From the sequence record MZ956763.1: a stretch of 64,000 bases of DNA. One strand, 5' to 3'. How positions within the stretch are numbered: the stretch's first letter is position 1; every line of letters starts with the position of its first letter. Below the pieces are notes generated by a model. The model ran no database searches. It saw only the letters and a program-made list of their open reading frames with translations, and was not told where the DNA came from. Made by a program: the position numbers and the translations under genes. Of this stretch, positions 1 to 64,000 are shown piece by piece. Source of the DNA: a phage.

Positions 1-93
1 GGTAACTGTAGTGTACTTTATCACGTTGTAGACCCTGCAAAATGCAAATCTGCAATGGCAGTAACAAACGTAACTTTTGATTGAGAGAAAATT

Positions 94-549
94 ATGATTT
101 TTTGCAGCTTCCAAAAAAGAATTATTGAGATTCTATACAATAAGTTTGGGACAGATAACACATTTGACTCAAATGAAGCTATCGAAGCCCTACAAGAAGG
201 AAGTGATTACATCAAAAAACAGCCAATAGCCAACATCAGATACTACTTGACTCAGATGAGAAAGTGGGGTGTGCTCATCGTGGTAGGACAGATTAAGCAA
301 CAAGGGAGGATGCTCATCAACCAATTAAATAGAGGTTTTATTGAGAAGCACATTCAGCTAGACTATTTACTTAAAGAGCCACGAAATCAACGTGAAGAGC
401 AGCAAAAAGACTTAAGTGATGGTGTAGGTGTGTCTCCAGACATAAAATTCTTTATTGGTGAGTTGATGTTTGATACACTCCAAGATGCTGTTGAACACTG
501 CAAAAAGTATATTATCAAAGTAAAACGTGCAAAAATTATTTGGGAGTAA
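94..549 (+). CDS. hypothetical protein, tandem paralog family (copy A1)
   Basis: ORF 151 aa; paralogous to 971..1435; C-terminus ends ...EHCKKxxIxxKRxKxIWE as in the three following genes. Confidence 0.6.
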   Translation: MIFCSFQKRIIEILYNKFGTDNTFDSNEAIEALQEGSDYIKKQPIANIRYYLTQMRKWGVLIVVGQIKQQGRMLINQLNRGFIEKHIQLDYLLKEPRNQREEQQKDLSDGVGVSPDIKFFIGELMFDTLQDAVEHCKKYIIKVKRAKIIWE

Positions 550-553
550 TAAC

Positions 554-949
554 ATGTTTGAGCTTCTGAAGGTTCTGTATATAAATTTTGGCTATGATAA
601 AACATTTTCTGGCTCACAGCTAACTAAGGTTTTTAATAAATATCTACCACATGCTTCAATCAGGGATAAAGCTAATTGGTCTCACAGATTACGTAAAAGT
701 GGGTATATTAGCGTTGTTGGAGCGACAGGCTTTAATAATGAGTATCTTATGAGAATCAATGAAAGCAAAGCTAAAAAGGTGCTTTTAAATTGTAATAACC
801 ATCAACAAAAGGATGAAGAGGTTAGTGTAGGTGAAGTAGGGTACTTCATAGGTGACATACACTTTACCAGTATGGAGGCAGCAGTTGAGCATTGTAAGAG
901 AACGGTTATCCAAACAAAAAGAAAGCGTATTGTTTGGGAAGAAGTTTAA
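554..949 (+). CDS. hypothetical protein, tandem paralog family (copy B1)
   Basis: ORF; start moved to ATG at 554 (MFELLKVLY..) behind GGGAG RBS; paralogous to 1440..1820. Confidence 0.55.
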   Translation: MFELLKVLYINFGYDKTFSGSQLTKVFNKYLPHASIRDKANWSHRLRKSGYISVVGATGFNNEYLMRINESKAKKVLLNCNNHQQKDEEVSVGEVGYFIGDIHFTSMEAAVEHCKRTVIQTKRKRIVWEEV

Positions 950-970
950 ACATTTGATTAGGAATACACT

Positions 971-1435
971 ATGATTTTTTGCAATTTACAGAAGCACGTA
1001 ATAGAGATTTTATACAAAACCTTCGGGACAGAAAACACTTTTGACTCTAATGAAGCAATTGACGCATTAAGAGAGAATAGCCTCTTTATACGAGGCCAGT
1101 CAATCAGTAATACCCGTGGGTATCTAACAATGTTAAGACAGTCTGGTGTACTACTGACTGTAGGGCAGGTAAAAAGCAAAGGTAGACTAAGTATTAATCA
1201 ATTAAATCGAGCCTTTATGGAGAAGCATATACAACTGTCAAGGATGCTAGATAATACGCGTGAAGAGTTGGGGAGTTCACAAAAAGCAAGTTCATCTGAT
1301 GTTAAAGATGTGGATGTACAACCTGATGTAAGATACTTTATTGCTGATGTTATGTTTAAAACACTCGATGAAGCTATTGAGCACTGCAAAAAGCACCTTA
1401 TTAAAGTTAAACATGCAAAAGTTATTTGGGAGTGA
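971..1435 (+). CDS. hypothetical protein, tandem paralog family (copy A2)
   Basis: ORF 154 aa, N-terminus MIFCNLQKHVIEILYKTFGTENTFDSNEAI nearly identical to copy A1. Confidence 0.6.
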   Translation: MIFCNLQKHVIEILYKTFGTENTFDSNEAIDALRENSLFIRGQSISNTRGYLTMLRQSGVLLTVGQVKSKGRLSINQLNRAFMEKHIQLSRMLDNTREELGSSQKASSSDVKDVDVQPDVRYFIADVMFKTLDEAIEHCKKHLIKVKHAKVIWE

Positions 1436-1439
1436 TGCT

Positions 1440-1820
1440 ATGATTGAACTGTTAAAAGTCCTATATAATGAGTTTGGTTATGATAAAACTTTTACTTGTT
1501 CACAGATACGTAGTATCCATGATAAGGAATTTCCAAATGTATCCAAGACAAACAAGTCAACTCGGTTCAATCGTCTTCGCCAGAGAGGTTACATTAAAAT
1601 AGTTGGATACAAGAATAACTCTTTCGAGTATGTAATGCAGATTAACAGAGAAGTTTCAAGTAAAATACTTGAAGAGCCAACAGCCGAAGAACAAAAGATA
1701 CAAGATGGTGAAGTTCGCTTCTTTGTGGAGAAGGAAAGTTTTGGGTCAATAGATGAAGCTATCGAATATTGTAAAAAGAACATTATCCAGATAAAGCGTA
1801 GAAAGGTTATTTGGGAATAA
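1440..1820 (+). CDS. hypothetical protein, tandem paralog family (copy B2)
   Basis: start at ATG 1440 (MIELLKVLYNEFGYDKTF) right after stop of previous gene; paralog of 554..949. Confidence 0.55.
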   Translation: MIELLKVLYNEFGYDKTFTCSQIRSIHDKEFPNVSKTNKSTRFNRLRQRGYIKIVGYKNNSFEYVMQINREVSSKILEEPTAEEQKIQDGEVRFFVEKESFGSIDEAIEYCKKNIIQIKRRKVIWE

Positions 1821-1837
1821 AGAGAGAGAGAGAAACT

Positions 1838-2719
1838 ATGAAAACATCTATCCGTGTTACAGTTCATTCACCGACTAAAGGGACTCACGAAGAAGAGTTT
1901 AACATTATCCAATTCCCTTCTGGTGAGATTGGTGGACACTTTTCACAAGAGCTTGTTGATTTCACTGCTTATGCAGCATCATCTATCAACAATGTAATCA
2001 TGATTGTGAAAGGTTATGATAAGGACACATTGTTTGCTGTGGCACTCGCTAAAGAAGCAATTGATGATTTAATTCCTCATGATTATGCCTTAAAGACTGT
2101 CATCTTTTACTACTTACCAAATGCACGATATGACCGTCACATGTTTAAAGGTGATGCAGCAGCTTTGAAGGTTTTTGCTAAACAGGTTAATGCAATGGGG
2201 TTTGGTGCAGTCTGTGCAGTTGACCCTCACAGCTATGTACCAGATAACCTGTTTAACTGCTTCCAAAGTATTCCTCAAAATGAAATTGCAGTCCACTATG
2301 CAAATGACCCACTGGTTGATTACTTAGTAGCCCCAGATGCAGGTGCTGCTAAGAAGATTGCAGAGACTGCTAAAGAGGTGGATAAACCATATATCACAAT
2401 GTCTAAGGTGCGCAACCTTAAGACTGGCGAAATTACTGGTATGCGAATCCTTGATGATGTTGATTTGACAGATAAAACCGTCATGATTCTGGACGATATC
2501 TGTGATGGCGGTCGAACATTCATAGAAGCAGCTAAACATCTTCGTGAAGCAGGTGCAAAACGTGTGGAACTCTATGTAACACATGGTATCTTTTCTAAAG
2601 GTGTTGAAAACCTTCTTGACAATGGTATTGACCACATCTACACTACAAACTCTTTAGGGGAAGCTAAAGACCGTGGTTTAACACATTATGGTCAAGTTAC
2701 TGTAGCAAACCTTGATTAA
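1838..2719 (+). CDS. ribose-phosphate pyrophosphokinase (PRPP synthetase)-like protein
   Basis: type-I PRTase/PRPP-binding motif VMILDDICDGGRT; size ~290 aa; hairpin terminator downstream. Confidence 0.7.
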   Translation: MKTSIRVTVHSPTKGTHEEEFNIIQFPSGEIGGHFSQELVDFTAYAASSINNVIMIVKGYDKDTLFAVALAKEAIDDLIPHDYALKTVIFYYLPNARYDRHMFKGDAAALKVFAKQVNAMGFGAVCAVDPHSYVPDNLFNCFQSIPQNEIAVHYANDPLVDYLVAPDAGAAKKIAETAKEVDKPYITMSKVRNLKTGEITGMRILDDVDLTDKTVMILDDICDGGRTFIEAAKHLREAGAKRVELYVTHGIFSKGVENLLDNGIDHIYTTNSLGEAKDRGLTHYGQVTVANLD

Positions 2720-2765
2720 AACTTTATAGGGGGCTTTTAAGCCCCATTTTGAGAGAGATTAAAAG

Positions 2766-4547
2766 ATGACTAAATCACTTTATGCAGTACCAGCAGGTTT
2801 AAACGCAGATGCTTACAAATCTGGTCATGTTTACCAGTACCCTAGTGCAACAGATTACTTGATGTTTAACCTGACACCACGTAGTGATAAATGGTTTAAC
2901 AGCCCTTTAGCAATTGATGGTGTAGTAGCTTTTGGTATTCAACGTTTTGTTAAAGATTACTTGATAGACCACTGGAACGCCACCTTCTTTGAACGTGACA
3001 AAAAAGAAGCAATTGACGAAATCTTAGAAGTCATGAACGGTGTTCTGGGTAAAGATGCTATTGGTCGAGAACATTGGGAAGCACTTCACGACTTAGGTTA
3101 TCTACCAGTTGAGGTATACGCTGTAGAAGAAGGTACAGTTGTCCCTATGCGTGTTCCAATGATTGTATTCCAGAACACTGTTTCAGGTTTCCATTGGGTA
3201 GCGGGATATCTGGAAGATGCTTTCTCTGCTGAGATTTGGAAGGCTTGTACCATTGCAACTATTGCATTGCACTACAAACGTATCTGTAAGAAGTGGTCTG
3301 ACCTTACTTGTGACAATGACTTGCATTTACCTTATCAGTGCCATGACTTCGCTATGCGTGGTATGTCCGGCTTTACCGATGACGCATTTAACGCTGTAGG
3401 TCACTTAACCAGCTTTAAAGGGACTGATAGCTTCCCTGCTGTGTATACAGCTAAACGCATCTATGGGCAGTCCTATCCAATTTCAGATATTGGTGGCTCT
3501 GTACCAGCCACTGAACACTCTGTCATGTGTGCAAACATTGCTTGGGAAGGTGGGGATGAGTTGATTGAAGAAGAAAGACGCTTTAAAGGTGAGTTACAAA
3601 CCTTCCGTCGTTTCTTAACAGAAACTTACCCAACTGGTATTGTAAGTATTGTTTCAGATACTTATAATTTCTGGAGAACTGTATCAGTGATACTACCAGA
3701 ACTCCGTAAAGAGATTATGGAACGTGATGGCAAACTGGTAATTCGTCCTGACTCTGGAGACCCTGTACATATTGTCACAGGTTATAAAGCAATACATTTA
3801 GAGTGTGCTAAAAAGGCTTATTACGAACACCTAAGCAAGCTGGAAGCCAGCGACACAATGTTGAATGCTGTTCTGAACATGAAGCTTGAAAACATTAGCT
3901 ATGGTATTGCTGGGTGGCTACTGTCAGAAGGCTACGAAATGGTTGTTGACAGAGAAGACTTTGAAGTTGCTGATACAGTGATGTTGAAAAACGCTTATAT
4001 GGTTGGTTCTGCAAACGTTGTAACACGTCCTGTAGCAGAGATTGATGGAGCTATCAAGACACTGTATCACATCTTTGGAGGAACTATCAACTCTAAAGGT
4101 TTTAAAGTACTGGATGAGCACATTGGCCTTATTTATGGTGACTCTATCACGTTGGAACGTGCAAACGAAATCCTGAAGCGTTTGTATGAAATGGGTTTTG
4201 CAAGCTCTAACGTAGTGTTTGGTGTAGGTTCTTACACTTACCAGTACATGACTCGTGACACCTTTGCATTTGCTGTCAAAGCAACTCTTGCAAGCATTGG
4301 TGGTAAAGAGATTATGCTTGCAAAAGACCCTAAAACAGATAGTGGTGTTAAGAAATCTGCCTTTGGTGGTGTAGCACCTATGTGGGATGGTGATAAGCTG
4401 AAAGCTGTAGATGGCTATGGATTCCAGAGTTTTGCAGATGTACTTGACCACCCAGCTTGTGCCTTACGTTTAGTCTTTAGTGACTCTGAGCAGTTCGGTT
4501 ACACGACTCTTGGTGATATTCGAAATAATATTGACAAGCAGCTTTAA
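2766..4547 (+). CDS. nicotinamide phosphoribosyltransferase (NAMPT)-like protein
   Basis: 593 aa; N-terminal ADAYKSGHVYQYP resembles NAMPT TDSYKVTHYKQYP; adjacent to PRPP-synthetase-like gene. Confidence 0.75.
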   Translation: MTKSLYAVPAGLNADAYKSGHVYQYPSATDYLMFNLTPRSDKWFNSPLAIDGVVAFGIQRFVKDYLIDHWNATFFERDKKEAIDEILEVMNGVLGKDAIGREHWEALHDLGYLPVEVYAVEEGTVVPMRVPMIVFQNTVSGFHWVAGYLEDAFSAEIWKACTIATIALHYKRICKKWSDLTCDNDLHLPYQCHDFAMRGMSGFTDDAFNAVGHLTSFKGTDSFPAVYTAKRIYGQSYPISDIGGSVPATEHSVMCANIAWEGGDELIEEERRFKGELQTFRRFLTETYPTGIVSIVSDTYNFWRTVSVILPELRKEIMERDGKLVIRPDSGDPVHIVTGYKAIHLECAKKAYYEHLSKLEASDTMLNAVLNMKLENISYGIAGWLLSEGYEMVVDREDFEVADTVMLKNAYMVGSANVVTRPVAEIDGAIKTLYHIFGGTINSKGFKVLDEHIGLIYGDSITLERANEILKRLYEMGFASSNVVFGVGSYTYQYMTRDTFAFAVKATLASIGGKEIMLAKDPKTDSGVKKSAFGGVAPMWDGDKLKAVDGYGFQSFADVLDHPACALRLVFSDSEQFGYTTLGDIRNNIDKQL

Positions 4548-4564
4548 AAGTATATGATAAGAGG

Positions 4565-4586
4565 CTCCTACGGGAGCCTTTTTTAA
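4565..4586 (+). terminator. intrinsic terminator
   Basis: GGCTCC-TACG-GGAGCC hairpin followed by TTTTTT. Confidence 0.7.
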
Positions 4587-4601
4587 TTTCTGGAGAATGC
4601 T

Positions 4602-4946
4602 ATGGACAACCTTTCCATATGGTTTAACAAGAAACCTGTGCAACCGAAATACTTACAAGTTGCCTATACAGACATCCTTGAAGTTCTCGGTAAAGAAAAG
4701 TTTGAAAAGTTTTGTGAAGGTATCTACAATCACCACTGCCAATTTGCTACAAAAGAGGGTATGTTTGTCATAGAACAGTTCTTTGGCAGAGACCAAGATG
4801 ACTATGAAGAGATTAGCTTTGTAATGAAATACATGATAGAGTATATTGAAAATCGTGGATTCGAAGTTAATCCTGAATTTTATGAACATGAGGGTGTACC
4901 TTTAGCAAAAGGTTTCGATGGCATACTCGTTAACTGGACTTGGTGA
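4602..4946 (+). CDS. hypothetical protein
   Basis: ORF 114 aa. Confidence 0.5.
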   Translation: MDNLSIWFNKKPVQPKYLQVAYTDILEVLGKEKFEKFCEGIYNHHCQFATKEGMFVIEQFFGRDQDDYEEISFVMKYMIEYIENRGFEVNPEFYEHEGVPLAKGFDGILVNWTW

Positions 4947-5287
4947 AAATTATGAAAATCAAAGAGATGAACATCAACATTGTCTTAGAAGAACGTTGGG
5001 AGAACATTAAGAGAACTGAGGACGGTCATAAGTTCCTCAACAAAATCTTAGTAGCAGCTAAAGAAGAACTGACTGGGAAGATTGCAGCAGCAATCACAAT
5101 AAAGGTGTGTGTAAAAGGTCTTCCAGACAATCACCAATTTGCACTTGACGAGTTTAAAGAGAGCTTCTACAATCCAAACAAACAGATGCTTGAAAGTAAC
5201 TTTGCAGTGTCTACAAGTATCGTCCATGACAGAAGCTTTATCCTTTACAAGAATATGAGAGGTGAGCCATGCAAGCATATTGGATAG
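4940..5287 (+). CDS. hypothetical protein
   Basis: ORF 115 aa, overlapping stop/start with neighbour. Confidence 0.5.
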   Translation: MVKIMKIKEMNINIVLEERWENIKRTEDGHKFLNKILVAAKEELTGKIAAAITIKVCVKGLPDNHQFALDEFKESFYNPNKQMLESNFAVSTSIVHDRSFILYKNMRGEPCKHIG

Positions 5288-5448
5288 AAATTTTACTGTC
5301 ACTTGGTAGTGTAGCAGTATTTGTATACCTTCTTTGCAAGTACTATGCAGAGCACAAAAAATGTGACTTCTGTGATGGAGAAGGGTACACAAGAGCAGGT
5401 TGTTGCCCTATGTGTGGTGGTTCTGGTAAAATGTTTAATAAGTAATTT
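5269..5448 (+). CDS. small membrane-anchored zinc-finger protein (59 aa, below ORF-track cutoff)
   Basis: hand translation MQAYWIEILLSLGSVAVFVYLLCKYYAEHKKCDFCDGEGYTRAGCCPMCGGSGKMFNK; GAGG RBS; N-terminal hydrophobic helix, two CxxCxGxG-like motifs. Confidence 0.4.
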
Positions 5449-5473
5449 AACAGTAAACTAAGAGGAAAGTATT

Positions 5474-7840
5474 ATGCGCATGGTAAACGACCACGCAGAA
5501 GTGATTAAGAGTTCAACTTCTTTAGAGACGTCTCAAGCACAGATTACAATGACACCTGAAATGTTCAGCCTTTTGAGTTCAGGTGTATACACATTCAAAG
5601 AAAGGGCAGTGATTCGTGAACTGTCATGTAACGCAGTAGATGCTCAAAAAGAAGCTGGAAAAGAGAACATCCCATTCCATGTGCATTTACCTACTCGTTT
5701 TGAGCCTTACTTTGAAGTTCGTGATTTTGGAACTGGTTTAACCCATGACAAAGTAATGAGTTTGTATCTGAACTACGGGGCTTCTACGAAGAATGACTCT
5801 AATGATTACATTGGTGCAATGGGTATCGGCTCAAAATCCCCATTTGCAATTGCTCAGTCATTCACAGTATCTAGCTATGTTGATGGTGTTGCTAATAAGT
5901 ACTCTGTTTACCTTGAGAATGGTATCCCTCAAGTAACTAAGCTTACTACCAACCAAACAAATGAACCCAATGGTTTAGCTGTACGTGTAGCAGTTGCTGA
6001 CCATCGTATTTCAAAGTTCTTTGAAGAGGCTGGTCACGTATACTCATACTTTGCTGTAAAACCAGAAAGTAACATTGTATATGATGATGTATTAGCAGAT
6101 ATGAATGTCATTGCCCGTGAAGAGGGTGTTTATGATGCTATGATTCATAAGCAAAGCTGGCGTTCTAGTGGCAACAGGACAGAGTTTAATGTGGTGATGG
6201 GTAATATTGCCTACCCAGTGAACATGGAAGCATTACTTGGTGATGATTTCTTCAAAGTCTTGCCAGAGTTTTTCCGTAGGAGCGTAGACCTTGTAAACAT
6301 CTACATGCCTATTGGTTCAGTGGCTATTGCAGCTTCTCGTGAAGCATTGCAGATGAATGACACGACAAAAAATGTTATCATTGAGGCTACTAAAAAGATA
6401 ACTGAAGCCATTACAAAGGATGTTATCAAGAAAGTTAATAGCCAACCTACACTCATGGATGCTGCACAGGCTTATGCTGAGTTACGTTTGAACTCACGAG
6501 AGATGTTTAATGCTGTGTGTCCAAAGCTAGAGTGGGGAGGCGTTAAGCTTGATTCTCTGGAAGAAGAATTACTAAATATTCGTCGTGGAATTATCTACGC
6601 AGAAGACGGCTCAGTCATTTATGAACGTGACGGTAAAGGTAATATTAAGGTTGATAGGAACGGGAACAATATCCCTAAAGTAGATTATCTTTATGACCCA
6701 GTTGCTTATGTCAAGTTCAACTCTTTAGAGAGTAAGATTCGTGCAACATCGCTTTCCTACACTCAAGAGGCAAGTATGTTCAATATCTTTGGCGCAATGC
6801 GTAAAAGCCAAATTGAACAGTTTTTGTTTGTTATCAATGACCGTCGCAATAAAAATGGTACTGAGAAGACTGTAGGACGCAATCAAATCTTGCGTGGTGC
6901 ATGTCGAGACTATGCCAGTGAGTCAAATCTGTTTCACAGATACAACGGTATTGTCTTTGTATTCTCTACTGAGAAAGAGTTAGACGACTTAATCAATCTG
7001 CACAAACTTGATAAAAGCTTGTTAAAGATTGTGAAGATGTCTGATAAGGAACACCATTATCAGCGTAAAGAAGCTGTAAGAGGTGTTGTAAAACTCTGGA
7101 AAGCTGTTCCAGCAGAAGGTGTAGCTTCATACACAGAGGTGTCAGAAGACTTAGACACAATTGAAGAGCCTCAACTTTATATCAAGGCAGTAGGTGATAC
7201 TGTTGATGGTGAATGTTTTTGCTCATCTCCAGATGATGTAGCTAAGTCAGTTGCCAATGTCATTGGAAAGACAGTCTATGTTTTCCGAAAAGCAAATTGG
7301 AAAAAGATACCAGAAGACTGGATTGAAGTAGATGAGAAGCTCTTGAACGACAGCTTAACTGATGTTCACTGGATTAACCATAACAGATATATGACACGTA
7401 TCTACATGAATGGTGTCCTTGACCTCACAAGCAGTTGGATTATTGCCAGAAACTTTACGTTCAATAACAAGAAGATTTCTCGTGGCTATTGCTATTCACG
7501 AGACACAAACAAAACTATCTTCTTAGAAGGTAATGAAGATGCTGTTGATGCAATGTTTGGTAAAATCCAATACGTTGCTGCACCGTTTGCATACACTTAC
7601 ACTATTAGCGTGTTGCAAGATTTGAAAAGTTGTCTTGATAATGATACAAAGCTTTACAAGAAAATTAAGAAAGCTGGTGACCGCATGGTCATTAAGGTGA
7701 CAAACTACCTTTCAAAAAGAAAACAAGAAAACTTCTTGCTTTCTCATTTAGATTGGAATAAAGTGTCACCCATCGAAGTGAGTAAGTTCTTAGGCTTTGA
7801 TGTGAAGTGTGTTCCAGAAGGGACTACAATTTACGATTAA
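5474..7840 (+). CDS. rIIA: rIIA-like protein with N-terminal GHKL (HATPase_c) ATPase domain
   Basis: 788 aa; Bergerat-fold motifs ELSCNAVDA (ExxxNxxDA), DFGTG, GAMGIGSKS near N-terminus; size/architecture like T4 rIIA. Confidence 0.5.
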   Translation: MRMVNDHAEVIKSSTSLETSQAQITMTPEMFSLLSSGVYTFKERAVIRELSCNAVDAQKEAGKENIPFHVHLPTRFEPYFEVRDFGTGLTHDKVMSLYLNYGASTKNDSNDYIGAMGIGSKSPFAIAQSFTVSSYVDGVANKYSVYLENGIPQVTKLTTNQTNEPNGLAVRVAVADHRISKFFEEAGHVYSYFAVKPESNIVYDDVLADMNVIAREEGVYDAMIHKQSWRSSGNRTEFNVVMGNIAYPVNMEALLGDDFFKVLPEFFRRSVDLVNIYMPIGSVAIAASREALQMNDTTKNVIIEATKKITEAITKDVIKKVNSQPTLMDAAQAYAELRLNSREMFNAVCPKLEWGGVKLDSLEEELLNIRRGIIYAEDGSVIYERDGKGNIKVDRNGNNIPKVDYLYDPVAYVKFNSLESKIRATSLSYTQEASMFNIFGAMRKSQIEQFLFVINDRRNKNGTEKTVGRNQILRGACRDYASESNLFHRYNGIVFVFSTEKELDDLINLHKLDKSLLKIVKMSDKEHHYQRKEAVRGVVKLWKAVPAEGVASYTEVSEDLDTIEEPQLYIKAVGDTVDGECFCSSPDDVAKSVANVIGKTVYVFRKANWKKIPEDWIEVDEKLLNDSLTDVHWINHNRYMTRIYMNGVLDLTSSWIIARNFTFNNKKISRGYCYSRDTNKTIFLEGNEDAVDAMFGKIQYVAAPFAYTYTISVLQDLKSCLDNDTKLYKKIKKAGDRMVIKVTNYLSKRKQENFLLSHLDWNKVSPIEVSKFLGFDVKCVPEGTTIYD

Positions 7841-7850
7841 AGTGTTTGAC

Positions 7851-7870
7851 AAGGGGCTTCAAAGCCCCTT
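7851..7870 (+). terminator. hairpin (terminator-like, no clear U-tract)
   Basis: AAGGGGCTTCAAAGCCCCTT palindrome right after stop. Confidence 0.4.
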
Positions 7871-7919
7871 AGAATAGCCTTACAAAATGATTTATTAACT
7901 AACAAGAGAGAGTAATAAG

Positions 7920-9029
7920 ATGACTACTAAAACTAAAGCACAGATTGACGCAGAAATTTACGAACTGGTTAAAGAAGGTAAGCTGACTAAAACAGCTATT
8001 GCACAGAAGTTCAATACTTCAACCCGTTCAGTTGGTCGTGCTGTAGAGCGTCACGAAGCAACCTTAAAAGGGAAGAAGAAGGTGACTTCTAAGCCAGCTA
8101 AGAAGACTTTGAAGCAAGTTGCTAAATCAGTTAAAAAGAAAGCTGACAAACCAGTTGAAAAGGCCGTTAAAGACGCTGTACAGAAAGCTCCAGTAAATAA
8201 ACTGCATGAAGCTATGCAGAAAGATGACAAGATTGAGTACATGATTACTGGTGACTCTGTAATTATGACTTACGGTTCAGAATCTGAAATTGTTGAGTCT
8301 ACTCATCCGAACTATCAAGAGATTGTAGTTCATGTTGTGAAAGGTGAGTTCAAGAAAGCATTTGAACTGATGAACATTCGTAAGTCTATCGAAAACTTCA
8401 CTCAGGGTGCTATCACAATCAAAGGTGACAAGCTCTTCTACGGTGCTGTTGAGATGCGTTCTACTCTGGTTGACCGTATTCTTCATATGATGAAAACTGG
8501 TGATAAAGGTTTTGAACGACTTGTAATGTTCTTCGAAAAACTGATGGAAAACCCATCTAAAGATTCTGTAGAACAACTTTGGGGATTTGTATCACACCTT
8601 GATGTTGAAATTGATGAAGAAGGCTACATCATTGGTTGGAAGAAAGTCTCTACTCGTGAAGGCAAGCTGGTTGACTCTCACACCTACAAAGTGCCTAATG
8701 ATTTGGGTAACATTGTAGAGATGCCACGTTGGATGGTTGATAACAACCGTAACGTAACTTGCTCTCAAGGTCTTCATGTTGGTGCTTGGGATTATGTTCG
8801 TTGCTTCTCAGGTGATACCATCCTGAAGGTTCGTGTCCATCCACGAGATGTTGTATCTGTTCCGACTGATTACAACGATATGAAGATGCGCTCCTCTCGT
8901 TATGAAGTTGCAGCAATCGTTGATAATCAACGTAAAGTGCTGAAAGCATGGGATGGTAAGACTGAAGCTTTGCATGTCATCGTTGGCACTGCTGGTGAAC
9001 TCATCTCTCAACGTAAACGTGAAATCTAA
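7920..9029 (+). CDS. hypothetical protein (possible rIIB-like, by position after rIIA-like gene)
   Basis: ORF 369 aa; lysine-rich N-terminal region; position only. Confidence 0.4.
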   Translation: MTTKTKAQIDAEIYELVKEGKLTKTAIAQKFNTSTRSVGRAVERHEATLKGKKKVTSKPAKKTLKQVAKSVKKKADKPVEKAVKDAVQKAPVNKLHEAMQKDDKIEYMITGDSVIMTYGSESEIVESTHPNYQEIVVHVVKGEFKKAFELMNIRKSIENFTQGAITIKGDKLFYGAVEMRSTLVDRILHMMKTGDKGFERLVMFFEKLMENPSKDSVEQLWGFVSHLDVEIDEEGYIIGWKKVSTREGKLVDSHTYKVPNDLGNIVEMPRWMVDNNRNVTCSQGLHVGAWDYVRCFSGDTILKVRVHPRDVVSVPTDYNDMKMRSSRYEVAAIVDNQRKVLKAWDGKTEALHVIVGTAGELISQRKREI

Positions 9030-9045
9030 TAAGTAATTTCTTAAA

Positions 9046-9070
9046 AGGCTGCTTCGGCGGCCTTTTTTAT
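9046..9070 (+). terminator. intrinsic terminator
   Basis: GGCTGCTTCGGCGGCC hairpin + TTTTTTAT. Confidence 0.65.
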
Positions 9071-9098
9071 TTGTATTTTGTGCAGAGTGCTGTATAAT
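9071..9098 (+). promoter_or_regulatory. sigma70-like promoter TTGTAT-16-TATAAT
   Basis: perfect -10 TATAAT at 9093-9098, upstream of 9130 gene. Confidence 0.5.
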
Positions 9099-9129
9099 TG
9101 TTGACACGATAAACTAAACAGGAGAACCA

Positions 9130-9678
9130 ATGAAGAAATTGATTCTAGGATTGTGCTTAATGTTTACAGCACATTTATCTTATGCAGTTGACTGCCCAGA
9201 GCTATCAATTAGCCAAAAAGTTAACATGTTAAAAGCTTACCAGTATGGTGAGAACAACATGGGGAAAGGCTGGGGTATTACTCTAGCAGCTATAGCCTTA
9301 CAAGAGTCAGAGTTAGGTCTGAAGGTAGAGAATAAAAAGACACATGATTATGGTATTTTCCAGAATCACTTGAAGACTGTTGTAAAGCGTAACAAAATTA
9401 GTCCTAATGTGGCTAAAAAGAAACTCTTAAAAGACTTTGACTATGCTGCGAAGGAAACCCACAAAGAGCTTGAGTTTTGGACTAAGGTGCATGGTCACCC
9501 GAAGTCAAAGAAGACTTTACAAAAAGTTTTAGCATCATATAATGCTGGGTATTCGTACAGAATCCCTAAAGCTAAGAAATATTCTCAAGATGTCTATAAC
9601 AACATGAAAGTTATTGCTCAATGTGAATTTGCAACAAACATTTCTAAGGTAAACCATGAAAAAATTAAGAAAGTTTGA
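9130..9678 (+). CDS. secreted soluble lytic transglycosylase (SLT)-domain protein
   Basis: signal peptide MKKLILGLCLMFTAHLSYA; ...QESELGL...YGIFQ and AYNAG-like (SYNAGY) motifs typical of SLT family. Confidence 0.5.
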   Translation: MKKLILGLCLMFTAHLSYAVDCPELSISQKVNMLKAYQYGENNMGKGWGITLAAIALQESELGLKVENKKTHDYGIFQNHLKTVVKRNKISPNVAKKKLLKDFDYAAKETHKELEFWTKVHGHPKSKKTLQKVLASYNAGYSYRIPKAKKYSQDVYNNMKVIAQCEFATNISKVNHEKIKKV

Positions 9679-10351
9679 CGAAGTGCTGTGTCATGCTTAT
9701 GACTTACATCCCCATGAATTAGGTATTGATTCTGACATATGGACTCCAGAGCAGTGTAGAGACTTTGAAGATACTGCAAGAGAGGTTGTATGCTCACTTG
9801 AAGAGTTCCACACACCGGAGCCAATTGTGAATGTTATCGATAAAGAGACTGGGAAAGCCATAGGTGTAAGACGTGATAGTCTAGTCATAGTCAATAAAGA
9901 CCTTGTAGAGAAAGGAAATCTTATCCTAGCAGATATTGATGGTGTTCTAACATATTTTAATCACGAAGCTTACTCAGCAGAGTTGACTGATGGGTCATTT
10001 TCACAGTACACCAACTTACTTGATGCTGTAAGAGCAAAACCAACATATGTTTTCCACATCATTGATGCAATTGCAAATCATGCAGCCGTTGGGTTCTTGA
10101 CAGCAAGAGGTGAGACTCAGAGAATACCTACTGAGATGTTTTTAAGACACAATATAGAACATGATTACTTGCTTTTTATGCGTGGCTTTGGAACAAATTC
10201 TCTAAGTGCAGAAAGTTTAAAGGTTAGGATGATTCAGTCTTGCATTCTTCCTTATTTTAATATAGTATGTTTTATAGAAGATACAGAGAAGAATGTTCAG
10301 AAGGTAAACAGAATCCTTCCACACATCAAAACCATGTTAGTTAAACATTGA
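9656..10351 (+). CDS. hypothetical protein, possible HAD-like hydrolase
   Basis: 231 aa; LILADIDGVLTYF resembles HAD motif I (DxDG[TV]). Confidence 0.4.
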   Translation: MKKLRKFDEVLCHAYDLHPHELGIDSDIWTPEQCRDFEDTAREVVCSLEEFHTPEPIVNVIDKETGKAIGVRRDSLVIVNKDLVEKGNLILADIDGVLTYFNHEAYSAELTDGSFSQYTNLLDAVRAKPTYVFHIIDAIANHAAVGFLTARGETQRIPTEMFLRHNIEHDYLLFMRGFGTNSLSAESLKVRMIQSCILPYFNIVCFIEDTEKNVQKVNRILPHIKTMLVKH

Positions 10352-10361
10352 GAGAAAACTT

Positions 10362-10826
10362 ATGAACAATATCATTACGGTAGCACTGGACGTTACGGCA
10401 AACAAATCTGAAGTGGTTCGTAACATTATCAAGAACAACTTCGAGGGTAAAATCTTTCGTGCTGTCAACGTAAAAGCAGACGGTAACGTTCGAGAGTATC
10501 GTGCTCTTTTGAATGTTAAGAAACACGTAAAAGGTTCTGGCTCAACGACAGCACACAAAGAAAACCTGATGACTATCTATGATATGGGTATGGCTTCAGA
10601 ATTAGGTGCTGAAGGTATTGTTAAAGAAGGTGCTCCGTATCGCTCTTTCAATCTGGAAACTGCTCTCATGCTTTCCTTTACAAGTGGTTCTAAAACAACC
10701 ACTTATCTCTTTACTGATGCTGCAACGGTATCTGCTATTAAGGATAGCACTGTCAAAGCTGGCGTAGTTGCTGCTGCAAAAGCTTCTTCGATGGCTGCGA
10801 ATATCCTTGCTAAAGTCCTCGGTTAA
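10362..10826 (+). CDS. hypothetical protein
   Basis: ORF 154 aa followed by terminator. Confidence 0.5.
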   Translation: MNNIITVALDVTANKSEVVRNIIKNNFEGKIFRAVNVKADGNVREYRALLNVKKHVKGSGSTTAHKENLMTIYDMGMASELGAEGIVKEGAPYRSFNLETALMLSFTSGSKTTTYLFTDAATVSAIKDSTVKAGVVAAAKASSMAANILAKVLG

Positions 10827-10837
10827 GGTTAAGATAC

Positions 10838-10860
10838 AGGCTCCTTCGGGAGCCTTTTTC
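10838..10860 (+). terminator. intrinsic terminator
   Basis: AGGCTCC-TTCG-GGAGCCT + TTTTT. Confidence 0.7.
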
Positions 10861-10878
10861 ATTTCAGGAGATTGTTAA

Positions 10879-11226
10879 ATGACATTTAAAGAGTTCTGTC
10901 AAGCTACTTTCATAATTGTTTTCTTAGTTGGGGCAGGTGTCTGGGGAGGATACTCTTACAGAGACTACCAAGTTGCTGAAACTGAGCTAAACAATCAAAA
11001 GCTCATAAGTGTTGCTAAAGATGCTTATCAGGAAGGATTAGTCACACTGAGCACCAATTACAAAAATGATTTGAAAGATGTGCTTGCTAAGAATAAGCAT
11101 ACAAAAGAGGTACTAACATATGAAAAAACTAAGCCAGAGTTTTATAATGTTTGTGTTACTGATAACTATGTCAGGGTGTTCAACGAACAAAGTGAACAGT
11201 ACATTCAAAAACTCCCAAGTAAGTGA
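10879..11226 (+). CDS. membrane protein, possible i-spanin (Rz-like)
   Basis: N-terminal TM helix FIIVFLVGAGVWGGY then charged helical region; overlaps downstream lipoprotein gene. Confidence 0.35.
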   Translation: MTFKEFCQATFIIVFLVGAGVWGGYSYRDYQVAETELNNQKLISVAKDAYQEGLVTLSTNYKNDLKDVLAKNKHTKEVLTYEKTKPEFYNVCVTDNYVRVFNEQSEQYIQKLPSK

Positions 11227-11389
11227 GAGTGATAAGTACACTCAAGAAGAGACAAGATTCATTGTCAAAGGTAATACTGGCAGTGATGTGGCAGCAGCCC
11301 TTGAGTTTTATCGTGATGGTTTTTACCAGTGCACAATAAAAGCTAATAACCTTATTGATATGATTTTATTAGGAAACAAACAGCAATGA
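11120..11389 (+). CDS. lipoprotein, possible o-spanin (Rz1-like) or surface-exclusion lipoprotein
   Basis: lipobox LITMSGC after signal peptide; overlaps 3' end of 10879..11226 in another frame. Confidence 0.35.
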   Translation: MKKLSQSFIMFVLLITMSGCSTNKVNSTFKNSQVSESDKYTQEETRFIVKGNTGSDVAAALEFYRDGFYQCTIKANNLIDMILLGNKQQ

Positions 11390-11655
11390 CAGATAATGAA
11401 GACACTTTCTATGTAGAAGGGTACTTACTGCTACCACGACCAAAAGAAACTTATATGCGGTTTGATTTCTCACCAACCATTATGGATAATGTGATGTGTC
11501 ATATCTTTATGCAAGGTGTCACAGCACAGCTTAAGCATGTTGGTAAAGAGTGCAAAATAAAGGTTGACACTCATCCAGAAATCAAAGAGAATCACTACAC
11601 GTGGTTCTTACCAGACTCTAAAGAAATCTTAGCAGTTCTTAAAACGAGGAAGTAA
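11386..11655 (+). CDS. hypothetical protein
   Basis: ORF 89 aa. Confidence 0.45.
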   Translation: MTDNEDTFYVEGYLLLPRPKETYMRFDFSPTIMDNVMCHIFMQGVTAQLKHVGKECKIKVDTHPEIKENHYTWFLPDSKEILAVLKTRK

Positions 11656-11657
11656 CT

Positions 11658-11984
11658 ATGCAGATTAATGGAAGAGACTTTGTAGCCGTTTACTACGAGA
11701 AAGATAAAGAAGTTGGCGTAGCACAAGTATCTTATGGCAATGGTAAGTGGCTATATGGAACAATTGCAGTAGTCGGAACAAGGAGCGATACAAAAACTTT
11801 CAAAGATTGTGTTGACCTTCTTGAAGAATCCATACAGAATCATTGGTGTCTGATATGGATGACTGATAACGAAGTGATGGAGCGTTTCAAAAAGATTGAT
11901 ATCAACATTGACAGTATTGAGCATGTTGATTTATATGAGCTAACTGAGAAGGTAAACTATGAAAGTAATACTAGCCAGAGATAA
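11658..11984 (+). CDS. hypothetical protein
   Basis: ORF 108 aa. Confidence 0.45.
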   Translation: MQINGRDFVAVYYEKDKEVGVAQVSYGNGKWLYGTIAVVGTRSDTKTFKDCVDLLEESIQNHWCLIWMTDNEVMERFKKIDINIDSIEHVDLYELTEKVNYESNTSQR

Positions 11985-12186
11985 AAAGACACGAAAGCTT
12001 ATCAGGTCAGCAGTGTTCATTGGACGAAACGAGGTCATCCCATTTACAGCAAATGATGTGATAGCTTACAGGGAGAACTTAGTATTCACTGACTGCTTAC
12101 GTGGCTTCATCTCTGAACCATTGGAAGATTTTAAAAGTCGTTGTGGTAAAGGTATCATCATTCAAGAGGCAATTATTCATGGCTGA
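11959..12186 (+). CDS. hypothetical protein
   Basis: ORF 75 aa. Confidence 0.35.
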   Translation: MKVILARDKKTRKLIRSAVFIGRNEVIPFTANDVIAYRENLVFTDCLRGFISEPLEDFKSRCGKGIIIQEAIIHG

Positions 12187-12379
12187 TTTCTGCAAGAAGT
12201 GTGCAATAGAACATTTTGGTGTTGATACAGGGGACTTGAAAGGTCTCTTCACCAAAGAAGAGTTTGAATCTGGTTCAGCTATGCCAGTTATCTGTGAAGG
12301 TTGTGGTGCAGGTTATGTAGACCATGAGGGTAACCGTGTAAAACCATCCGAAGACATGCAACGTTGGGAGTATTATTAG
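12179..12379 (+). CDS. small Cys-rich (zinc-ribbon-like) protein
   Basis: start at internal ATG (MADFCKKCAIEHFG...CEGCGAGY); CxxC...CxxC. Confidence 0.4.
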   Translation: MADFCKKCAIEHFGVDTGDLKGLFTKEEFESGSAMPVICEGCGAGYVDHEGNRVKPSEDMQRWEYY

Positions 12380-12380
12380 T

Positions 12381-13166
12381 ATGGGTATTGTAAAAATTAT
12401 TAACGGTGATATCTTTTCAGCATTTGATAAAGGTAAGTTTGACATCATCGGTCAGGGTTGCAACTGTATGAATTTAATGGGTGCAGGTATCGCTGACAAG
12501 ATTTCTAAACTTTACCCAAAAGCATATGAGACCGATACAGAAGTTTATCTATATGCAGGTGGCATTCGTCACAAACCCTGTGAAAATTTACTGGGTAATT
12601 TCTCTGTAGCACGTTTAAAACAAGGTCGTATAGCTAACCTTTACACCCAACTTCATACTGGTAAAGATGCCCGATACAGTGCTTTAGAGTCATCTTTGAA
12701 GCAACTTAACAGATACTGTGAAGTCAATCAGTTGAAGAAAGTTGGTCTGCCTATGATTGGTGCAGGTATCGGTGGACTTGACCCTCAAGCTGTCACAGTT
12801 ATCATTAATCAGGTGATGAAGGGTGTAGATGTATATCTGTATGTCTACGAGACAGAGATGTACAACGAGTTACACTCAGGTTGGAAGAACTACTGTGAAC
12901 CAGAATACTTTGCAGGTGTAGCAGTGTTCACAGATAACGCAGTTACCCTCTTCAGACGAAGAAAAGGTAAGATACATCAAAGTAACCCTCCGGTTGAAAA
13001 GATGTCTCTAAGTAACGCTCTAGTTACCCACCTGTCGAAGAGCAATCACAGGATTGCAGTAACATTTGGCAGTGATGCAGATGCTTACATCTATGCAAGA
13101 ACTGATGAGGATATCGAGACGATTTTCTCTTCACCAGAAGTTACCTTCTTAGACGCAAAGAACTAA
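12381..13166 (+). CDS. Macro-domain (ADP-ribose binding/processing) protein
   Basis: N-terminus IINGDIFSAFDKGKFDIIGQGCNCMNLMGAGIADKI matches macrodomain GDIT...DAIVNAAN..GGG pattern; second Gly-rich loop GLPMIGAGIGGLDP. Confidence 0.65.
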   Translation: MGIVKIINGDIFSAFDKGKFDIIGQGCNCMNLMGAGIADKISKLYPKAYETDTEVYLYAGGIRHKPCENLLGNFSVARLKQGRIANLYTQLHTGKDARYSALESSLKQLNRYCEVNQLKKVGLPMIGAGIGGLDPQAVTVIINQVMKGVDVYLYVYETEMYNELHSGWKNYCEPEYFAGVAVFTDNAVTLFRRRKGKIHQSNPPVEKMSLSNALVTHLSKSNHRIAVTFGSDADAYIYARTDEDIETIFSSPEVTFLDAKN

Positions 13167-13240
13167 GAAACTCTGTAAAATATTCACAATAGACTAAGCC
13201 TTTCTTATCTGGTAAATTTTTCAGGTAAGGAGGGCTTTTT

Positions 13241-13419
13241 TATTTCAGAATTGTGCAGGTAGAGTTCTGTAGAGAAATCTGTAGAGAAAATTTTGAACTC
13301 CAAAGGGAAAATTCATTTTCAAGTTGTGCAGGTAATCTCCAAAGAGCTTTTTCATTTTCAAAACGTGCAGAGAAAAATCAGGTCGGGCAAGAAAAATCAT
13401 TTTAGAATTGTGCAGGTAG
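13241..13419. repeat. four direct repeats of ~22 nt (cATTTTCArNTTGTGCAGGTA) in non-coding region
   Basis: copies at ~13241, 13311, 13351, 13393; plus tandem 12-mer TCTGTAGAGAAA x2 at 13266-13290. Confidence 0.7.
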
Positions 13420-13594
13420 GTGGGTGTAGGTGGGGATGTCGCCATTTCTCACAAGGCTACCACATCCGAAAAGAAAAGTCAACAGAAAAATTTGTAGCGG
13501 ATTGAAAAATAATTCTTGATTTGTGTTCTGTTTTGTGGTATTCGCGCGCACCCGTTTCATTACATTTTTGCCAAAAATATTTTTAAAATTTTTC

Positions 13595-13623
13595 TTGACT
13601 ATTCGAACGGGGTTATCTAGTAT
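13595..13623 (+). promoter_or_regulatory. sigma70-like promoter TTGACT-17-TAGTAT with downstream leader hairpin
   Basis: consensus-like hexamers; followed by CAACGGGGCGACAAGCCC hairpin and TAGGAG RBS. Confidence 0.5.
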
Positions 13624-13675
13624 TTGCATCAACGGGGCGACAAGCCCGATAGCCTTAAACTAGGAGAATCTAAAA

Positions 13676-13882
13676 ATGCTATACGGTCGTGAATTGATGG
13701 TTACAACTAACGTTAACACAAATGTAAAACGTTTTTACATGCAAATTTGTGGCGTATGGTCTAGAATATCAGAGGCTGACTATTGCAACTATGTAGAAAC
13801 GGCAATCAACTCTGATTGCTACCTTACAAGGAATACAAGAAAGCACATAAGACAGACAGCAGTTTACTACTACGATATCTAA
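13676..13882 (+). CDS. hypothetical protein (early)
   Basis: ORF 68 aa behind conserved RBS cassette. Confidence 0.4.
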   Translation: MLYGRELMVTTNVNTNVKRFYMQICGVWSRISEADYCNYVETAINSDCYLTRNTRKHIRQTAVYYYDI

Positions 13883-13884
13883 TA

Positions 13885-13970
13885 AAGTACTTTACAAGGG
13901 GCTTAAAAGTTGATATCTTAAGCCCCAGATAAAGAGCTTTATCAACAACCTTAAACTAGGAGATTCAAAA
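13885..13970 (+). repeat. reiterated intergenic module (hairpin GGGGCTTA..TAAGCCCC + CCTTAAACTAGGAGATTCAAAAATG)
   Basis: near-identical copies at 14352, 14700, 15767, 16562. Confidence 0.8.
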
Positions 13971-14351
13971 ATGGCATATCGTGCACCTAAATTCATCAAT
14001 AAAGACAATTTCCGCAATGCACTGGAAAAATCACTTGATGAGAATTTTACAGGTCGGGTTATTGTTGTACACGCATTCAATTTTAAGTATGATATTAACG
14101 GGAATAAAATCAACCATTACACGGCAACCATGTTAGATGGTGCGCTTTCAAGTGAAAAAGCCGTACTGAATGCACTTGCTGGACGTGGTAAAAACCTGAT
14201 AAAATGCAATAAGAGACGTTATCAGGGCGGCGCATATGGTTACGATGATGCTGTTTATCATCTTGAGAATATGGGCTATTCAGTGGAAAAAGCTGGAGCG
14301 CCGCAAATCATTGGTAGCGATGGTTATGTAACAATTTTCAAAATTAAATAA
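13971..14351 (+). CDS. hypothetical protein (early)
   Basis: ORF 126 aa. Confidence 0.5.
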   Translation: MAYRAPKFINKDNFRNALEKSLDENFTGRVIVVHAFNFKYDINGNKINHYTATMLDGALSSEKAVLNALAGRGKNLIKCNKRRYQGGAYGYDDAVYHLENMGYSVEKAGAPQIIGSDGYVTIFKIK

Positions 14352-14441
14352 TAAAGTACTTTACAGGGGGCTTATAGTTCGATAAAGTAAGCCCCAGATA
14401 AAGAGCTTTACCACTAAATCCTAAATTGGAGAATCTGAAAA
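14352..14441 (+). repeat. reiterated intergenic module (hairpin + RBS)
   Basis: GGGGGCTTATAGTTCGATAAAGTAAGCCCC hairpin, then conserved AGATAAAGAGCTTTACCACTAAATCCTAAA..GGAG. Confidence 0.8.
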
Positions 14442-14699
14442 ATGGCTATTATCAAAAACGTTGTAGTTCCTGCAAAAACTCGTGATGACGCTCGCGTTAT
14501 GGCTAAAAAGTTATGTGGGAGAGTGGTTGACAACGGGAAACAATCTGCTGTAAGATGGGGTGTAAAGGTTGATAAACATTTAACCTTAAAACGTAGTTCA
14601 AACAACCTTTTTAAAGGTGTAAAATCACTCGGTAAAGTGAACGTTTTTACCAAAAAAGGTTATAAAATGCACTTATCATTAACTGGCAATTTAATCTGA
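14442..14699 (+). CDS. hypothetical protein (early)
   Basis: ORF 85 aa. Confidence 0.45.
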   Translation: MAIIKNVVVPAKTRDDARVMAKKLCGRVVDNGKQSAVRWGVKVDKHLTLKRSSNNLFKGVKSLGKVNVFTKKGYKMHLSLTGNLI

Positions 14700-14787
14700 T
14701 AAAGTACTTTACAAGGGGCTTAAAAGTTGATATCTTAAGCCCCAGATAAAGAGCTTTACCACTAAATCCTAAACTGGAGATTCAAAA
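14700..14787 (+). repeat. reiterated intergenic module (hairpin + RBS)
   Basis: same module as 13885. Confidence 0.8.
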
Positions 14788-15084
14788 ATGAAATTATCAA
14801 ATAAAGTTAGGGAAAACCTTAGCAAATTACTCAATAAAATTGATTTTATCGAGACATCAAGAAATAGTCATGATGTTATGGAATGGTTACACGGCAAAAT
14901 AAAAGGCCGTCGTGTGGTGATTTGCTTATGGAATAGTTGCAGGGAGTATAAAAAACCTGTATTACAAGTTAATATATACGATAATACTTTTAAAAGCCCT
15001 GTAAAGTCTAAAAGCGATTTATTAGAATCTTATGAGATATCTGTAAATGGTAAAGTATCACGTAAAGAGGTAACACCATGCTAA
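14788..15084 (+). CDS. hypothetical protein (early)
   Basis: ORF 98 aa. Confidence 0.45.
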   Translation: MKLSNKVRENLSKLLNKIDFIETSRNSHDVMEWLHGKIKGRRVVICLWNSCREYKKPVLQVNIYDNTFKSPVKSKSDLLESYEISVNGKVSRKEVTPC

Positions 15085-15410
15085 TGACTGGCATCACCGC
15101 AATCATAGCCATTATAGCACTTTATAAGGCATATAAAGCCTATAATCTGGCAAGTAAGGCAATCACGCAGCAGGTTAGCAATAGCCTTGTAGAGAGCTTT
15201 CTAGGGCGCCTCAGTGATGAGCAAATAAAGCGGCTAGAGATGAGCTTCAGATATAAAGCGAAAACCTATCAGATAAGTGACATCTTCAAAGATGATTTTC
15301 AGCTTGTCGATGATTATAATGCTCTGATAAATGCTTTAAATATCAGTGACTTAAAAGACTACTACGCTGTAATTGTTCAAGAACTGAGCAAACGAAAACA
15401 AAATGCTTGA
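15078..15410 (+). CDS. hypothetical membrane protein (early)
   Basis: ORF 110 aa, N-terminal hydrophobic helix. Confidence 0.45.
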   Translation: MLMTGITAIIAIIALYKAYKAYNLASKAITQQVSNSLVESFLGRLSDEQIKRLEMSFRYKAKTYQISDIFKDDFQLVDDYNALINALNISDLKDYYAVIVQELSKRKQNA

Positions 15411-15434
15411 CACTGGTTTTTAGATAGATTAAAT
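15406..15434 (+). promoter_or_regulatory. sigma70-like promoter TTGACA-17-TAAATT
   Basis: followed by conserved leader CATCAACGGGGGGCGATAACCCC hairpin and RBS. Confidence 0.55.
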
Positions 15435-15494
15435 TACACATCAACGGGGGGCGATAACCCCACTACATAAAGCCCTTAAACTAGGAGATTCAAA

Positions 15495-15767
15495 ATGTAT
15501 ACTACTAACAACGGTCGCACCTTAAACGTAACCCTACGCCACTATGTAAACGGGGTGATGCACTTCGAGGATTTACGGGCTGAACAGCATATTTTGGATT
15601 GGCAACTTGCAGGACTCCAAAAAACTGCTACAGGATACGGGAAAAAGATTTCAACTAGTTGGAAAGTATACTACGAGGGACGTTTGCGCAGAATTTATCA
15701 AGATGTGTACAGTAATAGCGCATCAAGTTACATCATGGTAAAAGGTAAAAAACTGCATTTAGTATAA
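15495..15767 (+). CDS. hypothetical protein (early)
   Basis: ORF 90 aa. Confidence 0.45.
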   Translation: MYTTNNGRTLNVTLRHYVNGVMHFEDLRAEQHILDWQLAGLQKTATGYGKKISTSWKVYYEGRLRRIYQDVYSNSASSYIMVKGKKLHLV

Positions 15768-15852
15768 AGTACTTTACAAGGGGCTTATAGTTCGATAAAG
15801 TAAACCCCAGATAAAGAGCTTTACCACTAAATCCTAAATTGGAGATTCAAAA
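15767..15852 (+). repeat. reiterated intergenic module (hairpin + RBS)
   Basis: same module as 14352. Confidence 0.8.
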
Positions 15853-16257
15853 ATGGCTATTAATAACCGTGAATTATCAATCTTAAAAGCACGTTTGACC
15901 GTCAACCGGATTAATGTTATTACATCATCAGCCCCAGACGAAACACTGCAAAACATTATTGGGAAGATTCAAAGTGTTATCTTAGACGTTGAAAGCGTAA
16001 AAAACTCACTGGCTGACGTTGCAGCAGGTATCACGCTAGACGGTGCACAATATGAAATGACCGACATGTTAGGCAAATCTAAGGTAATTAATAGGGAGTT
16101 AGATTTGAAAATGTTTCGTTTTGCTGTTAAAGTGTGGCTATCTGTCGAGTATGACGCAAATTTTGCAATCGCTGACTTTTTTGCAACATGGTTGCAACGT
16201 AATTTAACAAATCACGATTTTCGTGATATCTGCGATGTAATTTACGCAGAACTATAA
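15853..16257 (+). CDS. hypothetical protein (early)
   Basis: ORF 134 aa. Confidence 0.5.
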   Translation: MAINNRELSILKARLTVNRINVITSSAPDETLQNIIGKIQSVILDVESVKNSLADVAAGITLDGAQYEMTDMLGKSKVINRELDLKMFRFAVKVWLSVEYDANFAIADFFATWLQRNLTNHDFRDICDVIYAEL

Positions 16258-16265
16258 AATTTCTC

Positions 16266-16294
16266 TTGATTTTGTTTTTTAAAGCAAGTAAATT
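16266..16294 (+). promoter_or_regulatory. sigma70-like promoter TTGATT-17-TAAATT
   Basis: followed by conserved leader ACTAATCAACGGGAGG... hairpin. Confidence 0.55.
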
Positions 16295-16357
16295 ACTAAT
16301 CAACGGGAGGTCATCACCTACCCACTACATAAAACCCTTAAACTAGGAGATTCTAAA

Positions 16358-16561
16358 ATGGCTATTATTAACGGTTTAAACATTGAGACTACTCACATCA
16401 AAGATATCAAAGTCGGTGATATAGTCCTTTTTCACGGCGTAGAAAAAACCGTCACGGCGAAAGATATCAAGGAGGATTCATTCATGGGCCGAACCCTCTT
16501 CGGTGATTCCTATTGCTTAGGTTACCTTGCAGTTTTAAAAGTTGTCAAAAATAATCGTTAA
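16358..16561 (+). CDS. hypothetical protein (early)
   Basis: ORF 67 aa. Confidence 0.4.
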   Translation: MAIINGLNIETTHIKDIKVGDIVLFHGVEKTVTAKDIKEDSFMGRTLFGDSYCLGYLAVLKVVKNNR

Positions 16562-16648
16562 AGTACTTTACAAGGGGCTTATAGTTCGATAAAGTAAGCC
16601 CCAGATAAAGAGCTTTACCACTCAATCCTTAAACTAGGAGATTCAAAA
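16562..16648 (+). repeat. reiterated intergenic module (hairpin + RBS)
   Basis: same module as 14352. Confidence 0.8.
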
Positions 16649-17191
16649 ATGAAATGCTTTCACGGTACTACTCAAGAAAACTTCATCAACCTGATTAATA
16701 ACGGTGATAAGCCATCAGGTGCATGGAATTGTTCGGATATGGACGGCAATTTTTACGTGTATCCAGAGAATAAAATCTATGGCGACGATGAGGAAGAGAT
16801 AACATCTGAAGGCATCCAGCAAGCGTTAGGCAATGCCACTATCACGGCAGCTTTCCAGATGAAAACCCAAAATATTGTTATCTTAGAACTTGATATCCCA
16901 GAGGATGACCTGAATGATGATTATTCTTGCGATAATATGTCTGGCGTAGCAAGTTTTACAGAATACTTCGATTTGAATTGGATTAAAAAGGTTTACGTAA
17001 CTGAGTTTAATGCGATGTTTTCGCCTTTTTGTCTTCCTTCATTGGATAACCCAAATTTAAACTATCTTGACGAGTCTCTGGAACTTCTTGCTAAAAGTGT
17101 TCAACAGTCGGACAGTATTCAGGTTTTTTGTGACATCATGGATACACTAACGGGAAACATCGCAGAAGAGGATTTAAAGAGCTTTTTTTAA
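16649..17191 (+). CDS. hypothetical protein with PARP/ART-like HG[ST]..N..I..G N-terminal motif
   Basis: MKCFHGTTQENFINLINNG resembles H-Y-E class ADP-ribosyltransferase motif (cf. PARP LLWHGSRTTNFAGILSQG); tentative. Confidence 0.4.
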   Translation: MKCFHGTTQENFINLINNGDKPSGAWNCSDMDGNFYVYPENKIYGDDEEEITSEGIQQALGNATITAAFQMKTQNIVILELDIPEDDLNDDYSCDNMSGVASFTEYFDLNWIKKVYVTEFNAMFSPFCLPSLDNPNLNYLDESLELLAKSVQQSDSIQVFCDIMDTLTGNIAEEDLKSFF

Positions 17192-17232
17192 AAACCTATG
17201 CAATCACCTTATAAACACTAATCAGCCCCTTA

Positions 17233-17253
17233 CAGGGGCTTTTAAGGGGCTTA
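17233..17253 (+). terminator. intrinsic terminator
   Basis: AGCCCCT-TAC-AGGGGCT + TTTT. Confidence 0.6.
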
Positions 17254-17257
17254 AATC

Positions 17258-17491
17258 ATGCTTATAACCGTTTATCTTATCCTTTCTATTTGTAATGGCC
17301 ATTCATGTGATTTTAAAGGGCTTGAGGAGTTCACAGGAAGTAAAGAAAATGCTGTTCAGGTCTGTCAGATAGCAAGGCAAGACTACCCCGCCAGTGATGA
17401 CATACAATGTTATTTTAAGACAGAAGATGAAGATGGTATCTATTTCGATAGTGTAGACGGTCAATATGAAATAATTATAGAAAAAGACTAG
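17258..17491 (+). CDS. hypothetical small protein with N-terminal hydrophobic segment
   Basis: ORF 77 aa. Confidence 0.4.
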   Translation: MLITVYLILSICNGHSCDFKGLEEFTGSKENAVQVCQIARQDYPASDDIQCYFKTEDEDGIYFDSVDGQYEIIIEKD

Positions 17492-17517
17492 ACAAGCCTG
17501 ATAAAAATCTGTAAATT
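17489..17517 (+). promoter_or_regulatory. promoter TAGACA-17-TAAATT with conserved leader hairpin GGGAGGGATGACCTCCC
   Basis: same cassette as 18050, 18646, 18975. Confidence 0.5.
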
Positions 17518-17579
17518 GTCAATCAACGGGAGGGATGACCTCCCAACTAAACAAAGTCCTTAAACTAGGAGATTCAAAA

Positions 17580-17921
17580 ATGGCTTATGTAACCGTAATT
17601 ACCAATAAAGAAGATTCATCTTGGTCAACTCAAGTAAGTGACAAGATGTCACCTATGCAGTGCCTAAAATACTTTGAGCAATGGAACAAAGGTGAGGAAA
17701 CAAGCCCCTTTCAAGTAATGCAGATTATTCATACAGACAACGAAGGGAATAAAACTGTTTTGAATAGTGAGTACTATGCAACCAGATTAGAAACGAGAAG
17801 TAAAGCAATGAAGCTCTTACGTGAATCCGGTTATTCTCATATTGCCGCGCTAATCTGGGATGACCTCCTAAAAAGTCAGCGTATCAGCTATGTAAAACCT
17901 GAAAAAATATTCATCAGTTAA
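17580..17921 (+). CDS. hypothetical protein (early)
   Basis: start placed at ATG after conserved RBS (MAYVTVITNK...); ORF-track N-terminal extension is translated leader. Confidence 0.45.
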   Translation: MAYVTVITNKEDSSWSTQVSDKMSPMQCLKYFEQWNKGEETSPFQVMQIIHTDNEGNKTVLNSEYYATRLETRSKAMKLLRESGYSHIAALIWDDLLKSQRISYVKPEKIFIS

Positions 17922-18049
17922 TCAATAACTTACAAAAAACTTTTAAAAAAATGTTGACAATCCCTCTTGACATTGGTAACTTTGTTCGAGGGGGCTTATC
18001 TAAAAGGGATTCACTTAAAAGATTCTTTATAGATAAGCTCAAAAATTGC

Positions 18050-18078
18050 TTGCAATCAGCTATCAAAACAAGTAAATT
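18050..18078 (+). promoter_or_regulatory. promoter TTGCAA-17-TAAATT with conserved leader hairpin
   Basis: leader CAACGGGAGGGATAACCTCCCC, then TAAACTAGGAGATTCAAAAATG. Confidence 0.55.
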
Positions 18079-18140
18079 ACTAATCAACGGGAGGGATAAC
18101 CTCCCCACTAAGTAAAGTCCTTAAACTAGGAGATTCAAAA

Positions 18141-18671
18141 ATGAACAAGTTCAAAGCTATCAACTTCATTCGTTCAAATAGTGTTATGTCTAAGCCTGTT
18201 AAAGACACCTATGAATTTCGTTGTAATGGTGTACACTTTGCAACCATCACTAAATCAGAAAACGGGGCTTATTACATTCATCGTCGTAATGTTGCAACCG
18301 TTGTAGTCTCTCACTTTATGCAAGCCGTTGCGGAACTCCTCCCGATGTTTTTAGGGCTTTACTTAGATGAGTGTAAAAACGTTCACAATCACGTTAAAAA
18401 CCTTTTAAACAGTTATAAAATGGCTTATGAACGTTCTATCAAGTCCTTAAACAAGTTCTATAAAGCCCCTGTAAATACTGTTTCAATGGCCTACGCTGCA
18501 AATGGTGAAAGAGTAAGCCTATCCGATGTGGAAGATATCGAGCTTTACGACCATCGTCCTAACGGTTACTCTCAGACCCTCGGTGAAGGTTTATCATTCA
18601 ATATCAAGAACTTAGAAAAAACTTTAAAAGATATTGAAAAAGATATTGACGAGACAATCAAAAATCTGTAA
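18141..18671 (+). CDS. hypothetical protein (early)
   Basis: ORF 176 aa. Confidence 0.5.
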   Translation: MNKFKAINFIRSNSVMSKPVKDTYEFRCNGVHFATITKSENGAYYIHRRNVATVVVSHFMQAVAELLPMFLGLYLDECKNVHNHVKNLLNSYKMAYERSIKSLNKFYKAPVNTVSMAYAANGERVSLSDVEDIELYDHRPNGYSQTLGEGLSFNIKNLEKTLKDIEKDIDETIKNL

Positions 18672-18674
18672 ATT
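18646..18674 (+). promoter_or_regulatory. promoter TTGACG-17-TAAATT with conserved leader hairpin
   Basis: overlaps 3' end of previous gene; leader GGGAGGGATGACCTCCC. Confidence 0.55.
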
Positions 18675-18736
18675 ACTAATCAACGGGAGGGATGACCTCC
18701 CTACTAAATAAAGTCCTTAAACTAGGAGTTATCAAG

Positions 18737-19000
18737 ATGGAAAACGTAGAATTAACCACACTTTTACAAATTGCAACCGACAAAGAAAACGTAGCATTAA
18801 TTCACCGCATCGAAAGTGATTTGTTCAATGGTGAAATCATCAAAGAGTCTTACGAAGTTGTCGGATTCAAAGATGGTAAAACGTTTGGATTCTTTGACCT
18901 CGAAAAAGGCAACGCTATTACAAAATATGATGTTNTATCTTGTGAGATTCTTACAAAATACAACGAAAAAAGGCTTGCAACATACGCNAACATGCAGTAA
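18737..19000 (+). CDS. hypothetical protein (early; contains ambiguous bases)
   Basis: start at ATG after GGAG (MENVELTT..); two N in sequence. Confidence 0.4.
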   Translation: MENVELTTLLQIATDKENVALIHRIESDLFNGEIIKESYEVVGFKDGKTFGFFDLEKGNAITKYDVXSCEILTKYNEKRLATYXNMQ

Positions 19001-19003
19001 ATT
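18975..19003 (+). promoter_or_regulatory. promoter TTGCAA-17-TAAATT with conserved leader hairpin
   Basis: -10 overlaps stop codon of previous gene. Confidence 0.5.
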
Positions 19004-19065
19004 ACTAATCAACGGGAGGGATGACCTCCNTACTAAATAAAACCNTTAAACTAGGAGATTCAAAA

Positions 19066-19314
19066 ATGGCAACTATCCGCGCAACCGTTAACNAATTNNG
19101 CTTCTACTCTCTGGATGTTAAATTTGACCTTGTGGGCACTGATAACGCCTTTGAAATGGTGAAAGGTCTTATCAGTCAGACCATCAAAGACTATAATCCT
19201 TCTGATGAGTTCTGGAAAGAAACAAAACAGGAAGTTCTTAAAGATGGTTATTCTTTTCACTATTGGGGTGAAAAAATTGTCTCTCTGTACTACGATAAAG
19301 AAGGCACTAACTAA
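19066..19314 (+). CDS. hypothetical protein (early; contains ambiguous bases)
   Basis: start at ATG after conserved RBS (MATIRATV..). Confidence 0.4.
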   Translation: MATIRATVNXXXFYSLDVKFDLVGTDNAFEMVKGLISQTIKDYNPSDEFWKETKQEVLKDGYSFHYWGEKIVSLYYDKEGTN

Positions 19315-19352
19315 ACGCCGCAGCGGGGCTAAATAGCCCCAGATACCTTTAC

Positions 19353-19377
19353 AGCCCCTCTGAATAGGGGCTTTTTT
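19353..19377 (+). terminator. intrinsic terminator (second of two tandem hairpins)
   Basis: GGGGCTAAATAGCCCC then AGCCCCTCTGAATAGGGGCT + TTTTTT. Confidence 0.7.
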
Positions 19378-19379
19378 AC

Positions 19380-21010
19380 GTCTTATACAATCCTTATACA
19401 AACCCTTTCCCTTTCCTTCCTAGAATCTTACTAGACCTTAAAAGCAATAACTCTATAGTCTACTCTATAGCCTTTTATCAAATCAACTTAAATATAAGCC
19501 CATAACCCGAAAGGGAAGGGCAACCATTTAAACGCTCTATAAAGCCCTATAACAACCTTATTAACCCAACTTAAGGGATTGCATTATCTCACCCTTAAAA
19601 GCCCTTTATAAAGCTTCCTAGAGCCTTAAAAGAATCTTATAAGGGTGTAAGCTTTATTATCTCGTTAGCTATCTTGTGAATAACTAAAAAGGGCTATGAG
19701 ATAGATTCTATCGAATCCTATTGTTAGTGTCTTAAAAGTATGTTATAGGGGCTATGAAGTAGCTTAAAAGTTGCTTAAAAGTTACGTAAAAGAGGTTATA
19801 AAGTTACGTAAATGCTAGCCCCCTTAACATTTTCTTAACAATTTCTTAACAATCCCTACATAGTTATGCTTTTAAGGCACTTGTTAGCAACTTGTTAGCC
19901 CCTTGTTAAATCTCTGTTAAGACCACGTAAAAGCCTTGTAAGAGTCTTTGACATAGCCTTAAAAGCTCCTGTAAAGCCCTATAAAGAGCTATCCATACAG
20001 TTGAGGGGTAGATACTAGGAAGAGACTTAAAAGGGCTTATAAGGGGCTATAGAGAGCTTTTAAGAGATATGTTTAGAGATTCACTAAGAGGAAAGGGAAT
20101 GATAAGAAAAGAGATAGTGACCATGTTAATAGCTTGTTAAAAAGATTAAACACTTGTTAGGAACTTGTTAATTATCTTTACAAAATAACCCTTAAAAATT
20201 AACTTGTTAGCTCTTGTTAGTCATCTGTTAAGATTCTGTAAAGCCTATTCAGTACTTGTTAGAAAACTGTTACAACCTTGTTAGTTCTGTTAAGAATATG
20301 TTAAGACCTCTGAAGAGATGTTAAAGAGATGTAGCAACTGTTAAGAGATTGTTAATGATATTTTAAAATTTTGCAAAGGGGGTGTTAAGGGGCTGTTAAG
20401 GGCTACCAAGCAGATATACATCCTAATCAGATATTTTTGAGTTCCTTCAAAGACCCTAAAAAATGACTTGATAGTCCTATTTTATAAAAATTTTAAAATT
20501 CTGAATAATTACCTATACAGTCTTCTAAAAATACAGGCATAAACAGGCTTATAAGATACCTTGTTAGTACCGTGTTAGACCTTGTGAGATAAGGTCTGTA
20601 AAGATATTCCTGTTAAGTTTGCTAAAACAGTCTATATAGAGGCTTAGTAATACCTAGTGAACATCTATAGAGGGTATCATAGGTAACCTAGAGATTAAGA
20701 GGTGTATAGGAGCTTCTAAGAGGGTATAGAGAGGTGGTTAAGGTGATTGTATAGGTTGTTAAGAAGGCTTGTTAGGAGAGTGTTTAGAAGGCTTGTTAGA
20801 GGGCTAGTTAGAAGGGTTATACAGAGGGGCTATTAAGACCACTAGATAGTTACTAAGATACTATATAGTACTATATAACTATATAGAGAGTAAGATTAAG
20901 AAGGTTGTTAAGAAGGATAGATATTTTATTCACATATGATGGTGACCCAGAGGTTGGGACAACCGATAAAATTTTATAAAAATTAAAAAGCCCCCAATTA
21001 AGGAGGCTCT
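19380..21010. repeat. 1.6 kb ORF-free region densely packed with short reiterated motifs (YTGTTAR, CTTAAAAG, CTTATAAG, TATAG)
   Basis: no ORF >60 aa; about 30 copies of CTTGTTAG/CTGTTAAG-like words, many CTTAAAAG/TATAAAG words; lies between convergent gene blocks. Confidence 0.8.
20985..21009 (-). terminator. probable intrinsic terminator for leftward block
   Basis: minus-strand hairpin (AGCCTCC/GGGGGCT) followed by T-run. Confidence 0.45.
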
Positions 21011-21019
21011 TAAGATATT

Positions 21020-21613
21020 TTAAATCAGTGTTTCCAGAACTGTTTTTAATGATGACTTGGTTGTCTGATAAAAATGAGTAAATCCATTGTTGTTATCAAA
21101 TACCTGCATCATGATATCATCTCCCTTGATTGGGTACACTCGGATATCATAGTGGAAACCGTTAAAGACACAAGAACCACTACAGAATGCTCTAAAATCA
21201 TCCACTGAGATATACTCTTCATGACCTGTGATTTTTATACAAACACCTTTACTCGGCCTCTTAGGGTTGATATCTTCCATCACAGACATATTCTGCCCAC
21301 CAAGAGATACCATAGTGACCACTTTACGGTTCTTCTGTTTAAAGTACATTTTAACTTTCTGTAAAGTGTCTTCATAGAACGGATAAGACTTCTCTACAAA
21401 GATTCCTTCTAATGGCTCTTTACCGTTTACAATACCTCTGGTATGACGTACTGAGAAGATAAGTTGCTCTAGTATGTCAAGGCTTTCTTCGGAGAGTGCT
21501 TCCCGAATATCATTCCAGTCAAGTACTAGGTAGTTACCTTCAACTTCTTTTAAGTTATCTTTTTCCATATCTATCACGCCATTATCGTAAAACTTGGTAA
21601 GCTGGAACTGCAA
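21020..21613 (-). CDS. hypothetical protein
   Basis: ORF 197 aa. Confidence 0.5.
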   Translation of the reverse strand: MQFQLTKFYDNGVIDMEKDNLKEVEGNYLVLDWNDIREALSEESLDILEQLIFSVRHTRGIVNGKEPLEGIFVEKSYPFYEDTLQKVKMYFKQKNRKVVTMVSLGGQNMSVMEDINPKRPSKGVCIKITGHEEYISVDDFRAFCSGSCVFNGFHYDIRVYPIKGDDIMMQVFDNNNGFTHFYQTTKSSLKTVLETLI

Positions 21614-22046
21614 ACTTGTTGCCGTTGTTCTTAATGAGGTCTTCTTCTGTTACTAAGAATGTAATCCCACACAAGTGTGTGTAGTGGCTATCATACTCAA
21701 ATATTTTAAGTAAGTATTTACCATCGTGATAAACAGACTCTACTACACCTTTTGCAACAATCTTTCCAGTCTTGAAATCTTTAAGAGGGTATGTATTACC
21801 GACTCTAGGGACTGTTTTCATCTCAGGCTCTTTTAGCTTATCACCAGCTTCTACATCACCTAGCAAGTGAGAACTTTCAAACGCTACATATTGCATATAG
21901 GCTTCTGAGCATTCCCAGATAAAGCAATGTACAAGAACCTTAGCAGCATGTCTTGAACAATTCAACTTATCACAAATCTCTTTGTACATTTCATCTTTAA
22001 TTGAGTTGTCAAGCATTGCTTTTTGGACTACTTCTTTAATTTTCAT
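21582..22046 (-). CDS. hypothetical protein
   Basis: ORF 154 aa. Confidence 0.5.
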   Translation of the reverse strand: MKIKEVVQKAMLDNSIKDEMYKEICDKLNCSRHAAKVLVHCFIWECSEAYMQYVAFESSHLLGDVEAGDKLKEPEMKTVPRVGNTYPLKDFKTGKIVAKGVVESVYHDGKYLLKIFEYDSHYTHLCGITFLVTEEDLIKNNGNKFAVPAYQVLR

Positions 22047-22098
22047 TTCGCTACCTTCTAAGTTTCTACAAAGGGGCTATCAAGTAACCCCTAAGCTA

Positions 22099-22323
22099 TT
22101 ACTCAGACTTTTCAGTCTTCTTATCGGATTTCTTACTAGTCTTCTTCTCAGCTTTCTGCTCAGGTTCCTTCTCAGAAGTTGCCTTGATAACCATATCAAG
22201 AAGCTCTGATAAGTCACTCTTCAGCAAAGTAACAGGCTGCTCGTTGTAGAAGTTTTTGTCAAGATAAACTTTAAACTCTTCTATAGAAGGAAATCCAAAA
22301 ATTGGTACAGGTGTCTTAATCAT
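22099..22323 (-). CDS. hypothetical protein (Lys/Glu-rich C-terminus)
   Basis: ORF 74 aa. Confidence 0.4.
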   Translation of the reverse strand: MIKTPVPIFGFPSIEEFKVYLDKNFYNEQPVTLLKSDLSELLDMVIKATSEKEPEQKAEKKTSKKSDKKTEKSE

Positions 22324-22399
22324 TACTTAGTTTCTCCATAGGCATCTTTTAAGATTGCCTTGTTAATCATTTCAGCGATTGCAAAACGAACACATATAG

Positions 22400-22933
22400 C
22401 TATAATTGTAGGTTGCATTCTTTACTTACCTCTTCAAGTTTAACCTCAGAATCCTTAAGTCGTTTCTTATGAACTCTGAACCTTATTAGTGAGATGATGA
22501 TACCAGCTAAAGGAACAGCATACAAGTACCAGATATCATGTACCTTTGCAGTAATCTGTGTAATGGTCAAATCTTGAGCTATGCAGCTTATTGCTGATAC
22601 TGCCAGTAACATTGCTAAGAAGAACGCCAGTACCATAACAATACTTAGGCAACCTCTGGCATGGTGTTCATGCTTAATGCACTTATTCTTTTCGTCAACA
22701 ACTCTGTTGTAGTCATTTGCAAAGTCTCTGTAGAAAGCTTTCAGGTATTCTTGAGTGTAGCCTTCAAAGCAACCTGTACCATACCAATAATCACCACCAA
22801 AATGTGCTATGATACCAGTCTCTCCATTTGGTTTCGTCACTCTTAAAGAAGTATGATGGCAAGTATCCTGAAAATCTATCTTGTATCTTTCTTCGTAAAT
22901 CATTTTCAAACCCCTCTCAATCGTTTGTTCCAC
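22400..22933 (-). CDS. hypothetical membrane protein
   Basis: 177 aa, two predicted TM helices (VMVLAFFLAMLLAVSAI; VPLAGIIISLI). Confidence 0.5.
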   Translation of the reverse strand: MEQTIERGLKMIYEERYKIDFQDTCHHTSLRVTKPNGETGIIAHFGGDYWYGTGCFEGYTQEYLKAFYRDFANDYNRVVDEKNKCIKHEHHARGCLSIVMVLAFFLAMLLAVSAISCIAQDLTITQITAKVHDIWYLYAVPLAGIIISLIRFRVHKKRLKDSEVKLEEVSKECNLQL

Positions 22934-23201
22934 TCAAGGTCAACAAGTCTTTGCAGGACTTTCCCTCTAGGTGTTACGCCTTTTAAATCTGCATCATAGC
23001 AACGGTAAAAGTCACCTTCAGCGTGTTTACCATAGCATTTTCTGATATTCTGGCTTCTACGATACTGTTCTAACAGGGAAAGTTTGTAGTAATCTTCAAC
23101 TGTAGTTAACTTTTTCATTCTTTTACCATGTCTCTTATCTAGAAACTAAAAAGGGAACTACCTCTCGATAGCTCCCATCATAGTCAATATTGTATACTCG
23201 G

Positions 23202-23783
23202 TCAAGAGTATTTTTTAGGCAGTAATGCACTGCGTTTGTTACTCTCTTCACTCAATAGTGCAATGAAGTCATCACTTTTACCTTTCCACGGGCTGAATGA
23301 AGGGATATGTTCACGGATAGCCTCAATCACTGTTTTAAGTGCTGTGTTCTTCATCCACCAATCAGAATCTGCTGATGCTACCACGTAGTATCCACCGTCA
23401 TCAGTTAAAATTGGCTCTGAAATACATGGTGAAATCAAAGTGGTGATAATTGAACCATTGTTCATGTAGTATGTACGCTTCATAACCTTTTCAAGAAGCT
23501 TGTGAAGGTCACCAAACAGTGTTACAAGTTCTTTGTGGTCGATGTCTTTTTCTAGGCTTGCTCGGTACTTCAATAGTGCAGCATCAACCTCTCTGTCATT
23601 AAACTTGAAATATTGAACTTCATCAACAAGGCAAACACTGATGTTGTTAACATTCATAGTCAGCTTGCAAACTTTTGCAGGAGAGTTGATGCTTGGTTGA
23701 AAAAGTGCAACACATCCTTCAATATTTCCAAAGTGTTGTACAAGTGTAACTTGTGGAATGATATCCTGTTGCTCTTCGGACAT
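23202..23783 (-). CDS. hypothetical protein
   Basis: ORF 193 aa. Confidence 0.5.
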   Translation of the reverse strand: MSEEQQDIIPQVTLVQHFGNIEGCVALFQPSINSPAKVCKLTMNVNNISVCLVDEVQYFKFNDREVDAALLKYRASLEKDIDHKELVTLFGDLHKLLEKVMKRTYYMNNGSIITTLISPCISEPILTDDGGYYVVASADSDWWMKNTALKTVIEAIREHIPSFSPWKGKSDDFIALLSEESNKRSALLPKKYS

Positions 23784-24127
23784 TACAGTTTCCTCATTAA
23801 ATACTTTTTAAGTTGTGTGTTAGGTTTCTCAAAAACTTCTATAGAAGATATCTTAACAGACTCACCACGCATACCTGTATGTTTGAATATGTAGTACTCT
23901 AACATCCCTATATACTTTGCTGGTAAGTCATGCTTGACATATACCGTCACAGAATCTTCAAATTCAACAACCTTTGTACCATCTTTGTAGTTAAACTCTT
24001 TAGGATGGTTGTAGTTATCTATGTCATACATTAAAAAGAGTCTTTTACGTTGTAAGTCAAGCTTATTTGTTAAAGACTCTTTGATATCTGAGAAGTTTTT
24101 GTAAACTGTGACATGGAGCTTACTCAT
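23783..24127 (-). CDS. hypothetical protein
   Basis: ORF 114 aa. Confidence 0.5.
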   Translation of the reverse strand: MSKLHVTVYKNFSDIKESLTNKLDLQRKRLFLMYDIDNYNHPKEFNYKDGTKVVEFEDSVTVYVKHDLPAKYIGMLEYYIFKHTGMRGESVKISSIEVFEKPNTQLKKYLMRKL

Positions 24128-24413
24128 CGTTAAACTCTCTGACGAAGAAATAGTTGACTTTGTTATTGCCTACCATAAGGTCAAAGCAGGTATTCTCAAA
24201 AGGTTTGTTGTAGGCATCATATGAAACATATGGGTCAGCTACTTGCTTAGTGCTTAACTTCTTACTTGATGGGTTTAAGAGGCCACCATATAGTTTCTTG
24301 ATAGCCTCTTCTACAACAGACCAGATAATTTCGTCAGTAATTTCTTCGTACAGGTCAAGTTCACGCTCTAGTGAGAAGTCACAAATAGGGAAAACAACCT
24401 GTACTTTACTCAT
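24120..24413 (-). CDS. hypothetical protein
   Basis: ORF 97 aa. Confidence 0.5.
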   Translation of the reverse strand: MSKVQVVFPICDFSLERELDLYEEITDEIIWSVVEEAIKKLYGGLLNPSSKKLSTKQVADPYVSYDAYNKPFENTCFDLMVGNNKVNYFFVREFNDE

Positions 24414-24808
24414 TAACGAATAACCTGTGATACTTGAATTGCTTCAGTTACAGACAAATCACCAACTTTCTCTTCTTTGATAAAAGTGAAGGTGATTTCA
24501 ACAGGCTCTTGCTCTTCTTGCTCAACTGGAATGCCATTAAGCTCATCAAAGATTGACTGAGTTGTCCAGTCTTCTCCACCATCTGGATAGTGGATTGCAT
24601 AAAGAGGAAACTCTAAATTATACCAAGCAAAAACAGGGCAACCATCGGCATCATCTCGGCATCTGTGGAGATATGTGTTTGTACCTTCAAAATGCAAATG
24701 CAGATTGCCATTCTTCTCAAATAGAAGAGCATCTTGCAGGTCTAGCTCCTCATTTTCGCTGTAACGACTAACATCAACTTTAACGTGGATATGACTGTTA
24801 TTATTCAT
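24413..24808 (-). CDS. hypothetical protein
   Basis: ORF 131 aa. Confidence 0.5.
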   Translation of the reverse strand: MNNNSHIHVKVDVSRYSENEELDLQDALLFEKNGNLHLHFEGTNTYLHRCRDDADGCPVFAWYNLEFPLYAIHYPDGGEDWTTQSIFDELNGIPVEQEEQEPVEITFTFIKEEKVGDLSVTEAIQVSQVIR

Positions 24809-25199
24809 AAAAACCTCTCTCTGCTTGTTCGATTTTTGCTCTTAAAGCTTCGCAATGTTGTAAATGGTAGTTAGCTTCTTGTTCATGTGTTGCTAACTGC
24901 CTTTCAAGAACAGTTTTATAATAACCTGCAAGTTGCTCTTTTGTCAATGGGTGCTCTGAAATAATATCAAGTCCACTTTCACCAAGAGGGTTGAATTGTC
25001 CATGTTCGTTGACATTGTAAGTCTCAAACTTGAACAGACCATTGTTCACAGACTCAATAGGTGACAGTTCAACAAGCTCTACAGTAAATCGTGTATACAC
25101 CTTATCACCTCTTGAAACTACATTGTTTCCAACAATGCGTACAAGCGAGCCATTACGAGTGTACTTAAAAGTTCCAAAGTCACTAGCCCAAAGTTTCAT
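24801..25199 (-). CDS. hypothetical protein
   Basis: ORF 132 aa. Confidence 0.5.
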   Translation of the reverse strand: MKLWASDFGTFKYTRNGSLVRIVGNNVVSRGDKVYTRFTVELVELSPIESVNNGLFKFETYNVNEHGQFNPLGESGLDIISEHPLTKEQLAGYYKTVLERQLATHEQEANYHLQHCEALRAKIEQAERGFYE

Positions 25200-25214
25200 A
25201 GTTTTCTCCTTAGA

Positions 25215-25240
25215 AAATAAAAAAGGCTCCCGAAGGAGCC
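25215..25240 (-). terminator. intrinsic terminator (minus strand)
   Basis: GGCTCC-TTCG-GGAGCC hairpin with T-run on minus strand, downstream of endolysin gene. Confidence 0.6.
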
Positions 25241-25250
25241 TATGAAGATA

Positions 25251-25715
25251 TTACTTTGGATATACACTGTCAAGATAAATGTCAGCTTCCATTCTACGTC
25301 TGTTTTTCAGACCGTTTGAAGTGACCTTCTTACCTTTGACTGTAACCTTGTTCCACCATTGCATAGCTTCTGCACAACCTGCCTTATTACCATCGTTGTG
25401 GCGCTTGATAAATGTAGAGTCCTGCATAGCTGTGATGCCAATGTTGTATGTTTCACTTACAAGTGCATCAAACTCGTTCTGAGAAGTTGGAACCTTGACG
25501 GATTTATTCACTGCTGCAACGAACTTTTCAACATCTGCGAGAAGATACTGTTCAGCTTGTTCAGCCGTGATTCTCATACCCATCTTAACAGGTTTACCAG
25601 CAATACGGATTGTCCCATACCCAATTGTAGGGATTCCGGCAGAATCTTCGTAAGCCTCTAGCTTAAGACCTTCAAAGAACTTAATAGCTTCTAAGCCTTT
25701 TCTTGAGAGTTGCAT
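25251..25715 (-). CDS. endolysin, T4-type lysozyme (GH24)
   Basis: FFEGLKLEAYEDSAGIPTIGYG carries the Glu/Asp/Thr catalytic triad spacing of T4 lysozyme family. Confidence 0.85.
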   Translation of the reverse strand: MQLSRKGLEAIKFFEGLKLEAYEDSAGIPTIGYGTIRIAGKPVKMGMRITAEQAEQYLLADVEKFVAAVNKSVKVPTSQNEFDALVSETYNIGITAMQDSTFIKRHNDGNKAGCAEAMQWWNKVTVKGKKVTSNGLKNRRRMEADIYLDSVYPK

Positions 25716-27100
25716 TATGCCTCCCCTGCTGGGTTAACTGTAACTGTTGCCGCATTAGATGTTACAGAGCCACCTGCACCAGTCACTACACAAGTGTAGC
25801 TTCCTGAATCAGCAGTGGTTGCACCTTCTTTGGTGTAAGTTGCAGCAGTTGCATCGAGGATGTCTTCCTCACCTTTCTTCCACTGGTAACCTGTCGCACC
25901 TGTTGCCGCAACATTCAGCGTTAAGGTCTCACCTTCAGTGATTTCTTGATTGGTTGGCTGTTGAGTGATTACTGGAAGTGCATTCACAGTAACCGTTGCT
26001 GCGTTAGATGTGACTGTTGTACCACCAGCACCAGTAACTACACAGGTGTAGGAACCAGCATCGGCAGGAACTGCGTTAGCTTTCGTGTAAGTCGCACCAG
26101 TTGCGCTAGGGATGTTCACATTGTCCTTTTTCCACTGGAAACCTTCCGCACCTGTCGCCTCAACACTCAGTGTCAAAGAGTTGCCCTCATTAACTACCTG
26201 ATTGGTTGGCTGCTTGGTAATAACTGGCAAAGCATTTACCGTGACAGTTGCAGGGCTAGAAGTAACAGAACCACCTGCACCTGTTACAACGCAAGTATAT
26301 GAACCTGCATCTGCTGGAAGCGCACCAGACTTGCTATAGGTAGCGTTTGTAGCTGAAGGAATGTCAGAGCCATCTTTCTTCCATTGGTAACCTGTTGCAC
26401 CTGTTGCAGTCACTTCCAAGTTGATGTTCCCACCCTCATTAACGGTCTGACCAGAAGGCTGCTGTGTAATCACAGGCAGTGCGTTGACAGTAACTGTTGC
26501 CGCATCTGAGGTAACACTTGTTCCAGCCTCTCCAGATACAACACAAGTGTATGAACCTGCATCAGAAGGTAATACAGACTGTTTTGTGTAGGTTGCAGAG
26601 GTGGCACTAGTGATATCCTCACCACCCTTTTTCCATTGATATCCAGTGGCATTCGTTGCAACAACACTTAGGGTAAGCGTACCACCTTCATTTACTGTTT
26701 GATTGGTTGGCTGCTGAGTGATTGCTGGTGGCTTGATAGCATCCTTCAACTTAGCATTCAACATTGAGAATGGTTTAACTCTTGCCAGCCATTCACAATA
26801 AACTGTATCAACATCTTTACCATTGATAATTGCATATTGTAAGTCCATGAAGAAGTCAGAAGTTCTCATTTGAGCACCAATGCTGTAAAGCAACTCATCA
26901 CTAAATGGAACTTTGTAGTCTGGTTTGTAGTCAAACTCCTCAACTTCTGCAATATCAGCTTCAGGCCAATACGAACTATAGGTAAGCGGTAAAATAGCCT
27001 CTTGATATGTTCTAAAATCATATCTCTTACCAGCTTTTACGTTTGCAATGAAGCCCTTCACAAACTCTTTGAAGTCTGGGTAAGTCTTTGCTTTAATCAT
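25715..27100 (-). CDS. protein with N-terminal domain plus tandem Ig-like (I-set-like) repeats
   Basis: repeated ~95-aa units NALPVITQQPTNQ..GATGYQWKK..ATYTK..ADAGSYTCVVTGAGG..TS.AATVTV; N-terminal ~120 aa paralogous to 27097..27468. Confidence 0.7.
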   Translation of the reverse strand: MIKAKTYPDFKEFVKGFIANVKAGKRYDFRTYQEAILPLTYSSYWPEADIAEVEEFDYKPDYKVPFSDELLYSIGAQMRTSDFFMDLQYAIINGKDVDTVYCEWLARVKPFSMLNAKLKDAIKPPAITQQPTNQTVNEGGTLTLSVVATNATGYQWKKGGEDITSATSATYTKQSVLPSDAGSYTCVVSGEAGTSVTSDAATVTVNALPVITQQPSGQTVNEGGNINLEVTATGATGYQWKKDGSDIPSATNATYSKSGALPADAGSYTCVVTGAGGSVTSSPATVTVNALPVITKQPTNQVVNEGNSLTLSVEATGAEGFQWKKDNVNIPSATGATYTKANAVPADAGSYTCVVTGAGGTTVTSNAATVTVNALPVITQQPTNQEITEGETLTLNVAATGATGYQWKKGEEDILDATAATYTKEGATTADSGSYTCVVTGAGGSVTSNAATVTVNPAGEA

Positions 27101-27468
27101 TTCTTTTTAGCCTCTAAATGTGCGTTTAGTCTAAAATAACCTTTGTGATGCGGAGATACGTCACCAACAACAATACCTTTCACCTTATAACCTTTACCAA
27201 TTACATACTGGATATCCATAAGAAATCTTCCAAGACCAACAATATGGAACATTGGATATAATAGATTCTCAGAGTCTGGAATATTGATTTCAGGTTTGTA
27301 GGTGCGTTGTTCGCTTGTTGGTGTAATATCTTCTTCAGGCCATTTGCTGAGTCTCCATGTCAAAGGTGTTGGTATAACATCATTAAGGCTGTACCTTTCA
27401 CCATTTTGCACGGAATTGATATAGGATTGTAGGAAGCAATAAAAGTCTTTTGCACTCTTAGCTTTCAT
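27097..27468 (-). CDS. hypothetical protein, paralog of N-terminal domain of Ig-repeat protein
   Basis: 123 aa, shared motifs with N-terminus of 25715..27100. Confidence 0.5.
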   Translation of the reverse strand: MKAKSAKDFYCFLQSYINSVQNGERYSLNDVIPTPLTWRLSKWPEEDITPTSEQRTYKPEINIPDSENLLYPMFHIVGLGRFLMDIQYVIGKGYKVKGIVVGDVSPHHKGYFRLNAHLEAKKK

Positions 27469-27515
27469 TAAATATCCTTATAAATAGTTAAAGGGGCATC
27501 AGCCCCTATTCACAC

Positions 27516-28106
27516 TTAAGCTTTGGTCTTAAGTAGGTTCTTAAGTTTTTTAAGATTCATACTCTCATCAAACTTAAAACCAAATCCATTGACATAATCA
27601 ATGAACTCGGATTTCTTACTGAGTGACAATGCGTAACTCATATCAAAGTTCTTACTCGTTTCTGCGTCTGGACTAGAGTTCACATCAAATGAAATTTCTG
27701 TAGGCTCTTGCTTACTTTTCCTCATATTATCAACCAACAAACATGTATAGTTTGCTGGATAGAAGTTTACACTGCCATCAACGTAGCTGTACTTATTATT
27801 ATGGATAAGGTTGGAAAATACCTTAAGGAATGTTTCTGAGTCGTGGCAAACAAGTTTGAATTGGCTGCTCTCTCCAAGCGCAACTAATGAGTACGGACTT
27901 TCACTATCAAAGTTATAATTTGGATTTGATGCCGTCACTGTTACACGCATCAAGTTATTAGCAATAGTCTTCTGTTTAAAAGAATTTTGAACATAGTGAA
28001 GACCTCTATCACATTGATTGACTAGCTCTTTAAGTAGGTCATTTGCATATGGTGAATTAATTGATACAGAGCCATCACTATTGTAATTAAAACTTACTGT
28101 TAACAT
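27516..28106 (-). CDS. hypothetical protein
   Basis: ORF 196 aa. Confidence 0.5.
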   Translation of the reverse strand: MLTVSFNYNSDGSVSINSPYANDLLKELVNQCDRGLHYVQNSFKQKTIANNLMRVTVTASNPNYNFDSESPYSLVALGESSQFKLVCHDSETFLKVFSNLIHNNKYSYVDGSVNFYPANYTCLLVDNMRKSKQEPTEISFDVNSSPDAETSKNFDMSYALSLSKKSEFIDYVNGFGFKFDESMNLKKLKNLLKTKA

Positions 28107-28333
28107 TTTTCAGTTCTCCTGCGATTTATAATTTTGCTGCAATAGAGAAACGAAGTAAACTCACTGGAAGAAACCATTAAGTGTTGTTCACTAGATTGAG
28201 CCATTGCCCTGAAATACATTCCAGTCAAAGCATCATAGTGACTATTCTTTCCAATTGAGGTTATATAGCCATGACTCTTTGCAGTTTGATATAAATCTAT
28301 AATATCTGCGATTTCTAATTGGGAACTACACAT
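28100..28333 (-). CDS. hypothetical protein
   Basis: ORF 77 aa. Confidence 0.4.
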   Translation of the reverse strand: MCSSQLEIADIIDLYQTAKSHGYITSIGKNSHYDALTGMYFRAMAQSSEQHLMVSSSEFTSFLYCSKIINRRRTEKC

Positions 28334-28725
28334 AGATAATCCTCTTGTCTTCTGTAATTTTGAAAGAACAGGTACAGACCAATTTCAGAGGATGAATAGT
28401 AGATTAACTCTACCCTTTTTGATTCCTTACAGTGATTGGTATTCTTACCTTTCTTCGGTTTATTTGATTTTCTCATTAAGTCTCCTTTGTAGAACAAGGC
28501 AGACCTACAGCTTTAAGTAAGATGGTACAGTAATCCATACAACAAGTCAAGAACTATTGCAAGTTAAAAAAGTTGTTGACAAAGTACTTGACAAGGTGTA
28601 GGCTTATAAATACTTAGAAGATAACTTAAAAGGTTCCTCTAAAAAGGCTATTTAAACAGATATCTTTCTGGATATCTATCTTTTATCTTAAAAGCCTTTT
28701 AAGAGGTCTTATAAGAGGCACACCA

Positions 28726-29097
28726 ATGAAAAACAGAACAAACAAAGGCCAGTTTAAAAAAGGCCAGTCTGGAAACCCATCTGGAAGACCCAAAGGCTCT
28801 CGTAACAAAAGTTCACTCGTAAAAGCTCAACTGACCATTGATAATTCTGCTGAGTTTGCTGCAAAGTTGTTTGAGGCGATTGTTACAAGGGACGCTGCTA
28901 AGCTTGCAGAGTTCGGGTTAAACACAGATGACGTAACCATCAAGAGTATGATTGAGGTCGGTAAAACTATCTTTACTCACTCAGCAGGTGAGATGAAAGC
29001 ACTTGCAGCAGACACTAAGAAGACTCCTGATAATGGTGGTCAACAACAGACAGATAACAAACCAACGTTCTCTGCTGTAGCGACTCTCAAAAAATAA
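28726..29097 (+). CDS. hypothetical protein with N-terminal GNPSGRPKG basic motif
   Basis: ORF 123 aa. Confidence 0.5.
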   Translation: MKNRTNKGQFKKGQSGNPSGRPKGSRNKSSLVKAQLTIDNSAEFAAKLFEAIVTRDAAKLAEFGLNTDDVTIKSMIEVGKTIFTHSAGEMKALAADTKKTPDNGGQQQTDNKPTFSAVATLKK

Positions 29098-29178
29098 TTT
29101 TAAAAGGTGTTGACAGACTCTACAAAGTTACTCTAAAGTCTGTCACATCAAACAACAAATGAGAGAAGAGAGTAAAAT

Positions 29179-30594
29179 ATGAGCGAGTTATTTAAACATG
29201 CGCACCTTCATGCAGGTCGAACTGAAAATGGTGCTGTAAACCATACTTCATCAATGTCTGCTCTGGTAGACTTCTACAAAGCTGCTGGTTCAAGCCGTAG
29301 CAATGTAGAAATCTTACCAGACCTGTTCTACAAAGCTTTGCATGAGGATGTTGATGTTGCAGTTCGTATTTTACTGCATATGCGAGATGTACGAGAAGGT
29401 ATGGGTGAGCGTAAAGCCTTCAGGACTGTTTTGCTTCAAGCAATTGAAGATAAAGTTTTAGAGTCTACACAGGTTCTTCGCATTATGGATAAGATTGCAG
29501 AACTTGGTCGTTTTGATGACTTCAAAATCTTCGTAGGTACTCGCTTCGAGACAGATGCCTTCAAACATTTAGAAGCAGCATTACTAGACCCTGCAACAGC
29601 AGGTTTGGCAGCTAAGTGGTTGCCACGAGTCAAACCACGTCACAAACAGTTTGTAAAACGTTTCTGCAAGTTTGCCAACTTGAGTGAGAAAGAGTACCGC
29701 ACACTGTTGTCTGCACTATCTGATACAGTTGAGCAAAAAATCTCTGCTAATGAGTTTGGCAAGATTGACTACAGCAAGATTCCTTCACTTGCTGCTGCAC
29801 GTTACCAAAAACTGTTTAACCGTAAAGATGGAGAACGCTACAAAGCTTACATTGAGTCTTTATCAAAAGGTGAGACTAAGATTAACGCTGGTGCTGTTTA
29901 CCCATACGATGTGATTAAATCTGTCAAGCATGGTAATGCAGATGTTGCTAATGAGCAGTGGAAAGCACTACCAAACTGGATGGCAGAAGGTGAAAACATC
30001 TTGTGTATGACTGATGTTTCAAGCTCAATGTCTTGGGTGAATTTTGGCTCCATTACTGCTCTGGATATTGGTGTATCACTTGCATTGTATGTGGCAGAAC
30101 GCAATACAGGTTGCTTTAAGAATGAGTTGATGGTTTATTCAACAAACCCTCACTTCATCGAACTTAGTGGTGATTTACGAAACCGCCATCGTCAGGTGAT
30201 GCGACATGTTGAATATGGTTCAACTAACTTACAAGCAGCTTTTGACCGTATTCTTGAGACAGGTAAAAGAAACAACTTGACTCAGAAAGATATGCCAAGT
30301 AAGCTTATCATCTTCTCCGATATGGAGTTCAATCAGGTTGATGGAGCTAACGGTCGTACAAACTTTGAAGCAATTCAGAGTAAGTACAAGAAAGCTGGAT
30401 ACGAAATGCCACAACTGGTATTCTGGTACTTAGCAAACCGTAATGGTACTTGCGAAGTGTCTGTTAAGGATAACGGTGTAGCAATGGTATCTGGTTTCTC
30501 TCCAGCCACTTTAAAAGCTCTGCTTGGTGGTGAGAAGTTTGACCCAATCAGCGTAATGCTCAAAGCAGTAATGATTGACCGCTATATCTGGTAA
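29179..30594 (+). CDS. vWA-domain protein, candidate Ro60/TROVE-like (Rsr-like) RNA-binding protein
   Basis: 471 aa; MIDAS-like DxSxS (MTDVSSSMS) with downstream T and D (IIFSDMEF); ~270-aa helical N-terminal region; placed immediately upstream of tRNA/structured-RNA cluster. Confidence 0.5.
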   Translation: MSELFKHAHLHAGRTENGAVNHTSSMSALVDFYKAAGSSRSNVEILPDLFYKALHEDVDVAVRILLHMRDVREGMGERKAFRTVLLQAIEDKVLESTQVLRIMDKIAELGRFDDFKIFVGTRFETDAFKHLEAALLDPATAGLAAKWLPRVKPRHKQFVKRFCKFANLSEKEYRTLLSALSDTVEQKISANEFGKIDYSKIPSLAAARYQKLFNRKDGERYKAYIESLSKGETKINAGAVYPYDVIKSVKHGNADVANEQWKALPNWMAEGENILCMTDVSSSMSWVNFGSITALDIGVSLALYVAERNTGCFKNELMVYSTNPHFIELSGDLRNRHRQVMRHVEYGSTNLQAAFDRILETGKRNNLTQKDMPSKLIIFSDMEFNQVDGANGRTNFEAIQSKYKKAGYEMPQLVFWYLANRNGTCEVSVKDNGVAMVSGFSPATLKALLGGEKFDPISVMLKAVMIDRYIW

Positions 30595-30613
30595 AAAGTT
30601 TTAAAAAGGGTAT

Positions 30614-30642
30614 TGACAATGTGTTTGATACCCTTTAATATG
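30614..30642 (+). promoter_or_regulatory. sigma70-like promoter TTGACA-17-TAATAT upstream of tRNA cluster
   Basis: near-consensus hexamers with 17-nt spacer. Confidence 0.6.
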
Positions 30643-30759
30643 TTCTACATAGAAACGAAACGAGAGCTTTTCTAAGATACTGAAAAATATTTTAAAAAAG
30701 TTCTTGACAATCACTAAAAAATAATGTTAAAGTGGTTACATAGAGTTTGAAAAGTTTAT

Positions 30760-30836
30760 CTCTGTTTAGCTCAGCTTGGTAGAGCGTTCCGTTTGGGGCG
30801 GTAAGGCCGGAGGTTCAAGTCCTCCAACAGAGACCA
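30760..30836 (+). tRNA. tRNA-Pro (anticodon TGG)
   Basis: acceptor CTCTGTT/AACAGAG, T-arm GGAGG-TTCAAGT-CCTCC, anticodon loop TTTGGGG, CCA encoded. Confidence 0.8.
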
Positions 30837-30843
30837 AATTAAT

Positions 30844-30921
30844 GTTCCAGTAGACAAAATGGTAAAGTCACCACTCTTTCAAAGTGGATATCTGAGGGTT
30901 CAAATCCCTTCTGGAACGCCA
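30844..30921 (+). tRNA. tRNA-Glu (anticodon TTC)
   Basis: acceptor GTTCCAG/CTGGAAC, anticodon arm CCACT-CTTTCAA-AGTGG, T-loop TTCAAAT. Confidence 0.8.
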
Positions 30922-30926
30922 GTTTT

Positions 30927-31003
30927 GACAGAAGACCAATTACAGCAAACTTAATCTTATTCATCTGAAGGTAAATCGGACAAAGAAGAGATTTGGTCTG
31001 GTC
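30927..31003 (+). ncRNA. structured element A (conserved ACAGAAGACC...GGTCTGG terminal stem)
   Basis: 5' GACAGAAGACCAATTACAGCAA, 3' ATTTGGTCTGGTC; family members at 31095, 31576, 31663. Confidence 0.45.
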
Positions 31004-31013
31004 ATTAAGAATT

Positions 31014-31089
31014 GCGGGTATAGAGAAAGGGCGTCTCACATGTCTCATTAGCATGGTATCGGCAGGTTCGACTCCTGCACCCGCCTCCA
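31014..31089 (+). tRNA. tRNA-Met (anticodon CAT)
   Basis: D-stem GAGA/TCTC, anticodon arm CATGT-CTCATTA-GCATG, T-arm GCAGG-TTCGACT-CCTGC; acceptor pairing imperfect by eye. Confidence 0.65.
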
Positions 31090-31094
31090 AATTT

Positions 31095-31160
31095 ACAGAA
31101 GACCGTTTACAGCAATATTTATTAAATTTTTAGCGGAAAAATTGAAAGATACGGTCTGGT
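31095..31160 (+). ncRNA. structured element B (ACAGAAGACCG...CGGTCTGG stem)
   Basis: same terminal stem motif and TTACAGCAA box as element A. Confidence 0.45.
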
Positions 31161-31172
31161 AATACTAAACAT

Positions 31173-31249
31173 GGTTAGGAAGCACATAAGGTATGTGCGG
31201 TCGCCTGTTAAGCGAATGGCACAGGGTTCGAATCCCTGACTAACCGCCA
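31173..31249 (+). tRNA. tRNA-Asn (anticodon GTT)
   Basis: acceptor GGTTAGG/ACTAACC, D-stem GCAC/GTGC, loop CTGTTAA, T-arm CAGGG-TTCGAAT-CCCTG. Confidence 0.8.
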
Positions 31250-31318
31250 AATTTAGGAGAGAAGCGATTGCTCACCGATTTGTAAGGTGCAAGTCCTTAG
31301 CCTGAATAGAAATTAAAT

Positions 31319-31405
31319 GTGTCGTTATCCCGTAGATGGTAGCGGTGGGGACTGTAAATCCCTTGTCATTGAGACTCGGTAGGTTCGACTCCTACACGGC
31401 ACACC
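31319..31405 (+). tRNA. tRNA-Tyr (anticodon GTA), class II
   Basis: acceptor GTGTCGT/ACGGCAC, anticodon arm GGGGA-CTGTAAA-TCCCT, long variable arm, T-loop TTCGACT. Confidence 0.75.
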
Positions 31406-31411
31406 AATAAA

Positions 31412-31489
31412 GGCTATGTAGTTTAATAGGGTTAAAATACTCCCCTGTCACGGGAGATGATGTGAGTTCAAGTCTCATCGTAGCCGCCA
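31412..31489 (+). tRNA. tRNA-Asp (anticodon GTC)
   Basis: acceptor GGCTATG/CGTAGCC, anticodon arm CTCCC-CTGTCAC-GGGAG, T-loop TTCAAGT. Confidence 0.8.
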
Positions 31490-31575
31490 AATTATAATAA
31501 GTATTTCAAAATGATGTTTTGAGAGGGCTATTTAGCCCCTCCCTTAAAGAGTTCTTACGAGTATTCTTTAAAGGA

Positions 31576-31651
31576 GCAGAAGACCAAATACAGCAAGTTA
31601 CTTAAAATTTCAAGCCAATTTAATTTTGAAAAATTTAAAACTTGGTCTGGC
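31576..31651 (+). ncRNA. structured element C (GCAGAAGACCAAATACAGCAA...TTGGTCTGG)
   Basis: same terminal stem motif family. Confidence 0.45.
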
Positions 31652-31662
31652 TCAACAAATTT

Positions 31663-31794
31663 ACAGAAGACCGTTTACAGCAAAACTTAAACAATCTATT
31701 TCTCGGTAAAGAAAAGGAGAAGGTTCGATTCCTTCACTCGGCAGATGTCGAGTTGGTGTAATGGTAGCACTTAAGATGGTAAACAACGGTCTGG
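31663..31794 (+). ncRNA. structured element D with internal permuted tRNA-like domain (candidate YrlA-like Y RNA)
   Basis: terminal stem ACAGAAGACCGTTT/AAACAACGGTCTGG; internal order T-arm (GAAGG-TTCGATT-CCTTC), acceptor 3' strand ACTCGGC, loop AGAT, acceptor 5' strand GTCGAGT, D-arm GTGTAATGGTAGCAC. Confidence 0.5.
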
Positions 31795-31938
31795 TAATTA
31801 TCTTTGTAGATAAGTTATTAAGCTTACCTGTGAGTATGCGACCACAAAGGGTGAAAGGGTAAATTCTAGATTTAAACCCAAAAAGGCACATCGCTACAGA
31901 CCTTAAGCAAGTCTGGGTAGCTTATCTACAAAGATAAT
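31795..31938 (+). repeat. 19-bp perfect inverted repeat flanking a 106-nt segment
   Basis: AATTATCTTTGTAGATAAG at 31795-31813 and exact reverse complement CTTATCTACAAAGATAATT at 31920-31938. Confidence 0.85.
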
Positions 31939-31943
31939 TTAAT

Positions 31944-32019
31944 GGAAGTGTAGCAGAATGGTGATGCGGCAGACTTTTAATCTGACAGGCGATGGGTTCG
32001 AATCCCTCCACTTCTACCA
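31944..32019 (+). tRNA. tRNA-Lys (anticodon TTT)
   Basis: acceptor GGAAGTG/CACTTCT, anticodon arm GCAGA-CTTTTAA-TCTGA, T-loop TTCGAAT; T-stem weak by eye. Confidence 0.65.
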
Positions 32020-32023
32020 AAAT

Positions 32024-32100
32024 GGTTCAGTCGCAGATAAGGTAATGCAAGGGTTTCATAAGCCCTATGAATGTGGGTTCGATTCCCATCTGAACCTCCA
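32024..32100 (+). tRNA. tRNA with CAT anticodon (Met, fMet or Ile-lysidine)
   Basis: acceptor GGTTCAG/CTGAACC, anticodon arm AGGGT-TTCATAA-GCCCT, T-arm GTGGG-TTCGATT-CCCAT. Confidence 0.7.
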
Positions 32101-32102
32101 AT

Positions 32103-32177
32103 TGTGGGTTAGCATAAATGGTAATGCAAACGGCTGATAACCGTTAGAAGAGGGTTCGATACCCTCACCTACAACCA
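32103..32177 (+). tRNA. tRNA-Ile (anticodon GAT)
   Basis: acceptor TGTGGGT/ACCTACA, D-stem GCAT/ATGC, anticodon arm AACGG-CTGATAA-CCGTT, T-loop TTCGATA. Confidence 0.8.
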
Positions 32178-32192
32178 ATTTCAATAGAGTTG

Positions 32193-32221
32193 TTGACATT
32201 GAGATGTGACTACTTTATAGT
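32193..32221 (+). promoter_or_regulatory. sigma70-like promoter TTGACA-17-TATAGT inside tRNA cluster
   Basis: consensus -35, good -10; followed by ~290 nt without tRNA. Confidence 0.55.
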
Positions 32222-32514
32222 AACTAAAATACTTCACAATATGTATAATTCAAACACCAATACATGAGCGTTAGACGTAACACAATGTGGGGAAATTTGT
32301 TGTACATATTCTGAATAGTTTTCGTTGCGTAGCGTCTATTTTGCAAATTTAAAATAAATGCAAACGACAATGTTTTTCTGGCAGTAGCTTGATAGGCTAA
32401 ACACCAGTGAGGTCTTCCAATCCCTCATCAAAGAATTTGGCGTACTCGCCCACGGTATGATTAATAAGGTGGGCATCTTTAAGGGCTTTCTAAGAGAGTC
32501 TTTAAAGATAATTA

Positions 32515-32596
32515 CGGGGCGTATCTCAGCGGTCTTCTAAACCGCCGTTAACCGAGTAAGTGGAGTATGCGGGTTCGAGTCCTGCCGCCTCGACCA
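32515..32596 (+). tRNA. atypical tRNA-like gene, possible tRNA-Arg (anticodon TCT)
   Basis: acceptor CGGGGCG/CGCCTCG + A + CCA, T-arm GCGGG-TTCGAGT-CCTGC, arm GCGGT-CTTCTAA-ACCGC; no canonical D-arm found by eye, 23-nt segment before T-arm. Confidence 0.45.
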
Positions 32597-32738
32597 ATTT
32601 AGTTAGCAGATTACTTAGACGACCTAAGCGGGTCTTCCTGTAGGGAGGTGGTCTGTATCTCATGTTTTCCAGAACATGTAAATAATCTGAGAAGGGGCTT
32701 TACAGTGTTGAGATAATACGGTAAGCTTCGAATTATAG

Positions 32739-32822
32739 TGTGGGACGATGTTAAGACTCTAAGGCATGAGCAACGGCCTCCAAAACCGTTTCAAAGGGGT
32801 TCAACTCCTCCGTCCCATGCCA
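32739..32822 (+). tRNA. atypical tRNA, possible tRNA-Trp (anticodon CCA)
   Basis: acceptor GTGGGAC/GTCCCAT + G + CCA, anticodon arm ACGGC-CTCCAAA-ACCGT, T-loop TTCAACT; D-region ~8 nt longer than canonical. Confidence 0.5.
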
Positions 32823-32835
32823 AAGTCTTATTAGG

Positions 32836-32923
32836 GGTAGGTAGCGGCTAATGGCAGCCAAACAGTCTTGAAAACTGTTGCCACTGTAGAGATACGGTGA
32901 GGGTTCGACTCCTTTACTTACCG
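32836..32923 (+). tRNA. tRNA-Ser (anticodon TGA), class II
   Basis: acceptor GGTAGGT/ACTTACC, anticodon arm ACAGT-CTTGAAA-ACTGT, 20-nt variable arm, T-arm GAGGG-TTCGACT-CCTTT. Confidence 0.7.
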
Positions 32924-33180
32924 CCTAATAAGATTTAAAGCCAAGCTTCATTCGGATGTCGCTTTGGTATCCCGCGTGTATTGTCGTACACACTGATAAA
33001 ACACCTAGTAGGTGTCACGGAGAAGAGATAATATCAAGCTCTCCAAAGGTTCTAGTCACCGGATTAAACAAGACTATGCAAAGACCTTTTTAGGTCTTTT
33101 TAGAGGGCTTCTAAGGTTATTACAGCTTGTTGTGGAACCTTGTTGCTTAGGTTCTTAGAAGTTCTCTAAAAAGATTTAAT

Positions 33181-33258
33181 GGGAGATTGACGGTAATTGG
33201 TAAACCTACCATCCTTAGAAGTTGGTGTTTGAGGGTTCGAATCCCTTGTCTCCTACCA
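33181..33258 (+). tRNA. tRNA with TAG anticodon (Leu by anticodon) but short variable arm
   Basis: acceptor GGGAGAT/GTCTCCT + A + CCA, anticodon arm CCATC-CTTAGAA-GTTGG, T-arm GAGGG-TTCGAAT-CCCTT, variable ~5 nt. Confidence 0.55.
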
Positions 33259-33265
33259 AATTAAT

Positions 33266-33341
33266 GCAGGTGTAGCAAAATGGTTATGCGGCTGACTCTT
33301 AATCAGTAAGACGATGGGTTCAATTCCCTCCACCTGTACCA
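33266..33341 (+). tRNA. tRNA-Lys (anticodon CTT)
   Basis: paralog of 31944 tRNA; acceptor GCAGGTG/CACCTGT, anticodon arm GCTGA-CTCTTAA-TCAGT. Confidence 0.65.
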
Positions 33342-33347
33342 GACATT

Positions 33348-33423
33348 GGGGTCATAGTTTATATGGTTAAAATTCGAGTTTTGCAAACTTGGGAACTGAG
33401 TTCAATTCTCAGTGACTCCACCA
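33348..33423 (+). tRNA. tRNA-Ala (anticodon TGC)
   Basis: acceptor GGGGTCA/TGACTCC, anticodon arm CGAGT-TTTGCAA-ACTTG, T-arm CTGAG-TTCAATT-CTCAG. Confidence 0.8.
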
Positions 33424-33429
33424 ATTAGT

Positions 33430-33504
33430 GCATCCATAGTTTAAACGGGAAAATTACAGTCTTCCAAACTGAGGTTGAGGGTTCGATTCCCTCTGGATGC
33501 TCCA
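33430..33504 (+). tRNA. tRNA-Gly (anticodon TCC)
   Basis: acceptor GCATCCA/TGGATGC, anticodon loop CTTCCAA, T-arm GAGGG-TTCGATT-CCCTC. Confidence 0.8.
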
Positions 33505-33511
33505 AATTAAT

Positions 33512-33587
33512 GCTCCTATCGTATAATAGGCTATTACGGTTGCCTTGTAAGCAACTTATCAGGGTTCGAATCCTTGTGGGAGCACCA
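33512..33587 (+). tRNA. tRNA-Thr (anticodon TGT)
   Basis: acceptor GCTCCTA/TGGGAGC, anticodon arm GTTGC-CTTGTAA-GCAAC, T-loop TTCGAAT. Confidence 0.8.
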
Positions 33588-33590
33588 ATT

Positions 33591-33677
33591 CAGAGGTCAA
33601 GTGAAAGACCGCTGGTGTCAACTGAAGACCGTAACAAATTCCACGGAGTTGAGTTAGCGGCACAACTTCAGACCTCT
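33591..33677 (+). ncRNA. structured element E (CAGAGGTC...GACCTCT stem, internal AAGACCG boxes)
   Basis: inverted repeat AGAGGTC/GACCTCT enclosing ~70 nt containing two copies of the GAAGACCG box. Confidence 0.35.
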
Positions 33678-33681
33678 TTCA

Positions 33682-33757
33682 CACTCGCTTAGTTTATATG
33701 GTAAAACACCACCCTTACAAGATGAAGAAAAAGGTTCAAGTCCTTTAGTGAGTACCA
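33682..33757 (+). tRNA. tRNA-like gene, possibly tRNA-Val (TAC) or pseudogene
   Basis: acceptor ACTCGCT/AGTGAGT + A + CCA, D-stem GTTT/AAAC, T-arm AAAGG-TTCAAGT-CCTTT; anticodon-region CCACC-CTTACAA-GATGA does not pair. Confidence 0.4.
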
Positions 33758-33758
33758 T

Positions 33759-33836
33759 GTTCCAGTATCCCAATTGGCAGAGGATGCAAGCTCAAACCTT
33801 GTATTAGTGACGGTTCGAATCCGTCTTGGAACACCA
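33759..33836 (+). tRNA. tRNA with CAA anticodon (Leu by anticodon) but short variable arm
   Basis: acceptor GTTCCAG/TTGGAAC + A + CCA, anticodon arm GCAAG-CTCAAAC-CTTGT, T-arm GACGG-TTCGAAT-CCGTC, variable 6 nt. Confidence 0.6.
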
Positions 33837-33855
33837 ATTTTAAGAGGCTATTTAG

Positions 33856-34413
33856 ATGAGATATTTGAAGTATGCTTCATGGATTTTCCTAGCTTTACTA
33901 GAGCCATTTGCAGCAACCCTATCAGTCATCTTAGCACCTTTCGTAGTTCCATTCTACAGTGAGAAGAAAGGACACCTACCTTTTGGATTCAGATGGATGG
34001 AGACCTATGACAACCCAATTGATGGTGATGAAGGTCACGTTAAAAGATGGGCTAAGATTAGAAAGATTGGTAAGCTGGGTGTCTACATGCAGAGAGTTGG
34101 ATGGCTCTGGAGAAACAAAGCTTATAACTTCTCTTACCATGTATTAGGAAGAGATGTAAAAGATGTTACTAAGTGGAAAGGTAATATCAACGTAAGTTCT
34201 GACCCTGAAGATAATCAGACAGGTTATCTCCTAATGTGGAACAACAATGCTTGGGGATTATTCGCTTTTATTCCGTCAATTAAAATCTTTGGTAAACAGT
34301 TTTACTGGAGAATTTATGTTGGATGGAAACTAAAAAGTGTTGTCCCAGAAGAAAGAGCATTCTCAAGGGAAAGAGTTATGTTGGCATTCTTTATTCATCC
34401 ACTGAGAAAGTAA
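33856..34413 (+). CDS. hypothetical membrane-associated protein encoded inside tRNA cluster
   Basis: ORF 185 aa, hydrophobic N-terminus (WIFLALLEPFAATLSVILAPFVVPF), Trp/Lys-rich. Confidence 0.45.
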   Translation: MRYLKYASWIFLALLEPFAATLSVILAPFVVPFYSEKKGHLPFGFRWMETYDNPIDGDEGHVKRWAKIRKIGKLGVYMQRVGWLWRNKAYNFSYHVLGRDVKDVTKWKGNINVSSDPEDNQTGYLLMWNNNAWGLFAFIPSIKIFGKQFYWRIYVGWKLKSVVPEERAFSRERVMLAFFIHPLRK

Positions 34414-34421
34414 AGATTTAA

Positions 34422-34497
34422 AGGGGATTAGTTTACAAGGTTAAAACCTCGGTCTTTGAAATCGAAGAAGTTGGTTCAATTCCAACATCCCCAGCCA
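34422..34497 (+). tRNA. tRNA-Gln (anticodon TTG)
   Basis: D-stem GTTT/AAAC, anticodon arm TCGGT-CTTTGAA-ATCGA, T-arm GTTGG-TTCAATT-CCAAC, 3' ATCCCCA-G-CCA. Confidence 0.7.
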
Positions 34498-34499
34498 AT

Positions 34500-34579
34500 G
34501 CTCCATTACTCCAATTGGCAGAGAGGCCAGACTTAAAATCTGTGTTATGTATCGGTTCGAATCCGATATGGAGTACCAA
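34500..34579 (+). tRNA. tRNA with TAA anticodon (Leu by anticodon) but short variable arm
   Basis: acceptor GCTCCAT/ATGGAGT + A + CCA, anticodon arm CCAGA-CTTAAAA-TCTGT, T-arm ATCGG-TTCGAAT-CCGAT. Confidence 0.6.
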
Positions 34580-34584
34580 TTTTA

Positions 34585-34660
34585 GCGGTATAGCATAATT
34601 GGCAATGCAACAGTCTCTGAAGCTGTCCTATTAAGGTTCAAATCCTTATACCGCTGCCAC
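34585..34660 (+). tRNA. tRNA-Gln (anticodon CTG)
   Basis: acceptor AGCGGTA/TACCGCT, D-stem GCAT/ATGC, anticodon arm ACAGT-CTCTGAA-GCTGT, T-arm TAAGG-TTCAAAT-CCTTA. Confidence 0.7.
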
Positions 34661-34691
34661 TTCTAAGGGTTCTTACGAGAGTCCTTAAATG

Positions 34692-34767
34692 TGGCCTTAT
34701 CATAAATGGTAATGACCCATGCTGTGAACATGGTCTATACGGGTTCAAATCCCGTAGGTCACCCCAA
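34692..34767 (+). tRNA. tRNA-His (anticodon GTG)
   Basis: acceptor GTGGCCT/AGGTCAC, D-stem TCAT/ATGA, anticodon arm CCATG-CTGTGAA-CATGG, T-arm ACGGG-TTCAAAT-CCCGT. Confidence 0.8.
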
Positions 34768-34772
34768 TTTAT

Positions 34773-34849
34773 AGTCCAAGTAGCTTATATGGTTAAAGCG
34801 CGTGTCTGAAAAACATGAGAAGAGGGTTCAAATCCCACTGGACTACCAA
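34773..34849 (+). tRNA. tRNA-Phe (anticodon GAA)
   Basis: acceptor TAGTCCA/TGGACTA, anticodon arm CGTGT-CTGAAAA-ACATG, T-loop TTCAAAT; 3' CCA not fully encoded. Confidence 0.7.
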
Positions 34850-34864
34850 TTTCAAAGGTGCTTA

Positions 34865-35599
34865 ATGAAAGAGATGACAGAACAAGGTAAGGAGATTTTT
34901 AATCTCTTAAAAACCGGTAAAGGGTTTTCTAACCCACTTATTACTGGTGCAGCAGTTCTCGGTGGAACCGTAGCTGCCTCTACATCACTTGTAAGCTCTA
35001 TTAGCTCTGTAACAGACCCTACAATGAATGAGAAACTTGTTGCTGCTGGACTTACAACAGTCCTTCTAAACAGCTTTACAACAAGCCTGACAAGCACTAC
35101 AGCAACTACTAAGACCCTAACAGACTATGGTCAAAAGTCTATTGATGAGTTTTCATCACGTATGCAGGTAGCAAAGGGATACTCCAATGTTATGGGTGCA
35201 GCAGGAGAACAAGTTGGTTGTACACCGTTCAGTGGTATTATGGGTGTTGCTACAGAATATGGTCAAAAAGCTATTGATACGATTAACAGTACACTAGAGA
35301 GTGTTAACGATGTATTAAGTGACTTACAAGACGCTATTGACAAGGGTCTTGATACTGTTTCTGATTTAGCTAACCAAGCTGTCAGTAAGATTAATGAAGG
35401 TATCTCAAAGATTACAGCTTATGCAGATGAAGTTGTGCAGATGATTGAAGAAGAAGCTGCCCTTATTGCAGAGTACCTTAAAACGAATATCAATGGGTTC
35501 TTAGCAGGTATCTTACCAGACTGGTTTGATGATGCTTGTAAAACTGGTGTGATTGACACTATTGCAACACCAGAAATGAAGAACGCATTACAGAAATAA
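34865..35599 (+). CDS. hypothetical Ser/Thr/Ala-rich protein (between tRNA-Phe and tRNA-Ser)
   Basis: start moved to ATG 34865 (MKEMTEQG..) because ORF-track start lies inside tRNA-Phe; 244 aa. Confidence 0.5.
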   Translation: MKEMTEQGKEIFNLLKTGKGFSNPLITGAAVLGGTVAASTSLVSSISSVTDPTMNEKLVAAGLTTVLLNSFTTSLTSTTATTKTLTDYGQKSIDEFSSRMQVAKGYSNVMGAAGEQVGCTPFSGIMGVATEYGQKAIDTINSTLESVNDVLSDLQDAIDKGLDTVSDLANQAVSKINEGISKITAYADEVVQMIEEEAALIAEYLKTNINGFLAGILPDWFDDACKTGVIDTIATPEMKNALQK

Positions 35600-35600
35600 T

Positions 35601-35693
35601 GGAAGATTAACCCTAAAAGGTAAGGGAGCAGTTTGCTAAACTGCCAGTAGCTGAGAAATCGGTGTACCAGTTCAAGTCTGGTATCTTCCTCCA
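35601..35693 (+). tRNA. tRNA-Ser (anticodon GCT), class II
   Basis: acceptor GGAAGAT/ATCTTCC + T + CCA, anticodon arm GCAGT-TTGCTAA-ACTGC, 21-nt variable arm, T-arm ACCAG-TTCAAGT-CTGGT. Confidence 0.8.
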
Positions 35694-35697
35694 ATTT

Positions 35698-35773
35698 GAA
35701 TCCGTGACAGAAATGGCTATGTGCCTGTCTGCAAAACAGGTTTATAAGGGTTCGAGTCCCTTCGGATTCTCCA
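35698..35773 (+). tRNA. tRNA-Cys (anticodon GCA)
   Basis: acceptor GAATCCG/CGGATTC + T + CCA, anticodon arm CCTGT-CTGCAAA-ACAGG, T-arm AAGGG-TTCGAGT-CCCTT. Confidence 0.8.
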
Positions 35774-35810
35774 AGTTATTTTACTCTCTCTCAATTAAAA
35801 TAATAATAAT

Positions 35811-35870
35811 GCCCTGCTATAAGTATTCTTCCTTTCGCTACCGAAGAGTATTTTTAGACAGGGCTTTTTT
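35811..35870 (+). terminator. intrinsic terminator closing the tRNA cluster
   Basis: long hairpin GCCCTG...CAGGGC followed by TTTTTT. Confidence 0.65.
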
Positions 35871-35995
35871 ACAGAGTTATACTTTATAAGAAGACTTATA
35901 CAGTATGTCTCTGACGTACATTGTGGTTTCTCCTTGACGGTCTCTGTGCCGTCTTTTTTAAGGAGAAACAAAATTAATTATTTGGAGAAAACATA

Positions 35996-36196
35996 ATGAG
36001 CGAGACCGTTTATAAAGAACTTTATGAAGCTAATAAAAAGCTAGAATTTATGCAGAATACTATCATGGCAATTGCAGACAGATTGTCTGTAGCAACAGGT
36101 ATTGATATTAAAGAAGCATCTATGGATGCACTTCTTGATGCTGTTGATGCAAAGTTCGAAGTTAAGAAAGAAGAGACTGCGACAGACTCTGAATAA
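35996..36196 (+). CDS. hypothetical small protein
   Basis: ORF 66 aa upstream of terminase. Confidence 0.4.
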   Translation: MSETVYKELYEANKKLEFMQNTIMAIADRLSVATGIDIKEASMDALLDAVDAKFEVKKEETATDSE

Positions 36197-36217
36197 TTCT
36201 ATTTGCGGAGGCGCTTA

Positions 36218-37819
36218 ATGGACTTAAATGCTGTTAAGCAGAAGCGAGTGGAAGATGTTAGGAAAGTCCTAGCTGGAGAGTTGGGGCTTTCTGATGAAGT
36301 AAAAGAAATTATCAAATCATTCGGTAAAGACCCCTCTAAATTCCTTCCAACTCAAATTCTGACTTTATTAAGATACACACCAGACCAAGTTCGCCTTATC
36401 TTTAAATTGATGACTGATAAGAACTATGTAGCCCCTCAGCCGGGTTCTCAAGAGGTCTTTTTAAACACTAATGCTGACTTGGTTCTCTATGGTGGTGCTG
36501 CTGGTGCTGGTAAGACTGCTGCATTGTTAATGGACTCTTTAAGATTTATTGAAGACCCTAACTATAATGCTGTGTATTTCCGTCGAAATACAACACAGCT
36601 ACAAGGTGGTTTATGGCCTGCTGCAAAGAAACTATTTGGTAAGTTTGGTGGGGTCCCTCACGAGCAGAAAATGACTATCACATTCCCTTCTGGGGCAACT
36701 ATCAAGTTTACCTACCTAGAACTTGAAAAGCACGCTGAAGGTCATCAGGGTATTGAATACTCAGCTATTTACTTTGACGAAGGTACACACTTCTCCGCTT
36801 CACAGATTTCATACCTACAAACACGTCTACGTTCTGGTGCTGAAGGTGATTCATACATGAAAATTTCCATGAACCCAGACAGAGACCACTTTATTTACGA
36901 TTGGGTAGAACCATTCTTAGATGAAGAAGGTTACCCAGACCCTGAAAAGTGTGGTCGTATTCGTTGGTATGTAATGAATGATGGTGTGATGGTTTCTGAT
37001 TGGGAGAGAGACAAGATTCTTGAAATGTTCCCTCTTGAGATTCCTCAAACATATACATTCATCTCTGGTACGATTGATGATAACCCAATTCTTGACTTCT
37101 TAGAACCAAAGTATCGCGGTAAGTTGGAAAACAACACTCCTGTAAACGTTGCAAGACTTCGTTTCGGTAACTGGAAGGCTCGTGCAGAAGGTTCAAACTA
37201 TTGGCAAAGACAATGGTGTGAAATTGTTGATTCACTCCCAGAAGATGTATTCGATGTCAGAGCATGGGACTTAGCAGCAACTTTACCATCTGAGGTTAAC
37301 CCTAATCCAGACTGGACAGCGGGTGTTAAGATGGGTAAATCTAAAAAAGACGGTTGCTATTATATCATTGATGTAGTAAGATTTAGAGATAGACCCTCTG
37401 GAGTCGAAACACAAATTAATTTGACTGCTGAAAGTGACGGTAAGCGAACTGGTATTTTTATCCCTCAAGACCCAGGCGCTGCTGGTAAATCCTACGCAAC
37501 ATCCCTCATCAGGAAACTTGCCGAGAAAGGCTATCGTGCAAGAGCTAAACCAACAAATAAAGATAAAGTTACCCGATTTGCGGGGTTTTCTGCTGCTTCT
37601 GAAGCTGGACTTGTAAAAGTTTTGAGAGGTAGTTGGAACGAAGCTTATTTCCAAGAGCTTGAAGGCTTTTGTGGTGATGGCAAAACTAAAGATGACCAAG
37701 TGGATGCTACCAGTGATGCTTTCAACAGTCTTAACGAAGTTAAATTATTCAAGCCACCATCAATGGGTGCTCACACAGACTTAGTGAGAGGAAACCCATA
37801 TGAGGGGCTTAGACGTTGA
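36218..37819 (+). CDS. terminase large subunit
   Basis: Walker A LYGGAAGAGKTAAL; size ~530 aa; followed by portal-sized gene. Confidence 0.8.
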   Translation: MDLNAVKQKRVEDVRKVLAGELGLSDEVKEIIKSFGKDPSKFLPTQILTLLRYTPDQVRLIFKLMTDKNYVAPQPGSQEVFLNTNADLVLYGGAAGAGKTAALLMDSLRFIEDPNYNAVYFRRNTTQLQGGLWPAAKKLFGKFGGVPHEQKMTITFPSGATIKFTYLELEKHAEGHQGIEYSAIYFDEGTHFSASQISYLQTRLRSGAEGDSYMKISMNPDRDHFIYDWVEPFLDEEGYPDPEKCGRIRWYVMNDGVMVSDWERDKILEMFPLEIPQTYTFISGTIDDNPILDFLEPKYRGKLENNTPVNVARLRFGNWKARAEGSNYWQRQWCEIVDSLPEDVFDVRAWDLAATLPSEVNPNPDWTAGVKMGKSKKDGCYYIIDVVRFRDRPSGVETQINLTAESDGKRTGIFIPQDPGAAGKSYATSLIRKLAEKGYRARAKPTNKDKVTRFAGFSAASEAGLVKVLRGSWNEAYFQELEGFCGDGKTKDDQVDATSDAFNSLNEVKLFKPPSMGAHTDLVRGNPYEGLRR

Positions 37820-37835
37820 TAGCTAGGTGAGAAGA

Positions 37836-39302
37836 ATGGCAGATATTACAGAAACACAAGAAAGCTTACCACCATTTAGAATGGGTGAAGTAGGTTCTTT
37901 GGGTCTGAAGGTTAAGAATGGAAGAATCTATGAAGAACCTCGTCAGGCACTAAGGTTCCCTGAAAGTATTAAAACTTTCCAATTAATGATGCGTGACCCT
38001 GCTGTAGCAGCATCTGTAAATATTATTAAGATGTTTGTCAGAAAAGTCAACTGGAGATTCGTACCTCCAAAGGGAAAAGAGCAAGACCCTAAAATGCTTG
38101 AAAGAGCAGACTTCTTTAATTCTTTAATGGATGACATGGAGCATGATTGGGCAGATTTTATTAACTCTGTAATGTCATTCTGCACTTATGGGTTCTGTGT
38201 TAACGAGAAAGTTTATAAGAAGCGTCAGGGTAAAAAAGGAAAGTACCAGTCAAAATTTGATGATGGTCTAATTGGATGGGCTAAATTACCAATCAGAAAC
38301 CAATCAACACTTGATAAGTGGTATTTTGACGAAGACTTTAGAAAAGTTACTGGTGTTAGACAGAATCTGAGAAATGTTTCACATATTGCTGGAGCAATTA
38401 ATCTTGGAGAAAGACCACTAACAAGAAAACTTCCACGAGCTAAATTCATGCTGTTTAAGTATGATGATGAGTATGGAAACCCAGAAGGTCGTTCACCATT
38501 ACTTAATGCCTATGTACCGTGGAAGTATAAAGTTCAGATTGAAGAGTACGAAGCTGTTGGTGTTTCAAGAGACTTGGTAGGCATGCCAAAAATTGGTTTA
38601 CCACCAGATTATCTGGATGAAAATGCAGAACCTGAAAAGAAAGCTTTCGTACAATACTGCAAAACTGTTGTTAACGATATGATTGCTAATGATAGAGCAG
38701 GTTTAATCTGGCCTAGATATATCGACCCAGATACTAAAGAGGATATTTTCGAGTTCTCATTAGTTTCTAGACAGGGTGCTAAAGCATATGATACAGGTTC
38801 TATCATTGACAGATATTCCAAGCAAATTATGATGGCATTTATGTCAGATGTTCTTGCTATGGGTCAGTCAAAATATGGTTCGTTCTCTCTTGCAGATTCT
38901 AAGACAAGCCTATTAGCAATGTCAGTAGATATTCTGCTGAAGCAAATTAAGAACGTAATTAACCGTGATTTAGTTGCACAGACTTACGCTCTTAATATGT
39001 GGGATGATGAAGAACATGTACAAATCACATATGATGATATCGAAACTCCAGACCTTGAAGCAATTGGTTCTTATATTCAGAAGACTGTTGCAGTAGGTGC
39101 TTTGGAAGTTGACAAAGAGCTATCTAACAAACTTAGAGAGCATATTGGTCTTCCTCCTGCTGATGAGTCTCAGCCAGTATCTGAAAAGCTTTCTCCAAAT
39201 AGCCAAAGCCGTTCAGGAGATGGTTATAAGACCGCTGGGGAAGGTACTGCAAAGACACCTTCAGCGAAAGACCCAAGCACAGCAAATAAGGCAAATAAAT
39301 AA
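37836..39302 (+). CDS. portal protein (by position and size)
   Basis: ~490 aa immediately downstream of terminase; acidic/Pro-rich C-terminus. Confidence 0.55.
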   Translation: MADITETQESLPPFRMGEVGSLGLKVKNGRIYEEPRQALRFPESIKTFQLMMRDPAVAASVNIIKMFVRKVNWRFVPPKGKEQDPKMLERADFFNSLMDDMEHDWADFINSVMSFCTYGFCVNEKVYKKRQGKKGKYQSKFDDGLIGWAKLPIRNQSTLDKWYFDEDFRKVTGVRQNLRNVSHIAGAINLGERPLTRKLPRAKFMLFKYDDEYGNPEGRSPLLNAYVPWKYKVQIEEYEAVGVSRDLVGMPKIGLPPDYLDENAEPEKKAFVQYCKTVVNDMIANDRAGLIWPRYIDPDTKEDIFEFSLVSRQGAKAYDTGSIIDRYSKQIMMAFMSDVLAMGQSKYGSFSLADSKTSLLAMSVDILLKQIKNVINRDLVAQTYALNMWDDEEHVQITYDDIETPDLEAIGSYIQKTVAVGALEVDKELSNKLREHIGLPPADESQPVSEKLSPNSQSRSGDGYKTAGEGTAKTPSAKDPSTANKANK

Positions 39303-39802
39303 TGGCTGAAGTTATCTCTATTTCAAATGCTACACGAGTGCATTCGTATAGGGGTGTCCTTATCATTACTGACAAGTTATCTGTAGAGGCTGGCTCAAGG
39401 GTCAGCCTTTCAGGTTATGTTAGTGATGGTGGAATCTCTGACGTTTTCACTATTTGCAGGTTACTTGATGCACCAATGAGTGGAAAACCGTTTATTTCAG
39501 GAAATTGTAGTGAAATTGTTAAAATTCCATTTGACAGTTCATGCCTTTTGGGTGTAAAGTTATATAACTGCGAGAATAAACGTATCAATGTTAATAGCAT
39601 TGAAGCCGCTTTCATTACCCTCGATACTGCATTTCAATCTCCAATGACAGTTAATAAAGAAACAAACAGACTTGAATACATTTTTTCACAAAATGATTAC
39701 AAAGTACTTGTCAAAGGCAAAGTATATGATATGATTGTAAATGTGGTAGATGAATCTGGTAACCATTCAACAGTCCTTAAACAAAAAGTAAGGTTTAATT
39801 AA
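39302..39802 (+). CDS. hypothetical protein
   Basis: ORF 166 aa. Confidence 0.45.
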   Translation: MAEVISISNATRVHSYRGVLIITDKLSVEAGSRVSLSGYVSDGGISDVFTICRLLDAPMSGKPFISGNCSEIVKIPFDSSCLLGVKLYNCENKRINVNSIEAAFITLDTAFQSPMTVNKETNRLEYIFSQNDYKVLVKGKVYDMIVNVVDESGNHSTVLKQKVRFN

Positions 39803-40134
39803 TGGGAACATTAACTATTGATGGTAAGAATAAAATCCTCGCCACGCTAACCCCAACGACTATTATTTTACACAATGTAGACCCAACGGCAGACCCTACA
39901 GCAAATAAGGTTACTCAGCCAGTGGCTATTTATTTTTCTGAACCGGATAATGGCTTAATTGCCTCAGAAGACACAGTTAATATTACTGTTCCAGCTTCTG
40001 CAACGGTCTCACACTATAGCTTGTGGGATGCTAACGATAAATGCGTGGCAACTGGTGCTCTTAGCAAACCTCAATTCTTTGCTGAAGAAGGTATCTATGT
40101 TATCTCTTCAGTCTCTGTAGATTTAAACAAATAG
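39802..40134 (+). CDS. hypothetical protein
   Basis: ORF 110 aa. Confidence 0.45.
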   Translation: MGTLTIDGKNKILATLTPTTIILHNVDPTADPTANKVTQPVAIYFSEPDNGLIASEDTVNITVPASATVSHYSLWDANDKCVATGALSKPQFFAEEGIYVISSVSVDLNK

Positions 40135-40145
40135 GGTGAGTAAAA

Positions 40146-41492
40146 ATGAGTTCGAATATCTTCAGACTTGCTGATAGATTATTCAACCAACCTTTACTAG
40201 CCACTGAATCATTAGCTCACTCAGCAGCAACTTATGTGAATAACAGATTGCTGGGTGATGTCCAAGCAGCAGTAAACTTTGATAAACCCAAAGGTGAAGC
40301 AAGAAGTCTTTTAAAAGTAAAAGATGACATTGCTATTATCCCTATCATGGGTGGTTTAACCCATCGTATGACATTCATTGATGCAATGTGTACAGGTGGA
40401 TTAAGCTCTTATGAAGGTTTGCGTAGAGGCTTTGACGAAGCTTTAGCAGATGAGTCAATCAAGACTATTGTTCTGCACATTGATTCTGGTGGTGGTGAAG
40501 CTTCAGGTTGCTTTGAATTAGCACGTCACATTATGGCTTCAAGAGGCCAAAAGAAAATTATTGCTTATGTAGATGAGTTCGCTTGTTCCGCTGCATACGC
40601 TCTTGCATCTTCTGCTGAAGAAATTATTGCATCACCAGATGCAGATGTTGGTTCTATTGGTGTAATTATGGTTCATCAGGAATTAACTAAAGCATTTGAA
40701 AAGAATGGCGTAACAATTAACGTCATCAAAGCTGGTGAGTTTAAAGGTATGGGTTCACCATTCCAAGCACTTTCAGAAGAAAGCAAAGAAAGACTTCAAA
40801 AGAGAATTAATGATACCTACGCAACCTTTACAGGTTTTGTAGCCGAATCTCGTAATCTCTCTGAAGAAGCTGTAAAGAATACTGAGGCGAATGTTTATTC
40901 TGCTCAGGAAGCTCTTGAACTTGGTTTAATTAACTCAATCATGTCTCAAGATGATTTCTTAAATTACTTACAAGGTTCTGAAGAGGCTCCTGTAAGTTTA
41001 AACGTTAACAATTCAGGTGAAGAAATGACTGAACAAGAAAAGCAAGAACTAGAAGCTTTGCGTCTTCAGGTTGCTCAAATGAAAGCTAAAGAACAGGAAG
41101 CTGCTTTGTCAGATTTGACTAATAAGATTTCTGCTTCTGCTGAAGCTTTTGGGTTTGATGCAAAAGAAGCTGCAACGGCTATTTTAGGTGCTGGTCTTGA
41201 TAACCCTCTGAGTGTTCTGTTTATGAATGCTATGGAAGGTGCTAACCAGAAACTTAATGAAACTATCGCGTCCCATGCTTCTGCAATGGAAGAAAAAGAA
41301 TCAGAAATTACCAAGCTGAAAGAAACTGCTGGTGCTGTTCTTGAACATTCCAACGCTATGGAAGAAGTGGGTAATGACGGCGAAGCTGATTTGGTTGAAG
41401 AAGAAAAAGAACCAGCTAAGAATGCTTCCGAAGACACCGCTGAACAACGCAAACTGGCTCTCCAGAATGCTCTAAAATCTCTTATCAAATAA
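40146..41492 (+). CDS. prohead protease (S49/ClpP-like) fused to coiled-coil scaffold-like C-terminus
   Basis: IAIIPIMGGL...IVLHIDSGGGEASG...AYVDEFACSAAYALAS pattern of S49 peptidases; C-terminal E/K/A-rich helical region. Confidence 0.7.
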   Translation: MSSNIFRLADRLFNQPLLATESLAHSAATYVNNRLLGDVQAAVNFDKPKGEARSLLKVKDDIAIIPIMGGLTHRMTFIDAMCTGGLSSYEGLRRGFDEALADESIKTIVLHIDSGGGEASGCFELARHIMASRGQKKIIAYVDEFACSAAYALASSAEEIIASPDADVGSIGVIMVHQELTKAFEKNGVTINVIKAGEFKGMGSPFQALSEESKERLQKRINDTYATFTGFVAESRNLSEEAVKNTEANVYSAQEALELGLINSIMSQDDFLNYLQGSEEAPVSLNVNNSGEEMTEQEKQELEALRLQVAQMKAKEQEAALSDLTNKISASAEAFGFDAKEAATAILGAGLDNPLSVLFMNAMEGANQKLNETIASHASAMEEKESEITKLKETAGAVLEHSNAMEEVGNDGEADLVEEEKEPAKNASEDTAEQRKLALQNALKSLIK

Positions 41493-41503
41493 GGAACACA
41501 ATA

Positions 41504-41881
41504 ATGGCATATCAAGGTTTTACTAAGTTAGGTAAAAGAGAACCTCTGAATGATATCATTCTTTGGGAACAGGTTACCCCAACAGGCCACTCTCGTAAAG
41601 AGTATACTCCACAGGCATCTACAGAATATCGTGTAGGTGAAGTTCTGAAAGCTGATGGTACTAAGGTTACAGCAGGGCAAGAAGCTCAGGCTGATTCAGT
41701 ATGTATCGTTAACTTTTATGCAGACCTGCAACTGTCTTACCACGGTCAGTTGAAAGTTGTTGGTATTTACCGTGACGCAGAACTAAAAGACCTGCTTACT
41801 CTTGAATCAGGTGTTGATGCTGCCGCAGTCAAGACAGCTCTGGCTGCTAAAGGTATTGATTTCGTACCAACTGGCCTGTAA
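41504..41881 (+). CDS. hypothetical head protein (possible decoration protein)
   Basis: 125 aa between protease and capsid genes; position only. Confidence 0.35.
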   Translation: MAYQGFTKLGKREPLNDIILWEQVTPTGHSRKEYTPQASTEYRVGEVLKADGTKVTAGQEAQADSVCIVNFYADLQLSYHGQLKVVGIYRDAELKDLLTLESGVDAAAVKTALAAKGIDFVPTGL

Positions 41882-41914
41882 TAACAATAATAAGACATTC
41901 TGGAGAATTTTATA

Positions 41915-43021
41915 ATGTTGACTAATTCTGAAAAAAGCAGATTTTTCCTTGCTGACCTGACTGGTGAAGTCCAGTCTATCCCAAATACTTATGGGTATAT
42001 TTCCAACTTAGGTCTGTTCCGTTCAGCACCAATCACCCAAACTACTTTCCTTATGGACTTGACTGATTGGGACGTTAGCTTGCTTGATGCGGTAGACCGT
42101 GATAGCCGTAAAGCAGAGACTAGCGCACCTGAGCGTGTTCGTCAAATCAGCTTCCCAATGATGTATTTCAAAGAAGTTGAAAGCATCACTCCTGATGAAA
42201 TTCAGGGTGTACGTCAGCCAGGCACTGCAAACGAACTGACTACTGAAGCCGTAGTACGTGCTAAGAAGCTGATGAAGATTCGTACCAAGTTCGATATTAC
42301 TCGTGAGTTCCTGTTCATGCAAGCTCTGAAGGGTAAAGTTGTTGATGCTCGTGGTACTCTGTATGCTGACCTGTACAAGCAGTTCGACGTTGAGAAGAAG
42401 ACTATTTACTTCGACCTTGACAACCCTAATGCTGACATCGACGCTTCTATTGAAGAACTGCGTATGCACATGGAAGACGAAGCTAAGACTGGCACTGTAA
42501 TCAACGGTGAAGAAATTCACGTAGTTGTTGACCGTGTATTCTTCAGCAAACTGACTAAGCATCCTAAGATTCGTGACGCTTATCTTGCACAGCAGACTCC
42601 ACTGGCTTGGCAGCAGATTACTGGTTCTCTGAGAACTGGTGGTACTGACGGCGTTCAGGCTCATATGAACACTTTCTACTACGGTGGTGTTAAGTTTGTC
42701 CAGTACAACGGTAAGTTCAAAGACAAGCGTGGTAAGGTTCACACTCTGGTGAGCATTGATAGTGTAGCAGACACTGTTGGTGTTGGTCATGCTTTCCCTA
42801 ACGTATCTATGCTTGGTGAAGCTAACAACATCTTCGAAGTTGCATATGGTCCATGTCCTAAGATGGGTTACGCAAATACACTTGGTCAGGAACTGTACGT
42901 ATTCGAATACGAAAAAGACCGTGACGAAGGTATTGACTTCGAAGCTCACTCTTACATGCTGCCATACTGCACCCGTCCTCAGTTGCTGGTAGATGTTCGC
43001 GCTGACGCTCAAGGTGGCTAA
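41915..43021 (+). CDS. major capsid protein (by position)
   Basis: 368 aa after protease/scaffold; strong RBS; opposite-strand 329-aa ORF is a shadow. Confidence 0.6.
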   Translation: MLTNSEKSRFFLADLTGEVQSIPNTYGYISNLGLFRSAPITQTTFLMDLTDWDVSLLDAVDRDSRKAETSAPERVRQISFPMMYFKEVESITPDEIQGVRQPGTANELTTEAVVRAKKLMKIRTKFDITREFLFMQALKGKVVDARGTLYADLYKQFDVEKKTIYFDLDNPNADIDASIEELRMHMEDEAKTGTVINGEEIHVVVDRVFFSKLTKHPKIRDAYLAQQTPLAWQQITGSLRTGGTDGVQAHMNTFYYGGVKFVQYNGKFKDKRGKVHTLVSIDSVADTVGVGHAFPNVSMLGEANNIFEVAYGPCPKMGYANTLGQELYVFEYEKDRDEGIDFEAHSYMLPYCTRPQLLVDVRADAQGG

Positions 43022-43041
43022 TAAACTTAGGAGGGTTATGA

Positions 43042-43491
43042 ATGTGTTATACAGGCGACCCAGCCAATAACCCTCTTGATAGAGTAAGAATCCTCTGCAC
43101 AGACACTAATAATGATGAAATTCTTATTGAGCAGTCTGTGCTAGAGTGGTTCTATCTAGAATCTGGAAAGGATGAAAAGAAAGCAGCCATCAAAGCTCTT
43201 AAATATTTACTCTTTCAAGTAGCCAAGATGGGAGATGAGAAGGTTGGTGGTGTTTATTTACGTAACTCTTCCAGATTCAAATCTCTGAAAGCTGTTTATG
43301 ACGACCTTGTTAAAAGCTCTGTTTCAGGACTACCCTATGCAGGTGGTATTAATCAGTGCGATATTGACATGCGTCGTCAAAATCCTTGCTCTGTCAAGAA
43401 ATACACAGAATATGGTGATGCTGCCAGATACGAAGGTAGAGATTACTGCAACCGTGTTAATGGCGTATTTATTATCGAGCGAGATGAATAA
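43042..43491 (+). CDS. hypothetical head/neck protein
   Basis: ORF 149 aa. Confidence 0.45.
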   Translation: MCYTGDPANNPLDRVRILCTDTNNDEILIEQSVLEWFYLESGKDEKKAAIKALKYLLFQVAKMGDEKVGGVYLRNSSRFKSLKAVYDDLVKSSVSGLPYAGGINQCDIDMRRQNPCSVKKYTEYGDAARYEGRDYCNRVNGVFIIERDE

Positions 43492-43973
43492 TGGTTAAAA
43501 GGGTTATTCACCCCGCTAGAGCAAAATTAGTCGGGGCTATGAAGAACTTGCAAACGGCTAATGCTCAAGTTGGGTATTTTCAAGAACAAGGTCAACATAG
43601 CTCTGGTTTTTCTTATCCTGCTTTAATGTATTTACAAGAAGTTATTGGGGTTCCTTCAGCTTCTGGTAAAGTATATCGTAGGTTGTTTGAAATCACGATG
43701 ATGCTAAACAAACAGGCCTTGTTAGAGCAGACTAAGAAGAATCTATATAAGCAACTTAGCAGTCTCAACACAGACCCTTCAGATACCTTAGAAGCATTTG
43801 CAAAGAATGCTCAAAAGGCAATTAAAAGAGGTTTTGGTAATTCTGCTATCCTCCCTCCTAACGCACCTTCCACAGTCAAGAAAAAAGGCTTTAACGCACC
43901 TCTTGTTGAGACAGGTGACTTAAGAGATAACCTTGCTTATAAAATTTCTACTAAGAAGGGTATTAAGAAATGA
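43491..43973 (+). CDS. hypothetical head/neck protein
   Basis: ORF 160 aa. Confidence 0.45.
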   Translation: MVKRVIHPARAKLVGAMKNLQTANAQVGYFQEQGQHSSGFSYPALMYLQEVIGVPSASGKVYRRLFEITMMLNKQALLEQTKKNLYKQLSSLNTDPSDTLEAFAKNAQKAIKRGFGNSAILPPNAPSTVKKKGFNAPLVETGDLRDNLAYKISTKKGIKK

Positions 43974-44371
43974 GACTCTTAAACAGACACAGCTTTGTAG
44001 TAAAGCGTAAAGTCTCTGAAGACGGTTATTATAATGATGATGGTGATTGGGTAGCTTCACAAGATATTGTAGAGGTTAACTGCAAAGGTAATATCCAGCC
44101 ATATATCAAAGGTTCTGTAAAGAATGGTACACAGATTGCTTTACCGGAAGGTATCAGGCTTACCGATACAAGAATCCTGTATACCACATATAAACTTAGA
44201 ACTTCAGATGATGTAGAGTGGAATGAGTCTGATATTGTTATGATTGATGGTCATGAGTATGAAGTATTTATGACTATGGATTGGTCACAGCAATTAGCCC
44301 ATACATCCCATTATGAATATATCATTATTAGAAGGGATAAAATGAATGCAGTTAGAAACAGCAGAACTTGA
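43970..44371 (+). CDS. hypothetical head/neck protein
   Basis: ORF 133 aa, overlapping stop/start. Confidence 0.45.
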   Translation: MRLLNRHSFVVKRKVSEDGYYNDDGDWVASQDIVEVNCKGNIQPYIKGSVKNGTQIALPEGIRLTDTRILYTTYKLRTSDDVEWNESDIVMIDGHEYEVFMTMDWSQQLAHTSHYEYIIIRRDKMNAVRNSRT

Positions 44372-44945
44372 AAAAGGTCTAGTTAGAACCTTAGTGGATG
44401 TTATTGGTCACAGATTAGCTCGTGATAAAAATAATAGACCAAACGTAATTAGAGCTTACCCTTCTGATAACTCAAATGACAAAGGTTTAAAACCTGACCA
44501 GCCATTTATCACCGTATATTGTCAAGATGCTGCAACACCTTATGGTTGGGTTCTTGATAAGTTTGTTGAGGATGATGTAGTTTGCTACAGAATTGCTTTT
44601 CAGATTCCTGTATTGATTACGGTAAATGGTAAAGGTGCTCACAGTATTATGCTTGAGCTTAAACAACGATTAGAGATGAGTTCAGTCAGAGATTTAATCC
44701 TTGAAGAAACAGGAGCTACAGTACTAGACACTGGAGCTATCCCGAATGACTATACTTATCTCAATACAGATTTCGAAAATTCTGCACCTCTTGTTGTAAC
44801 TCTTGTAAAAAACTCAGTCCTGAAGGATGAACGTGGAAGTATTATTGAGCGTGTCATTGTTGATGGTGAGTTGGTTTATGAAGAAGGACAAGAGCCACCA
44901 GAATATACTATCCATCTAGATGTAGACTCCAAAGGGGTAAAATAA
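44346..44945 (+). CDS. hypothetical neck/tail protein
   Basis: ORF 199 aa. Confidence 0.45.
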   Translation: MQLETAELEKGLVRTLVDVIGHRLARDKNNRPNVIRAYPSDNSNDKGLKPDQPFITVYCQDAATPYGWVLDKFVEDDVVCYRIAFQIPVLITVNGKGAHSIMLELKQRLEMSSVRDLILEETGATVLDTGAIPNDYTYLNTDFENSAPLVVTLVKNSVLKDERGSIIERVIVDGELVYEEGQEPPEYTIHLDVDSKGVK

Positions 44946-46298
44946 ATGTGGAATCCAATTGTTAATGTAGATATTACATTGAACACCGCAGGAACTACAA
45001 GAGAAGGTTTTGGTTTGCCACTATTCTTAGCTTCAACAGATAATTTTGAAGAAAGAGTGCGTGGTTACACTTCCTTAACTGAAGTTGCTGAAGATTTCGA
45101 TGAGAATACTGCTGCATATAAGGCTGCTAAACAACTTTGGAGTCAGACTCCTAAAGTAACTCAGCTTTATATTGGTAGACGTGCTATGCAGTACACTGTA
45201 TCAATTCCTAATGCCGTTGCTGAAAGTACAGACTACTCAATTACTGTAGCTGTTGGTGGTGGAATCTCTCAACCATTCCAGTATACAGCACAAGATTCAG
45301 ACACTGCTGAGGTAGTGTTGCAACAGTTTAAAACACAGATTGAAGCTGACCCAACAATCAAAGATAAGGTTTCTGTGAACGTAACTGGTAGTGCTGGTTC
45401 TGCCACAATGATTATTACCAAAGCTGGTGATAATGACTTTGTGAAAGTAACAACCACAGCGCAGACCGTATATATTGCAAGTACAACTGCCGATACAGCA
45501 GCAACTGCTCTGGCAGCTATCGAAGCTTATTCTACCGACTGGTATTTCATTGCAGCAGAAGACAGAACTCAACAGTTTGTCTTAGCAATGGCTTCTGAGA
45601 TTCAGGCTCGCAAGAAAATCTTCTTTACAGCTAACTCCGATGTAACAGCCCTGCAAGGTACAGAATTAGCTAGTGCAAATGATGTTCCAGCACAGCTTGC
45701 TAAGAATATGTACACTCGTACAGTTTGCTTGTGGCATCACGCAGCAGCAGAAGATTACCCAGAGATGGCATACATTGCTTATGGTGCCCCATATGATGCA
45801 GGTTCAATTGCTTGGGGTAATGCTCAGCTAACTGGTGTAGCAGCTTCTCTACAACCATCTAATCAGAGACCTCTGACAAGTATTCAGAAGTCTGCTTTAG
45901 ATGTACGTCACTGTAACTTTATCGACCTTGATGGTGGTGTTCCAGTGGTTCGTAGAGGGATTACTTCTGGTGGGGAATGGATTGATATCGTCCGTGGTGT
46001 TGACTGGTTAGAATCAGACCTGAAAACTTCTCTAAGAGACTTGCTAATTAACCAGAAGGGTGGTAAGATTACTTATGATGATACTGGTATTACCCGTATT
46101 CGTCAAGTCATTGAAACCTCTCTGCAAAGAGCAGTCAACAGAAACTTCCTGTCATCTTACACAGTTAATGTTCCTAAAGCCTCTCAAGTTGCTTTGGCAG
46201 ACAAGAAAGCACGTATCCTGAAAGACGTTACCTTCGCAGGTATCTTAGCAGGGGCTATCTTGGATGTTGACTTGAAAGGTACAGTGGCTTACGAATAA
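44946..46298 (+). CDS. tail sheath protein (by position and size)
   Basis: 450 aa immediately before small tube-sized gene and strong terminator. Confidence 0.5.
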   Translation: MWNPIVNVDITLNTAGTTREGFGLPLFLASTDNFEERVRGYTSLTEVAEDFDENTAAYKAAKQLWSQTPKVTQLYIGRRAMQYTVSIPNAVAESTDYSITVAVGGGISQPFQYTAQDSDTAEVVLQQFKTQIEADPTIKDKVSVNVTGSAGSATMIITKAGDNDFVKVTTTAQTVYIASTTADTAATALAAIEAYSTDWYFIAAEDRTQQFVLAMASEIQARKKIFFTANSDVTALQGTELASANDVPAQLAKNMYTRTVCLWHHAAAEDYPEMAYIAYGAPYDAGSIAWGNAQLTGVAASLQPSNQRPLTSIQKSALDVRHCNFIDLDGGVPVVRRGITSGGEWIDIVRGVDWLESDLKTSLRDLLINQKGGKITYDDTGITRIRQVIETSLQRAVNRNFLSSYTVNVPKASQVALADKKARILKDVTFAGILAGAILDVDLKGTVAYE

Positions 46299-46313
46299 TA
46301 GAGGTAAATTGGA

Positions 46314-46760
46314 ATGGCTATGTATCAGCAATATTCCCCTAAAGACGTTGTATGTAGCTGGAACGGCATTGCTATTGAAGGCTTTGCTCCAGACTCATTC
46401 TTGCGTCTACAGAGAACATCACCACTTGTGACACCAGTTGTTGGTGCAGGTGGTCAGGTTGCTCTGACAAGAAATGCAGATAAGACAGGTACTATTGAGA
46501 TTGAGCTAATGCAGACTTCTCTCTCTAACCAGATGCTTTCTGCAATTCAAGCTAAACAAGACAATATGGAACTTGAAGAAGATATCTCTTCTAACTTCGT
46601 AATCTACGACCCATCAGGCTCTGTTCTGGCAACTGGTATTAATGCTTGGTTGCAGGAATTGCCACAGATTGAACTTGGTCGTGACCAGAACTCTAAAACT
46701 TGGATTTTTGGTTGTGAGAAGCTAGACTACACTTCTACAATTCCAGCGTCAAGTGTTTAA
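46314..46760 (+). CDS. tail tube protein (by position)
   Basis: 148 aa after sheath candidate; followed by terminator. Confidence 0.45.
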   Translation: MAMYQQYSPKDVVCSWNGIAIEGFAPDSFLRLQRTSPLVTPVVGAGGQVALTRNADKTGTIEIELMQTSLSNQMLSAIQAKQDNMELEEDISSNFVIYDPSGSVLATGINAWLQELPQIELGRDQNSKTWIFGCEKLDYTSTIPASSV

Positions 46761-46772
46761 TAAATCCTATAA

Positions 46773-46805
46773 GGGGGAGACTTTAAAAGGTCTTCCCCTT
46801 TTTTG
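46773..46805 (+). terminator. intrinsic terminator
   Basis: GGGGGAGAC-TTTAAAA-GGTCTTCCCC + TTTTTT. Confidence 0.65.
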
Positions 46806-46833
46806 TTTCTTTTAAAAGTATTAAGGAATCACA

Positions 46834-47232
46834 ATGAAAACAGAATCTAGAGTAATTAATGGTAAGAAAGTAAATATCATTCTGCTTGGGGCAAGAGACG
46901 GTATTAAGATGTCTATGAAGTTGGGTAAAATTGTTGTTCCAACATTTGCACAGATGCTATCAAGTCTTACGGATAAAGATAAGAAAGAAGCTCCAAGGGT
47001 TCCATTTAAAGAACTTGTTGAAGCTTGTTTTGACAGAATTGAAGAAATTAACCTAGAAGAAATGGCTACCCTGCTATTTCAAGGGGCAACTGTTGATGAC
47101 TTCCCACTCAATATTGATACATACTTCCAAGCAAACTACGGGGAATTTATTGATTACTTAGCATTTGCGCTGGAGGCAAACTTCGGAAGTTTTTTCGAAG
47201 CAAGCATTTTCAAAAGCCTAACTTCTCAGTAA
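46834..47232 (+). CDS. tail assembly chaperone candidate
   Basis: 132 aa directly upstream of tape measure. Confidence 0.4.
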   Translation: MKTESRVINGKKVNIILLGARDGIKMSMKLGKIVVPTFAQMLSSLTDKDKKEAPRVPFKELVEACFDRIEEINLEEMATLLFQGATVDDFPLNIDTYFQANYGEFIDYLAFALEANFGSFFEASIFKSLTSQ

Positions 47233-47234
47233 AC

Positions 47235-47473
47235 ATGGGTAACACTCTACAGACACCACTGACTGATGCTGCTGTAGAGGCAACCTATGAAGAAGCAGAC
47301 GAGATGAAATTTGTGCTTGCTATTTATGGTATGGAAGGGTGTAAAGAAACACTTGACCAACTCTTTGCTATGACATTCTCTGATTTATTATCATTGAGAC
47401 AATTTCTTGAAATTCAGAGGTCGTATAAAGAGGAAATTGCTTACAACGAACTTAGAAGAGCAGGAAAAATGTA

Positions 47474-47474
<1 letters not shown>
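47235..47474 (+). CDS. tail assembly chaperone candidate
   Basis: 79 aa directly upstream of tape measure. Confidence 0.35.
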
Positions 47475-55472
<7,998 letters not shown>

Positions 55473-55474
55473 TA

Positions 55475-56623
55475 ATGGCAGTAGGTGAAATTCAAATTAG
55501 TGCCTTGCCTCAAGCAGCCTTACCAATTGACCTTAGTGATATCTTCCATCTTAAGCAGGGTATTGAGGATAAGAGATGTACTCTTGAGCAATTACTTGCT
55601 CCACACTCAAGCCTAAGAAATAACCCTCATGGTGTTACTAAAACACAAATTGGTTTAGATAATGTTATTAATGCTCTTCAGTTAGTTGCTGCAAATAACT
55701 TATCAGATATTGTTAATGTAGCTGAGGCAAGAGCAAATCTACAGATTATGTCTTCAGAAGAGGTCAATAGCCTTATTCAACAGCATATTAATGACAAGAG
55801 CAACCCACACAATACAACTAAGGCACAGGTTGGTTTAAGTAATGTTCAGAACTGGACAACATCTAATCTGTATAACGAAGATGCAGATAAGTATGCTACA
55901 GCAAGAGCAGTAAATAACTTGTACAAGGCTGTTCAGGCTTCTTATCCAGTAGGTACTATCCATCTTTCTATGAATCCTGAAAACCCTTCTACATATTTAA
56001 TTTGTGGAGGTACTTGGGAGTTAGTTTCAAAAGGTAGAGCACTTGTAGGTTATGATAGTGCTTCTAGACCAGTTGGTTCAACGTTTGGTTCACAAACTAC
56101 TGCACTGACAGTTAACAACATTCCTGCACATACCCACTCAGTGTACGTCACTGGTGGTGGTCATACTCATGGTGCAACGGCCTCTATCAGTGCTTTTGAC
56201 TATGGCACTAAAGGGACTACAACGTTTGACTATGGAACCAAGACTGTATCTACTTATGACTATGGCAACAGAACAACAAGTGCTGCTGGCTTAACACAAA
56301 CAACATTCATTAACCGTGGCTATGCTGATGGTGGCTGGAGAGGTTTATCGGTTGAGGGGGCAAGCTATGACCCAAGAGCTACGCTGACAACAGCTAACAA
56401 CCACACTCACTCTGTAGCAATTGGTGCGCATAATCATACGGTTGGTATTGGTGCTCACAGCCATACTGTTGCAATTGGTTCTCACAACCACTCAGCAACA
56501 GTAACAGTAACCGGAGCAGGTGAGCATTCTCACTCTGGCACAACTGGTACAACTGGTTCTGGTCAAGCATTTAGTGTTGAACAACCATCTTTCGTATTGT
56601 ATGTATGGCAGAGAACAGCTTAA
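55475..56623 (+). CDS. tail fibre protein with C-terminal His-x-His repeats
   Basis: [41 protein letters not shown] repeats; Gly/Thr-rich. Confidence 0.55.
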
Positions 56624-56632
56624 TTTCTTTAC

Positions 56633-56653
56633 AGGGGCTATAAAGCCCCTTTT
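56633..56653 (+). terminator. intrinsic terminator
   Basis: AGGGGCT-ATAA-AGCCCCT + TTTT. Confidence 0.55.
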
Positions 56654-56669
56654 AAGAGGAAAATTTATA

Positions 56670-59033
56670 ATGGCAGATTACAAGTTGAGTGAATTAAACT
56701 CAATCGACACAATCCGTTCAGACGACCTTCTTCATGTCAGGGTTAAAAAGAGACCTGAAATGTTAGGTGATGAAGACCGTCGAATGACCTATCAAGACTT
56801 CTTAGCGTCTTTTAAACTTGAGAGATTTGTTCAGATTGCTGGCAGCACTATGACTGGTGACTTAGGTATTGTTAAGTTACTTCACGGTGGTAAGACAGTC
56901 TTTGACCCAACAGGTTCTTCTGAGATTAATATTGGGGATGTTTTAAAGGCTTTTAAAATCAACGCAAATGGTCTTAAACTGACTATTGCAGATGCTTCAA
57001 GGTCTGCAACCGTTTACCATACTCTGAATAAGCCAAGTCCTAATGAACTTGGGATGAGAACTGATGAAGAGAATGATGCAAGATATGCAAGATTAGCTGT
57101 AAATAACACCTTTAGGGTCACTCAGACTATTGTTGCTGACAATGTAGGGTTAACTCTTAAGAATTTGACACAAAATCAACCTTTGTATATCCGTGGCATG
57201 GACACTGCGAATGTACCTAGGTGGTGGTTAGGTGTAGGTGGCGTAGGCTCTACTGATGTAGCCTTAAACAACAGCTTCTCTGGGACACAAATTATCCTTT
57301 CGAGGTCAGTGATTACGGCTAACAAGAATCTCCAAATCACTGGTCAAGTTCAACCTTCAGATTTCTCTAACTTAGATGCTAGGTACTTCACTCAGACAGC
57401 AGCTAATCAGAGATTTGCACAGTTAACTGGTGATAACACATTCAGTGGTGTGAACACATTTAACCAAACTTTATCAATTCTGGCGAATAGTGGAGCCTTA
57501 AGGTTAAAAAATACTGTAGCAGATTCTGCGCTATACATTAAAGCTGAAGCTAATAATGGCTCTGGTAAGTGGTATGTAGGTAATGGTGATAGCACGCCAT
57601 CTGTATTAATCCACAACTATGTGTATGGCTCTAGTCTTAGACTTGATAATGGTTATATTGAAGTTAACAAGCAACTTAAAGTTGTTGGTCAAGTTCAACC
57701 TTCAGATTGGACTAACATCGACTCTAGATACATTCCAGCAGCTACTTTGAGCAATCTTGCTAAGCTAAGTGATGTAAACACTTTCAGGTCTGCGCAAGTT
57801 ATCAACCAGAATGGCTCACTGTTACGGCTAAAGAACACCACACAAGATAATGAGCTATACATTGCTGGTCATAATGCTGATAATGCGAGAAGATGGTACA
57901 TTGGTAGCGGGGAAAGAGACAACCCAACAAGACTTATTATCCACAACGACAGAACTTTAACTACGATTTATATGCAAGATGATTTCTTGCTGAATAAAAC
58001 TGTTAAAATTACTGGTCAAGTTCAACCATCTGATTGGTCTAACTTAGATGCTAGATACTTCACTCAGGCAGCAGCTAATCAGAGATTTATGTATGCAGGT
58101 TCTACAGGAGAAGCTACAGAGCAGAATGCAGATGGTGTGGCATGGAACGCTAAAACAGGCTTATATAATGTAACCTCAACAAATGCTGATTACACAGCAC
58201 TTGTGTTTCAAATGTATCAGGGACAGGGAGTGTCCTCTTCTACTGCCTGTGCGCAATTAAAGTTCCAGTATAAGAACGGTGGGATGTGGTACAGAACATC
58301 TGTAGATAGTAAAGGCTTTGAAGCTAAGTGGTCTAAGATTTACACAGAAGCACAGAAGCCAACACCTTCAGAGCTTGGTGCATACACTAAAACAGAAACT
58401 GACCAGAAGATTGCACAGGCAGTAAGTGACTCTACAGACCTTAATAAAATCTATCCAGTGGGTATTGTGACATGGTTTAACAGTAATGTTGACCCTAATA
58501 CAGCACTGCCTGGTCTAACTTGGACGTACCTCAATAATGGTGTTGGTAGAACTATCAGAATTGCAGCAGCAAACGGTTCAGATGTTGCTACAACTGGTGG
58601 TTCAGACTCTGTGACGTTAGCTGTTGGGAACTTACCTTCACACACTCACAGTTTTTCTGCTACCACTTCATCTTTTGATTACGGTACAAAAAACACTAAC
58701 ACGACTGGTGCTCACACTCACTCTGTAAGTGGCTCTACTTCATCTGCTGGTAACCACAACCACTCTATTTCGTGGATTGGTCAGAACTCACAGCACTATT
58801 CTGGTGGTGGTGGTGCATACGTTGGTTCAGGGCCGGGTTACACTGATGCTAACGGTGCTCACACCCACTCTGTAAGTGGTACTGCTGCTTCTGCTGGTAA
58901 CCACGCTCACTCAGTTGGTATTGGTGCTCACAGCCACACAGTAAGTGGTAACACTGGTGGTACAGGTTCTGGTTCAGCATTTAGTGTTACTAACCAGTTC
59001 TACAAGCTAATGGCTTGGGTGAGAACTGCTTAA
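56670..59033 (+). CDS. long tail fibre protein with internal repeats and C-terminal His-x-His repeats
   Basis: start at ATG 56670 (MADYKLSEL); triple repeat ITGQVQPSD(F/W)(S/T)N(L/I)D(A/S)RY; C-terminal [34 protein letters not shown]. Confidence 0.6.
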
Positions 59034-59112
59034 TCCCTTGTTGACTGATTGTTAAGATGGTGTTAATATTCTTTATGGGTATTCTCACCATCTTGGCTGA
59101 TGAGGTGATTAA

Positions 59113-59310
59113 ATGCCTACAATCCTAGCAATTCTTCTAAAAAATCTAGGTAGCTTCTTCTGGAAACTCGTTTTATCCCTTCTAAGTGAATACATGATTG
59201 AGAAAGTGTTCTTTAGGCTTGCAAGATATCTTGCGAGTAAGACAGACACACCTATTGATGATGAGTTCGTAGATAACTTAGAAAAAGCTTTTAAGGGGGA
59301 GAATAAATGA
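59113..59310 (+). CDS. small membrane protein (holin-like candidate)
   Basis: 65 aa, hydrophobic N-terminal half. Confidence 0.35.
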   Translation: MPTILAILLKNLGSFFWKLVLSLLSEYMIEKVFFRLARYLASKTDTPIDDEFVDNLEKAFKGENK

Positions 59311-59678
59311 AGTGGCTAGAGGAAGCTTTTAAAAATAATATTGGTGCAATTGTAGTTGGTATTTTTAGTGTTATTGGGATGTATACCACCATGCAAGTTT
59401 CGGATGGTAAGCAAGAAGTGTCTATCACAACAAAGTTACAGCAGTTAGATAATTATTCCAAAAGTAATTATTCAGCTATTCGTGATTTACAGTCTGATAT
59501 GAGGCTGCTTCAGCTAGGGATGGAGAACCAGAAAGTCCAGTTAGAGAATGTTAAGGGAGAGAACGCAAAACTTACTAAGACTCTTGATAAATTCTCTGAT
59601 AGTGTGAACAATCTGGCTCAATCAGTATCAGCCCTCCAAGCTATTACTGAAAAGAACACAAAGAATACTGAAAAGTAA
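59307..59678 (+). CDS. membrane-anchored coiled-coil protein
   Basis: 123 aa, N-terminal TM helix (IGAIVVGIFSVIGMY) then helical Q/L/N-rich region. Confidence 0.4.
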   Translation: MKWLEEAFKNNIGAIVVGIFSVIGMYTTMQVSDGKQEVSITTKLQQLDNYSKSNYSAIRDLQSDMRLLQLGMENQKVQLENVKGENAKLTKTLDKFSDSVNNLAQSVSALQAITEKNTKNTEK

Positions 59679-59683
59679 AGTTT

Positions 59684-59710
59684 AAGGCTCCTTTTTACGG
59701 GAGCCTTTTT
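59684..59710. terminator. bidirectional intrinsic terminator between convergent genes
   Basis: GGCTCC-TTTTTAC-GGGAGCC hairpin flanked by A-run upstream and T-run downstream. Confidence 0.65.
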
Positions 59711-59714
59711 TGTT

Positions 59715-60614
59715 TTATTTACCTACTGATAAAGGTGCTTCAATCTTTCCTGCATGTTGGTAGTTACTAATTCCACCAATAAAGTCACTTGCAGTAAGAT
59801 GTTTCAGGTCACTTAAAGTATTAAGTTGTAGACCAATCTCAAAAGTTGGTGCATGGAACTCTTCATTGTTCATCATTTCATAAACCTGCTTCATATGATT
59901 CTGATAAATCTGAGTATCCCCAAAGACACCTATCAAGTATCGTGGAGTGTATCCAGTCATCTTGCAAAGAACTTCTAAGATGAAGCCGTAAGACGCAATG
60001 TTAAATGGAAGTCCTAAAAAGGTGTCTACAGAACGCTGATACCATTGCAAATCTACTTCACCTTCATTAGTGATATAAATCTGAAACAGAACATGGCAAG
60101 GTGCTAAAGCCATCGAGTTTGCTGCAATATCTGCTGCATTCCAAGCATTAACAAGCATGTAGCGGTCTGTGATATCACCCTTCATCTTTGCTACTAAGGT
60201 CTCTAACTGGTCTACAACACAACCATTATGACCTTCAAAGTCTCTCCACTGAACTCCGTAGATTCTTCCACCTGCATCCTCTAACCAATCCTGTTCAGAA
60301 GAATAATTAGAGCTTAACCAGCGTTTAAAATCATCTGACCAGATAGTCCAACGTTCTCCATCATTTTCACCCCAAGTGCGGTAACGGAGTTCACCCAGCT
60401 TATTCTCACCATTCAGGAACCATAAAGCTTCCCCAATAACTTGCCGTGTAAACACCTGTTTAGATGTTAAGAGCGGGAAACCAGTTCGCATATCAAAACG
60501 AAACTGAGGTGGAGCAAATGCAGAGATAACATCTCCAGTTCGTGTAGTACGCAGTTCACCAACTGACAAAACATGGTTTAGGATATTTTTGTAACTCGAA
60601 TCTGCTTGTGACAT
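59715..60614 (-). CDS. thyA: thymidylate synthase
   Basis: RTGTG-like RTTRTGD, active-site ALAPCH, YQRS, FLGLPFNIASY motifs match ThyA family. Confidence 0.92.
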   Translation of the reverse strand: MSQADSSYKNILNHVLSVGELRTTRTGDVISAFAPPQFRFDMRTGFPLLTSKQVFTRQVIGEALWFLNGENKLGELRYRTWGENDGERWTIWSDDFKRWLSSNYSSEQDWLEDAGGRIYGVQWRDFEGHNGCVVDQLETLVAKMKGDITDRYMLVNAWNAADIAANSMALAPCHVLFQIYITNEGEVDLQWYQRSVDTFLGLPFNIASYGFILEVLCKMTGYTPRYLIGVFGDTQIYQNHMKQVYEMMNNEEFHAPTFEIGLQLNTLSDLKHLTASDFIGGISNYQHAGKIEAPLSVGK

Positions 60615-60615
60615 A

Positions 60616-61161
60616 TCAAAATTGTCCTTTTACTTGTGGAACATAAATTTCAAAAGTTGCTTTACCATCCTCTGATGGTTTTGACTGTACCTTTGTAAAT
60701 ACACGGTTATCATACAACTTCTCAAAGAAGTTTTCAAAAGGTAAATGCACAGTGGCCTCTTCAGTAACTTTATGGAAAACTGTATGGAACACTACATCAG
60801 CATACGGTAAAGCGTCGACAAGGACACCTGCACCACCAATTACAAAGACATCTTCATCAATAGAGCTATCAAGATACTTCAAAAATGCTCCAAATGACTC
60901 TTTACTGGCTTTAGCATACATTACATCATCTTTGCCAAAGTCTATGCCTAAGTATGGTACAGAATTTGTTAAGATGAGGTTTGCACGTTCTGGTAAAGGT
61001 TTACTACCCAGAGTCTTGAAAGTCTCATTCCCCATGACTACTAAGTTATTTTTAGTGAGTCTCTTAAACTCTTGCATGTCCTGTTTATGTCGAGGCCACG
61101 GCATACCAGTTGGAGTACCAAACTCACCATTTTCACCACTTGCAAAAATTAGTTTAATCAT
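60616..61161 (-). CDS. folA: dihydrofolate reductase
   Basis: GMPWP, VVMGNETFKTLG, PLPER(A)NLILT, VIGGAGV motifs of DHFR; adjacent to thyA. Confidence 0.85.
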   Translation of the reverse strand: MIKLIFASGENGEFGTPTGMPWPRHKQDMQEFKRLTKNNLVVMGNETFKTLGSKPLPERANLILTNSVPYLGIDFGKDDVMYAKASKESFGAFLKYLDSSIDEDVFVIGGAGVLVDALPYADVVFHTVFHKVTEEATVHLPFENFFEKLYDNRVFTKVQSKPSEDGKATFEIYVPQVKGQF

Positions 61162-61418
61162 TTTATAAACCCTCTCTTAATGAACCAGTTGATAATATTC
61201 TTCACAGCTTTATTGCTATGGTAGATTAAGTGTGGTGTAGGTTGGTATGAACCATAAGCCCAGAATGATAGATGCTCACCACAACCAACACATGTAGTAC
61301 TTTCTTCAGCTATATGACCATTAACAATCACATGAACTTCACCTTGCAAGTCTGTACACCCACAATGTGGACAACGTATAGGTGTTCCATCAGACTCATA
61401 GCAGTGTTCAATTTTCAT
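61158..61418 (-). CDS. hypothetical Cys-rich (zinc-ribbon-like) protein
   Basis: 86 aa; CPHCGC...CVGCGEH. Confidence 0.45.
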   Translation of the reverse strand: MKIEHCYESDGTPIRCPHCGCTDLQGEVHVIVNGHIAEESTTCVGCGEHLSFWAYGSYQPTPHLIYHSNKAVKNIINWFIKRGFIK

Positions 61419-61934
61419 CTATTTAACCTCAAAAACTGGTTCAAGAACCAATATAAAGTCTACACAGTCATCTTCTTCATCCAGAATACCATCAAAGTTC
61501 TTAGGAACGAAGTCGAAGAGGCTCATAACAAAACAGTCAGAAGTAACCCTTATAGTGCCTCCCATATTCTCTACAGTTAATACTGTACGACTCTCTTTTA
61601 CCTCCCTCAGAAGATTACTCACAAAGTCATCTAAGAAGTACTTCATCAGTGACTTAAAACCTTTAGGGTAATCTGTACCAGAGTATGTTTCAATCTGAGG
61701 AACAAGCTTAACATTTATACTAGTCTTTGTTAAGAATGTATTAGAGAACATACTATCAGGTAACTTGCAAACAGTCTTTCCAGTACCTTCATGTTCAATC
61801 TCAACAAAACCAGCTTCGTCGCCACATGTAACTATTTTAAAAGATGCTTCATTCTCATACTGTGAAGCCATAAACTTTTTAAGCATCACTTTAAGGAAGT
61901 CTGCATGAGCATCTTGTAAGAAGATATCAATCAT
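61419..61934 (-). CDS. hypothetical protein
   Basis: ORF 171 aa. Confidence 0.45.
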   Translation of the reverse strand: MIDIFLQDAHADFLKVMLKKFMASQYENEASFKIVTCGDEAGFVEIEHEGTGKTVCKLPDSMFSNTFLTKTSINVKLVPQIETYSGTDYPKGFKSLMKYFLDDFVSNLLREVKESRTVLTVENMGGTIRVTSDCFVMSLFDFVPKNFDGILDEEDDCVDFILVLEPVFEVK

Positions 61935-61947
61935 AGTTAATCACCTA

Positions 61948-62307
61948 TTATGGGAACAGACACTTAATGTCATCGTTTTTGAAAACGAAACTTGTGTAGT
62001 TGTGACCATCAACATCCAACCAAACAGCCTGAACATCTACACCATCAAGATTGTGGTAAAGCTCTTGGATAAAATGGTCTTTTACAATTTTATTACTTGT
62101 TGTCTCCAGTTTAATGTTTGAGATTGCTGAACCTACAGCCATATAACCCATGACACGTTTCTTCTCAGTATGCTTAATCTTACCATCTTTGTAAGCCATA
62201 ATGAGGTTGGAAAGAATCTTAGCACCATAATGTTCTTCAAGGTGAGTAGGTACACCATAAAAGCCTAATGCGAAGTTTTCAGAGTGTATAATGTTTTCAC
62301 GTTTCAT
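61948..62307 (-). CDS. hypothetical protein
   Basis: ORF 119 aa. Confidence 0.45.
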   Translation of the reverse strand: MKRENIIHSENFALGFYGVPTHLEEHYGAKILSNLIMAYKDGKIKHTEKKRVMGYMAVGSAISNIKLETTSNKIVKDHFIQELYHNLDGVDVQAVWLDVDGHNYTSFVFKNDDIKCLFP

Positions 62308-62308
62308 A

Positions 62309-62638
62309 TTAATCTGCCAACCTTAAATTAAAATTAACACCAAATTTTTCGCATACTTCCAACATATACTCAAGGGAAACATTACCAGTGAGGTGGATTA
62401 TGTTGGATACACGAGCTTGAGAGATACCACAAATTTTAGCGACTTGCTCTTGAGAAAGACCTCTGGATTTAATCTCTCTCTTAAAACGATGTGCAACGAA
62501 GTCTCTCATTTCGTCTACATCCATTGGACAAACATAACTCTCCATTTCAGCCTCTCTATCAGCCTCCCAATCATCTTGTGGTGCATAAGGGTCAAAAACC
62601 TCATTCATCTTTCTTCTTCCGTTTGCGTGAAGTGTCAA
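62309..62638 (-). CDS. putative HTH DNA-binding protein
   Basis: LSQEQVAKICGISQARVSNI resembles XRE-type helix-turn-helix. Confidence 0.45.
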   Translation of the reverse strand: MTLHANGRRKMNEVFDPYAPQDDWEADREAEMESYVCPMDVDEMRDFVAHRFKREIKSRGLSQEQVAKICGISQARVSNIIHLTGNVSLEYMLEVCEKFGVNFNLRLAD

Positions 62639-62813
62639 TCAATGAATCTATGTTTGTAGCCCTAACCTTTTCACGTTCATCGTTAAGATAATCATCAAGA
62701 GCCTTTTCAATCTGTGAATCATCTTGACAGATAACTGTAAAGACTGTAAAGCCATCTGTATCATCAATTATCTTACCATAACCGCTTCTGGGATGTAACT
62801 TTTTAAGAGCCAT
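62601..62813 (-). CDS. hypothetical protein
   Basis: ORF 70 aa. Confidence 0.35.
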   Translation of the reverse strand: MALKKLHPRSGYGKIIDDTDGFTVFTVICQDDSQIEKALDDYLNDEREKVRATNIDSLIDTSRKRKKKDE

Positions 62814-62814
62814 A

Positions 62815-63198
62815 TCAAATACCTGTGCAGCTTCTGTTTTCTAAGAAATACTCAACACCATACATAGCTTTTTGCATCAAATCTTCTTTAAACTGGATAC
62901 GATGATTGAGCATAGCCTGTACATCAATATCATCAGGGTGCTTTTCTTTAATATTTGCAGATTGCAGGAAATACTCTGCAAGAACACGATACTGATAGTC
63001 AGTCACCTTATCAGTCATCTCTGTTAAAGACTCTTCAGAGATTGGTTTAAGTAACTCACCATTAGCTAGAGCAACACCTTTAACAATCTGACAAGTGTCT
63101 TCTGGAACACCTGATAAGTCCACATTTGGGAGTTCTGTTGCATTGACTGGTAAATTCATTGCCATAACCATTGCAGCAGCTAATAAAATCTTTTTCAT
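62815..63198 (-). CDS. hypothetical secreted protein
   Basis: signal peptide MKKILLAAAMVMAMNLPVNA. Confidence 0.45.
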   Translation of the reverse strand: MKKILLAAAMVMAMNLPVNATELPNVDLSGVPEDTCQIVKGVALANGELLKPISEESLTEMTDKVTDYQYRVLAEYFLQSANIKEKHPDDIDVQAMLNHRIQFKEDLMQKAMYGVEYFLENRSCTGI

Positions 63199-63470
63199 AA
63201 TGACCTCAAAGTTATATTAAATTTTGTATTACGTTGAGTATAAAAATAAGCTATAACACCTGACTTGTCAACAGATTTTATAGCTTATTTGGCAGATTTT
63301 TTATAAGGCTACTGCCATCCTTCCATACCTTACACTACAAGACCCAACAGCACCGAGCTACACACTACCTCACTTAAAAACCCTCTTAGAAGACTCTTAA
63401 GTGATGCTGGTGAGTACCCGTTGGTCTATGCTGCTCAGTATACTCACCAGATTTTCTATGTCAACAACTT

Positions 63471-63911
63471 TTATTCATAATCTCGTATAACTAGCCCAAC
63501 AGGGAACTGTAAAGACCCCTTACGAGTCATCTTCTGGAACTGAACCGTTAAAGGTTTCCCGATAAACTCTTCAGGATGCTCAGCAAGATACTGTTTCTTC
63601 TCATGAGTAGTCTTCCATGAGACATCTACAAAGACGTTAGGAAGAGTCTCTACAACGAACTTACCATGACCACGTTTATCGGTCTTGACACCAGTCACTT
63701 TAAACTCTTCAGTGTGCATCTTCTTGTGCTTAATCAAGAAGTATGAACGGTGACAACACTCATAGAAGGAGTCTTCAGAGATTGAACGGTACATTGCACC
63801 TTCAAACTTAGCTTCAACCCACTTATCATGAGCTTCATCAAACTCTTCCCAAGAATTTACACGACGAGACTTAACAGGGACAACTTTACAGCCATCTCTA
63901 AAGTCATTCAA
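63471..63911 (-). CDS. hypothetical protein
   Basis: ORF 146 aa. Confidence 0.45.
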   Translation of the reverse strand: MNDFRDGCKVVPVKSRRVNSWEEFDEAHDKWVEAKFEGAMYRSISEDSFYECCHRSYFLIKHKKMHTEEFKVTGVKTDKRGHGKFVVETLPNVFVDVSWKTTHEKKQYLAEHPEEFIGKPLTVQFQKMTRKGSLQFPVGLVIRDYE

Positions 63912-64000
63912 TGGTGAAGTCTCAATGATATCTCTACGCTCAGGCCACGTCTTAGTACTGTCACAGATATCATACCAGTAAAACTTGAGTAGGTGTCTGT

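What the first reader, a model, noticed from the sequence alone, without database searches (positions are those of the whole stretch)
1838..4547. Two-gene NAD+ module: PRPP-synthetase-like enzyme next to a NAMPT-like enzyme
The gene pair has the motifs of ribose-phosphate pyrophosphokinase (VMILDDICDGGRT) and nicotinamide phosphoribosyltransferase (ADAYKSGHVYQYP). Such pairs in phages are interpreted either as classical NAD+ salvage or as the ADPR-based NAD+ reconstitution pathway (Adps + Namat) that counters NAD+-depleting defence systems. Sequence reading alone cannot tell which chemistry is used.
Basis: partly seen in the sequence, partly recalled or inferred. Interest (0 to 1): 0.55.

Follow-up and report, generated by a model that had tools for sequence, protein, structure and literature searches.

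The report
Known phage NAD+ rebuilding operon (NARP1)
The two genes are this Felix O1-like phage's copy of NARP1, an already described phage pathway that rebuilds NAD+ from ADP-ribose and nicotinamide after a bacterial defence system has destroyed it, so the finding is real but not new.

Summary
Two co-directional genes fill exactly 1838-2719 (293 aa, PRPP-synthetase-like) and 2766-4547 (593 aa, NAMPT-like), and both quoted motifs are present.

The window is a Felixounavirus genome, collinear with Escherichia phage JohannRWettstein (Bas63). The pair sits where Bas63 genes 79-80 sit and matches them at 78% and 98% amino-acid identity. NARP1 (Adps + Namat) was discovered by deleting those two Bas63 genes.

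- The second protein carries the published Namat adenine-clamp signature (GSYTYQYMTRD). True Nampt enzymes compared here lack it.
- Its best solved-structure match is the Namat crystal structure.
- The first protein keeps every mapped Adps ligand and catalytic residue, has the Adps-type DDICDG loop, and lacks the C-terminal module of true PRPP synthetases.
- No NMN adenylyltransferase was found in the window.

Verdict: an ordinary NARP1 operon, already known, low interest.

Open side observations:
- Namat has an unexplained ~85-residue folded insertion.
- This phage's Adps allele differs from the tested one in its N-terminal two-thirds.
- A rare four-gene cassette abuts the operon.
- A Macro-domain homologue of the NARP1-associated phosphatase Adpp lies 7.8 kb downstream.

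The parts
1838..2719 (+). adps: ADP-ribose pyrophosphate synthetase (PRPS-like), 293 aa. This is the majority Felixounavirus allele.
   Evidence: ORF; families. 78% identical to Bas63_0079 over the full length with no gaps. The residues equivalent to ICP1 Adps F18, R87, H121, D161, K185, D212, D213, C215, D216, S220 and F221 are F26, R97, H131, D167, K190, D219, D220, C222, D223, T227 and F228. The protein ends about 22 residues before E. coli Prs does.
2480..2518 (+). It contains the acceptor-ribose Asp pair and the Adps-type PP loop C222-D-G-G-R-T227.
   Evidence: Cys at this position in 57 of 57 Adps-family sequences, Ile in E. coli Prs (DDMIDTGGT). PP-loop role from PMC13586617.
2729..2751 (+). 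Small G+C-rich hairpin (6-bp stem) followed by AUUUUG in the 46-nt adps-namat spacer. Possibly a partial terminator or an RNA-stability element.
   Evidence: Sequence and Bas63 comparison (stem kept, loop changed). Fold: z -1.8 only, and it was not picked up by the terminator scan. Function inferred, weak.
2766..4547 (+). namat: nicotinamide ADP-ribose transferase (NAMPT-like), 593 aa.
   Evidence: 98% identical to Bas63_0080. Best PDB sequence and fold match is SPbetaL1 Namat 9w5w/9w5x (431 bits, TM 0.95 on the target). The catalytic core D15, Y17, F195, R198, D221, A248, H251, R327, D329, G458 and D459 is conserved.
2874..2912 (+). Selectivity-clamp loop (SCL), aa 37-49 TPRSDKWFNSPLA. K42-W43 lie at the adenine-stacking position.
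   Evidence: Alignment to SPbetaL1 R40. Identical to Bas63, for which PMC12774641 describes the residue after Lys as the stacking residue.
4227..4259 (+). Selectivity-clamp helix (SCH) signature GSYTYQYMTRD, aa 488-498.
   Evidence: Fits the published Namat consensus GS-X-phi-X-phi-X-phi-TRD, with aromatic Y490 and Y494 (PMC12774641). The NARP2-lineage homologue (T4-like Vibrio phage nt-1) has GGGLLQQLDRD and H. ducreyi NadV has GAQTYQRNTRD.
3537..3590 (+). Lineage-specific insertion A in Namat (aa ~258-275, helical).
   Evidence: Absent from SPbetaL1, ICP1 and the enterobacterial homologues. Present, at variable length, wherever insertion B is present.
3789..4046 (+). Lineage-specific insertion B in Namat (aa ~342-427): a confidently predicted alpha/beta subdomain of unknown role.
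4559..4592 (+). Terminator-like hairpin (10-bp stem plus T run) 12 nt after the namat stop. Likely the 3' end of the operon.
   Evidence: A consensus match only: the count of such sites in the region is not above the shuffles.
12381..13166 (+). Possible unlinked accessory gene: a Macro-domain protein (261 aa), homologue of the NARP1-associated ADPR-1''-phosphate phosphatase Adpp. Its link to the operon is NOT shown.
   Evidence: Pfam Macro 31.9 bits against a cut-off of 22. phrog_335 at 377 bits, the same PHROG as Vibrio phage Gary Adpp. 28% identity, E 8e-15, end to end with Gary Adpp.

Best explanation
This is a NARP1 operon (NAD+ reconstitution pathway 1). A host defence system with a SIR2, TIR or SEFIR effector cleaves NAD+ into ADP-ribose and nicotinamide. 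The first enzyme, Adps (1838-2719), then transfers the beta,gamma-pyrophosphate of ATP onto the 1'' hydroxyl of the terminal ribose of ADP-ribose, giving ADPR-pyrophosphate and AMP. The second enzyme, Namat (2766-4547), replaces that pyrophosphate with nicotinamide and regenerates NAD+ directly. Two enzymes and one ATP therefore undo the damage, whichever defence system caused it, and the pathway stays idle when no ADP-ribose is being produced.

Shown here: gene structure, orthology, conserved residues and discriminating motifs.
Taken from the literature on the orthologous or homologous operons: the chemistry and the anti-defence phenotype.
Inferred: that this phage's own Adps allele behaves the same way.
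For: 1. Orthology. The window is collinear with Bas63 from 1891 to 64000. The pair occupies the position of bas63_0079/0080, just upstream of three small ORFs, rIIA and rIIB. The proteins have identical lengths and are 78% and 98% identical.
2. Experiments on Bas63 (bioRxiv 10.1101/2024.02.11.579819). Deleting genes 79-80 sensitised the phage about 20-fold to SIR2-HerA and deepened NAD+ loss. ADPR-PP appeared only with the wild-type phage plus the defence system. Protection did not need host pncC or nadR.
3. Namat signature. GSYTYQYMTRD matches the published consensus, K42-W43 occupy the clamp loop, and all core residues are kept. Two Nampt comparators (Vibrio phage nt-1, H. ducreyi NadV) lack the two aromatic residues.
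4. Structure. phmmer gives 431 bits to the Namat crystal sequence against 145-179 bits for the Xanthomonas and mammalian Nampt chains. An AF2 model (pLDDT 93) hits 9w5x 'Namat' first, with TM 0.95 on the target.
5. Adps. Every ligand or catalytic residue mapped from the ICP1 Adps structures is conserved. The invariant Cys of DDICDG is present, and the C-terminal alpha11-alpha12 region of PRPS is missing. Every PRPS equivalog model in NCBIfam scores far below its cut-off, for example 103.6 against 296.
6. No NadD- or NadR-like gene in the window, and no gene content beyond Bas63 apart from the cassette of four ORFs of unknown function at 94-1820 and a 267-nt stretch at 18729-18995 that I did not examine.
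Against: - No experiment exists for this particular phage.
- Its Adps allele differs from the tested Bas63 allele at 64 of 293 positions, concentrated in aa 1-180. Nucleotide identity there is only 57-62% over the first 270 nt.
- In vitro biochemistry was done on SPbetaL1 and ICP1 proteins, because Bas63 Adps did not purify well.
- One ICP1 adenine contact is not conserved: F92 is M102 here, and Met in 50 of 57 family members.
- The Namat here carries about 100 extra residues not present in any solved Namat.
Confidence: 0.93

Rival explanations
1. Classical salvage. The first enzyme is a true PRPP synthetase, the second a true Nampt making NMN, and host NadR or PncC-NadD-NadE complete NAD+ synthesis, boosting NAD+ for phage metabolism in general.
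For: Pfam, PHROG and GenBank annotations all read this way, and TIGR01251 is just above its cut-off at 119.7 against 113. SPbetaL1 Namat has residual PRPP-dependent NMN synthesis in vitro (PMC12774641).
Against: Bas63 still overcame SIR2-HerA in a pncC nadR double-deletion host. SPbetaL1 Adps gave no measurable product in the ribose-5-phosphate control reaction but did make ADPR-PP. The PRPS equivalog models fail by a factor of 3 to 10. The Adps-type PP loop is present and the PRPS C-terminal module is missing. The Namat clamp motif is present.
Confidence: 0.03
2. NARP2-type pathway: Nampt makes NMN from PRPP, and a phage Nmnat adenylates it to NAD+.
For: The second protein belongs to the same superfamily as the KVP40 and nt-1 Nampt.
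Against: tblastn with E. coli NadD and NadR finds nothing in the window (best E 1.4). The window adds no genes to Bas63 except ORFs of unknown function. Osterman et al. found no phage carrying both pathways. The protein is only about 28% identical to the nt-1 Nampt and lacks its GGGLLQQ motif. An Adps gene is adjacent.
Confidence: 0.01
3. Extended NARP1 acting in trans. The operon works as NARP1, and the unlinked Macro-domain protein at 12381-13166 additionally converts ADPR-1''-phosphate (the product of aRES defence) into ADP-ribose. That would give the phage a dispersed form of the three-gene NARP1-AP pathway.
For: The Macro protein and the characterised Adpp of Vibrio phage Gary fall in the same PHROG and align over the whole domain (28% identity, E 8e-15). 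Full-length copies occur in 258 phage records, about the number of Felixounavirus genomes carrying NARP1. The published survey looked only two genes either side of NARP1.
Against: Homologues occur in 2847 phage records, including T-even phages that have no NARP1. The best solved relatives by sequence are DarG/TARG1-type macrodomains (E 6e-5), not Poa1p (E 0.2). This points equally to reversal of DarT DNA ADP-ribosylation or to O-acetyl-ADPR deacetylation. There is no operon link, and the protein has an extra ~100-residue C-terminal part of unknown function.
Confidence: 0.2

Closest known systems
NARP1 operon of Escherichia phage JohannRWettstein (Bas63), genes bas63_0079 (Adps) and bas63_0080 (Namat); Osterman et al., bioRxiv 10.1101/2024.02.11.579819
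   Same: Same genus, same genomic position, same gene lengths (293 and 593 aa), the same spacer hairpin, and the same downstream genes through rIIA and rIIB. Namat is 98% identical and Adps 78%.
   Different: The N-terminal ~180 residues of Adps belong to a different allele (53-87% amino-acid identity per 30-residue block). A four-ORF cassette (94-1820) is inserted directly upstream here and is absent from Bas63.
SPbetaL1 NARP1 (biochemically characterised Adps; Namat crystal structures 9w5w and 9w5x, PMC12774641)
   Same: Same two-gene order, same catalytic core and same clamp signature. The AF2 model superposes on 9w5x with TM 0.95 on the target.
   Different: Foldseek reports 37-38% identity across the fold alignment. 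Namat here has two insertions (aa ~258-275 and ~342-427), about 100 residues in total. The clamp loop uses K42-W43 instead of R40.
Vibrio phage ICP1 NrsA/NrsB (Adps structures, PMC13586617; bioRxiv 10.1101/2024.06.17.599363)
   Same: Acceptor and catalytic residues, the PP-loop Cys-Asp-Gly, and the truncated C-terminus are shared.
   Different: About 37% identity over the C-terminal two-thirds. ICP1 F92 is Met here. PP-loop residues A218-A219-S220 are G-R-T here. ICP1 Namat lacks the insertions.
NARP1-AP of Vibrio phage Gary (Adps-Adpp-Namat, bioRxiv 10.64898/2026.01.28.702374)
   Same: Adps and Namat homologues are present, and a Macro-domain homologue of Adpp exists in the same genome.
   Different: Here the Macro gene is not in the operon: it lies 7.8 kb downstream. 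It is also 100 residues longer. None of the seven ORFs flanking the pair matches Macro in Pfam or the Macro-phosphatase family phrog_335 in PHROGs.
NARP2 Nampt (KVP40 and nt-1 NadV) and bacterial NadV (H. ducreyi, 9ke8)
   Same: Same fold and the same nicotinamide and ribose-phosphate binding residues, including the catalytic His.
   Different: These lack the two aromatic clamp residues (GGGLLQQLDRD and GAQTYQRNTRD). They pair with Nmnat or stand alone rather than sitting next to Adps.

Membership tests
NARP1 Adps (ADPR pyrophosphate synthetase) | PRPS-like two-domain protein encoded next to a Namat gene | tested here: met
   Pfam Pribosyltran and Pribosyl_synth, PHROG 619 over 279 of 282 profile positions. 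Namat starts 46 nt downstream on the same strand.
NARP1 Adps (ADPR pyrophosphate synthetase) | Conserved ADPR, ATP and catalytic residues of ICP1 Adps (F18, R87, H121, D161, K185, D212, D213, D216; PMC13586617) | tested here: met
   F26, R97, H131, D167, K190, D219, D220 and D223 in a 58-sequence alignment. Only F92 differs (M102), as in 50 of 57 family members.
NARP1 Adps (ADPR pyrophosphate synthetase) | Remodelled PP loop conserved among Adps homologues (Cys215-Ser220 in ICP1) rather than the PRPS DTGGT loop | tested here: met
   C222-D-G-G-R-T227. Cys is invariant in 57 of 57 family members, while E. coli Prs has I-D-T-G-G-T.
NARP1 Adps (ADPR pyrophosphate synthetase) | Absence of the C-terminal alpha11-alpha12 module of PRPS, called a defining signature in PMC13586617 | tested here: met
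   At sequence level, the protein ends about 22 residues before E. coli Prs in the alignment, as do Bas63 and ICP1 Adps. No structure was modelled.
NARP1 Adps (ADPR pyrophosphate synthetase) | Makes ADPR-PP from ADP-ribose plus ATP, and not PRPP from ribose-5-phosphate | not testable with these tools
   Shown for SPbetaL1 and ICP1 homologues and, in vivo, for Bas63. Not shown for this allele.
NARP1 Namat (nicotinamide ADPR transferase) | Nampt-like catalytic core (SPbetaL1 D13, Y15, F189, R192, D215, A242, catalytic His, R306, D308, G360, D361) | tested here: met
   D15, Y17, F195, R198, D221, A248, H251, R327, D329, G458 and D459. All are invariant in the 46-sequence alignment.
NARP1 Namat (nicotinamide ADPR transferase) | [quoted passage not shown] | tested here: met
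   G488-S-Y-T-Y-Q-Y-M-T-R-D498. Negative controls nt-1 Nampt and HdNadV fail the motif.
NARP1 Namat (nicotinamide ADPR transferase) | SCL loop supplying a stacking residue (Arg at position 3, or Lys/Tyr followed by the stacking residue) | tested here: met
   TPRSDK42-W43, identical to Bas63, which the paper uses as its example of the Lys-type loop. The stacking itself is inferred.
NARP1 Namat (nicotinamide ADPR transferase) | Closer to characterised Namat than to characterised Nampt | tested here: met
   phmmer gives 431 bits to SPbetaL1 Namat, 352 to HdNadV, 179 to Xanthomonas Nampt and 145 to mammalian Nampt. The top Foldseek hits are 9w5x and 9w5w.
NARP1 Namat (nicotinamide ADPR transferase) | Prefers ADPR-PP over PRPP and yields NAD+ directly | not testable with these tools
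   Shown for SPbetaL1 Namat.
Canonical ribose-phosphate pyrophosphokinase (Prs) | Reaches the curated equivalog or subfamily scores and has the DTGGT ribose-5-phosphate loop and the C-terminal regulatory/filament module | tested here: not met
   NF002095 scores 103.6 against 296, NF002320 90.5 against 297, and all others are lower. Only the broad TIGR01251 passes, at 119.7 against 113. The loop and the C-terminus differ.
NARP2 (Nampt + Nmnat) | A phage-encoded NMN adenylyltransferase in the same genome | tested here: not met
   No NadD or NadR similarity in the 64-kb window (best E 1.4; pairwise search, so limited sensitivity). None is annotated in the collinear Bas63 genome. The ~24 kb of this genome outside the window were not seen.
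NARP1-AP (Adps-Adpp-Namat) | Macro-domain phosphatase gene within the NARP1 operon (within two genes) | tested here: not met
   The four ORFs upstream and three downstream have no Macro hit in Pfam or PHROGs. HHpred-level sensitivity was not available.
NARP1-AP (Adps-Adpp-Namat) | An Adpp-type enzyme available to the pathway | tested here: inconclusive
   An Adpp homologue exists at 12381-13166. The family is also common in phages without NARP1, and the substrate is unknown.
NARP3 (PnuC + NadR-like) | NadR-like bifunctional enzyme with a PnuC transporter | tested here: not met
   No NadR similarity in the window. PnuC was not searched. System defined in PMC13464706.

The most novel reading that the evidence does not exclude
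Felixounaviruses may run an extended NARP1 whose parts are scattered. The Macro-domain Adpp homologue 7.8 kb downstream would feed ADPR-1''-phosphate, and possibly other ADPR derivatives, into the Adps-Namat pair. If so, the share of NARP1 phages able to beat aRES-type defence is larger than the 15% counted from operon-linked genes. Separately, the conserved ~85-residue insertion domain of this Namat clade, which matches no known fold, could have a role of its own, for example docking Adps so that the labile ADPR-PP is handed over directly.
Probability: 0.2. Interest if true: 0.45.

Novelty: already known. Interest (0 to 1): 0.17.

Why it matters
NARP1 is a general counter-defence. It repairs the damage instead of blocking one sensor, so a phage that carries it escapes many NAD+-depleting systems: SIR2-HerA, DSR1/2, type I Thoeris, SEFIR and Kongming. 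Knowing that a therapeutic or typing phage of the Felix O1 group carries an intact copy helps predict its host range.

This finding adds no new principle. The operon of a sister phage is the published type example. Its value is as a clean annotation correction: GenBank records still call these genes ribose-phosphate pyrophosphokinase and nicotinamide phosphoribosyltransferase. It also points to three small open questions, namely the untested Adps allele, the Namat insertion domain and the unlinked Macro-domain gene.

Tried and rejected
- I looked for a solved Adps structure by sequence. None is in the PDB copy; the best hit is an archaeal PRPS, 4twb, at 68 bits. Adps residues were therefore mapped by alignment to the ICP1 sequence, using residue numbers from PMC13586617.
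- I considered that the four-ORF cassette and the divergent 5' part of adps arrived as one recombined block. I rejected this. Most Felixounaviruses carry this Adps allele at 94-97% nucleotide identity starting at about 1824 without the cassette, and the cassette is found in only 11 records in full and 16 in any form.
- I considered the spacer hairpin a terminator. The fold z-score is only -1.8 and it fails the terminator scan, so it stays a weak note.
- I checked the ORFs flanking the operon for Macro or RyR-type accessory genes. None was found.
- I checked for Nmnat with E. coli NadD and NadR. Nothing was found.
- I guessed Bas63's accession as MZ501111, which turned out to be Bas51. The right record, MZ501086, was found from the alphabetical order of the BASEL phage accessions.
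Full report
**1. What is there.**
The region holds two + strand genes. One runs from the ATG at 1838 to 2719 (293 aa; a longer TTG-initiated ORF begins at 1811). The other runs from 2766 to 4547 (593 aa).

Profile searches leave no doubt about the superfamilies. Protein 1 hits Pribosyltran and Pribosyl_synth, PHROG 619 (E 3.7e-97) and TIGR01251. Protein 2 hits NAPRTase and NAMPT_N, PHROG 448 (E 5e-201) and NF006629 (468 bits).

A purine-rich GAGAGA stretch precedes both start codons. The 46-nt spacer contains a small G+C hairpin followed by AUUUUG. A strong terminator-like hairpin (4559-4582) follows the second stop codon.

**2. Where the window comes from.**
The 3.5 kb around the pair matches 257 phage records, nearly all Felixounavirus (Felix O1-like myoviruses of E. 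coli, Salmonella and Shigella). The best is Escherichia phage adrianh at 97.5%.

Against the complete genome of Escherichia phage JohannRWettstein (Bas63, MZ501086), the window is collinear from 1891 to 64000 at 91-95% nucleotide identity. It crosses the ends of the Bas63 record at 35995/35996. Only 98-1890 and 18729-18995 have no counterpart. The genes downstream of the pair are three small ORFs, rIIA (5474-7840) and rIIB (7920-9029), exactly as in Bas63.

**3. Orthology with the type NARP1 operon.**
Bas63 genes 79 and 80 are annotated 'ribose-phosphate pyrophosphokinase' and 'nicotinamide phosphoribosyltransferase'. They have the same lengths as the window's genes and are 78% and 98% identical in protein, without gaps.

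Osterman et al. deleted exactly these two genes (bioRxiv 10.1101/2024.02.11.579819):
- The deletion mutant plated about 20-fold worse on SIR2-HerA cells, and NAD+ fell further.
- ADPR-pyrophosphate (m/z 720.010) appeared only with the wild-type phage plus the defence system.
- Protection survived deletion of host pncC and nadR, which rules out an NMN route.

With purified SPbetaL1 homologues, the first enzyme pyrophosphorylated ADP-ribose but gave no measurable product in the ribose-5-phosphate control reaction. The second made NAD+ from ADPR-PP plus nicotinamide. The pathway was named NARP1, with enzymes Adps and Namat, and it also counters type I Thoeris, DSR1, DSR2 and SEFIR.

**4. Can sequence decide between Adps/Namat and Prs/Nampt? 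Yes.**

*Namat.* The crystal-structure paper (PMC12774641) defines a conserved Nampt-like core plus an adenine 'selectivity clamp'. The clamp consists of a helix with the signature GS-X-phi-X-phi-X-phi-TRD, aromatic at positions 3 and 7, and a variable loop that supplies a third stacking residue.
- The window has G488-S-Y-T-Y-Q-Y-M-T-R-D498. Its loop is TPRSDK42-W43, identical to Bas63.
- All core residues are conserved: D15, Y17, F195, R198, D221, A248, H251, R327, D329, G458 and D459.
- Two negative controls fail the motif. The Nampt homologue of the T4-like Vibrio phage nt-1, which I take to be of the KVP40 (NARP2) type, reads GGGLLQQLDRD. The crystallised Nampt-type enzyme NadV of Haemophilus ducreyi (PDB 9ke8, solved with NMN) reads GAQTYQRNTRD.
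- phmmer against PDB sequences gives 431 bits to SPbetaL1 Namat, 352 to HdNadV and 145-179 to the Xanthomonas and mammalian Nampt chains.
- An AlphaFold2 model (pLDDT 93, pTM 0.91) finds the Namat crystal structure first, with TM 0.95 normalised on the target.

*Adps.* No Adps structure is in the PDB copy. I therefore mapped the residues described for ICP1 Adps (PMC13586617) through a 58-sequence alignment.
- Conserved here: F26, R97, H131, D167, the catalytic K190, D219, D220, C222, D223, T227 and F228.
- The Cys of DDICDG is invariant in the family, where E. coli Prs has DDMIDTGGT.
- The protein stops about 22 residues before E. coli Prs, consistent with loss of the alpha11-alpha12 module that the authors call a family signature.
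- All NCBIfam PRPS equivalog models score 3- to 10-fold below their cut-offs.

*Genome context.* tblastn with E. coli NadD and NadR finds nothing in the window. None of the seven ORFs flanking the pair matches Macro in Pfam or the Macro-phosphatase family phrog_335 in PHROGs.

The pair is therefore plain NARP1. It is not NARP2, not the three-gene NARP1-AP and not NARP3.

**5. Residual uncertainty.**
- The Adps here is not the Bas63 allele. Nucleotide identity is 57-62% over 1838-2107, rises to 74-86% by 2377, and is 87-97% after that. Namat is 91-97% identical throughout.
- Across phage records, Adps identities to the window fall into two groups: at least 90% in about 155 records, and 60-80% in 94 records. 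The tested Bas63 carries the minority allele.
- All mapped functional residues are the same in both alleles, so I expect the same activity. This is an inference.
- SPbetaL1 Namat also makes some NMN from PRPP in vitro, so a small salvage-type side activity cannot be excluded.

**6. Things seen beyond the finding.**

(a) *Namat insertions.* Namat of this clade has two insertions relative to the SPbetaL1, ICP1 and enterobacterial chromosomal homologues: aa ~258-275 and aa ~342-427.
- They always occur together and are conserved down to 47% overall identity (Yersinia, Pectobacterium and Erwinia phage relatives).
- The larger one is predicted with high confidence as an alpha/beta subdomain, both in the full model and on its own.
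- A word search of the Namat structure paper found no discussion of an insertion, although Bas63 Namat appears in its alignment and AlphaFold3 figure.

(b) *Macro-domain gene.* The gene at 12381-13166, orthologue of bas63_0095 'putative phosphatase', has a Macro domain.
[quoted passage not shown] It aligns with Adpp end to end (28% identity, E 8e-15).
- The published survey looked only two genes either side of NARP1.
- The link is not shown. The family occurs in 2847 phage records, including T-even phages without NARP1, and its nearest solved relatives by sequence are DarG/TARG1-type macrodomains.

(c) *Upstream cassette.* Directly upstream, 94-1820 holds four tandem ORFs in a long-short-long-short pattern. 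All hit phrog_29478, a family of unknown function. The cassette is absent from Bas63 and is present in full in only 11 of roughly 260 Felixounavirus records.

**7. Verdict.**
The system is already known, and in fact was defined in a sister phage. Interest is low. The side observations are modest leads rather than discoveries.

Noticed in passing
window 94-1820 (+): ORFs 94-549, 554-949, 971-1435, 1440-1820: Four tandem paralogous ORFs (151, 131, 154 and 126 aa; long-short-long-short, so a duplicated pair), all in phrog_29478 of unknown function with no Pfam hit, inserted directly upstream of adps. They are absent from Bas63. The full cassette is present in only 11 Felixounavirus records, for example Salmonella phage Seyj1-1 at 99.7%. 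A variable slot next to an anti-defence operon could hold further counter-defence genes.
   Followed up: partly
window 1838-2380 (5' ~60% of adps): Two Adps alleles circulate in Felixounaviruses: this one (at least 90% identity in ~155 records) and the Bas63 type (60-80% identity in 94 records). Divergence is confined to the first ~180 codons (57-62% nucleotide identity at the start). The 3' end and all of namat are ~91-97% identical. This is a recombination mosaic inside the gene, and mapped active-site residues are unchanged.
   Followed up: partly
[not shown]
   Followed up: yes
window 12381-13166 (+): A 261-aa Macro-domain protein (Pfam PF01661; phrog_335 'phosphatase'), homologous over the whole domain to the characterised ADPR-1''-phosphate phosphatase Adpp of Vibrio phage Gary (28% identity, E 8e-15). 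It lies 7.8 kb from NARP1 and has an extra ~100-aa C-terminal part with no Pfam hit. It could extend NARP1 against aRES defence, or act on other ADP-ribose conjugates, given its DarG/TARG1-like PDB hits.
   Followed up: partly
window 2729-2751, 4531-4558, 4559-4592: A conserved small hairpin plus AUUUUG sits in the adps-namat spacer; the stem is kept and the loop changed in Bas63. A near-consensus sigma-70-like site (TTGACA-16-TATGAT) overlaps the end of namat. A strong terminator-like hairpin lies 12 nt after the namat stop.
   Followed up: partly
proteins P0072-P0119 (Namat-like, 495-498 aa) and P0190, P0197, P0216, P0218, P0228 (Adps-like, 285-286 aa): Homologues on large chromosomal contigs of Klebsiella, Cronobacter, Phytobacter, Kosakonia, Kluyvera and Superficieibacter. 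The Namat-like ones that I aligned carry the Namat clamp signature (GSFTYQYNTRD) and no insertions, and Adps-like proteins occur in some of the same genera. These look like bacterial or prophage NARP1 copies in Enterobacteriaceae. Gene adjacency was not checked.
   Followed up: no
PDB 9ke8/9keo against window 2766-4547: H. ducreyi NadV, solved with NMN, scores much closer to this Namat (352 bits) than the Xanthomonas or mammalian Nampt chains do (145-179 bits). It nevertheless lacks the two aromatic clamp residues (GAQTYQRNTRD). Overall similarity alone would therefore misclassify it, and the motif is the better discriminator.
   Followed up: partly
related loci (Escherichia phages vB_EcoM_D4, vB_EcoM_I14.1, vB_EcoM_ULIM3, Felixounavirus LF110P4): In a few relatives the match to this 3.5-kb region is split in two pieces with ~470 extra bases, and three of those four records have an annotated HNH endonuclease there (the LF110P4 record has no annotation). 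A homing endonuclease has apparently entered the NARP1 neighbourhood in those phages. It is not present in the window.
   Followed up: no
window 30760-35773; 35995/35996; 25734-26723; 18729-18995: A cluster of 24 tRNA genes. The ends of the Bas63 record map to 35995/35996, so the window spans the point where that record was opened. Staggered self-similar blastn matches at 25734-26723 correspond to the Bas63 'immunoglobulin-like domain protein' and indicate internal tandem repeats. A 267-nt stretch (18729-18995) has no Bas63 counterpart.
   Followed up: no

What the first reader, a model, noticed from the sequence alone, without database searches (positions are those of the whole stretch)
12381..13166. 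Macro-domain protein in the same early region as the NAD+ module
The N-terminal half matches the macrodomain fingerprint (GDI..., DIIGQGCNCMNLMGAGIA, GLPMIGAGIGG). Macrodomains bind or hydrolyse ADP-ribose conjugates; with the NAD+ genes this suggests an ADP-ribosylation-centred counter-defence or host-takeover module. The C-terminal ~100 aa are unassigned.
Basis: partly seen in the sequence, partly recalled or inferred. Interest (0 to 1): 0.55.

Follow-up and report, generated by a model that had tools for sequence, protein, structure and literature searches.

The report
Phage macrodomain enzyme with orphan tail
This Felix O1-like phage gene really does encode an ADP-ribose-handling macrodomain enzyme. 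It belongs to a phage family recently shown to disarm bacterial NAD+/ADP-ribose defences, and here it is fused to a fast-evolving extra domain of unknown function found only in this phage group.

Summary
Window 12381-13166 (+) is a 261-aa ORF of a Felixounavirus whose first ~159 residues are a macrodomain (Pfam Macro 31.9 bits against a cut-off of 22; AF2 pLDDT 86; best folds DarG and TARG1).

It belongs to the phage Tk.4/Adpp family (PHROG_335). Two relatives have been characterised:
- T4 Tk.4/AdfM is needed to resist DarTG2 (34% identity).
- Vibrio phage Gary Adpp is an ADPR-1''-phosphate phosphatase that feeds the NARP1 NAD+ pathway against RES-domain defence (29% identity).

The whole family has an invariant Gln where TARG1 and DarG have the catalytic Lys, as SCO6735 does.

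The window's "NAD+ genes" (1811-4547) are the orthologues of the Bas63 genes in which NARP1 was discovered. They lie 7.8 kb upstream in other transcription units. In several other phage lineages the homologous macro gene sits inside or beside the NARP1 operon.

The C-terminal ~100 aa form an orphan beta-rich domain. It is always fused, is restricted to Ounavirinae, is under purifying but faster evolution, and is replaced by an unrelated domain in Kolesnikvirus.

This allele has Gln at residue 25, where all but the Kolesnikvirus relatives have His. That His is the residue whose H24A construct was used to inactivate Adpp.

Verdict: a new variant of a known anti-defence kind. The substrate is unresolved.

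The parts
12381..13166 (+). Complete CDS (261 aa plus stop) of the macro-CTD protein. It is the orthologue of Bas63 bas63_0095 and identical to Escherichia phage RP3 UKH47876.1.
   Evidence: A GGGAG Shine-Dalgarno-like site lies 10 nt upstream, and the start is 1 nt after the upstream ORF's stop.
12381..12857 (+). N-terminal macrodomain (residues 1-159), ALC1/TARG1 class, phage Tk.4/Adpp family.
12453..12455 (+). Codon 25, CAG (Gln). Nearly all relatives have His (CAC/CAT) here. It aligns with Gary Adpp H24 (the H24A construct), with TARG1 H32 and, by motif spacing, with SCO6735 H24.
12462..12464 (+). Codon 28, Asn. It is invariant in the family and aligns with the conserved active-site Asn of DarG; by motif position it matches phiKZ AdfM N23 and SCO6735 N27.
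12636..12650 (+). NLYTQ motif (residues 86-90). Q90 occupies the position of the catalytic Lys of TARG1 (K84) and DarG (K80), as Gln85 does in SCO6735.
   Evidence: literature
12750..12782 (+). PMIGAGIGGLD, the glycine-rich diphosphate-binding loop (residues 124-134). G131 sits where TARG1 has the catalytic D125.
12858..13163 (+). C-terminal orphan domain (residues 160-261). It is predicted to be beta-rich (about six strands plus one helix) and is found only fused to this macrodomain in Ounavirinae-like phages.
13196..13237 (+). Terminator-like hairpin (17 pairs) followed by a T-run, 30 nt after the stop. The gene is therefore last in its transcription unit.
1811..2719 (+). Adps (PRPP-synthetase-like ADPR pyrophosphokinase) of NARP1. 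A possible functional partner, not adjacent.
   Evidence: Pfam; orthologue of Bas63 gene 79
2766..4547 (+). Namat (Nampt-like nicotinamide ADPR transferase) of NARP1. A possible functional partner, not adjacent.
   Evidence: Pfam; orthologue of Bas63 gene 80

Best explanation
The gene encodes a two-domain counter-defence enzyme.

Shown:
- The N-terminal 159 residues are a macrodomain of the ALC1/TARG1 class.
- It belongs to the phage Tk.4/Adpp family.
- Its active site uses an invariant Gln (Q90) plus Asn (N28), not the Lys/Asp pair of TARG1.

Inferred: like its relatives, it binds ADP-ribose and cleaves whatever is attached to the ribose C1''.

The role I think most likely in this phage is an unlinked Adpp. 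It would remove the 1''-phosphate from ADPR-1''-phosphate, the product of RES-domain (aRES) NAD+ phosphorolysis. That would let the phage's own NARP1 enzymes (Adps and Namat, 7.8 kb upstream) rebuild NAD+. The same active site may well also remove DarT2-type ADP-ribose from thymidine in ssDNA, as proposed for T4 Tk.4/AdfM. The two roles are not exclusive.

The fast-evolving, lineage-specific C-terminal domain is inferred to be an adaptor or inhibitor module that contacts a variable partner. Candidates are a host toxin or effector, DNA, or the replisome. No step of this mechanism has been tested on this protein.
For: Fold and family:
- Pfam, PHROG and DarG profile hits.
- AF2 model and Foldseek hits.
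- Family profile against PDB: TARG1 3.6e-19, SCO6735 2.9e-17, DarG 1e-16, Poa1p 2e-13.

Homology to characterised anti-defence proteins:
- T4 Tk.4: 34% identity, E=8e-23. A tk.4 knockout sensitises T4 to DarTG2.
- Adpp proteins: 29-35% identity. Purified Gary Adpp converts ADPR-1''P to ADPR, and the Adps-Adpp-Namat operon overrides aRES.

Shared active site: N28, Q90 and the GxG loop are invariant in 17 diverse family members. The N-x-Y/H-x-Q motif, with Gln at the same position, is present in every Adpp sequence read from table S1.

The Gln type can be catalytic. SCO6735 has Gln85 at that position, cleaves thymidine-ADPr, and Q85A is dead.

NARP1 link:
- Window 1811-4547 is orthologous to Bas63 genes 79-80, where NARP1 was discovered.
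- The homologous macro gene is sandwiched in or adjacent to NARP1 in Thalassavirus Dax, a P. aeruginosa phage with the JG004/PAK_P-type macro protein, and IMG/VR loci L114 and L089/L090.
- 15% of NARP1 operons have a macro gene within two genes.
- aRES occurs in E. coli, Klebsiella and Enterobacter.

The CTD is a real domain:
- pLDDT is about 80-90.
- dN/dS is 0.22, against 0.07 for the macrodomain.
- Homology holds across distant Ounavirinae-like phages (hhalign 97.5%).
Against: - No experiment exists on any Ounavirinae member.
- The gene is not in the NARP1 operon here. It is 7.8 kb away with terminator-like sites between, so it falls outside the published definition of NARP1-AP.
- Sequence cannot place it with Adpp rather than T4 AdfM. 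Deep nodes have 3-18% bootstrap, and identities are 29-35% against 34%.
- Motif style (HGCNC, YTQ, an 8-residue loop, GAGIGG) looks more like T4 than like the Thalassavirus and JG004-type Adpp proteins.
- Single-sequence PDB and profile hits for the window protein favour DarG/TARG1 over Poa1p.
- This allele has Gln at residue 25. The equivalent His is the residue mutated (H24A) to inactivate Adpp, so this copy may be a poor phosphatase.
- All characterised Adpp and Tk.4 proteins are single-domain, so the CTD is unexplained.
Confidence: 0.45

Rival explanations
1. AdfM-type role is primary. The macrodomain removes DarT2-placed ADP-ribose from thymidine in phage ssDNA. The C-terminal domain, by analogy with the C-terminal DarT-binding domain of DarG, binds and blocks the DarT2 toxin or targets the enzyme to replicating DNA. 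The protein would then be a phage-borne functional DarG mimic.
For: - T4 Tk.4 is among the closest characterised homologues (34%, E=8e-23), and its knockout sensitises T4 to DarTG2.
- The best single-sequence PDB hit and best fold hit are the DarG macrodomain.
- DarG profiles give E of about 1e-13, better than generic Macro.
- ALC1-class enzymes, including the Gln-type SCO6735, cleave thymidine-ADPr.
- The macro-plus-C-terminal-domain architecture parallels DarG.
- The CTD evolves three times faster and is swapped in Kolesnikvirus, as expected for a host-protein-binding module.
- DarTG2 systems exist in E. coli (PMC7003065, EPEC DarTG; darTG2 expressed in K-12).
Against: - The catalytic Lys80 of DarG is absent.
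- The enzymatic basis of T4 AdfM is itself only inferred.
- The recurrent NARP1 linkage of the family is not explained by a DNA-repair role.
Confidence: 0.35
2. Non-catalytic reader or sponge. The protein, at least the Gln25 allele in this window, binds ADP-ribose or an ADPR-derived immune signal without turnover. The CTD would provide oligomerisation or a second binding surface.
For: - The TARG1 Lys/Asp pair is missing.
- A near-invariant active-site His is lost in this allele.
- Phage sponges for ADPR-based signals are a known strategy. Sequestration of Thoeris signals is mentioned in the abstract shown and the text.
Against: - Q90, N28 and the Gly-rich loop are invariant across the family. 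That pattern fits a catalytic site of the SCO6735 type.
- A family member is a proven enzyme (Adpp).
- The macrodomain dN/dS of 0.07 fits a conserved enzyme.
Confidence: 0.08
3. General de-MARylase or O-acetyl-ADP-ribose deacetylase acting on proteins. It would reverse host or phage protein ADP-ribosylation, or act as a YmdB-like RNase III regulator, as some database annotations say.
For: - Source annotations read 'O-acetyl-ADP-ribose deacetylase (regulator of RNase III)'.
- TARG1 and SCO6735 also act on protein-linked ADPr.
Against: - The annotations are transferred labels.
- No MacroD/YmdB-type structure appears among the sequence hits. The hits are ALC1/TARG1-class plus weak viral Mac1.
- No ADP-ribosyltransferase partner was seen among the neighbours scanned.
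Confidence: 0.07
4. Poa1p-like housekeeping in RNA repair. It would dephosphorylate ADPR-1''-phosphate arising from a Tpt1/KptA-type RNA 2'-phosphotransferase reaction, alongside the phage's kinase/phosphatase-like gene.
For: - The family profile matches Poa1p over its full length (1.8e-13).
- A HAD_PNKP-like gene lies 2 kb upstream and is syntenic in relatives.
Against: - No Tpt1-like or ligase gene was identified in the segment examined.
- The 231-aa 'PNK' has no Pfam hit here.
- No phage pathway of this kind is documented.
Confidence: 0.05

Closest known systems
Adpp (ADPR-1''-phosphate phosphatase of NARP1-AP; Vibrio phage Gary KNV71_gp137; bioRxiv 10.64898/2026.01.28.702374)
   Same: - Same phage macrodomain family: 29-35% identity to Adpp proteins, with shared invariant Asn, Gln and Gly-loop.
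- The phage also carries NARP1.
- Both are Poa1p/TARG1-class.
   Different: - The gene is 7.8 kb from NARP1 instead of inside the operon.
- It carries an extra ~100-aa C-terminal domain.
- This allele has Gln at the position of His24, the residue targeted by the H24A inactivating construct.
- Motif style is HGCNC/YTQ rather than HQCNC/YGQY.
T4 Tk.4 / AdfM (anti-DarT factor macro; bioRxiv 10.1101/2025.11.20.689424)
   Same: - 34% identity over the whole macrodomain (E=8e-23).
- Same NLYTQ and GCNC motifs and the same loop length.
- Lytic coliphage context.
   Different: - T4 Tk.4 is a 155-aa single domain in a phage without NARP1 (my knowledge; no Adps/Namat within 10 kb of the macro gene in the large ~165-172-kb contigs, which are probably T4-like).
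- The window protein has the CTD and co-occurs with NARP1.
SCO6735 of Streptomyces coelicolor (PDB 5E3B; PMC9411070)
   Same: - ALC1/TARG1-class macrodomain lacking the Lys/Asp pair.
- Gln at the catalytic position, supported by a conserved Asn.
- The family profile hits 5e3b at 2.9e-17.
- It cleaves thymidine-linked ADPr on ssDNA.
   Different: - SCO6735 is bacterial, DNA-damage-induced and single-domain.
- The window sequence alone does not reach 5e3b.
- A residue-by-residue alignment to 5e3b could not be displayed, so the Gln equivalence is transitive via TARG1/DarG.
DarG antitoxin (DarTG2) and phiKZ gp104 AdfM
   Same: - Best fold match (5m3e, TM 0.82).
- An N-terminal macrodomain followed by a second domain, as in DarG.
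- DarG-like GxGxGGL loop.
   Different: - NCBIfam DarG score is 51.6 against a cut-off of 250.
- Catalytic Lys80 is replaced by Gln, whereas phiKZ gp104 keeps the Lys (PTKDNW).
- The CTD is unrelated to DarG's toxin-binding domain.
- There is no DarT neighbour.
- Only 24-25% identity to gp104.
Yeast Poa1p / human TARG1 (OARD1)
   Same: - Same macrodomain class.
- His at TARG1 H32, shared by the family.
- Glycine-rich loops.
   Different: - TARG1 K84 and D125 correspond to Q90 and G131 here.
- Both are eukaryotic housekeeping enzymes without the extra domain.

Membership tests
Macro domain (Pfam PF01661) | Profile score above the curated gathering cut-off | tested here: met
   31.9 bits against 22, E=1.4e-7, residues 27-141 covering profile positions 4-117 of 118
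Macro domain (Pfam PF01661) | Macrodomain alpha/beta/alpha fold | tested here: met
   AF2 pLDDT 86. 227 PDB matches at E<=1e-3; the macrodomains among them are led by DarG and TARG1 at TM 0.76-0.84.
Macro domain (Pfam PF01661) | Binds ADP-ribose | not testable with these tools
   Only inferred, from the conserved Asn and Gly-rich loops
TARG1-type hydrolase | Catalytic Lys84/Asp125 pair | tested here: not met
   Profile alignments place Q90 on K84 and G131 on D125
DarG antitoxin (NCBIfam NF048014 equivalog) | Score above the equivalog cut-off over the full length, including the C-terminal DarT-binding domain | tested here: not met
   51.6 bits against 250. Only profile positions 3-153 of 338 match. 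PADLOC DarG matches positions 15-147 of 329.
DarG antitoxin (NCBIfam NF048014 equivalog) | Catalytic Lys80 | tested here: not met
   TQLH aligns with DarG TKKH. Gln is invariant in the family.
DarG antitoxin (NCBIfam NF048014 equivalog) | Encoded next to a DarT toxin | tested here: not met
   The neighbours are small phage ORFs with no Pfam hits
SCO6735-type Gln macrodomain hydrolase | Gln at the position of the DarG/TARG1 catalytic Lys, with a supporting Asn | tested here: met
   Q90 and N28 are invariant. The equivalence of SCO6735 Gln85 to K80/K84 is taken from PMC9411070. The family profile hits 5e3b at 2.9e-17.
SCO6735-type Gln macrodomain hydrolase | Hydrolysis of thymidine-linked ADP-ribose on ssDNA | not testable with these tools
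   Needs an enzyme assay
Phage Adpp (NARP1-AP) | Homologous macrodomain of the Poa1p-like phage family | tested here: met
   tblastn hit to Dax gp176 (H57). 29-35% identity to table S1 Adpp sequences. Same PHROG.
Phage Adpp (NARP1-AP) | Located within two genes of the Adps/Namat genes | tested here: not met
   7.5-7.8 kb from Namat in the window and in the 17 Ounavirinae loci whose flank reached the NARP1 genes, with about 12 ORFs between
Phage Adpp (NARP1-AP) | NARP1 (Adps plus Namat) present in the same genome | tested here: met
   Window 1811-2716 and 2766-4544. They are orthologues of Bas63 genes 79-80.
Phage Adpp (NARP1-AP) | Active-site His (Gary H24) | tested here: not met
   Codon 25 is CAG (Gln) in the window, against CAC/CAT in 29 of 29 relatives and in Bas63. 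The feature is met in 72 of 73 database family proteins.
Phage Adpp (NARP1-AP) | ADPR-1''-phosphate phosphatase activity and rescue from aRES | not testable with these tools
   Needs LC-MS and plaque assays
T4 Tk.4/AdfM | Sequence homology over the whole macrodomain | tested here: met
   34% identity, E=8e-23
T4 Tk.4/AdfM | Protects the phage from DarTG2 | not testable with these tools
   Needs phage genetics
MacroD/YmdB (the source of some database labels) | Closest relatives are of the MacroD type | tested here: not met
   Sequence and profile hits are ALC1/TARG1-class. No YmdB or MacroD structures are listed.

The most novel reading that the evidence does not exclude
The C-terminal domain is a new, rapidly diversifying inhibitor module that physically binds a host defence effector such as DarT2 or an aRES NADase. 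Functionally it would resemble DarG's C-terminal domain or aRad1, but it has an unrelated fold. The protein would then be a dual-mode anti-defence factor that both blocks the effector and erases its product. Ounavirinae genera would swap the module (Felix-type against Kolesnikvirus-type) in an arms race. A corollary is that one Gln-type macrodomain serves both NAD+ reconstitution (ADPR-1''P) and DNA de-ADP-ribosylation.
Probability: 0.2. Interest if true: 0.7.

Novelty: new variant of a known kind. Interest (0 to 1): 0.5.

Why it matters
Bas63, a close relative of this phage, is the model in which NARP1 was discovered. The published view is that plain NARP1 cannot beat RES-type NAD+ phosphorolysis unless a macrodomain phosphatase sits in the operon. 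If the unlinked macro-CTD gene supplies that activity, two things follow. Operon-based surveys undercount NARP1-AP, and Felix O1-like phages, which are widely used for Salmonella and E. coli typing and biocontrol, may already resist aRES.

The same family also contains T4's anti-DarTG2 factor. This protein is therefore a convenient test of whether one Gln-type macrodomain erases two chemically different defence products.

The orphan C-terminal domain is conserved in about 250 genomes and is exchanged for an unrelated one in Erwinia phages. It is a candidate new anti-defence or targeting module.

Tried and rejected
1. **C-terminal domain homologues.** None of these found anything beyond the protein's own family:
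   - A word-index search with the single sequence and with a 15-sequence profile found nothing or only a fragment.
   - Exhaustive phmmer over 1.84 billion representatives found only its own family.
   - tblastn of phages found 256 records, all consistent with the Ounavirinae macro gene.
   - Pfam per member and a PDB profile search gave only noise.
   - afdb50 was not available.
2. **A 'Rosetta stone' stand-alone CTD gene** next to macro genes in other phages. None was found in 16,576 ORF segments of about 119 loci plus the window.
3. **CTD similarity to the aRES inhibitor aRad1.** None.
4. **Net charge of the CTD** as a DNA-binding or DNA-mimic clue. It was inconsistent across members.
5. 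**A tree to place the protein with Adpp or with T4 AdfM.** Deep nodes are unresolved, with 3-18% bootstrap.
6. **A direct residue alignment to SCO6735 (5e3b).** The tool prints only the top five matches, all of them TARG1, so the alignment could not be displayed.
7. **Literature on the Felix O1 or Felixounavirus macrodomain, or on DarTG sensitivity.** Nothing relevant.
8. **The YmdB / RNase III regulator label and the generic 'phosphatase' label.** Both were rejected as transferred annotations.
9. **ALITA (Justusliebigvirus) as a further NARP1-adjacent case.** Not adjacent. That homologue instead has an N-terminal extension.
Full report
**What the window is.** The segment 11000-15000 matches 258 phage records at about 91% nucleotide identity. 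Almost all of them are Felixounavirus and related Ounavirinae of E. coli, Salmonella, Shigella and Citrobacter. The exact protein is on record as a hypothetical protein of Escherichia phage RP3. In the well-annotated relative Bas63 (JohannRWettstein) the gene is bas63_0095, 'putative phosphatase'.

**The observation.** The ORF at 12381-13166 (+) is real, 261 aa long, and contains the quoted motifs. Its start lies 1 nt after the stop of the upstream small ORF, with a GGGAG site 10 nt upstream. A 17-pair terminator-like hairpin follows at 13196-13237. The evidence for the macrodomain:
- Pfam Macro is above its curated cut-off (31.9 against 22 bits, residues 27-141).
- PHROG_335 matches at E=2.5e-112 over the whole length.
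- The PADLOC and NCBIfam DarG profiles match the macro part at about 1e-13.
- An AF2 model built on a 19-sequence alignment has pLDDT 86 and pTM 0.86.
- Its best solved-structure neighbours are the DarG macrodomains, TARG1 and Poa1p.

The macrodomain claim is therefore confirmed.

**Which macrodomain.** Single-sequence and profile searches against PDB place the protein in the ALC1/TARG1-like class. A profile of 17 diverse phage relatives gives TARG1 3.6e-19, SCO6735 (5e3b) 2.9e-17, BT1257, DarG 1e-16 and Poa1p 2e-13, each over the full length.

Three independent alignments, to Taq DarG, TARG1 and phiKZ gp104, put T89-Q90 on the Thr-Lys of those proteins. The same alignments put G131 on TARG1 D125. 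The catalytic Lys/Asp pair is therefore absent. Q90 sits in the motif NLYTQ. It is invariant in:
- all 19 full-length relatives;
- 72 of 72 intact database members;
- T4 Tk.4;
- the 17-member broad alignment;
- every NARP1-associated Adpp sequence I read from the Osterman table.

The literature supplies a precedent. SCO6735 is an ALC1-class macrodomain with Gln85 at the position of DarG K80 and TARG1 K84. It cleaves thymidine-linked ADP-ribose from ssDNA, and Q85A and N27S abolish its activity (PMC9411070; PMC9967889). The Gln here is thus compatible with catalysis. I could not display a direct alignment to 5e3b, so that equivalence is transitive.

**Characterised relatives.** tblastn finds the N-terminal 160 residues in about 2,775 phage records, including T4 Tk.4.
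- *T4 Tk.4.* Identity is 34% (E=8e-23). The HIDEN-SEQ preprint reports tk.4 as the single T4 gene depleted on a DarTG2 host. A clean knockout sensitised T4 to DarTG2, and the authors named the gene adfM. Enzymatic reversal was inferred, not shown.
- *phiKZ gp104.* This separately named AdfM removes DarT2 marks in vitro. It is only about 25% identical and keeps the Lys, so it belongs to a different lineage.
- *Gary Adpp.* A January 2026 preprint shows that a Poa1p-like macro protein sits between Adps and Namat in Vibrio phage Gary. Purified Adpp dephosphorylates ADPR-1''-phosphate, the product of RES-domain 'aRES' defence, to ADPR. This lets NARP1 rebuild NAD+. The table of constructs lists an H24A mutant as the inactivating change.

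The window macrodomain is 29% identical to Gary Adpp and 33-35% identical to the JG004-type and phiPsa374/VCM-type Pseudomonas phage Adpp proteins. That is no further than T4 Tk.4. In a neighbour-joining tree the Ounavirinae proteins form a 98% clade, but deeper nodes have 3-18% support. Sequence alone cannot say which characterised function applies.

**The NAD+ genes.** Window 1811-2716 (Pribosyl_synth/Pribosyltran) and 2766-4544 (NAMPT_N/NAPRTase) are the orthologues of Bas63 genes 79-80. Those are the very genes in which NARP1 (Adps plus Namat) was discovered. They are 7.5-7.8 kb upstream of the macro gene in the window and in the 17 Ounavirinae loci whose flank reached them. Between them lie rIIA, rIIB and an SLT-like gene. 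There is also a gene annotated as polynucleotide kinase in Bas63 (HAD_PNKP-like in relatives), the spanins and several small ORFs. Terminator-like sites occur at 9043 and 10838.

Elsewhere the link is tight:
- Dax (Thalassavirus) has PRS-like, macro and Nampt-like genes in a row.
- A P. aeruginosa phage with the JG004-type macro protein has PRS-like, Nampt-like, a small ORF and then macro.
- IMG/VR locus L114 has the macro gene sandwiched, and L089/L090 have it 336 bp from the Nampt-like gene.
- The preprint counts a macro gene within two genes of 15% of NARP1 operons.

The family is also common where NARP1 is not nearby. Neither the large (~165-172 kb) contigs, probably T4-like, nor ALITA has NARP1 genes near the macro gene. 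Conversely, many Gram-positive NARP1 phages give no hit to this macro.

**The C-terminal domain.** Residues ~160-261 are predicted with confidence as a small beta-rich domain.
- *No relatives elsewhere.* Every sequence, profile and fold search found nothing outside the same protein in Ounavirinae-like phages. No stand-alone copy exists in any fetched locus.
- *Real and old.* Profiles of the Felix-like group and of a distant ~250-aa group match at 97.5% probability. That distant group comes from phages with the same rIIB ... SLT-like ... HAD_PNKP-like ... macro gene order.
- *Faster evolution.* Identity to the window drops to 47-55% and then 23-24% where the macrodomain keeps 75-80% and 52%. 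dN/dS is 0.22 against 0.07.
- *Replaced in Kolesnikvirus.* In Erwinia phage Panisse the syntenic 260-aa orthologue has a C-terminal ~105 aa with no detectable similarity.
- *Not DarG-like.* It does not resemble DarG's toxin-binding domain or aRad1.

A conserved enzyme joined to a fast-changing, replaceable appendage suggests an adaptor or inhibitor that meets a variable partner. That is inference only.

**An allele-specific oddity.** Residue 25 is Gln (CAG) in the window. All 29 IMG/VR full-length relatives and Bas63 have His (CAC/CAT). Among 73 database family proteins, only the window's own sequence has Gln. Kolesnikvirus orthologues also have Gln. This His corresponds to Gary Adpp H24, to TARG1 H32 and, by spacing, to SCO6735 H24. 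It may be a sequencing error, a tolerated change or a functional loss.

**Synthesis.** Shown:
- a conserved, selected two-domain gene;
- a macrodomain of the phage Tk.4/Adpp family with a Gln-type site;
- NARP1 in the same genome;
- an orphan CTD.

Inferred: counter-defence by hydrolysis at the ribose C1''. I rank the unlinked-Adpp reading slightly first (0.45) because of the recurrent NARP1 association and the presence of NARP1 here. The AdfM/DarT2 reading comes next (0.35) because of the DarG-like hits and the DarG-like two-domain layout. The two may both be true. Against the Adpp reading stand the distance from NARP1, the T4-like motifs and the His25Gln change.

No Ounavirinae member has been studied. 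The finding is a new variant of a recently described kind, of moderate interest, with clear and cheap experiments to settle it.

Noticed in passing
window 12453-12455: Codon 25 of the macro gene is CAG (Gln). Every close relative examined has CAC/CAT (His) there. The equivalent His is the residue mutated (H24A) to inactivate Adpp. Only the Kolesnikvirus orthologues share the Gln.
   Followed up: partly
window 13242-13419: Three to four direct copies of a ~20-nt motif (ATTTTnGAATTGTGCAGGTAG), spaced 39-84 nt apart, lie in the ~500-bp intergenic region just after the macro gene's terminator. Bas63 annotates two small reverse ORFs there. Their function is unknown; they could be regulatory sites or iterons.
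   Followed up: no
window 1811-2719 and 2766-4547: The genes annotated as PRPP synthetase and Nampt are orthologues of Bas63 genes 79-80. They are therefore the experimentally defined NARP1 enzymes Adps and Namat, not a canonical salvage pair.
   Followed up: yes
L036 3129-6135 (Vibrio phage Dax); L119 1461-4980 (Pseudomonas phage SW_PA2862_7_24); L114; L089/L090: Homologues of the window macrodomain lie inside or directly beside the NARP1 genes in at least four unrelated phage lineages.
   Followed up: partly
L037 2998-3780 (Erwinia phage Panisse, Kolesnikvirus): The syntenic orthologue keeps the macrodomain (44% identity) but carries a C-terminal ~105 aa with no detectable similarity to the Felix-type C-terminal domain. 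The appendage has been exchanged within the subfamily.
   Followed up: partly
L120 4752-5468 (Escherichia phage ALITA, Justusliebigvirus): The homologue there is 238 aa, with the macrodomain at the C-terminal end and an ~83-aa N-terminal extension. This is another fused architecture in the same family.
   Followed up: no
window 30760-35773: A cluster of 24 tRNA genes on the + strand.
   Followed up: no
window 13653-13675 and 13949-13971: A near-identical 23-nt element (CCTTAAACTAGGAGAaTCtAAAA) lies immediately upstream of two successive small ORFs. It looks like a reused ribosome-binding context.
   Followed up: no
window 9656-10351: The 231-aa ORF annotated 'polynucleotide kinase' in Bas63 has no Pfam hit here at E<=0.01. 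Its counterparts in distant relatives show only weak or faint HAD_PNKP hits.
   Followed up: no

What the first reader, a model, noticed from the sequence alone, without database searches (positions are those of the whole stretch)
13241..13419. Four spaced direct repeats plus tandem 12-mers in the non-coding stretch opening the early region
The motif (C)ATTTTCA(A/G)N(T/C)(T/G)TGCAG(G/A)(T/G)A recurs four times at ~40-70 bp spacing, with TCTGTAGAGAAA x2 between and a GTAGGTGGG(G/T) duplication after. Spaced direct repeats upstream of promoters are typical of regulator operator arrays or iteron-like binding sites.
Basis: seen in the sequence. Interest (0 to 1): 0.45.

Follow-up and report, generated by a model that had tools for sequence, protein, structure and literature searches.

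The report
Conserved repeat array heading early genes
The four spaced repeats are real and are kept, in the same place, in every examined relative of Salmonella phage Felix O1, which marks them as a functional non-coding DNA element, most likely a row of docking sites for a DNA-binding protein that has not been identified.

Summary
The window is a Felix O1-like phage (Felixounavirus, subfamily Ounavirinae). The repeat unit is longer than described, about 38 bp: a G-rich left half, an A5 or T5 tract, and the core TCATTTTCAAnnTGTGCA(GGTA).

The array fills the gap between the terminator of a macro-domain/phosphatase gene and the strong sigma-70 promoter of a block of small early genes. It lies about 7 kb (about 8%) from the right physical end of the genome.

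The same array of 3-4 copies occurs in all four Ounavirinae genera. Cores are 83-94% identical between this phage and Erwinia phage phiEa104. The adjacent gene in that pair is only 35% identical in protein, and its third codon positions are saturated.

The array is not coding. It shows no conserved RNA fold, matches no Rfam family, and contains no promoter conserved across genera. It occurs nowhere else in the window and in no other viral lineage.

Best reading: a cis-acting array of binding sites for a sequence-specific, probably phage-encoded protein acting on the early-gene boundary. A replication-origin (iteron) role is the main rival, weakened by the lack of an outstanding AT-rich melting region and of a Rep gene. 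The two short tandem duplications are lineage-specific. The binding partner and function are unproven.

The parts
12381..13166 (+). Upstream gene: 261-aa macro-domain / 'phosphatase' protein. It is the last gene of the conserved block and the left anchor of the array in all four genera.
   Evidence: Pfam Macro 1.4e-07 and PHROG 335 'phosphatase'. Syntenic in FelixO1, SUSP1, Maleficent, ESh22 and phiEa104.
13196..13241 (+). Intrinsic terminator (17-pair stem plus T-run) ending the upstream operon. Its 3' arm and T-run form the left half of repeat copy 1.
   Evidence: Terminator scan. It is the only helix kept in the alignment fold.
13223..13261 (+). Repeat copy R1 (AGGTAAGGAGGGC-TTTTT-TATTTCAGAATTGTGCA-GGTA).
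   Evidence: 40.5 bits.
13266..13289 (+). Exact tandem TCTGTAGAGAAA x2 in the R1-R2 spacer. It is lineage-specific (Felixounavirus only) and is not part of the conserved element.
   Evidence: Absent or altered in SUSP1, Maleficent and phiEa104.
13296..13334 (+). Repeat copy R2 (AACTCCAAAGGG-AAAAT-TCATTTTCAAGTTGTGCA-GGTA). Contains the palindrome GAAAATTCATTTTC.
   Evidence: 34.4 bits.
13335..13372 (+). Repeat copy R3 (AATCTCCAAAGAGC-TTTTT-CATTTTCAAAACGTGCA-GAG).
   Evidence: 39.2 bits.
13380..13418 (+). Repeat copy R4 (AGGTCGGGCAAG-AAAAA-TCATTTTAGAATTGTGCA-GGTA). Its left half is recognisably orthologous to copy 3 of phiEa104.
   Evidence: 35.6 bits.
13415..13470 (+). Variable tract right of the array. 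Here it is G-rich and includes GTAGGTGGGT x1.9. In most relatives it is replaced by a C-rich tract that forms a canonical G-quadruplex motif on the - strand.
13454..13483 (-). Possible leftward promoter (TTGACT-17-TAGCCT with TGn) pointing into the array. An equivalent is strong in phiEa104 but fails the -7 T rule in FelixO1, SUSP1 and Mooglevirus. Status uncertain.
13595..13623 (+). Strong sigma-70-type early promoter P2 (TTGACT-17-TAGTAT) preceded by an A/T-rich UP-like stretch. It is the only promoter conserved in all genera.
13676..13882 (+). First small early gene (68 aa, PHROG 5293, unknown function). It opens about 6 kb of small genes separated by repeated promoter/stem-loop/RBS cassettes.

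Best explanation
The four repeats are cis-acting DNA sites, not a gene or a structured RNA. Each unit of about 38 bp carries two invariant blocks, TCATTT and GTGCA, about one helical turn apart. That layout suits a protein that touches two successive major grooves.

The proposed mechanism is that a sequence-specific DNA-binding protein, most probably phage-encoded, occupies the four like-oriented sites. The resulting nucleoprotein complex sits exactly at the seam between the terminator of the conserved upstream operon and the strong host-type promoter that launches the immediate-early gene block.

Its most likely job is to control or insulate that early promoter region, either by shutting off or boosting early transcription or by blocking read-through.

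Shown here: the sites exist, are under strong purifying selection across the whole subfamily, and are non-coding. Also shown: they have no conserved RNA fold, are not a shared promoter, and are unique in the genome.

Inferred: that a protein binds them, that the protein is phage-encoded, and that the output is transcriptional.
For: - The array is statistically real: 4 matches against 0.08 expected, and 34-40 bits against 12 for the next best site.
- It is present with the same order and orientation in Felixounavirus, Suspvirus, Mooglevirus and Kolesnikvirus.
- In Erwinia phages the array is the only part of the 509-bp spacer that BLAST still aligns (query 146-248).
- The 18-nt cores are 83-94% identical between the window and phiEa104. 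The adjacent gene in that pair is 35.5% identical in protein and 35% identical at third codon positions.
- Position-specific features are kept, such as R3 ...CGTGCAGA and the R4 left half GGTCKGGCAAG. Even so, all phiEa104 copies read GTGCATAG where all others read GTGCAG(G/A). This is a change in the same direction in every copy, as expected if the sites co-evolve with one reader.
- Natural 3-copy variants exist, so the sites behave as redundant modules.
- The array is not coding. Spacings of 73/75/77, 39/41/37 and 45/39 break the reading frames, and the same repeat is read in different frames.
- There is no conserved RNA fold. Fold z-scores are -1.35 and +0.50. Consensus folds are -13.3 and -7.5 kcal/mol, and the covariation term does not favour them. 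Rfam gives nothing above noise.
- The array sits between a terminator and the conserved promoter P2.
- A phage XRE-type HTH regulator exists at 62309-62638, and R2 and R4 carry the palindrome GAAAAT-n-CATTTTC.
Against: - No binding protein is identified.
- The ten neighbouring proteins scanned show no DNA-binding domain.
- The only recognisable phage HTH regulator has no tblastn hit in the Erwinia phages that also carry the array.
- The sites lie 145-380 bp upstream of the promoters, not over them. Simple repression by occlusion is therefore unlikely.
- Spacing varies by 2-8 bp between genera, so strict face-of-helix cooperativity is not conserved.
- No transcription or binding data for any Felix O1-like phage were found in the searchable literature.
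Confidence: 0.45

Rival explanations
1. Replication origin. The four repeats are iterons bound by a phage initiator or helicase loader. The neighbouring strong promoters, and the G-rich/C-rich tract, provide transcriptional activation or an R-loop primer. This would resemble lambda ori, T4 oriE, or the non-coding repeat-rich origins of lactococcal phages.
For: - Four like-oriented asymmetric sites of about 20 bp lie in a non-coding gap and are unique in the genome.
- They are conserved across the subfamily, and copy number tolerates 3-4.
- Strong promoters are adjacent.
- A G-quadruplex-capable tract next to the array is kept in most genera.
- The phiEa104 copies match the DnaA box TTWTNCACA with one mismatch each.
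- From general knowledge, the phage replisome is T7-like (primase-helicase plus a family-A polymerase), a type that can start from transcripts.
Against: - There is no outstanding duplex-unwinding region next to the array. The least stable 60-bp stretch of the spacer ranks 1664th of 63,940 positions, whereas the least stable DNA in the window lies at 20.4-20.9 kb beside the terminal repeat.
- No Rep-like gene is adjacent.
- Spacing of 37-77 bp is irregular, not the roughly 22 bp typical of iterons.
- The Felix-type cores differ from a DnaA box at 3 positions.
- GC skew shows no change at 13.3 kb.
- No similar array exists in any bacterial or plasmid genome scanned.
Confidence: 0.22
2. Host-factor trap or injection checkpoint. 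The array binds a host protein (DnaA or another nucleoid or membrane-associated factor) and acts during DNA entry or genome organisation. This would be loosely analogous to the conserved non-coding repeat region (iss) at 7.9% of phage T5, which Davison proposed stops injection through DnaA boxes.
For: - The array lies about 7.0 kb from the right physical end. The terminal repeat of Pr103Blw and UAB_69 maps to window 19818-20407 (PMC8303462, PMC4837284). That is about 8% of an 87-88 kb genome.
- The intervening 6 kb is a block of small early genes.
- The phiEa104 copies are one-mismatch DnaA boxes.
- The T5 iss is likewise a conserved non-coding repeat region with DnaA boxes (bioRxiv 10.1101/866236).
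Against: - In this window and three of the four genera the cores are poor DnaA boxes, with 3 mismatches.
- No IHF or Fis consensus is conserved.
- The array is not inside the terminal repeat, unlike in T5.
- It is unknown which end enters first, and no two-step injection is known for Felix O1.
- The change of GGTA to TAG in all Erwinia-phage copies fits a co-evolving phage protein better than a conserved host protein.
Confidence: 0.08
3. RNA-level element. The array is transcribed, either leftward from a promoter right of it or by read-through from the left. It then works as a repeated RNA module, such as a protein or sRNA sponge, an antisense RNA or a replication primer.
For: - A leftward promoter-like site points into the array in this window (TTGACT-17-TAGCCT with TGn) and in phiEa104 (TTGACC-18-TATACT, 10 of 12).
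- The tract between that site and the array is strongly strand-asymmetric, G-rich or C-rich.
Against: - The leftward promoter fails basic -10 rules in FelixO1, SUSP1, Maleficent and ESh22.
- Folding is no better than shuffled sequence and no covariation supports a structure on either strand.
- Rfam gives no hit.
- The upstream terminator should stop rightward read-through.
Confidence: 0.08
4. No direct molecular function. The array is a decayed tandem duplication of the terminator-proximal sequence. It is kept only because it sits at a mosaic boundary where homologous recombination swaps early-gene cassettes. Alternatively, it encodes a small repetitive protein.
For: - Copy 1 shares its left half with the terminator, and phiEa104 has head-to-tail 37-39 bp units.
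- Genes downstream of the array are not recognisably conserved between phiEa104 and this phage, while the upstream genes are. The array therefore marks a mosaic junction.
- Open frames of 58-130 codons cross the array, and some records annotate them as genes.
Against: - Neutral sequence would be unalignable at this divergence, since third codon positions are 35% identical. The cores are 83-94% identical while the spacers between them have diverged.
- Frames are not preserved between genera, and there is no ATG with a ribosome-binding site.
- In the HFQxVQ reading frame, variation falls on first and second codon positions.
Confidence: 0.07

Closest known systems
Iterons of plasmid and phage replication origins (lambda ori O-protein sites, F ori2/RepE, P1 oriR, T4 oriE)
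   Same: There are three to five like-oriented, asymmetric sites of about 20 bp. They lie in a non-coding stretch, are unique in the genome, and are conserved while the spacers drift. Each site has two conserved blocks about a helical turn apart. The reverse complement of the core (CCTGCACAAATTG) shares the octamer ACAAATTG with my recollection of the RepE iteron TGTGACAAATTGCCC. That resemblance is from memory and was not tested.
   Different: Spacing is 37-77 bp and irregular instead of about 22 bp. There is no exceptional AT-rich unwinding element and no adjacent initiator gene. No DnaA boxes are found in three of the four genera.
Multi-site operator or architectural arrays that switch phage early transcription (phi29 p4 sites between promoters A2c/A2b/A3; asymmetric P1 C1 operators)
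   Same: Several sites for one protein are placed at the head of the early transcription unit of a virulent phage. A/T-tract-rich units suggest bending. Two of the four units contain a short palindrome.
   Different: The sites do not overlap the -35/-10 elements of any conserved promoter. They sit 145-380 bp upstream. The cognate protein is unknown. P1 operators are dispersed around the genome, whereas this motif occurs in one place only.
Phage T5 injection-stop (iss) repeat region
   Same: Both are highly conserved non-coding repeat regions. Each borders a block of poorly conserved small early genes and lies about 8% of the genome from a physical end. The Erwinia-phage version of the array carries DnaA-box-like copies.
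   Different: The T5 region is more than 1 kb long, lies inside a 10-kb terminal repeat, is full of inverted repeats and palindromes, and has paired DnaA boxes. Here there are about 180 bp of simple direct repeats outside a terminal repeat of about 590 bp, and the cores are poor DnaA boxes. Two-step injection is not known for Felix O1.
T4-type PeSL cassettes (promoter-early stem-loop repeats between early genes)
   Same: Both are repeated non-coding modules in a hyperplastic early region. The window has such promoter/stem-loop/RBS cassettes at 8 or more intergenic sites from 13.9 to 19.1 kb.
   Different: Those cassettes are dispersed, one per gene, and contain a recognisable promoter. The four-copy array is clustered, lacks a promoter, has an unrelated sequence, and lies upstream of the whole block.

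Membership tests
Iteron-type replication origin | Three or more like-oriented direct repeats of about 17-22 bp in non-coding DNA | tested here: met
   Four copies, conserved core of about 18-24 bp, all in the same orientation.
Iteron-type replication origin | Regular spacing close to whole helical turns (typically about 22 bp) | tested here: not met
   Spacing is 73/39/45 here, 75/41/45 and 77/39/45 in other genera, and 37/37/39 in phiEa104.
Iteron-type replication origin | Adjacent AT-rich DNA-unwinding element | tested here: not met
   The least stable 60-bp stretch of the spacer ranks 1664th of 63,940. The window minimum is at 20.4-20.9 kb.
Iteron-type replication origin | Cognate initiator (Rep) gene nearby or in the genome | tested here: inconclusive
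   No Rep or DNA-binding domain was found in the 17 proteins scanned that lie near the array or in the early block; the three other proteins scanned are distant ones next to the regulator at 61-63 kb. The rest of the genome was not scanned. The Bas63 annotation lists none.
Iteron-type replication origin | Origin activity (autonomous or phage-dependent replication, initiation mapped there) | not testable with these tools
   Needs marker-frequency analysis or a plasmid assay.
Transcriptional operator array | Repeated sites at or overlapping a promoter they control | tested here: inconclusive
   The array is 145-380 bp upstream of the promoter-like sites at 13516 and 13595. No site overlaps a -35 or -10 element.
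Transcriptional operator array | Cognate sequence-specific regulator encoded by the phage or host | tested here: inconclusive
   An XRE-HTH protein is encoded at 62309-62638. It is found in three genera but not detected in Erwinia phages that have the array. No link to the array is shown.
Transcriptional operator array | Binding demonstrated and expression changed when the sites are mutated | not testable with these tools
   Needs EMSA or footprinting and reporter or phage mutants.
DnaA-box cluster (oriC, datA, T5 iss type) | Multiple matches to TTWTNCACA with at most 1 mismatch | tested here: not met
   None lies within the array of this window or in FelixO1, SUSP1, Maleficent or ESh22. Their cores (ACCTGCACA) have 3 mismatches. 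The feature is met only in phiEa104 (CTATGCACA x3, TTATGCACG).
T5-type injection stop signal | Conserved non-coding repeat region about 8% from the genome end that enters first, with two-step DNA transfer | tested here: inconclusive
   The position matches numerically, about 7.0 kb from the right end. The entering end and two-step transfer are unknown. The array is not inside the terminal repeat.
Known structured RNA (Rfam) or conserved RNA fold | Covariance-model match, or a fold supported by covariation | tested here: not met
   Only two sub-threshold chance hits. Fold z-scores are -1.35 and +0.50. The alignment folds are weak, and the covariation term does not favour them.
Sigma-70 promoter cluster | -35 and -10 hexamers at 16-18 bp within each unit, conserved among relatives | tested here: not met
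   Two leftward matches occur in phiEa104 only. No hexamer pair is conserved in the array across genera.
Protein-coding gene | Reading frame, start codon and codon-position pattern preserved among relatives | tested here: not met
   Inter-copy distances differ by non-multiples of 3 between genera. The same repeat is read in different frames within one open frame.

The most novel reading that the evidence does not exclude
The array, together with the G-quadruplex-capable tract beside it, is a previously unrecognised subfamily-wide control point of Felix O1-like phages with no counterpart among the operator or iteron classes. One example would be a checkpoint that holds or organises the incoming genome about 8% from its right end, a T5-like staged entry or membrane/DnaA anchoring, until products of the terminal early-gene block release it. 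The recurrent assembly breaks right beside it would then reflect a real discontinuity or unusual structure in virion DNA rather than a sequencing artefact.
Probability: 0.07. Interest if true: 0.8.

Novelty: new member of a known kind. Interest (0 to 1): 0.42.

Why it matters
Felix O1 is a classic Salmonella typing phage. Its relatives are widely used in biocontrol, therapy cocktails and reporter-phage diagnostics. [quoted passage not shown]

This array is the most strongly conserved non-coding element found at the head of the early-gene block. It is present in all four genera of the subfamily and appears undescribed in the searchable literature.

It gives a concrete target of about 180 bp for experiments:
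- pull-down of the binding protein;
- deletion or scrambling by recombineering;
- plasmid interference tests.

It also marks a spot that genome engineers should avoid or exploit when inserting payloads next to the early promoters.

Tried and rejected
1. Physical genome end or packaging site. I suspected this because several records end just right of the array. It is rejected because the experimentally or PhageTerm-defined terminal repeat maps 6.4 kb further right, at window 19818-20407.
2. Leftward sigma-70 promoters formed by adjacent units. This reading works for two units of phiEa104 but is not conserved in other genera.
3. Rightward promoters, sigma-54, sigma-E and sigma-32 readings were checked by eye. 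Spacings or invariant doublets do not fit.
4. Known RNA families, single-sequence folds and alignment folds on both strands gave nothing beyond the terminator hairpin.
5. Small ORFs across the array: frames are not conserved.
6. IHF, Fis and DnaA consensus scans found no site conserved across genera. DnaA-like boxes occur only in phiEa104.
7. Similar arrays elsewhere. A two-copy pattern scan of IMG/VR returned only Ounavirinae plus unrelated coding repeats. A scan of 185,579 species genomes returned only unrelated taxa and none from Enterobacterales; those hits were judged by taxon only and their sequences were not inspected.
8. Neighbouring early proteins as the binding partner: no Pfam domain, and PHROGs of unknown function.
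9. AT-rich unwinding element next to the array: not outstanding.
10. GC skew: no signal.
11. Literature searches for Felixounavirus transcription start sites, direct repeats or origins found no description of this element. One search was too loose to be informative.
12. Resemblances to MuA end sites, Tus/Ter, CRP and ArgR boxes were considered from memory and dropped as weak AT-rich similarity.

Full report
**What the window is.** A 2-kb query around the finding matches 249 phage records at 90-95% identity, almost all Felix O1-like myoviruses of Escherichia, Salmonella, Shigella and Citrobacter. The 509-bp spacer alone matches 293 records, including 28 Erwinia phages. The window is therefore a Felixounavirus genome (subfamily Ounavirinae).

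**Checking the observation.**
- A repeat search finds four copies of a 28-34 nt unit starting at 13231/13304/13343/13388, with spacing 73, 39 and 45 bp.
- The degenerate core ATTTYMRANNYGTGCAG occurs at 13242, 13315, 13354 and 13399 and nowhere else on either strand of the 64-kb window. Chance expectation is 0.08, and no shuffle of 100 reaches four matches.
- A weight matrix built from 47 distinct copies in relatives scores the four sites at 34-40 bits. The best other site in the window scores 12 bits.
- Tandem Repeats Finder confirms TCTGTAGAGAAA x2 at 13266-13289 and GTAGGTGGGT x1.9 at 13416-13434.

The unit is longer than reported, about 38 bp. It consists of a G-rich left half (ACTCCAAAGRG or GGTCGGGCAAG), an A5 or T5 tract, the core TCATTTTCAAnnTGTGCA, and GGTA.

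**Context.** The array fills the left part of a 509-bp non-coding gap, whose parts are, from left to right:
- the stop codon of a 261-aa macro-domain/'phosphatase' gene at 13166;
- a 17-pair intrinsic terminator at 13196-13237, whose 3' arm and T-run form the left half of copy 1;
- the four copies;
- a variable G-rich tract;
- A/T-rich DNA;
- a strong sigma-70-type promoter, TTGACT-17-TAGTAT, at 13595-13623;
- the first of a series of small genes of unknown function.

Those small genes are separated by repeated promoter/stem-loop/RBS cassettes at eight or more places up to 19.1 kb.

**The array is not at the physical end.** Several GenBank records and metagenomic contigs stop just right of the array, so I first asked whether this is a genome end. 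It is not.
- Phage Pr103Blw has an annotated 581-bp direct terminal repeat from PhageTerm (PMC8303462).
- Phage UAB_Phi87 has a 608-bp repeat defined by Bal31 digestion and sequencing run-off (PMC4837284).
- The Pr103Blw repeat maps to window 19818-20407.
- Records that annotate a 'DTR' or 'repeat_region' (UAB_69, dune, fjerdesal, nataliec) match the same place.

The array therefore lies about 6.4 kb left of the terminal repeat. That is about 7.0 kb, or roughly 8% of the genome, from the right end, with the small early genes in between.

**Conservation.** I retrieved the region from Felix O1, phiSUSP1 (Suspvirus), Maleficent and ESh22 (Mooglevirus), phiEa104 (Kolesnikvirus), and about 35 IMG/VR contigs.
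- Every one has the array in the same place and orientation.
- Spacing is 73/39/45 in Felixounavirus, 75/41/45 or 77/39/45 in Suspvirus and Mooglevirus, and 37/37/39 in the Erwinia phages.
- Three loci carry a 3-copy variant, pSJ21 among them.
- In the Erwinia phages the array is the only part of the spacer that BLAST still aligns (query 146-248).
- The 18-nt cores are 83-94% identical between this window and phiEa104. The adjacent macro-domain gene in that pair is 35.5% identical in protein, 49% in DNA and 35% at third codon positions, which means saturated.

This is strong purifying selection on the cores. The spacers between cores, the 12-mer duplication and the GTAGGTGGG duplication are not conserved outside their own lineages.

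Position-specific features persist, for example R3 ending CGTGCAGA and the R4 left half GGTCKGGCAAG matching phiEa104 copy 3. Yet every phiEa104 copy reads GTGCATAG where every copy elsewhere reads GTGCAG(G/A). A parallel change in all copies suggests one reader co-evolving with its sites, or gene conversion.

**What it is not.**
- *Coding.* Open frames cross the array on both strands, and some records annotate them. Inter-copy distances differ by non-multiples of three between genera, and the same repeat is read in different frames within one open frame. No ATG with a ribosome-binding site is present.
- *Structured RNA.* Rfam gives only two sub-threshold chance hits. The array folds no better than shuffles on either strand, with z-scores of -1.35 and +0.50. 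Alignment folds are weak at -13.3 and -7.5 kcal/mol, and the covariation term does not favour them. The only conserved helix is the terminator.
- *Promoters.* In phiEa104 two adjacent-unit junctions look like leftward TTGCCA-17-TAAAAT promoters. No hexamer pair is conserved within the array across genera, and only P2 is conserved.
- *A dispersed regulatory motif.* It occurs only here in the 64 kb window.
- *A widespread element.* A two-copy pattern scan of IMG/VR returned only Ounavirinae plus unrelated coding repeats. The same scan of 185,579 species genomes returned only unrelated taxa and no Enterobacterales; I did not inspect those sequences individually.

**Mechanism.** What remains is a set of DNA sites read as DNA. 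Each core has two invariant blocks, TCATTT and GTGCA, about one helical turn apart, and all four point the same way. This is the anatomy of binding sites for a sequence-specific protein.

Because of where the array sits, I think the most likely role is control or insulation of the immediate-early promoter region (confidence 0.45). It starts at a terminator and precedes the one promoter conserved in all genera.

A phage XRE-type HTH protein is encoded at 62309-62638 (PF01381), and R2 and R4 contain the palindrome GAAAAT-n-CATTTTC. However, that protein has no detectable homologue in the Erwinia phages. It is a candidate, not a conclusion.

**Rivals.**
- *Iteron-type origin (0.22).* This is the main alternative. 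Four asymmetric direct repeats next to strong promoters fit. Against it are the irregular spacing, the absence of an outstanding easily melted stretch (best 60-bp stretch ranks 1664th of 63,940; the minimum is at 20.4-20.9 kb), no Rep-like neighbour and no skew signal.
- *Host-factor or DNA-entry role (0.08).* This would be modelled on the T5 injection-stop region (bioRxiv 10.1101/866236). It is suggested by the roughly 8% position and by one-mismatch DnaA boxes in phiEa104. The Felix-type cores, however, have three mismatches.
- *RNA-level role (0.08).* This needs a leftward promoter that is convincing only in this window's subclade and in phiEa104.
- *Neutral persistence at a mosaic junction, or coding (0.07).* This is contradicted by the conservation contrast.

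**Comparison with known systems and novelty.** The array works most like an operator or iteron array, but it fails or leaves open several defining features of each (see the membership table).

I found no description of it in the Felix O1 genome paper, which lists other direct repeats and states that temporal regulation is unknown (PMC3185647). I found none in the wV8 paper either, nor through four further literature searches.

I rate it a new member of a known kind: a conserved protein-binding-type repeat array, subfamily-wide and without an assigned partner. Interest is moderate (0.42). It is not surprising in kind, but it is a clean, testable handle on the unexplored early regulation or replication of a much-used phage group.

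Noticed in passing
window 13415-13470; L007 1460-1510, L008 1420-1455, L010 1655-1690: Immediately right of the array most Ounavirinae have a C-rich + strand tract (Felix O1: CCCCTCTCCCCCTCTTACTCCCCCTCCCCCC). On the - strand this is a canonical G-quadruplex motif in Felix O1, SUSP1, Maleficent, ESh22 and pSJ21, and near-canonical in phiEa104. This window's subclade has swapped it for a G-rich + strand tract. The whole 64-kb window contains no canonical G4 motif. The tract also resembles, from memory, the C-rich lambda tR1 rutA sequence, so it could be a Rho loading site.
   Followed up: partly
L001, L003, L004, L021, L059, L145, L148 (ends of records or contigs): At least seven independent assemblies (TH10, LMP34, EC106 and four IMG/VR contigs of 52-89 kb) terminate inside that same C-rich tract. 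One of them (L059) runs straight into a Nextera adapter sequence (CTGTCTCTTATACACATC...). This is probably a coverage drop-out at a G4/C-rich sequence. A real discontinuity in virion DNA was not excluded.
   Followed up: partly
window 19818-20407: This is the homologue of the 581-608 bp direct terminal repeat of Pr103Blw, UAB_Phi87 and UAB_69, and so marks the physical genome ends. It is packed with CTTGTTAG / CTGTTAAGA short repeats. The least stable duplex of the whole window lies just beside it at 20.4-20.9 kb.
   Followed up: partly
window 13860-19070: The early-gene block carries repeated intergenic cassettes at 8 or more sites. One type is ATAAAGTACTTTACAAGGGGCTTA... (promoter-like plus stem-loop). 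Another is ...ATCAACGGGAGGGATGACCTCCC...CCTTAAACTAGGAGATTCAAAAATG (stem-loop plus a near-identical ribosome-binding site). They recall the PeSL cassettes of T4-type phages and the 57-bp repeats noted in the Felix O1 paper.
   Followed up: partly
window 18935, 18988, 19030, 19045, 19093, 19098-19099: Seven ambiguous bases (N) lie in the early-gene region, giving X residues in three predicted proteins.
   Followed up: no
window 9045-9100: A lone weak look-alike of the repeat (CCTTTTTTATTTGTATTTTGTGCAGAG, 12 bits) follows another terminator. It lies in the spacer of a promoter-like site with a perfect TATAAT. It is probably chance plus the terminator T-run.
   Followed up: partly
window 62309-62638 (- strand): This encodes an XRE/Cro-type helix-turn-helix protein (PF01381, 6e-10) inside the nucleotide-metabolism operon. 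It is conserved in Felixounavirus, Suspvirus and Mooglevirus but gave no tblastn hit in Erwinia Kolesnikvirus phages.
   Followed up: partly
L010 1500-1640 (phiEa104): In the Erwinia phage the four copies read CTATGCACA (x3) and TTATGCACG on the - strand. These are DnaA boxes (TTWTNCACA) with one mismatch each. SUSP1 and ESh22 carry one exact R5M-type box, TCATTCACA, between the array and the early promoter; Maleficent has CTATTCACA at the same spot.
   Followed up: partly
GU169904.1 (hit H100): The record named Staphylococcus phage SA1 (147 kb) contains Felix O1-like sequence matching this window at 89% over 800 bp. This suggests a chimeric or contaminated record.
   Followed up: no
window 30760-35773: A cluster of 24 tRNA genes lies on the + strand.
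   Followed up: no
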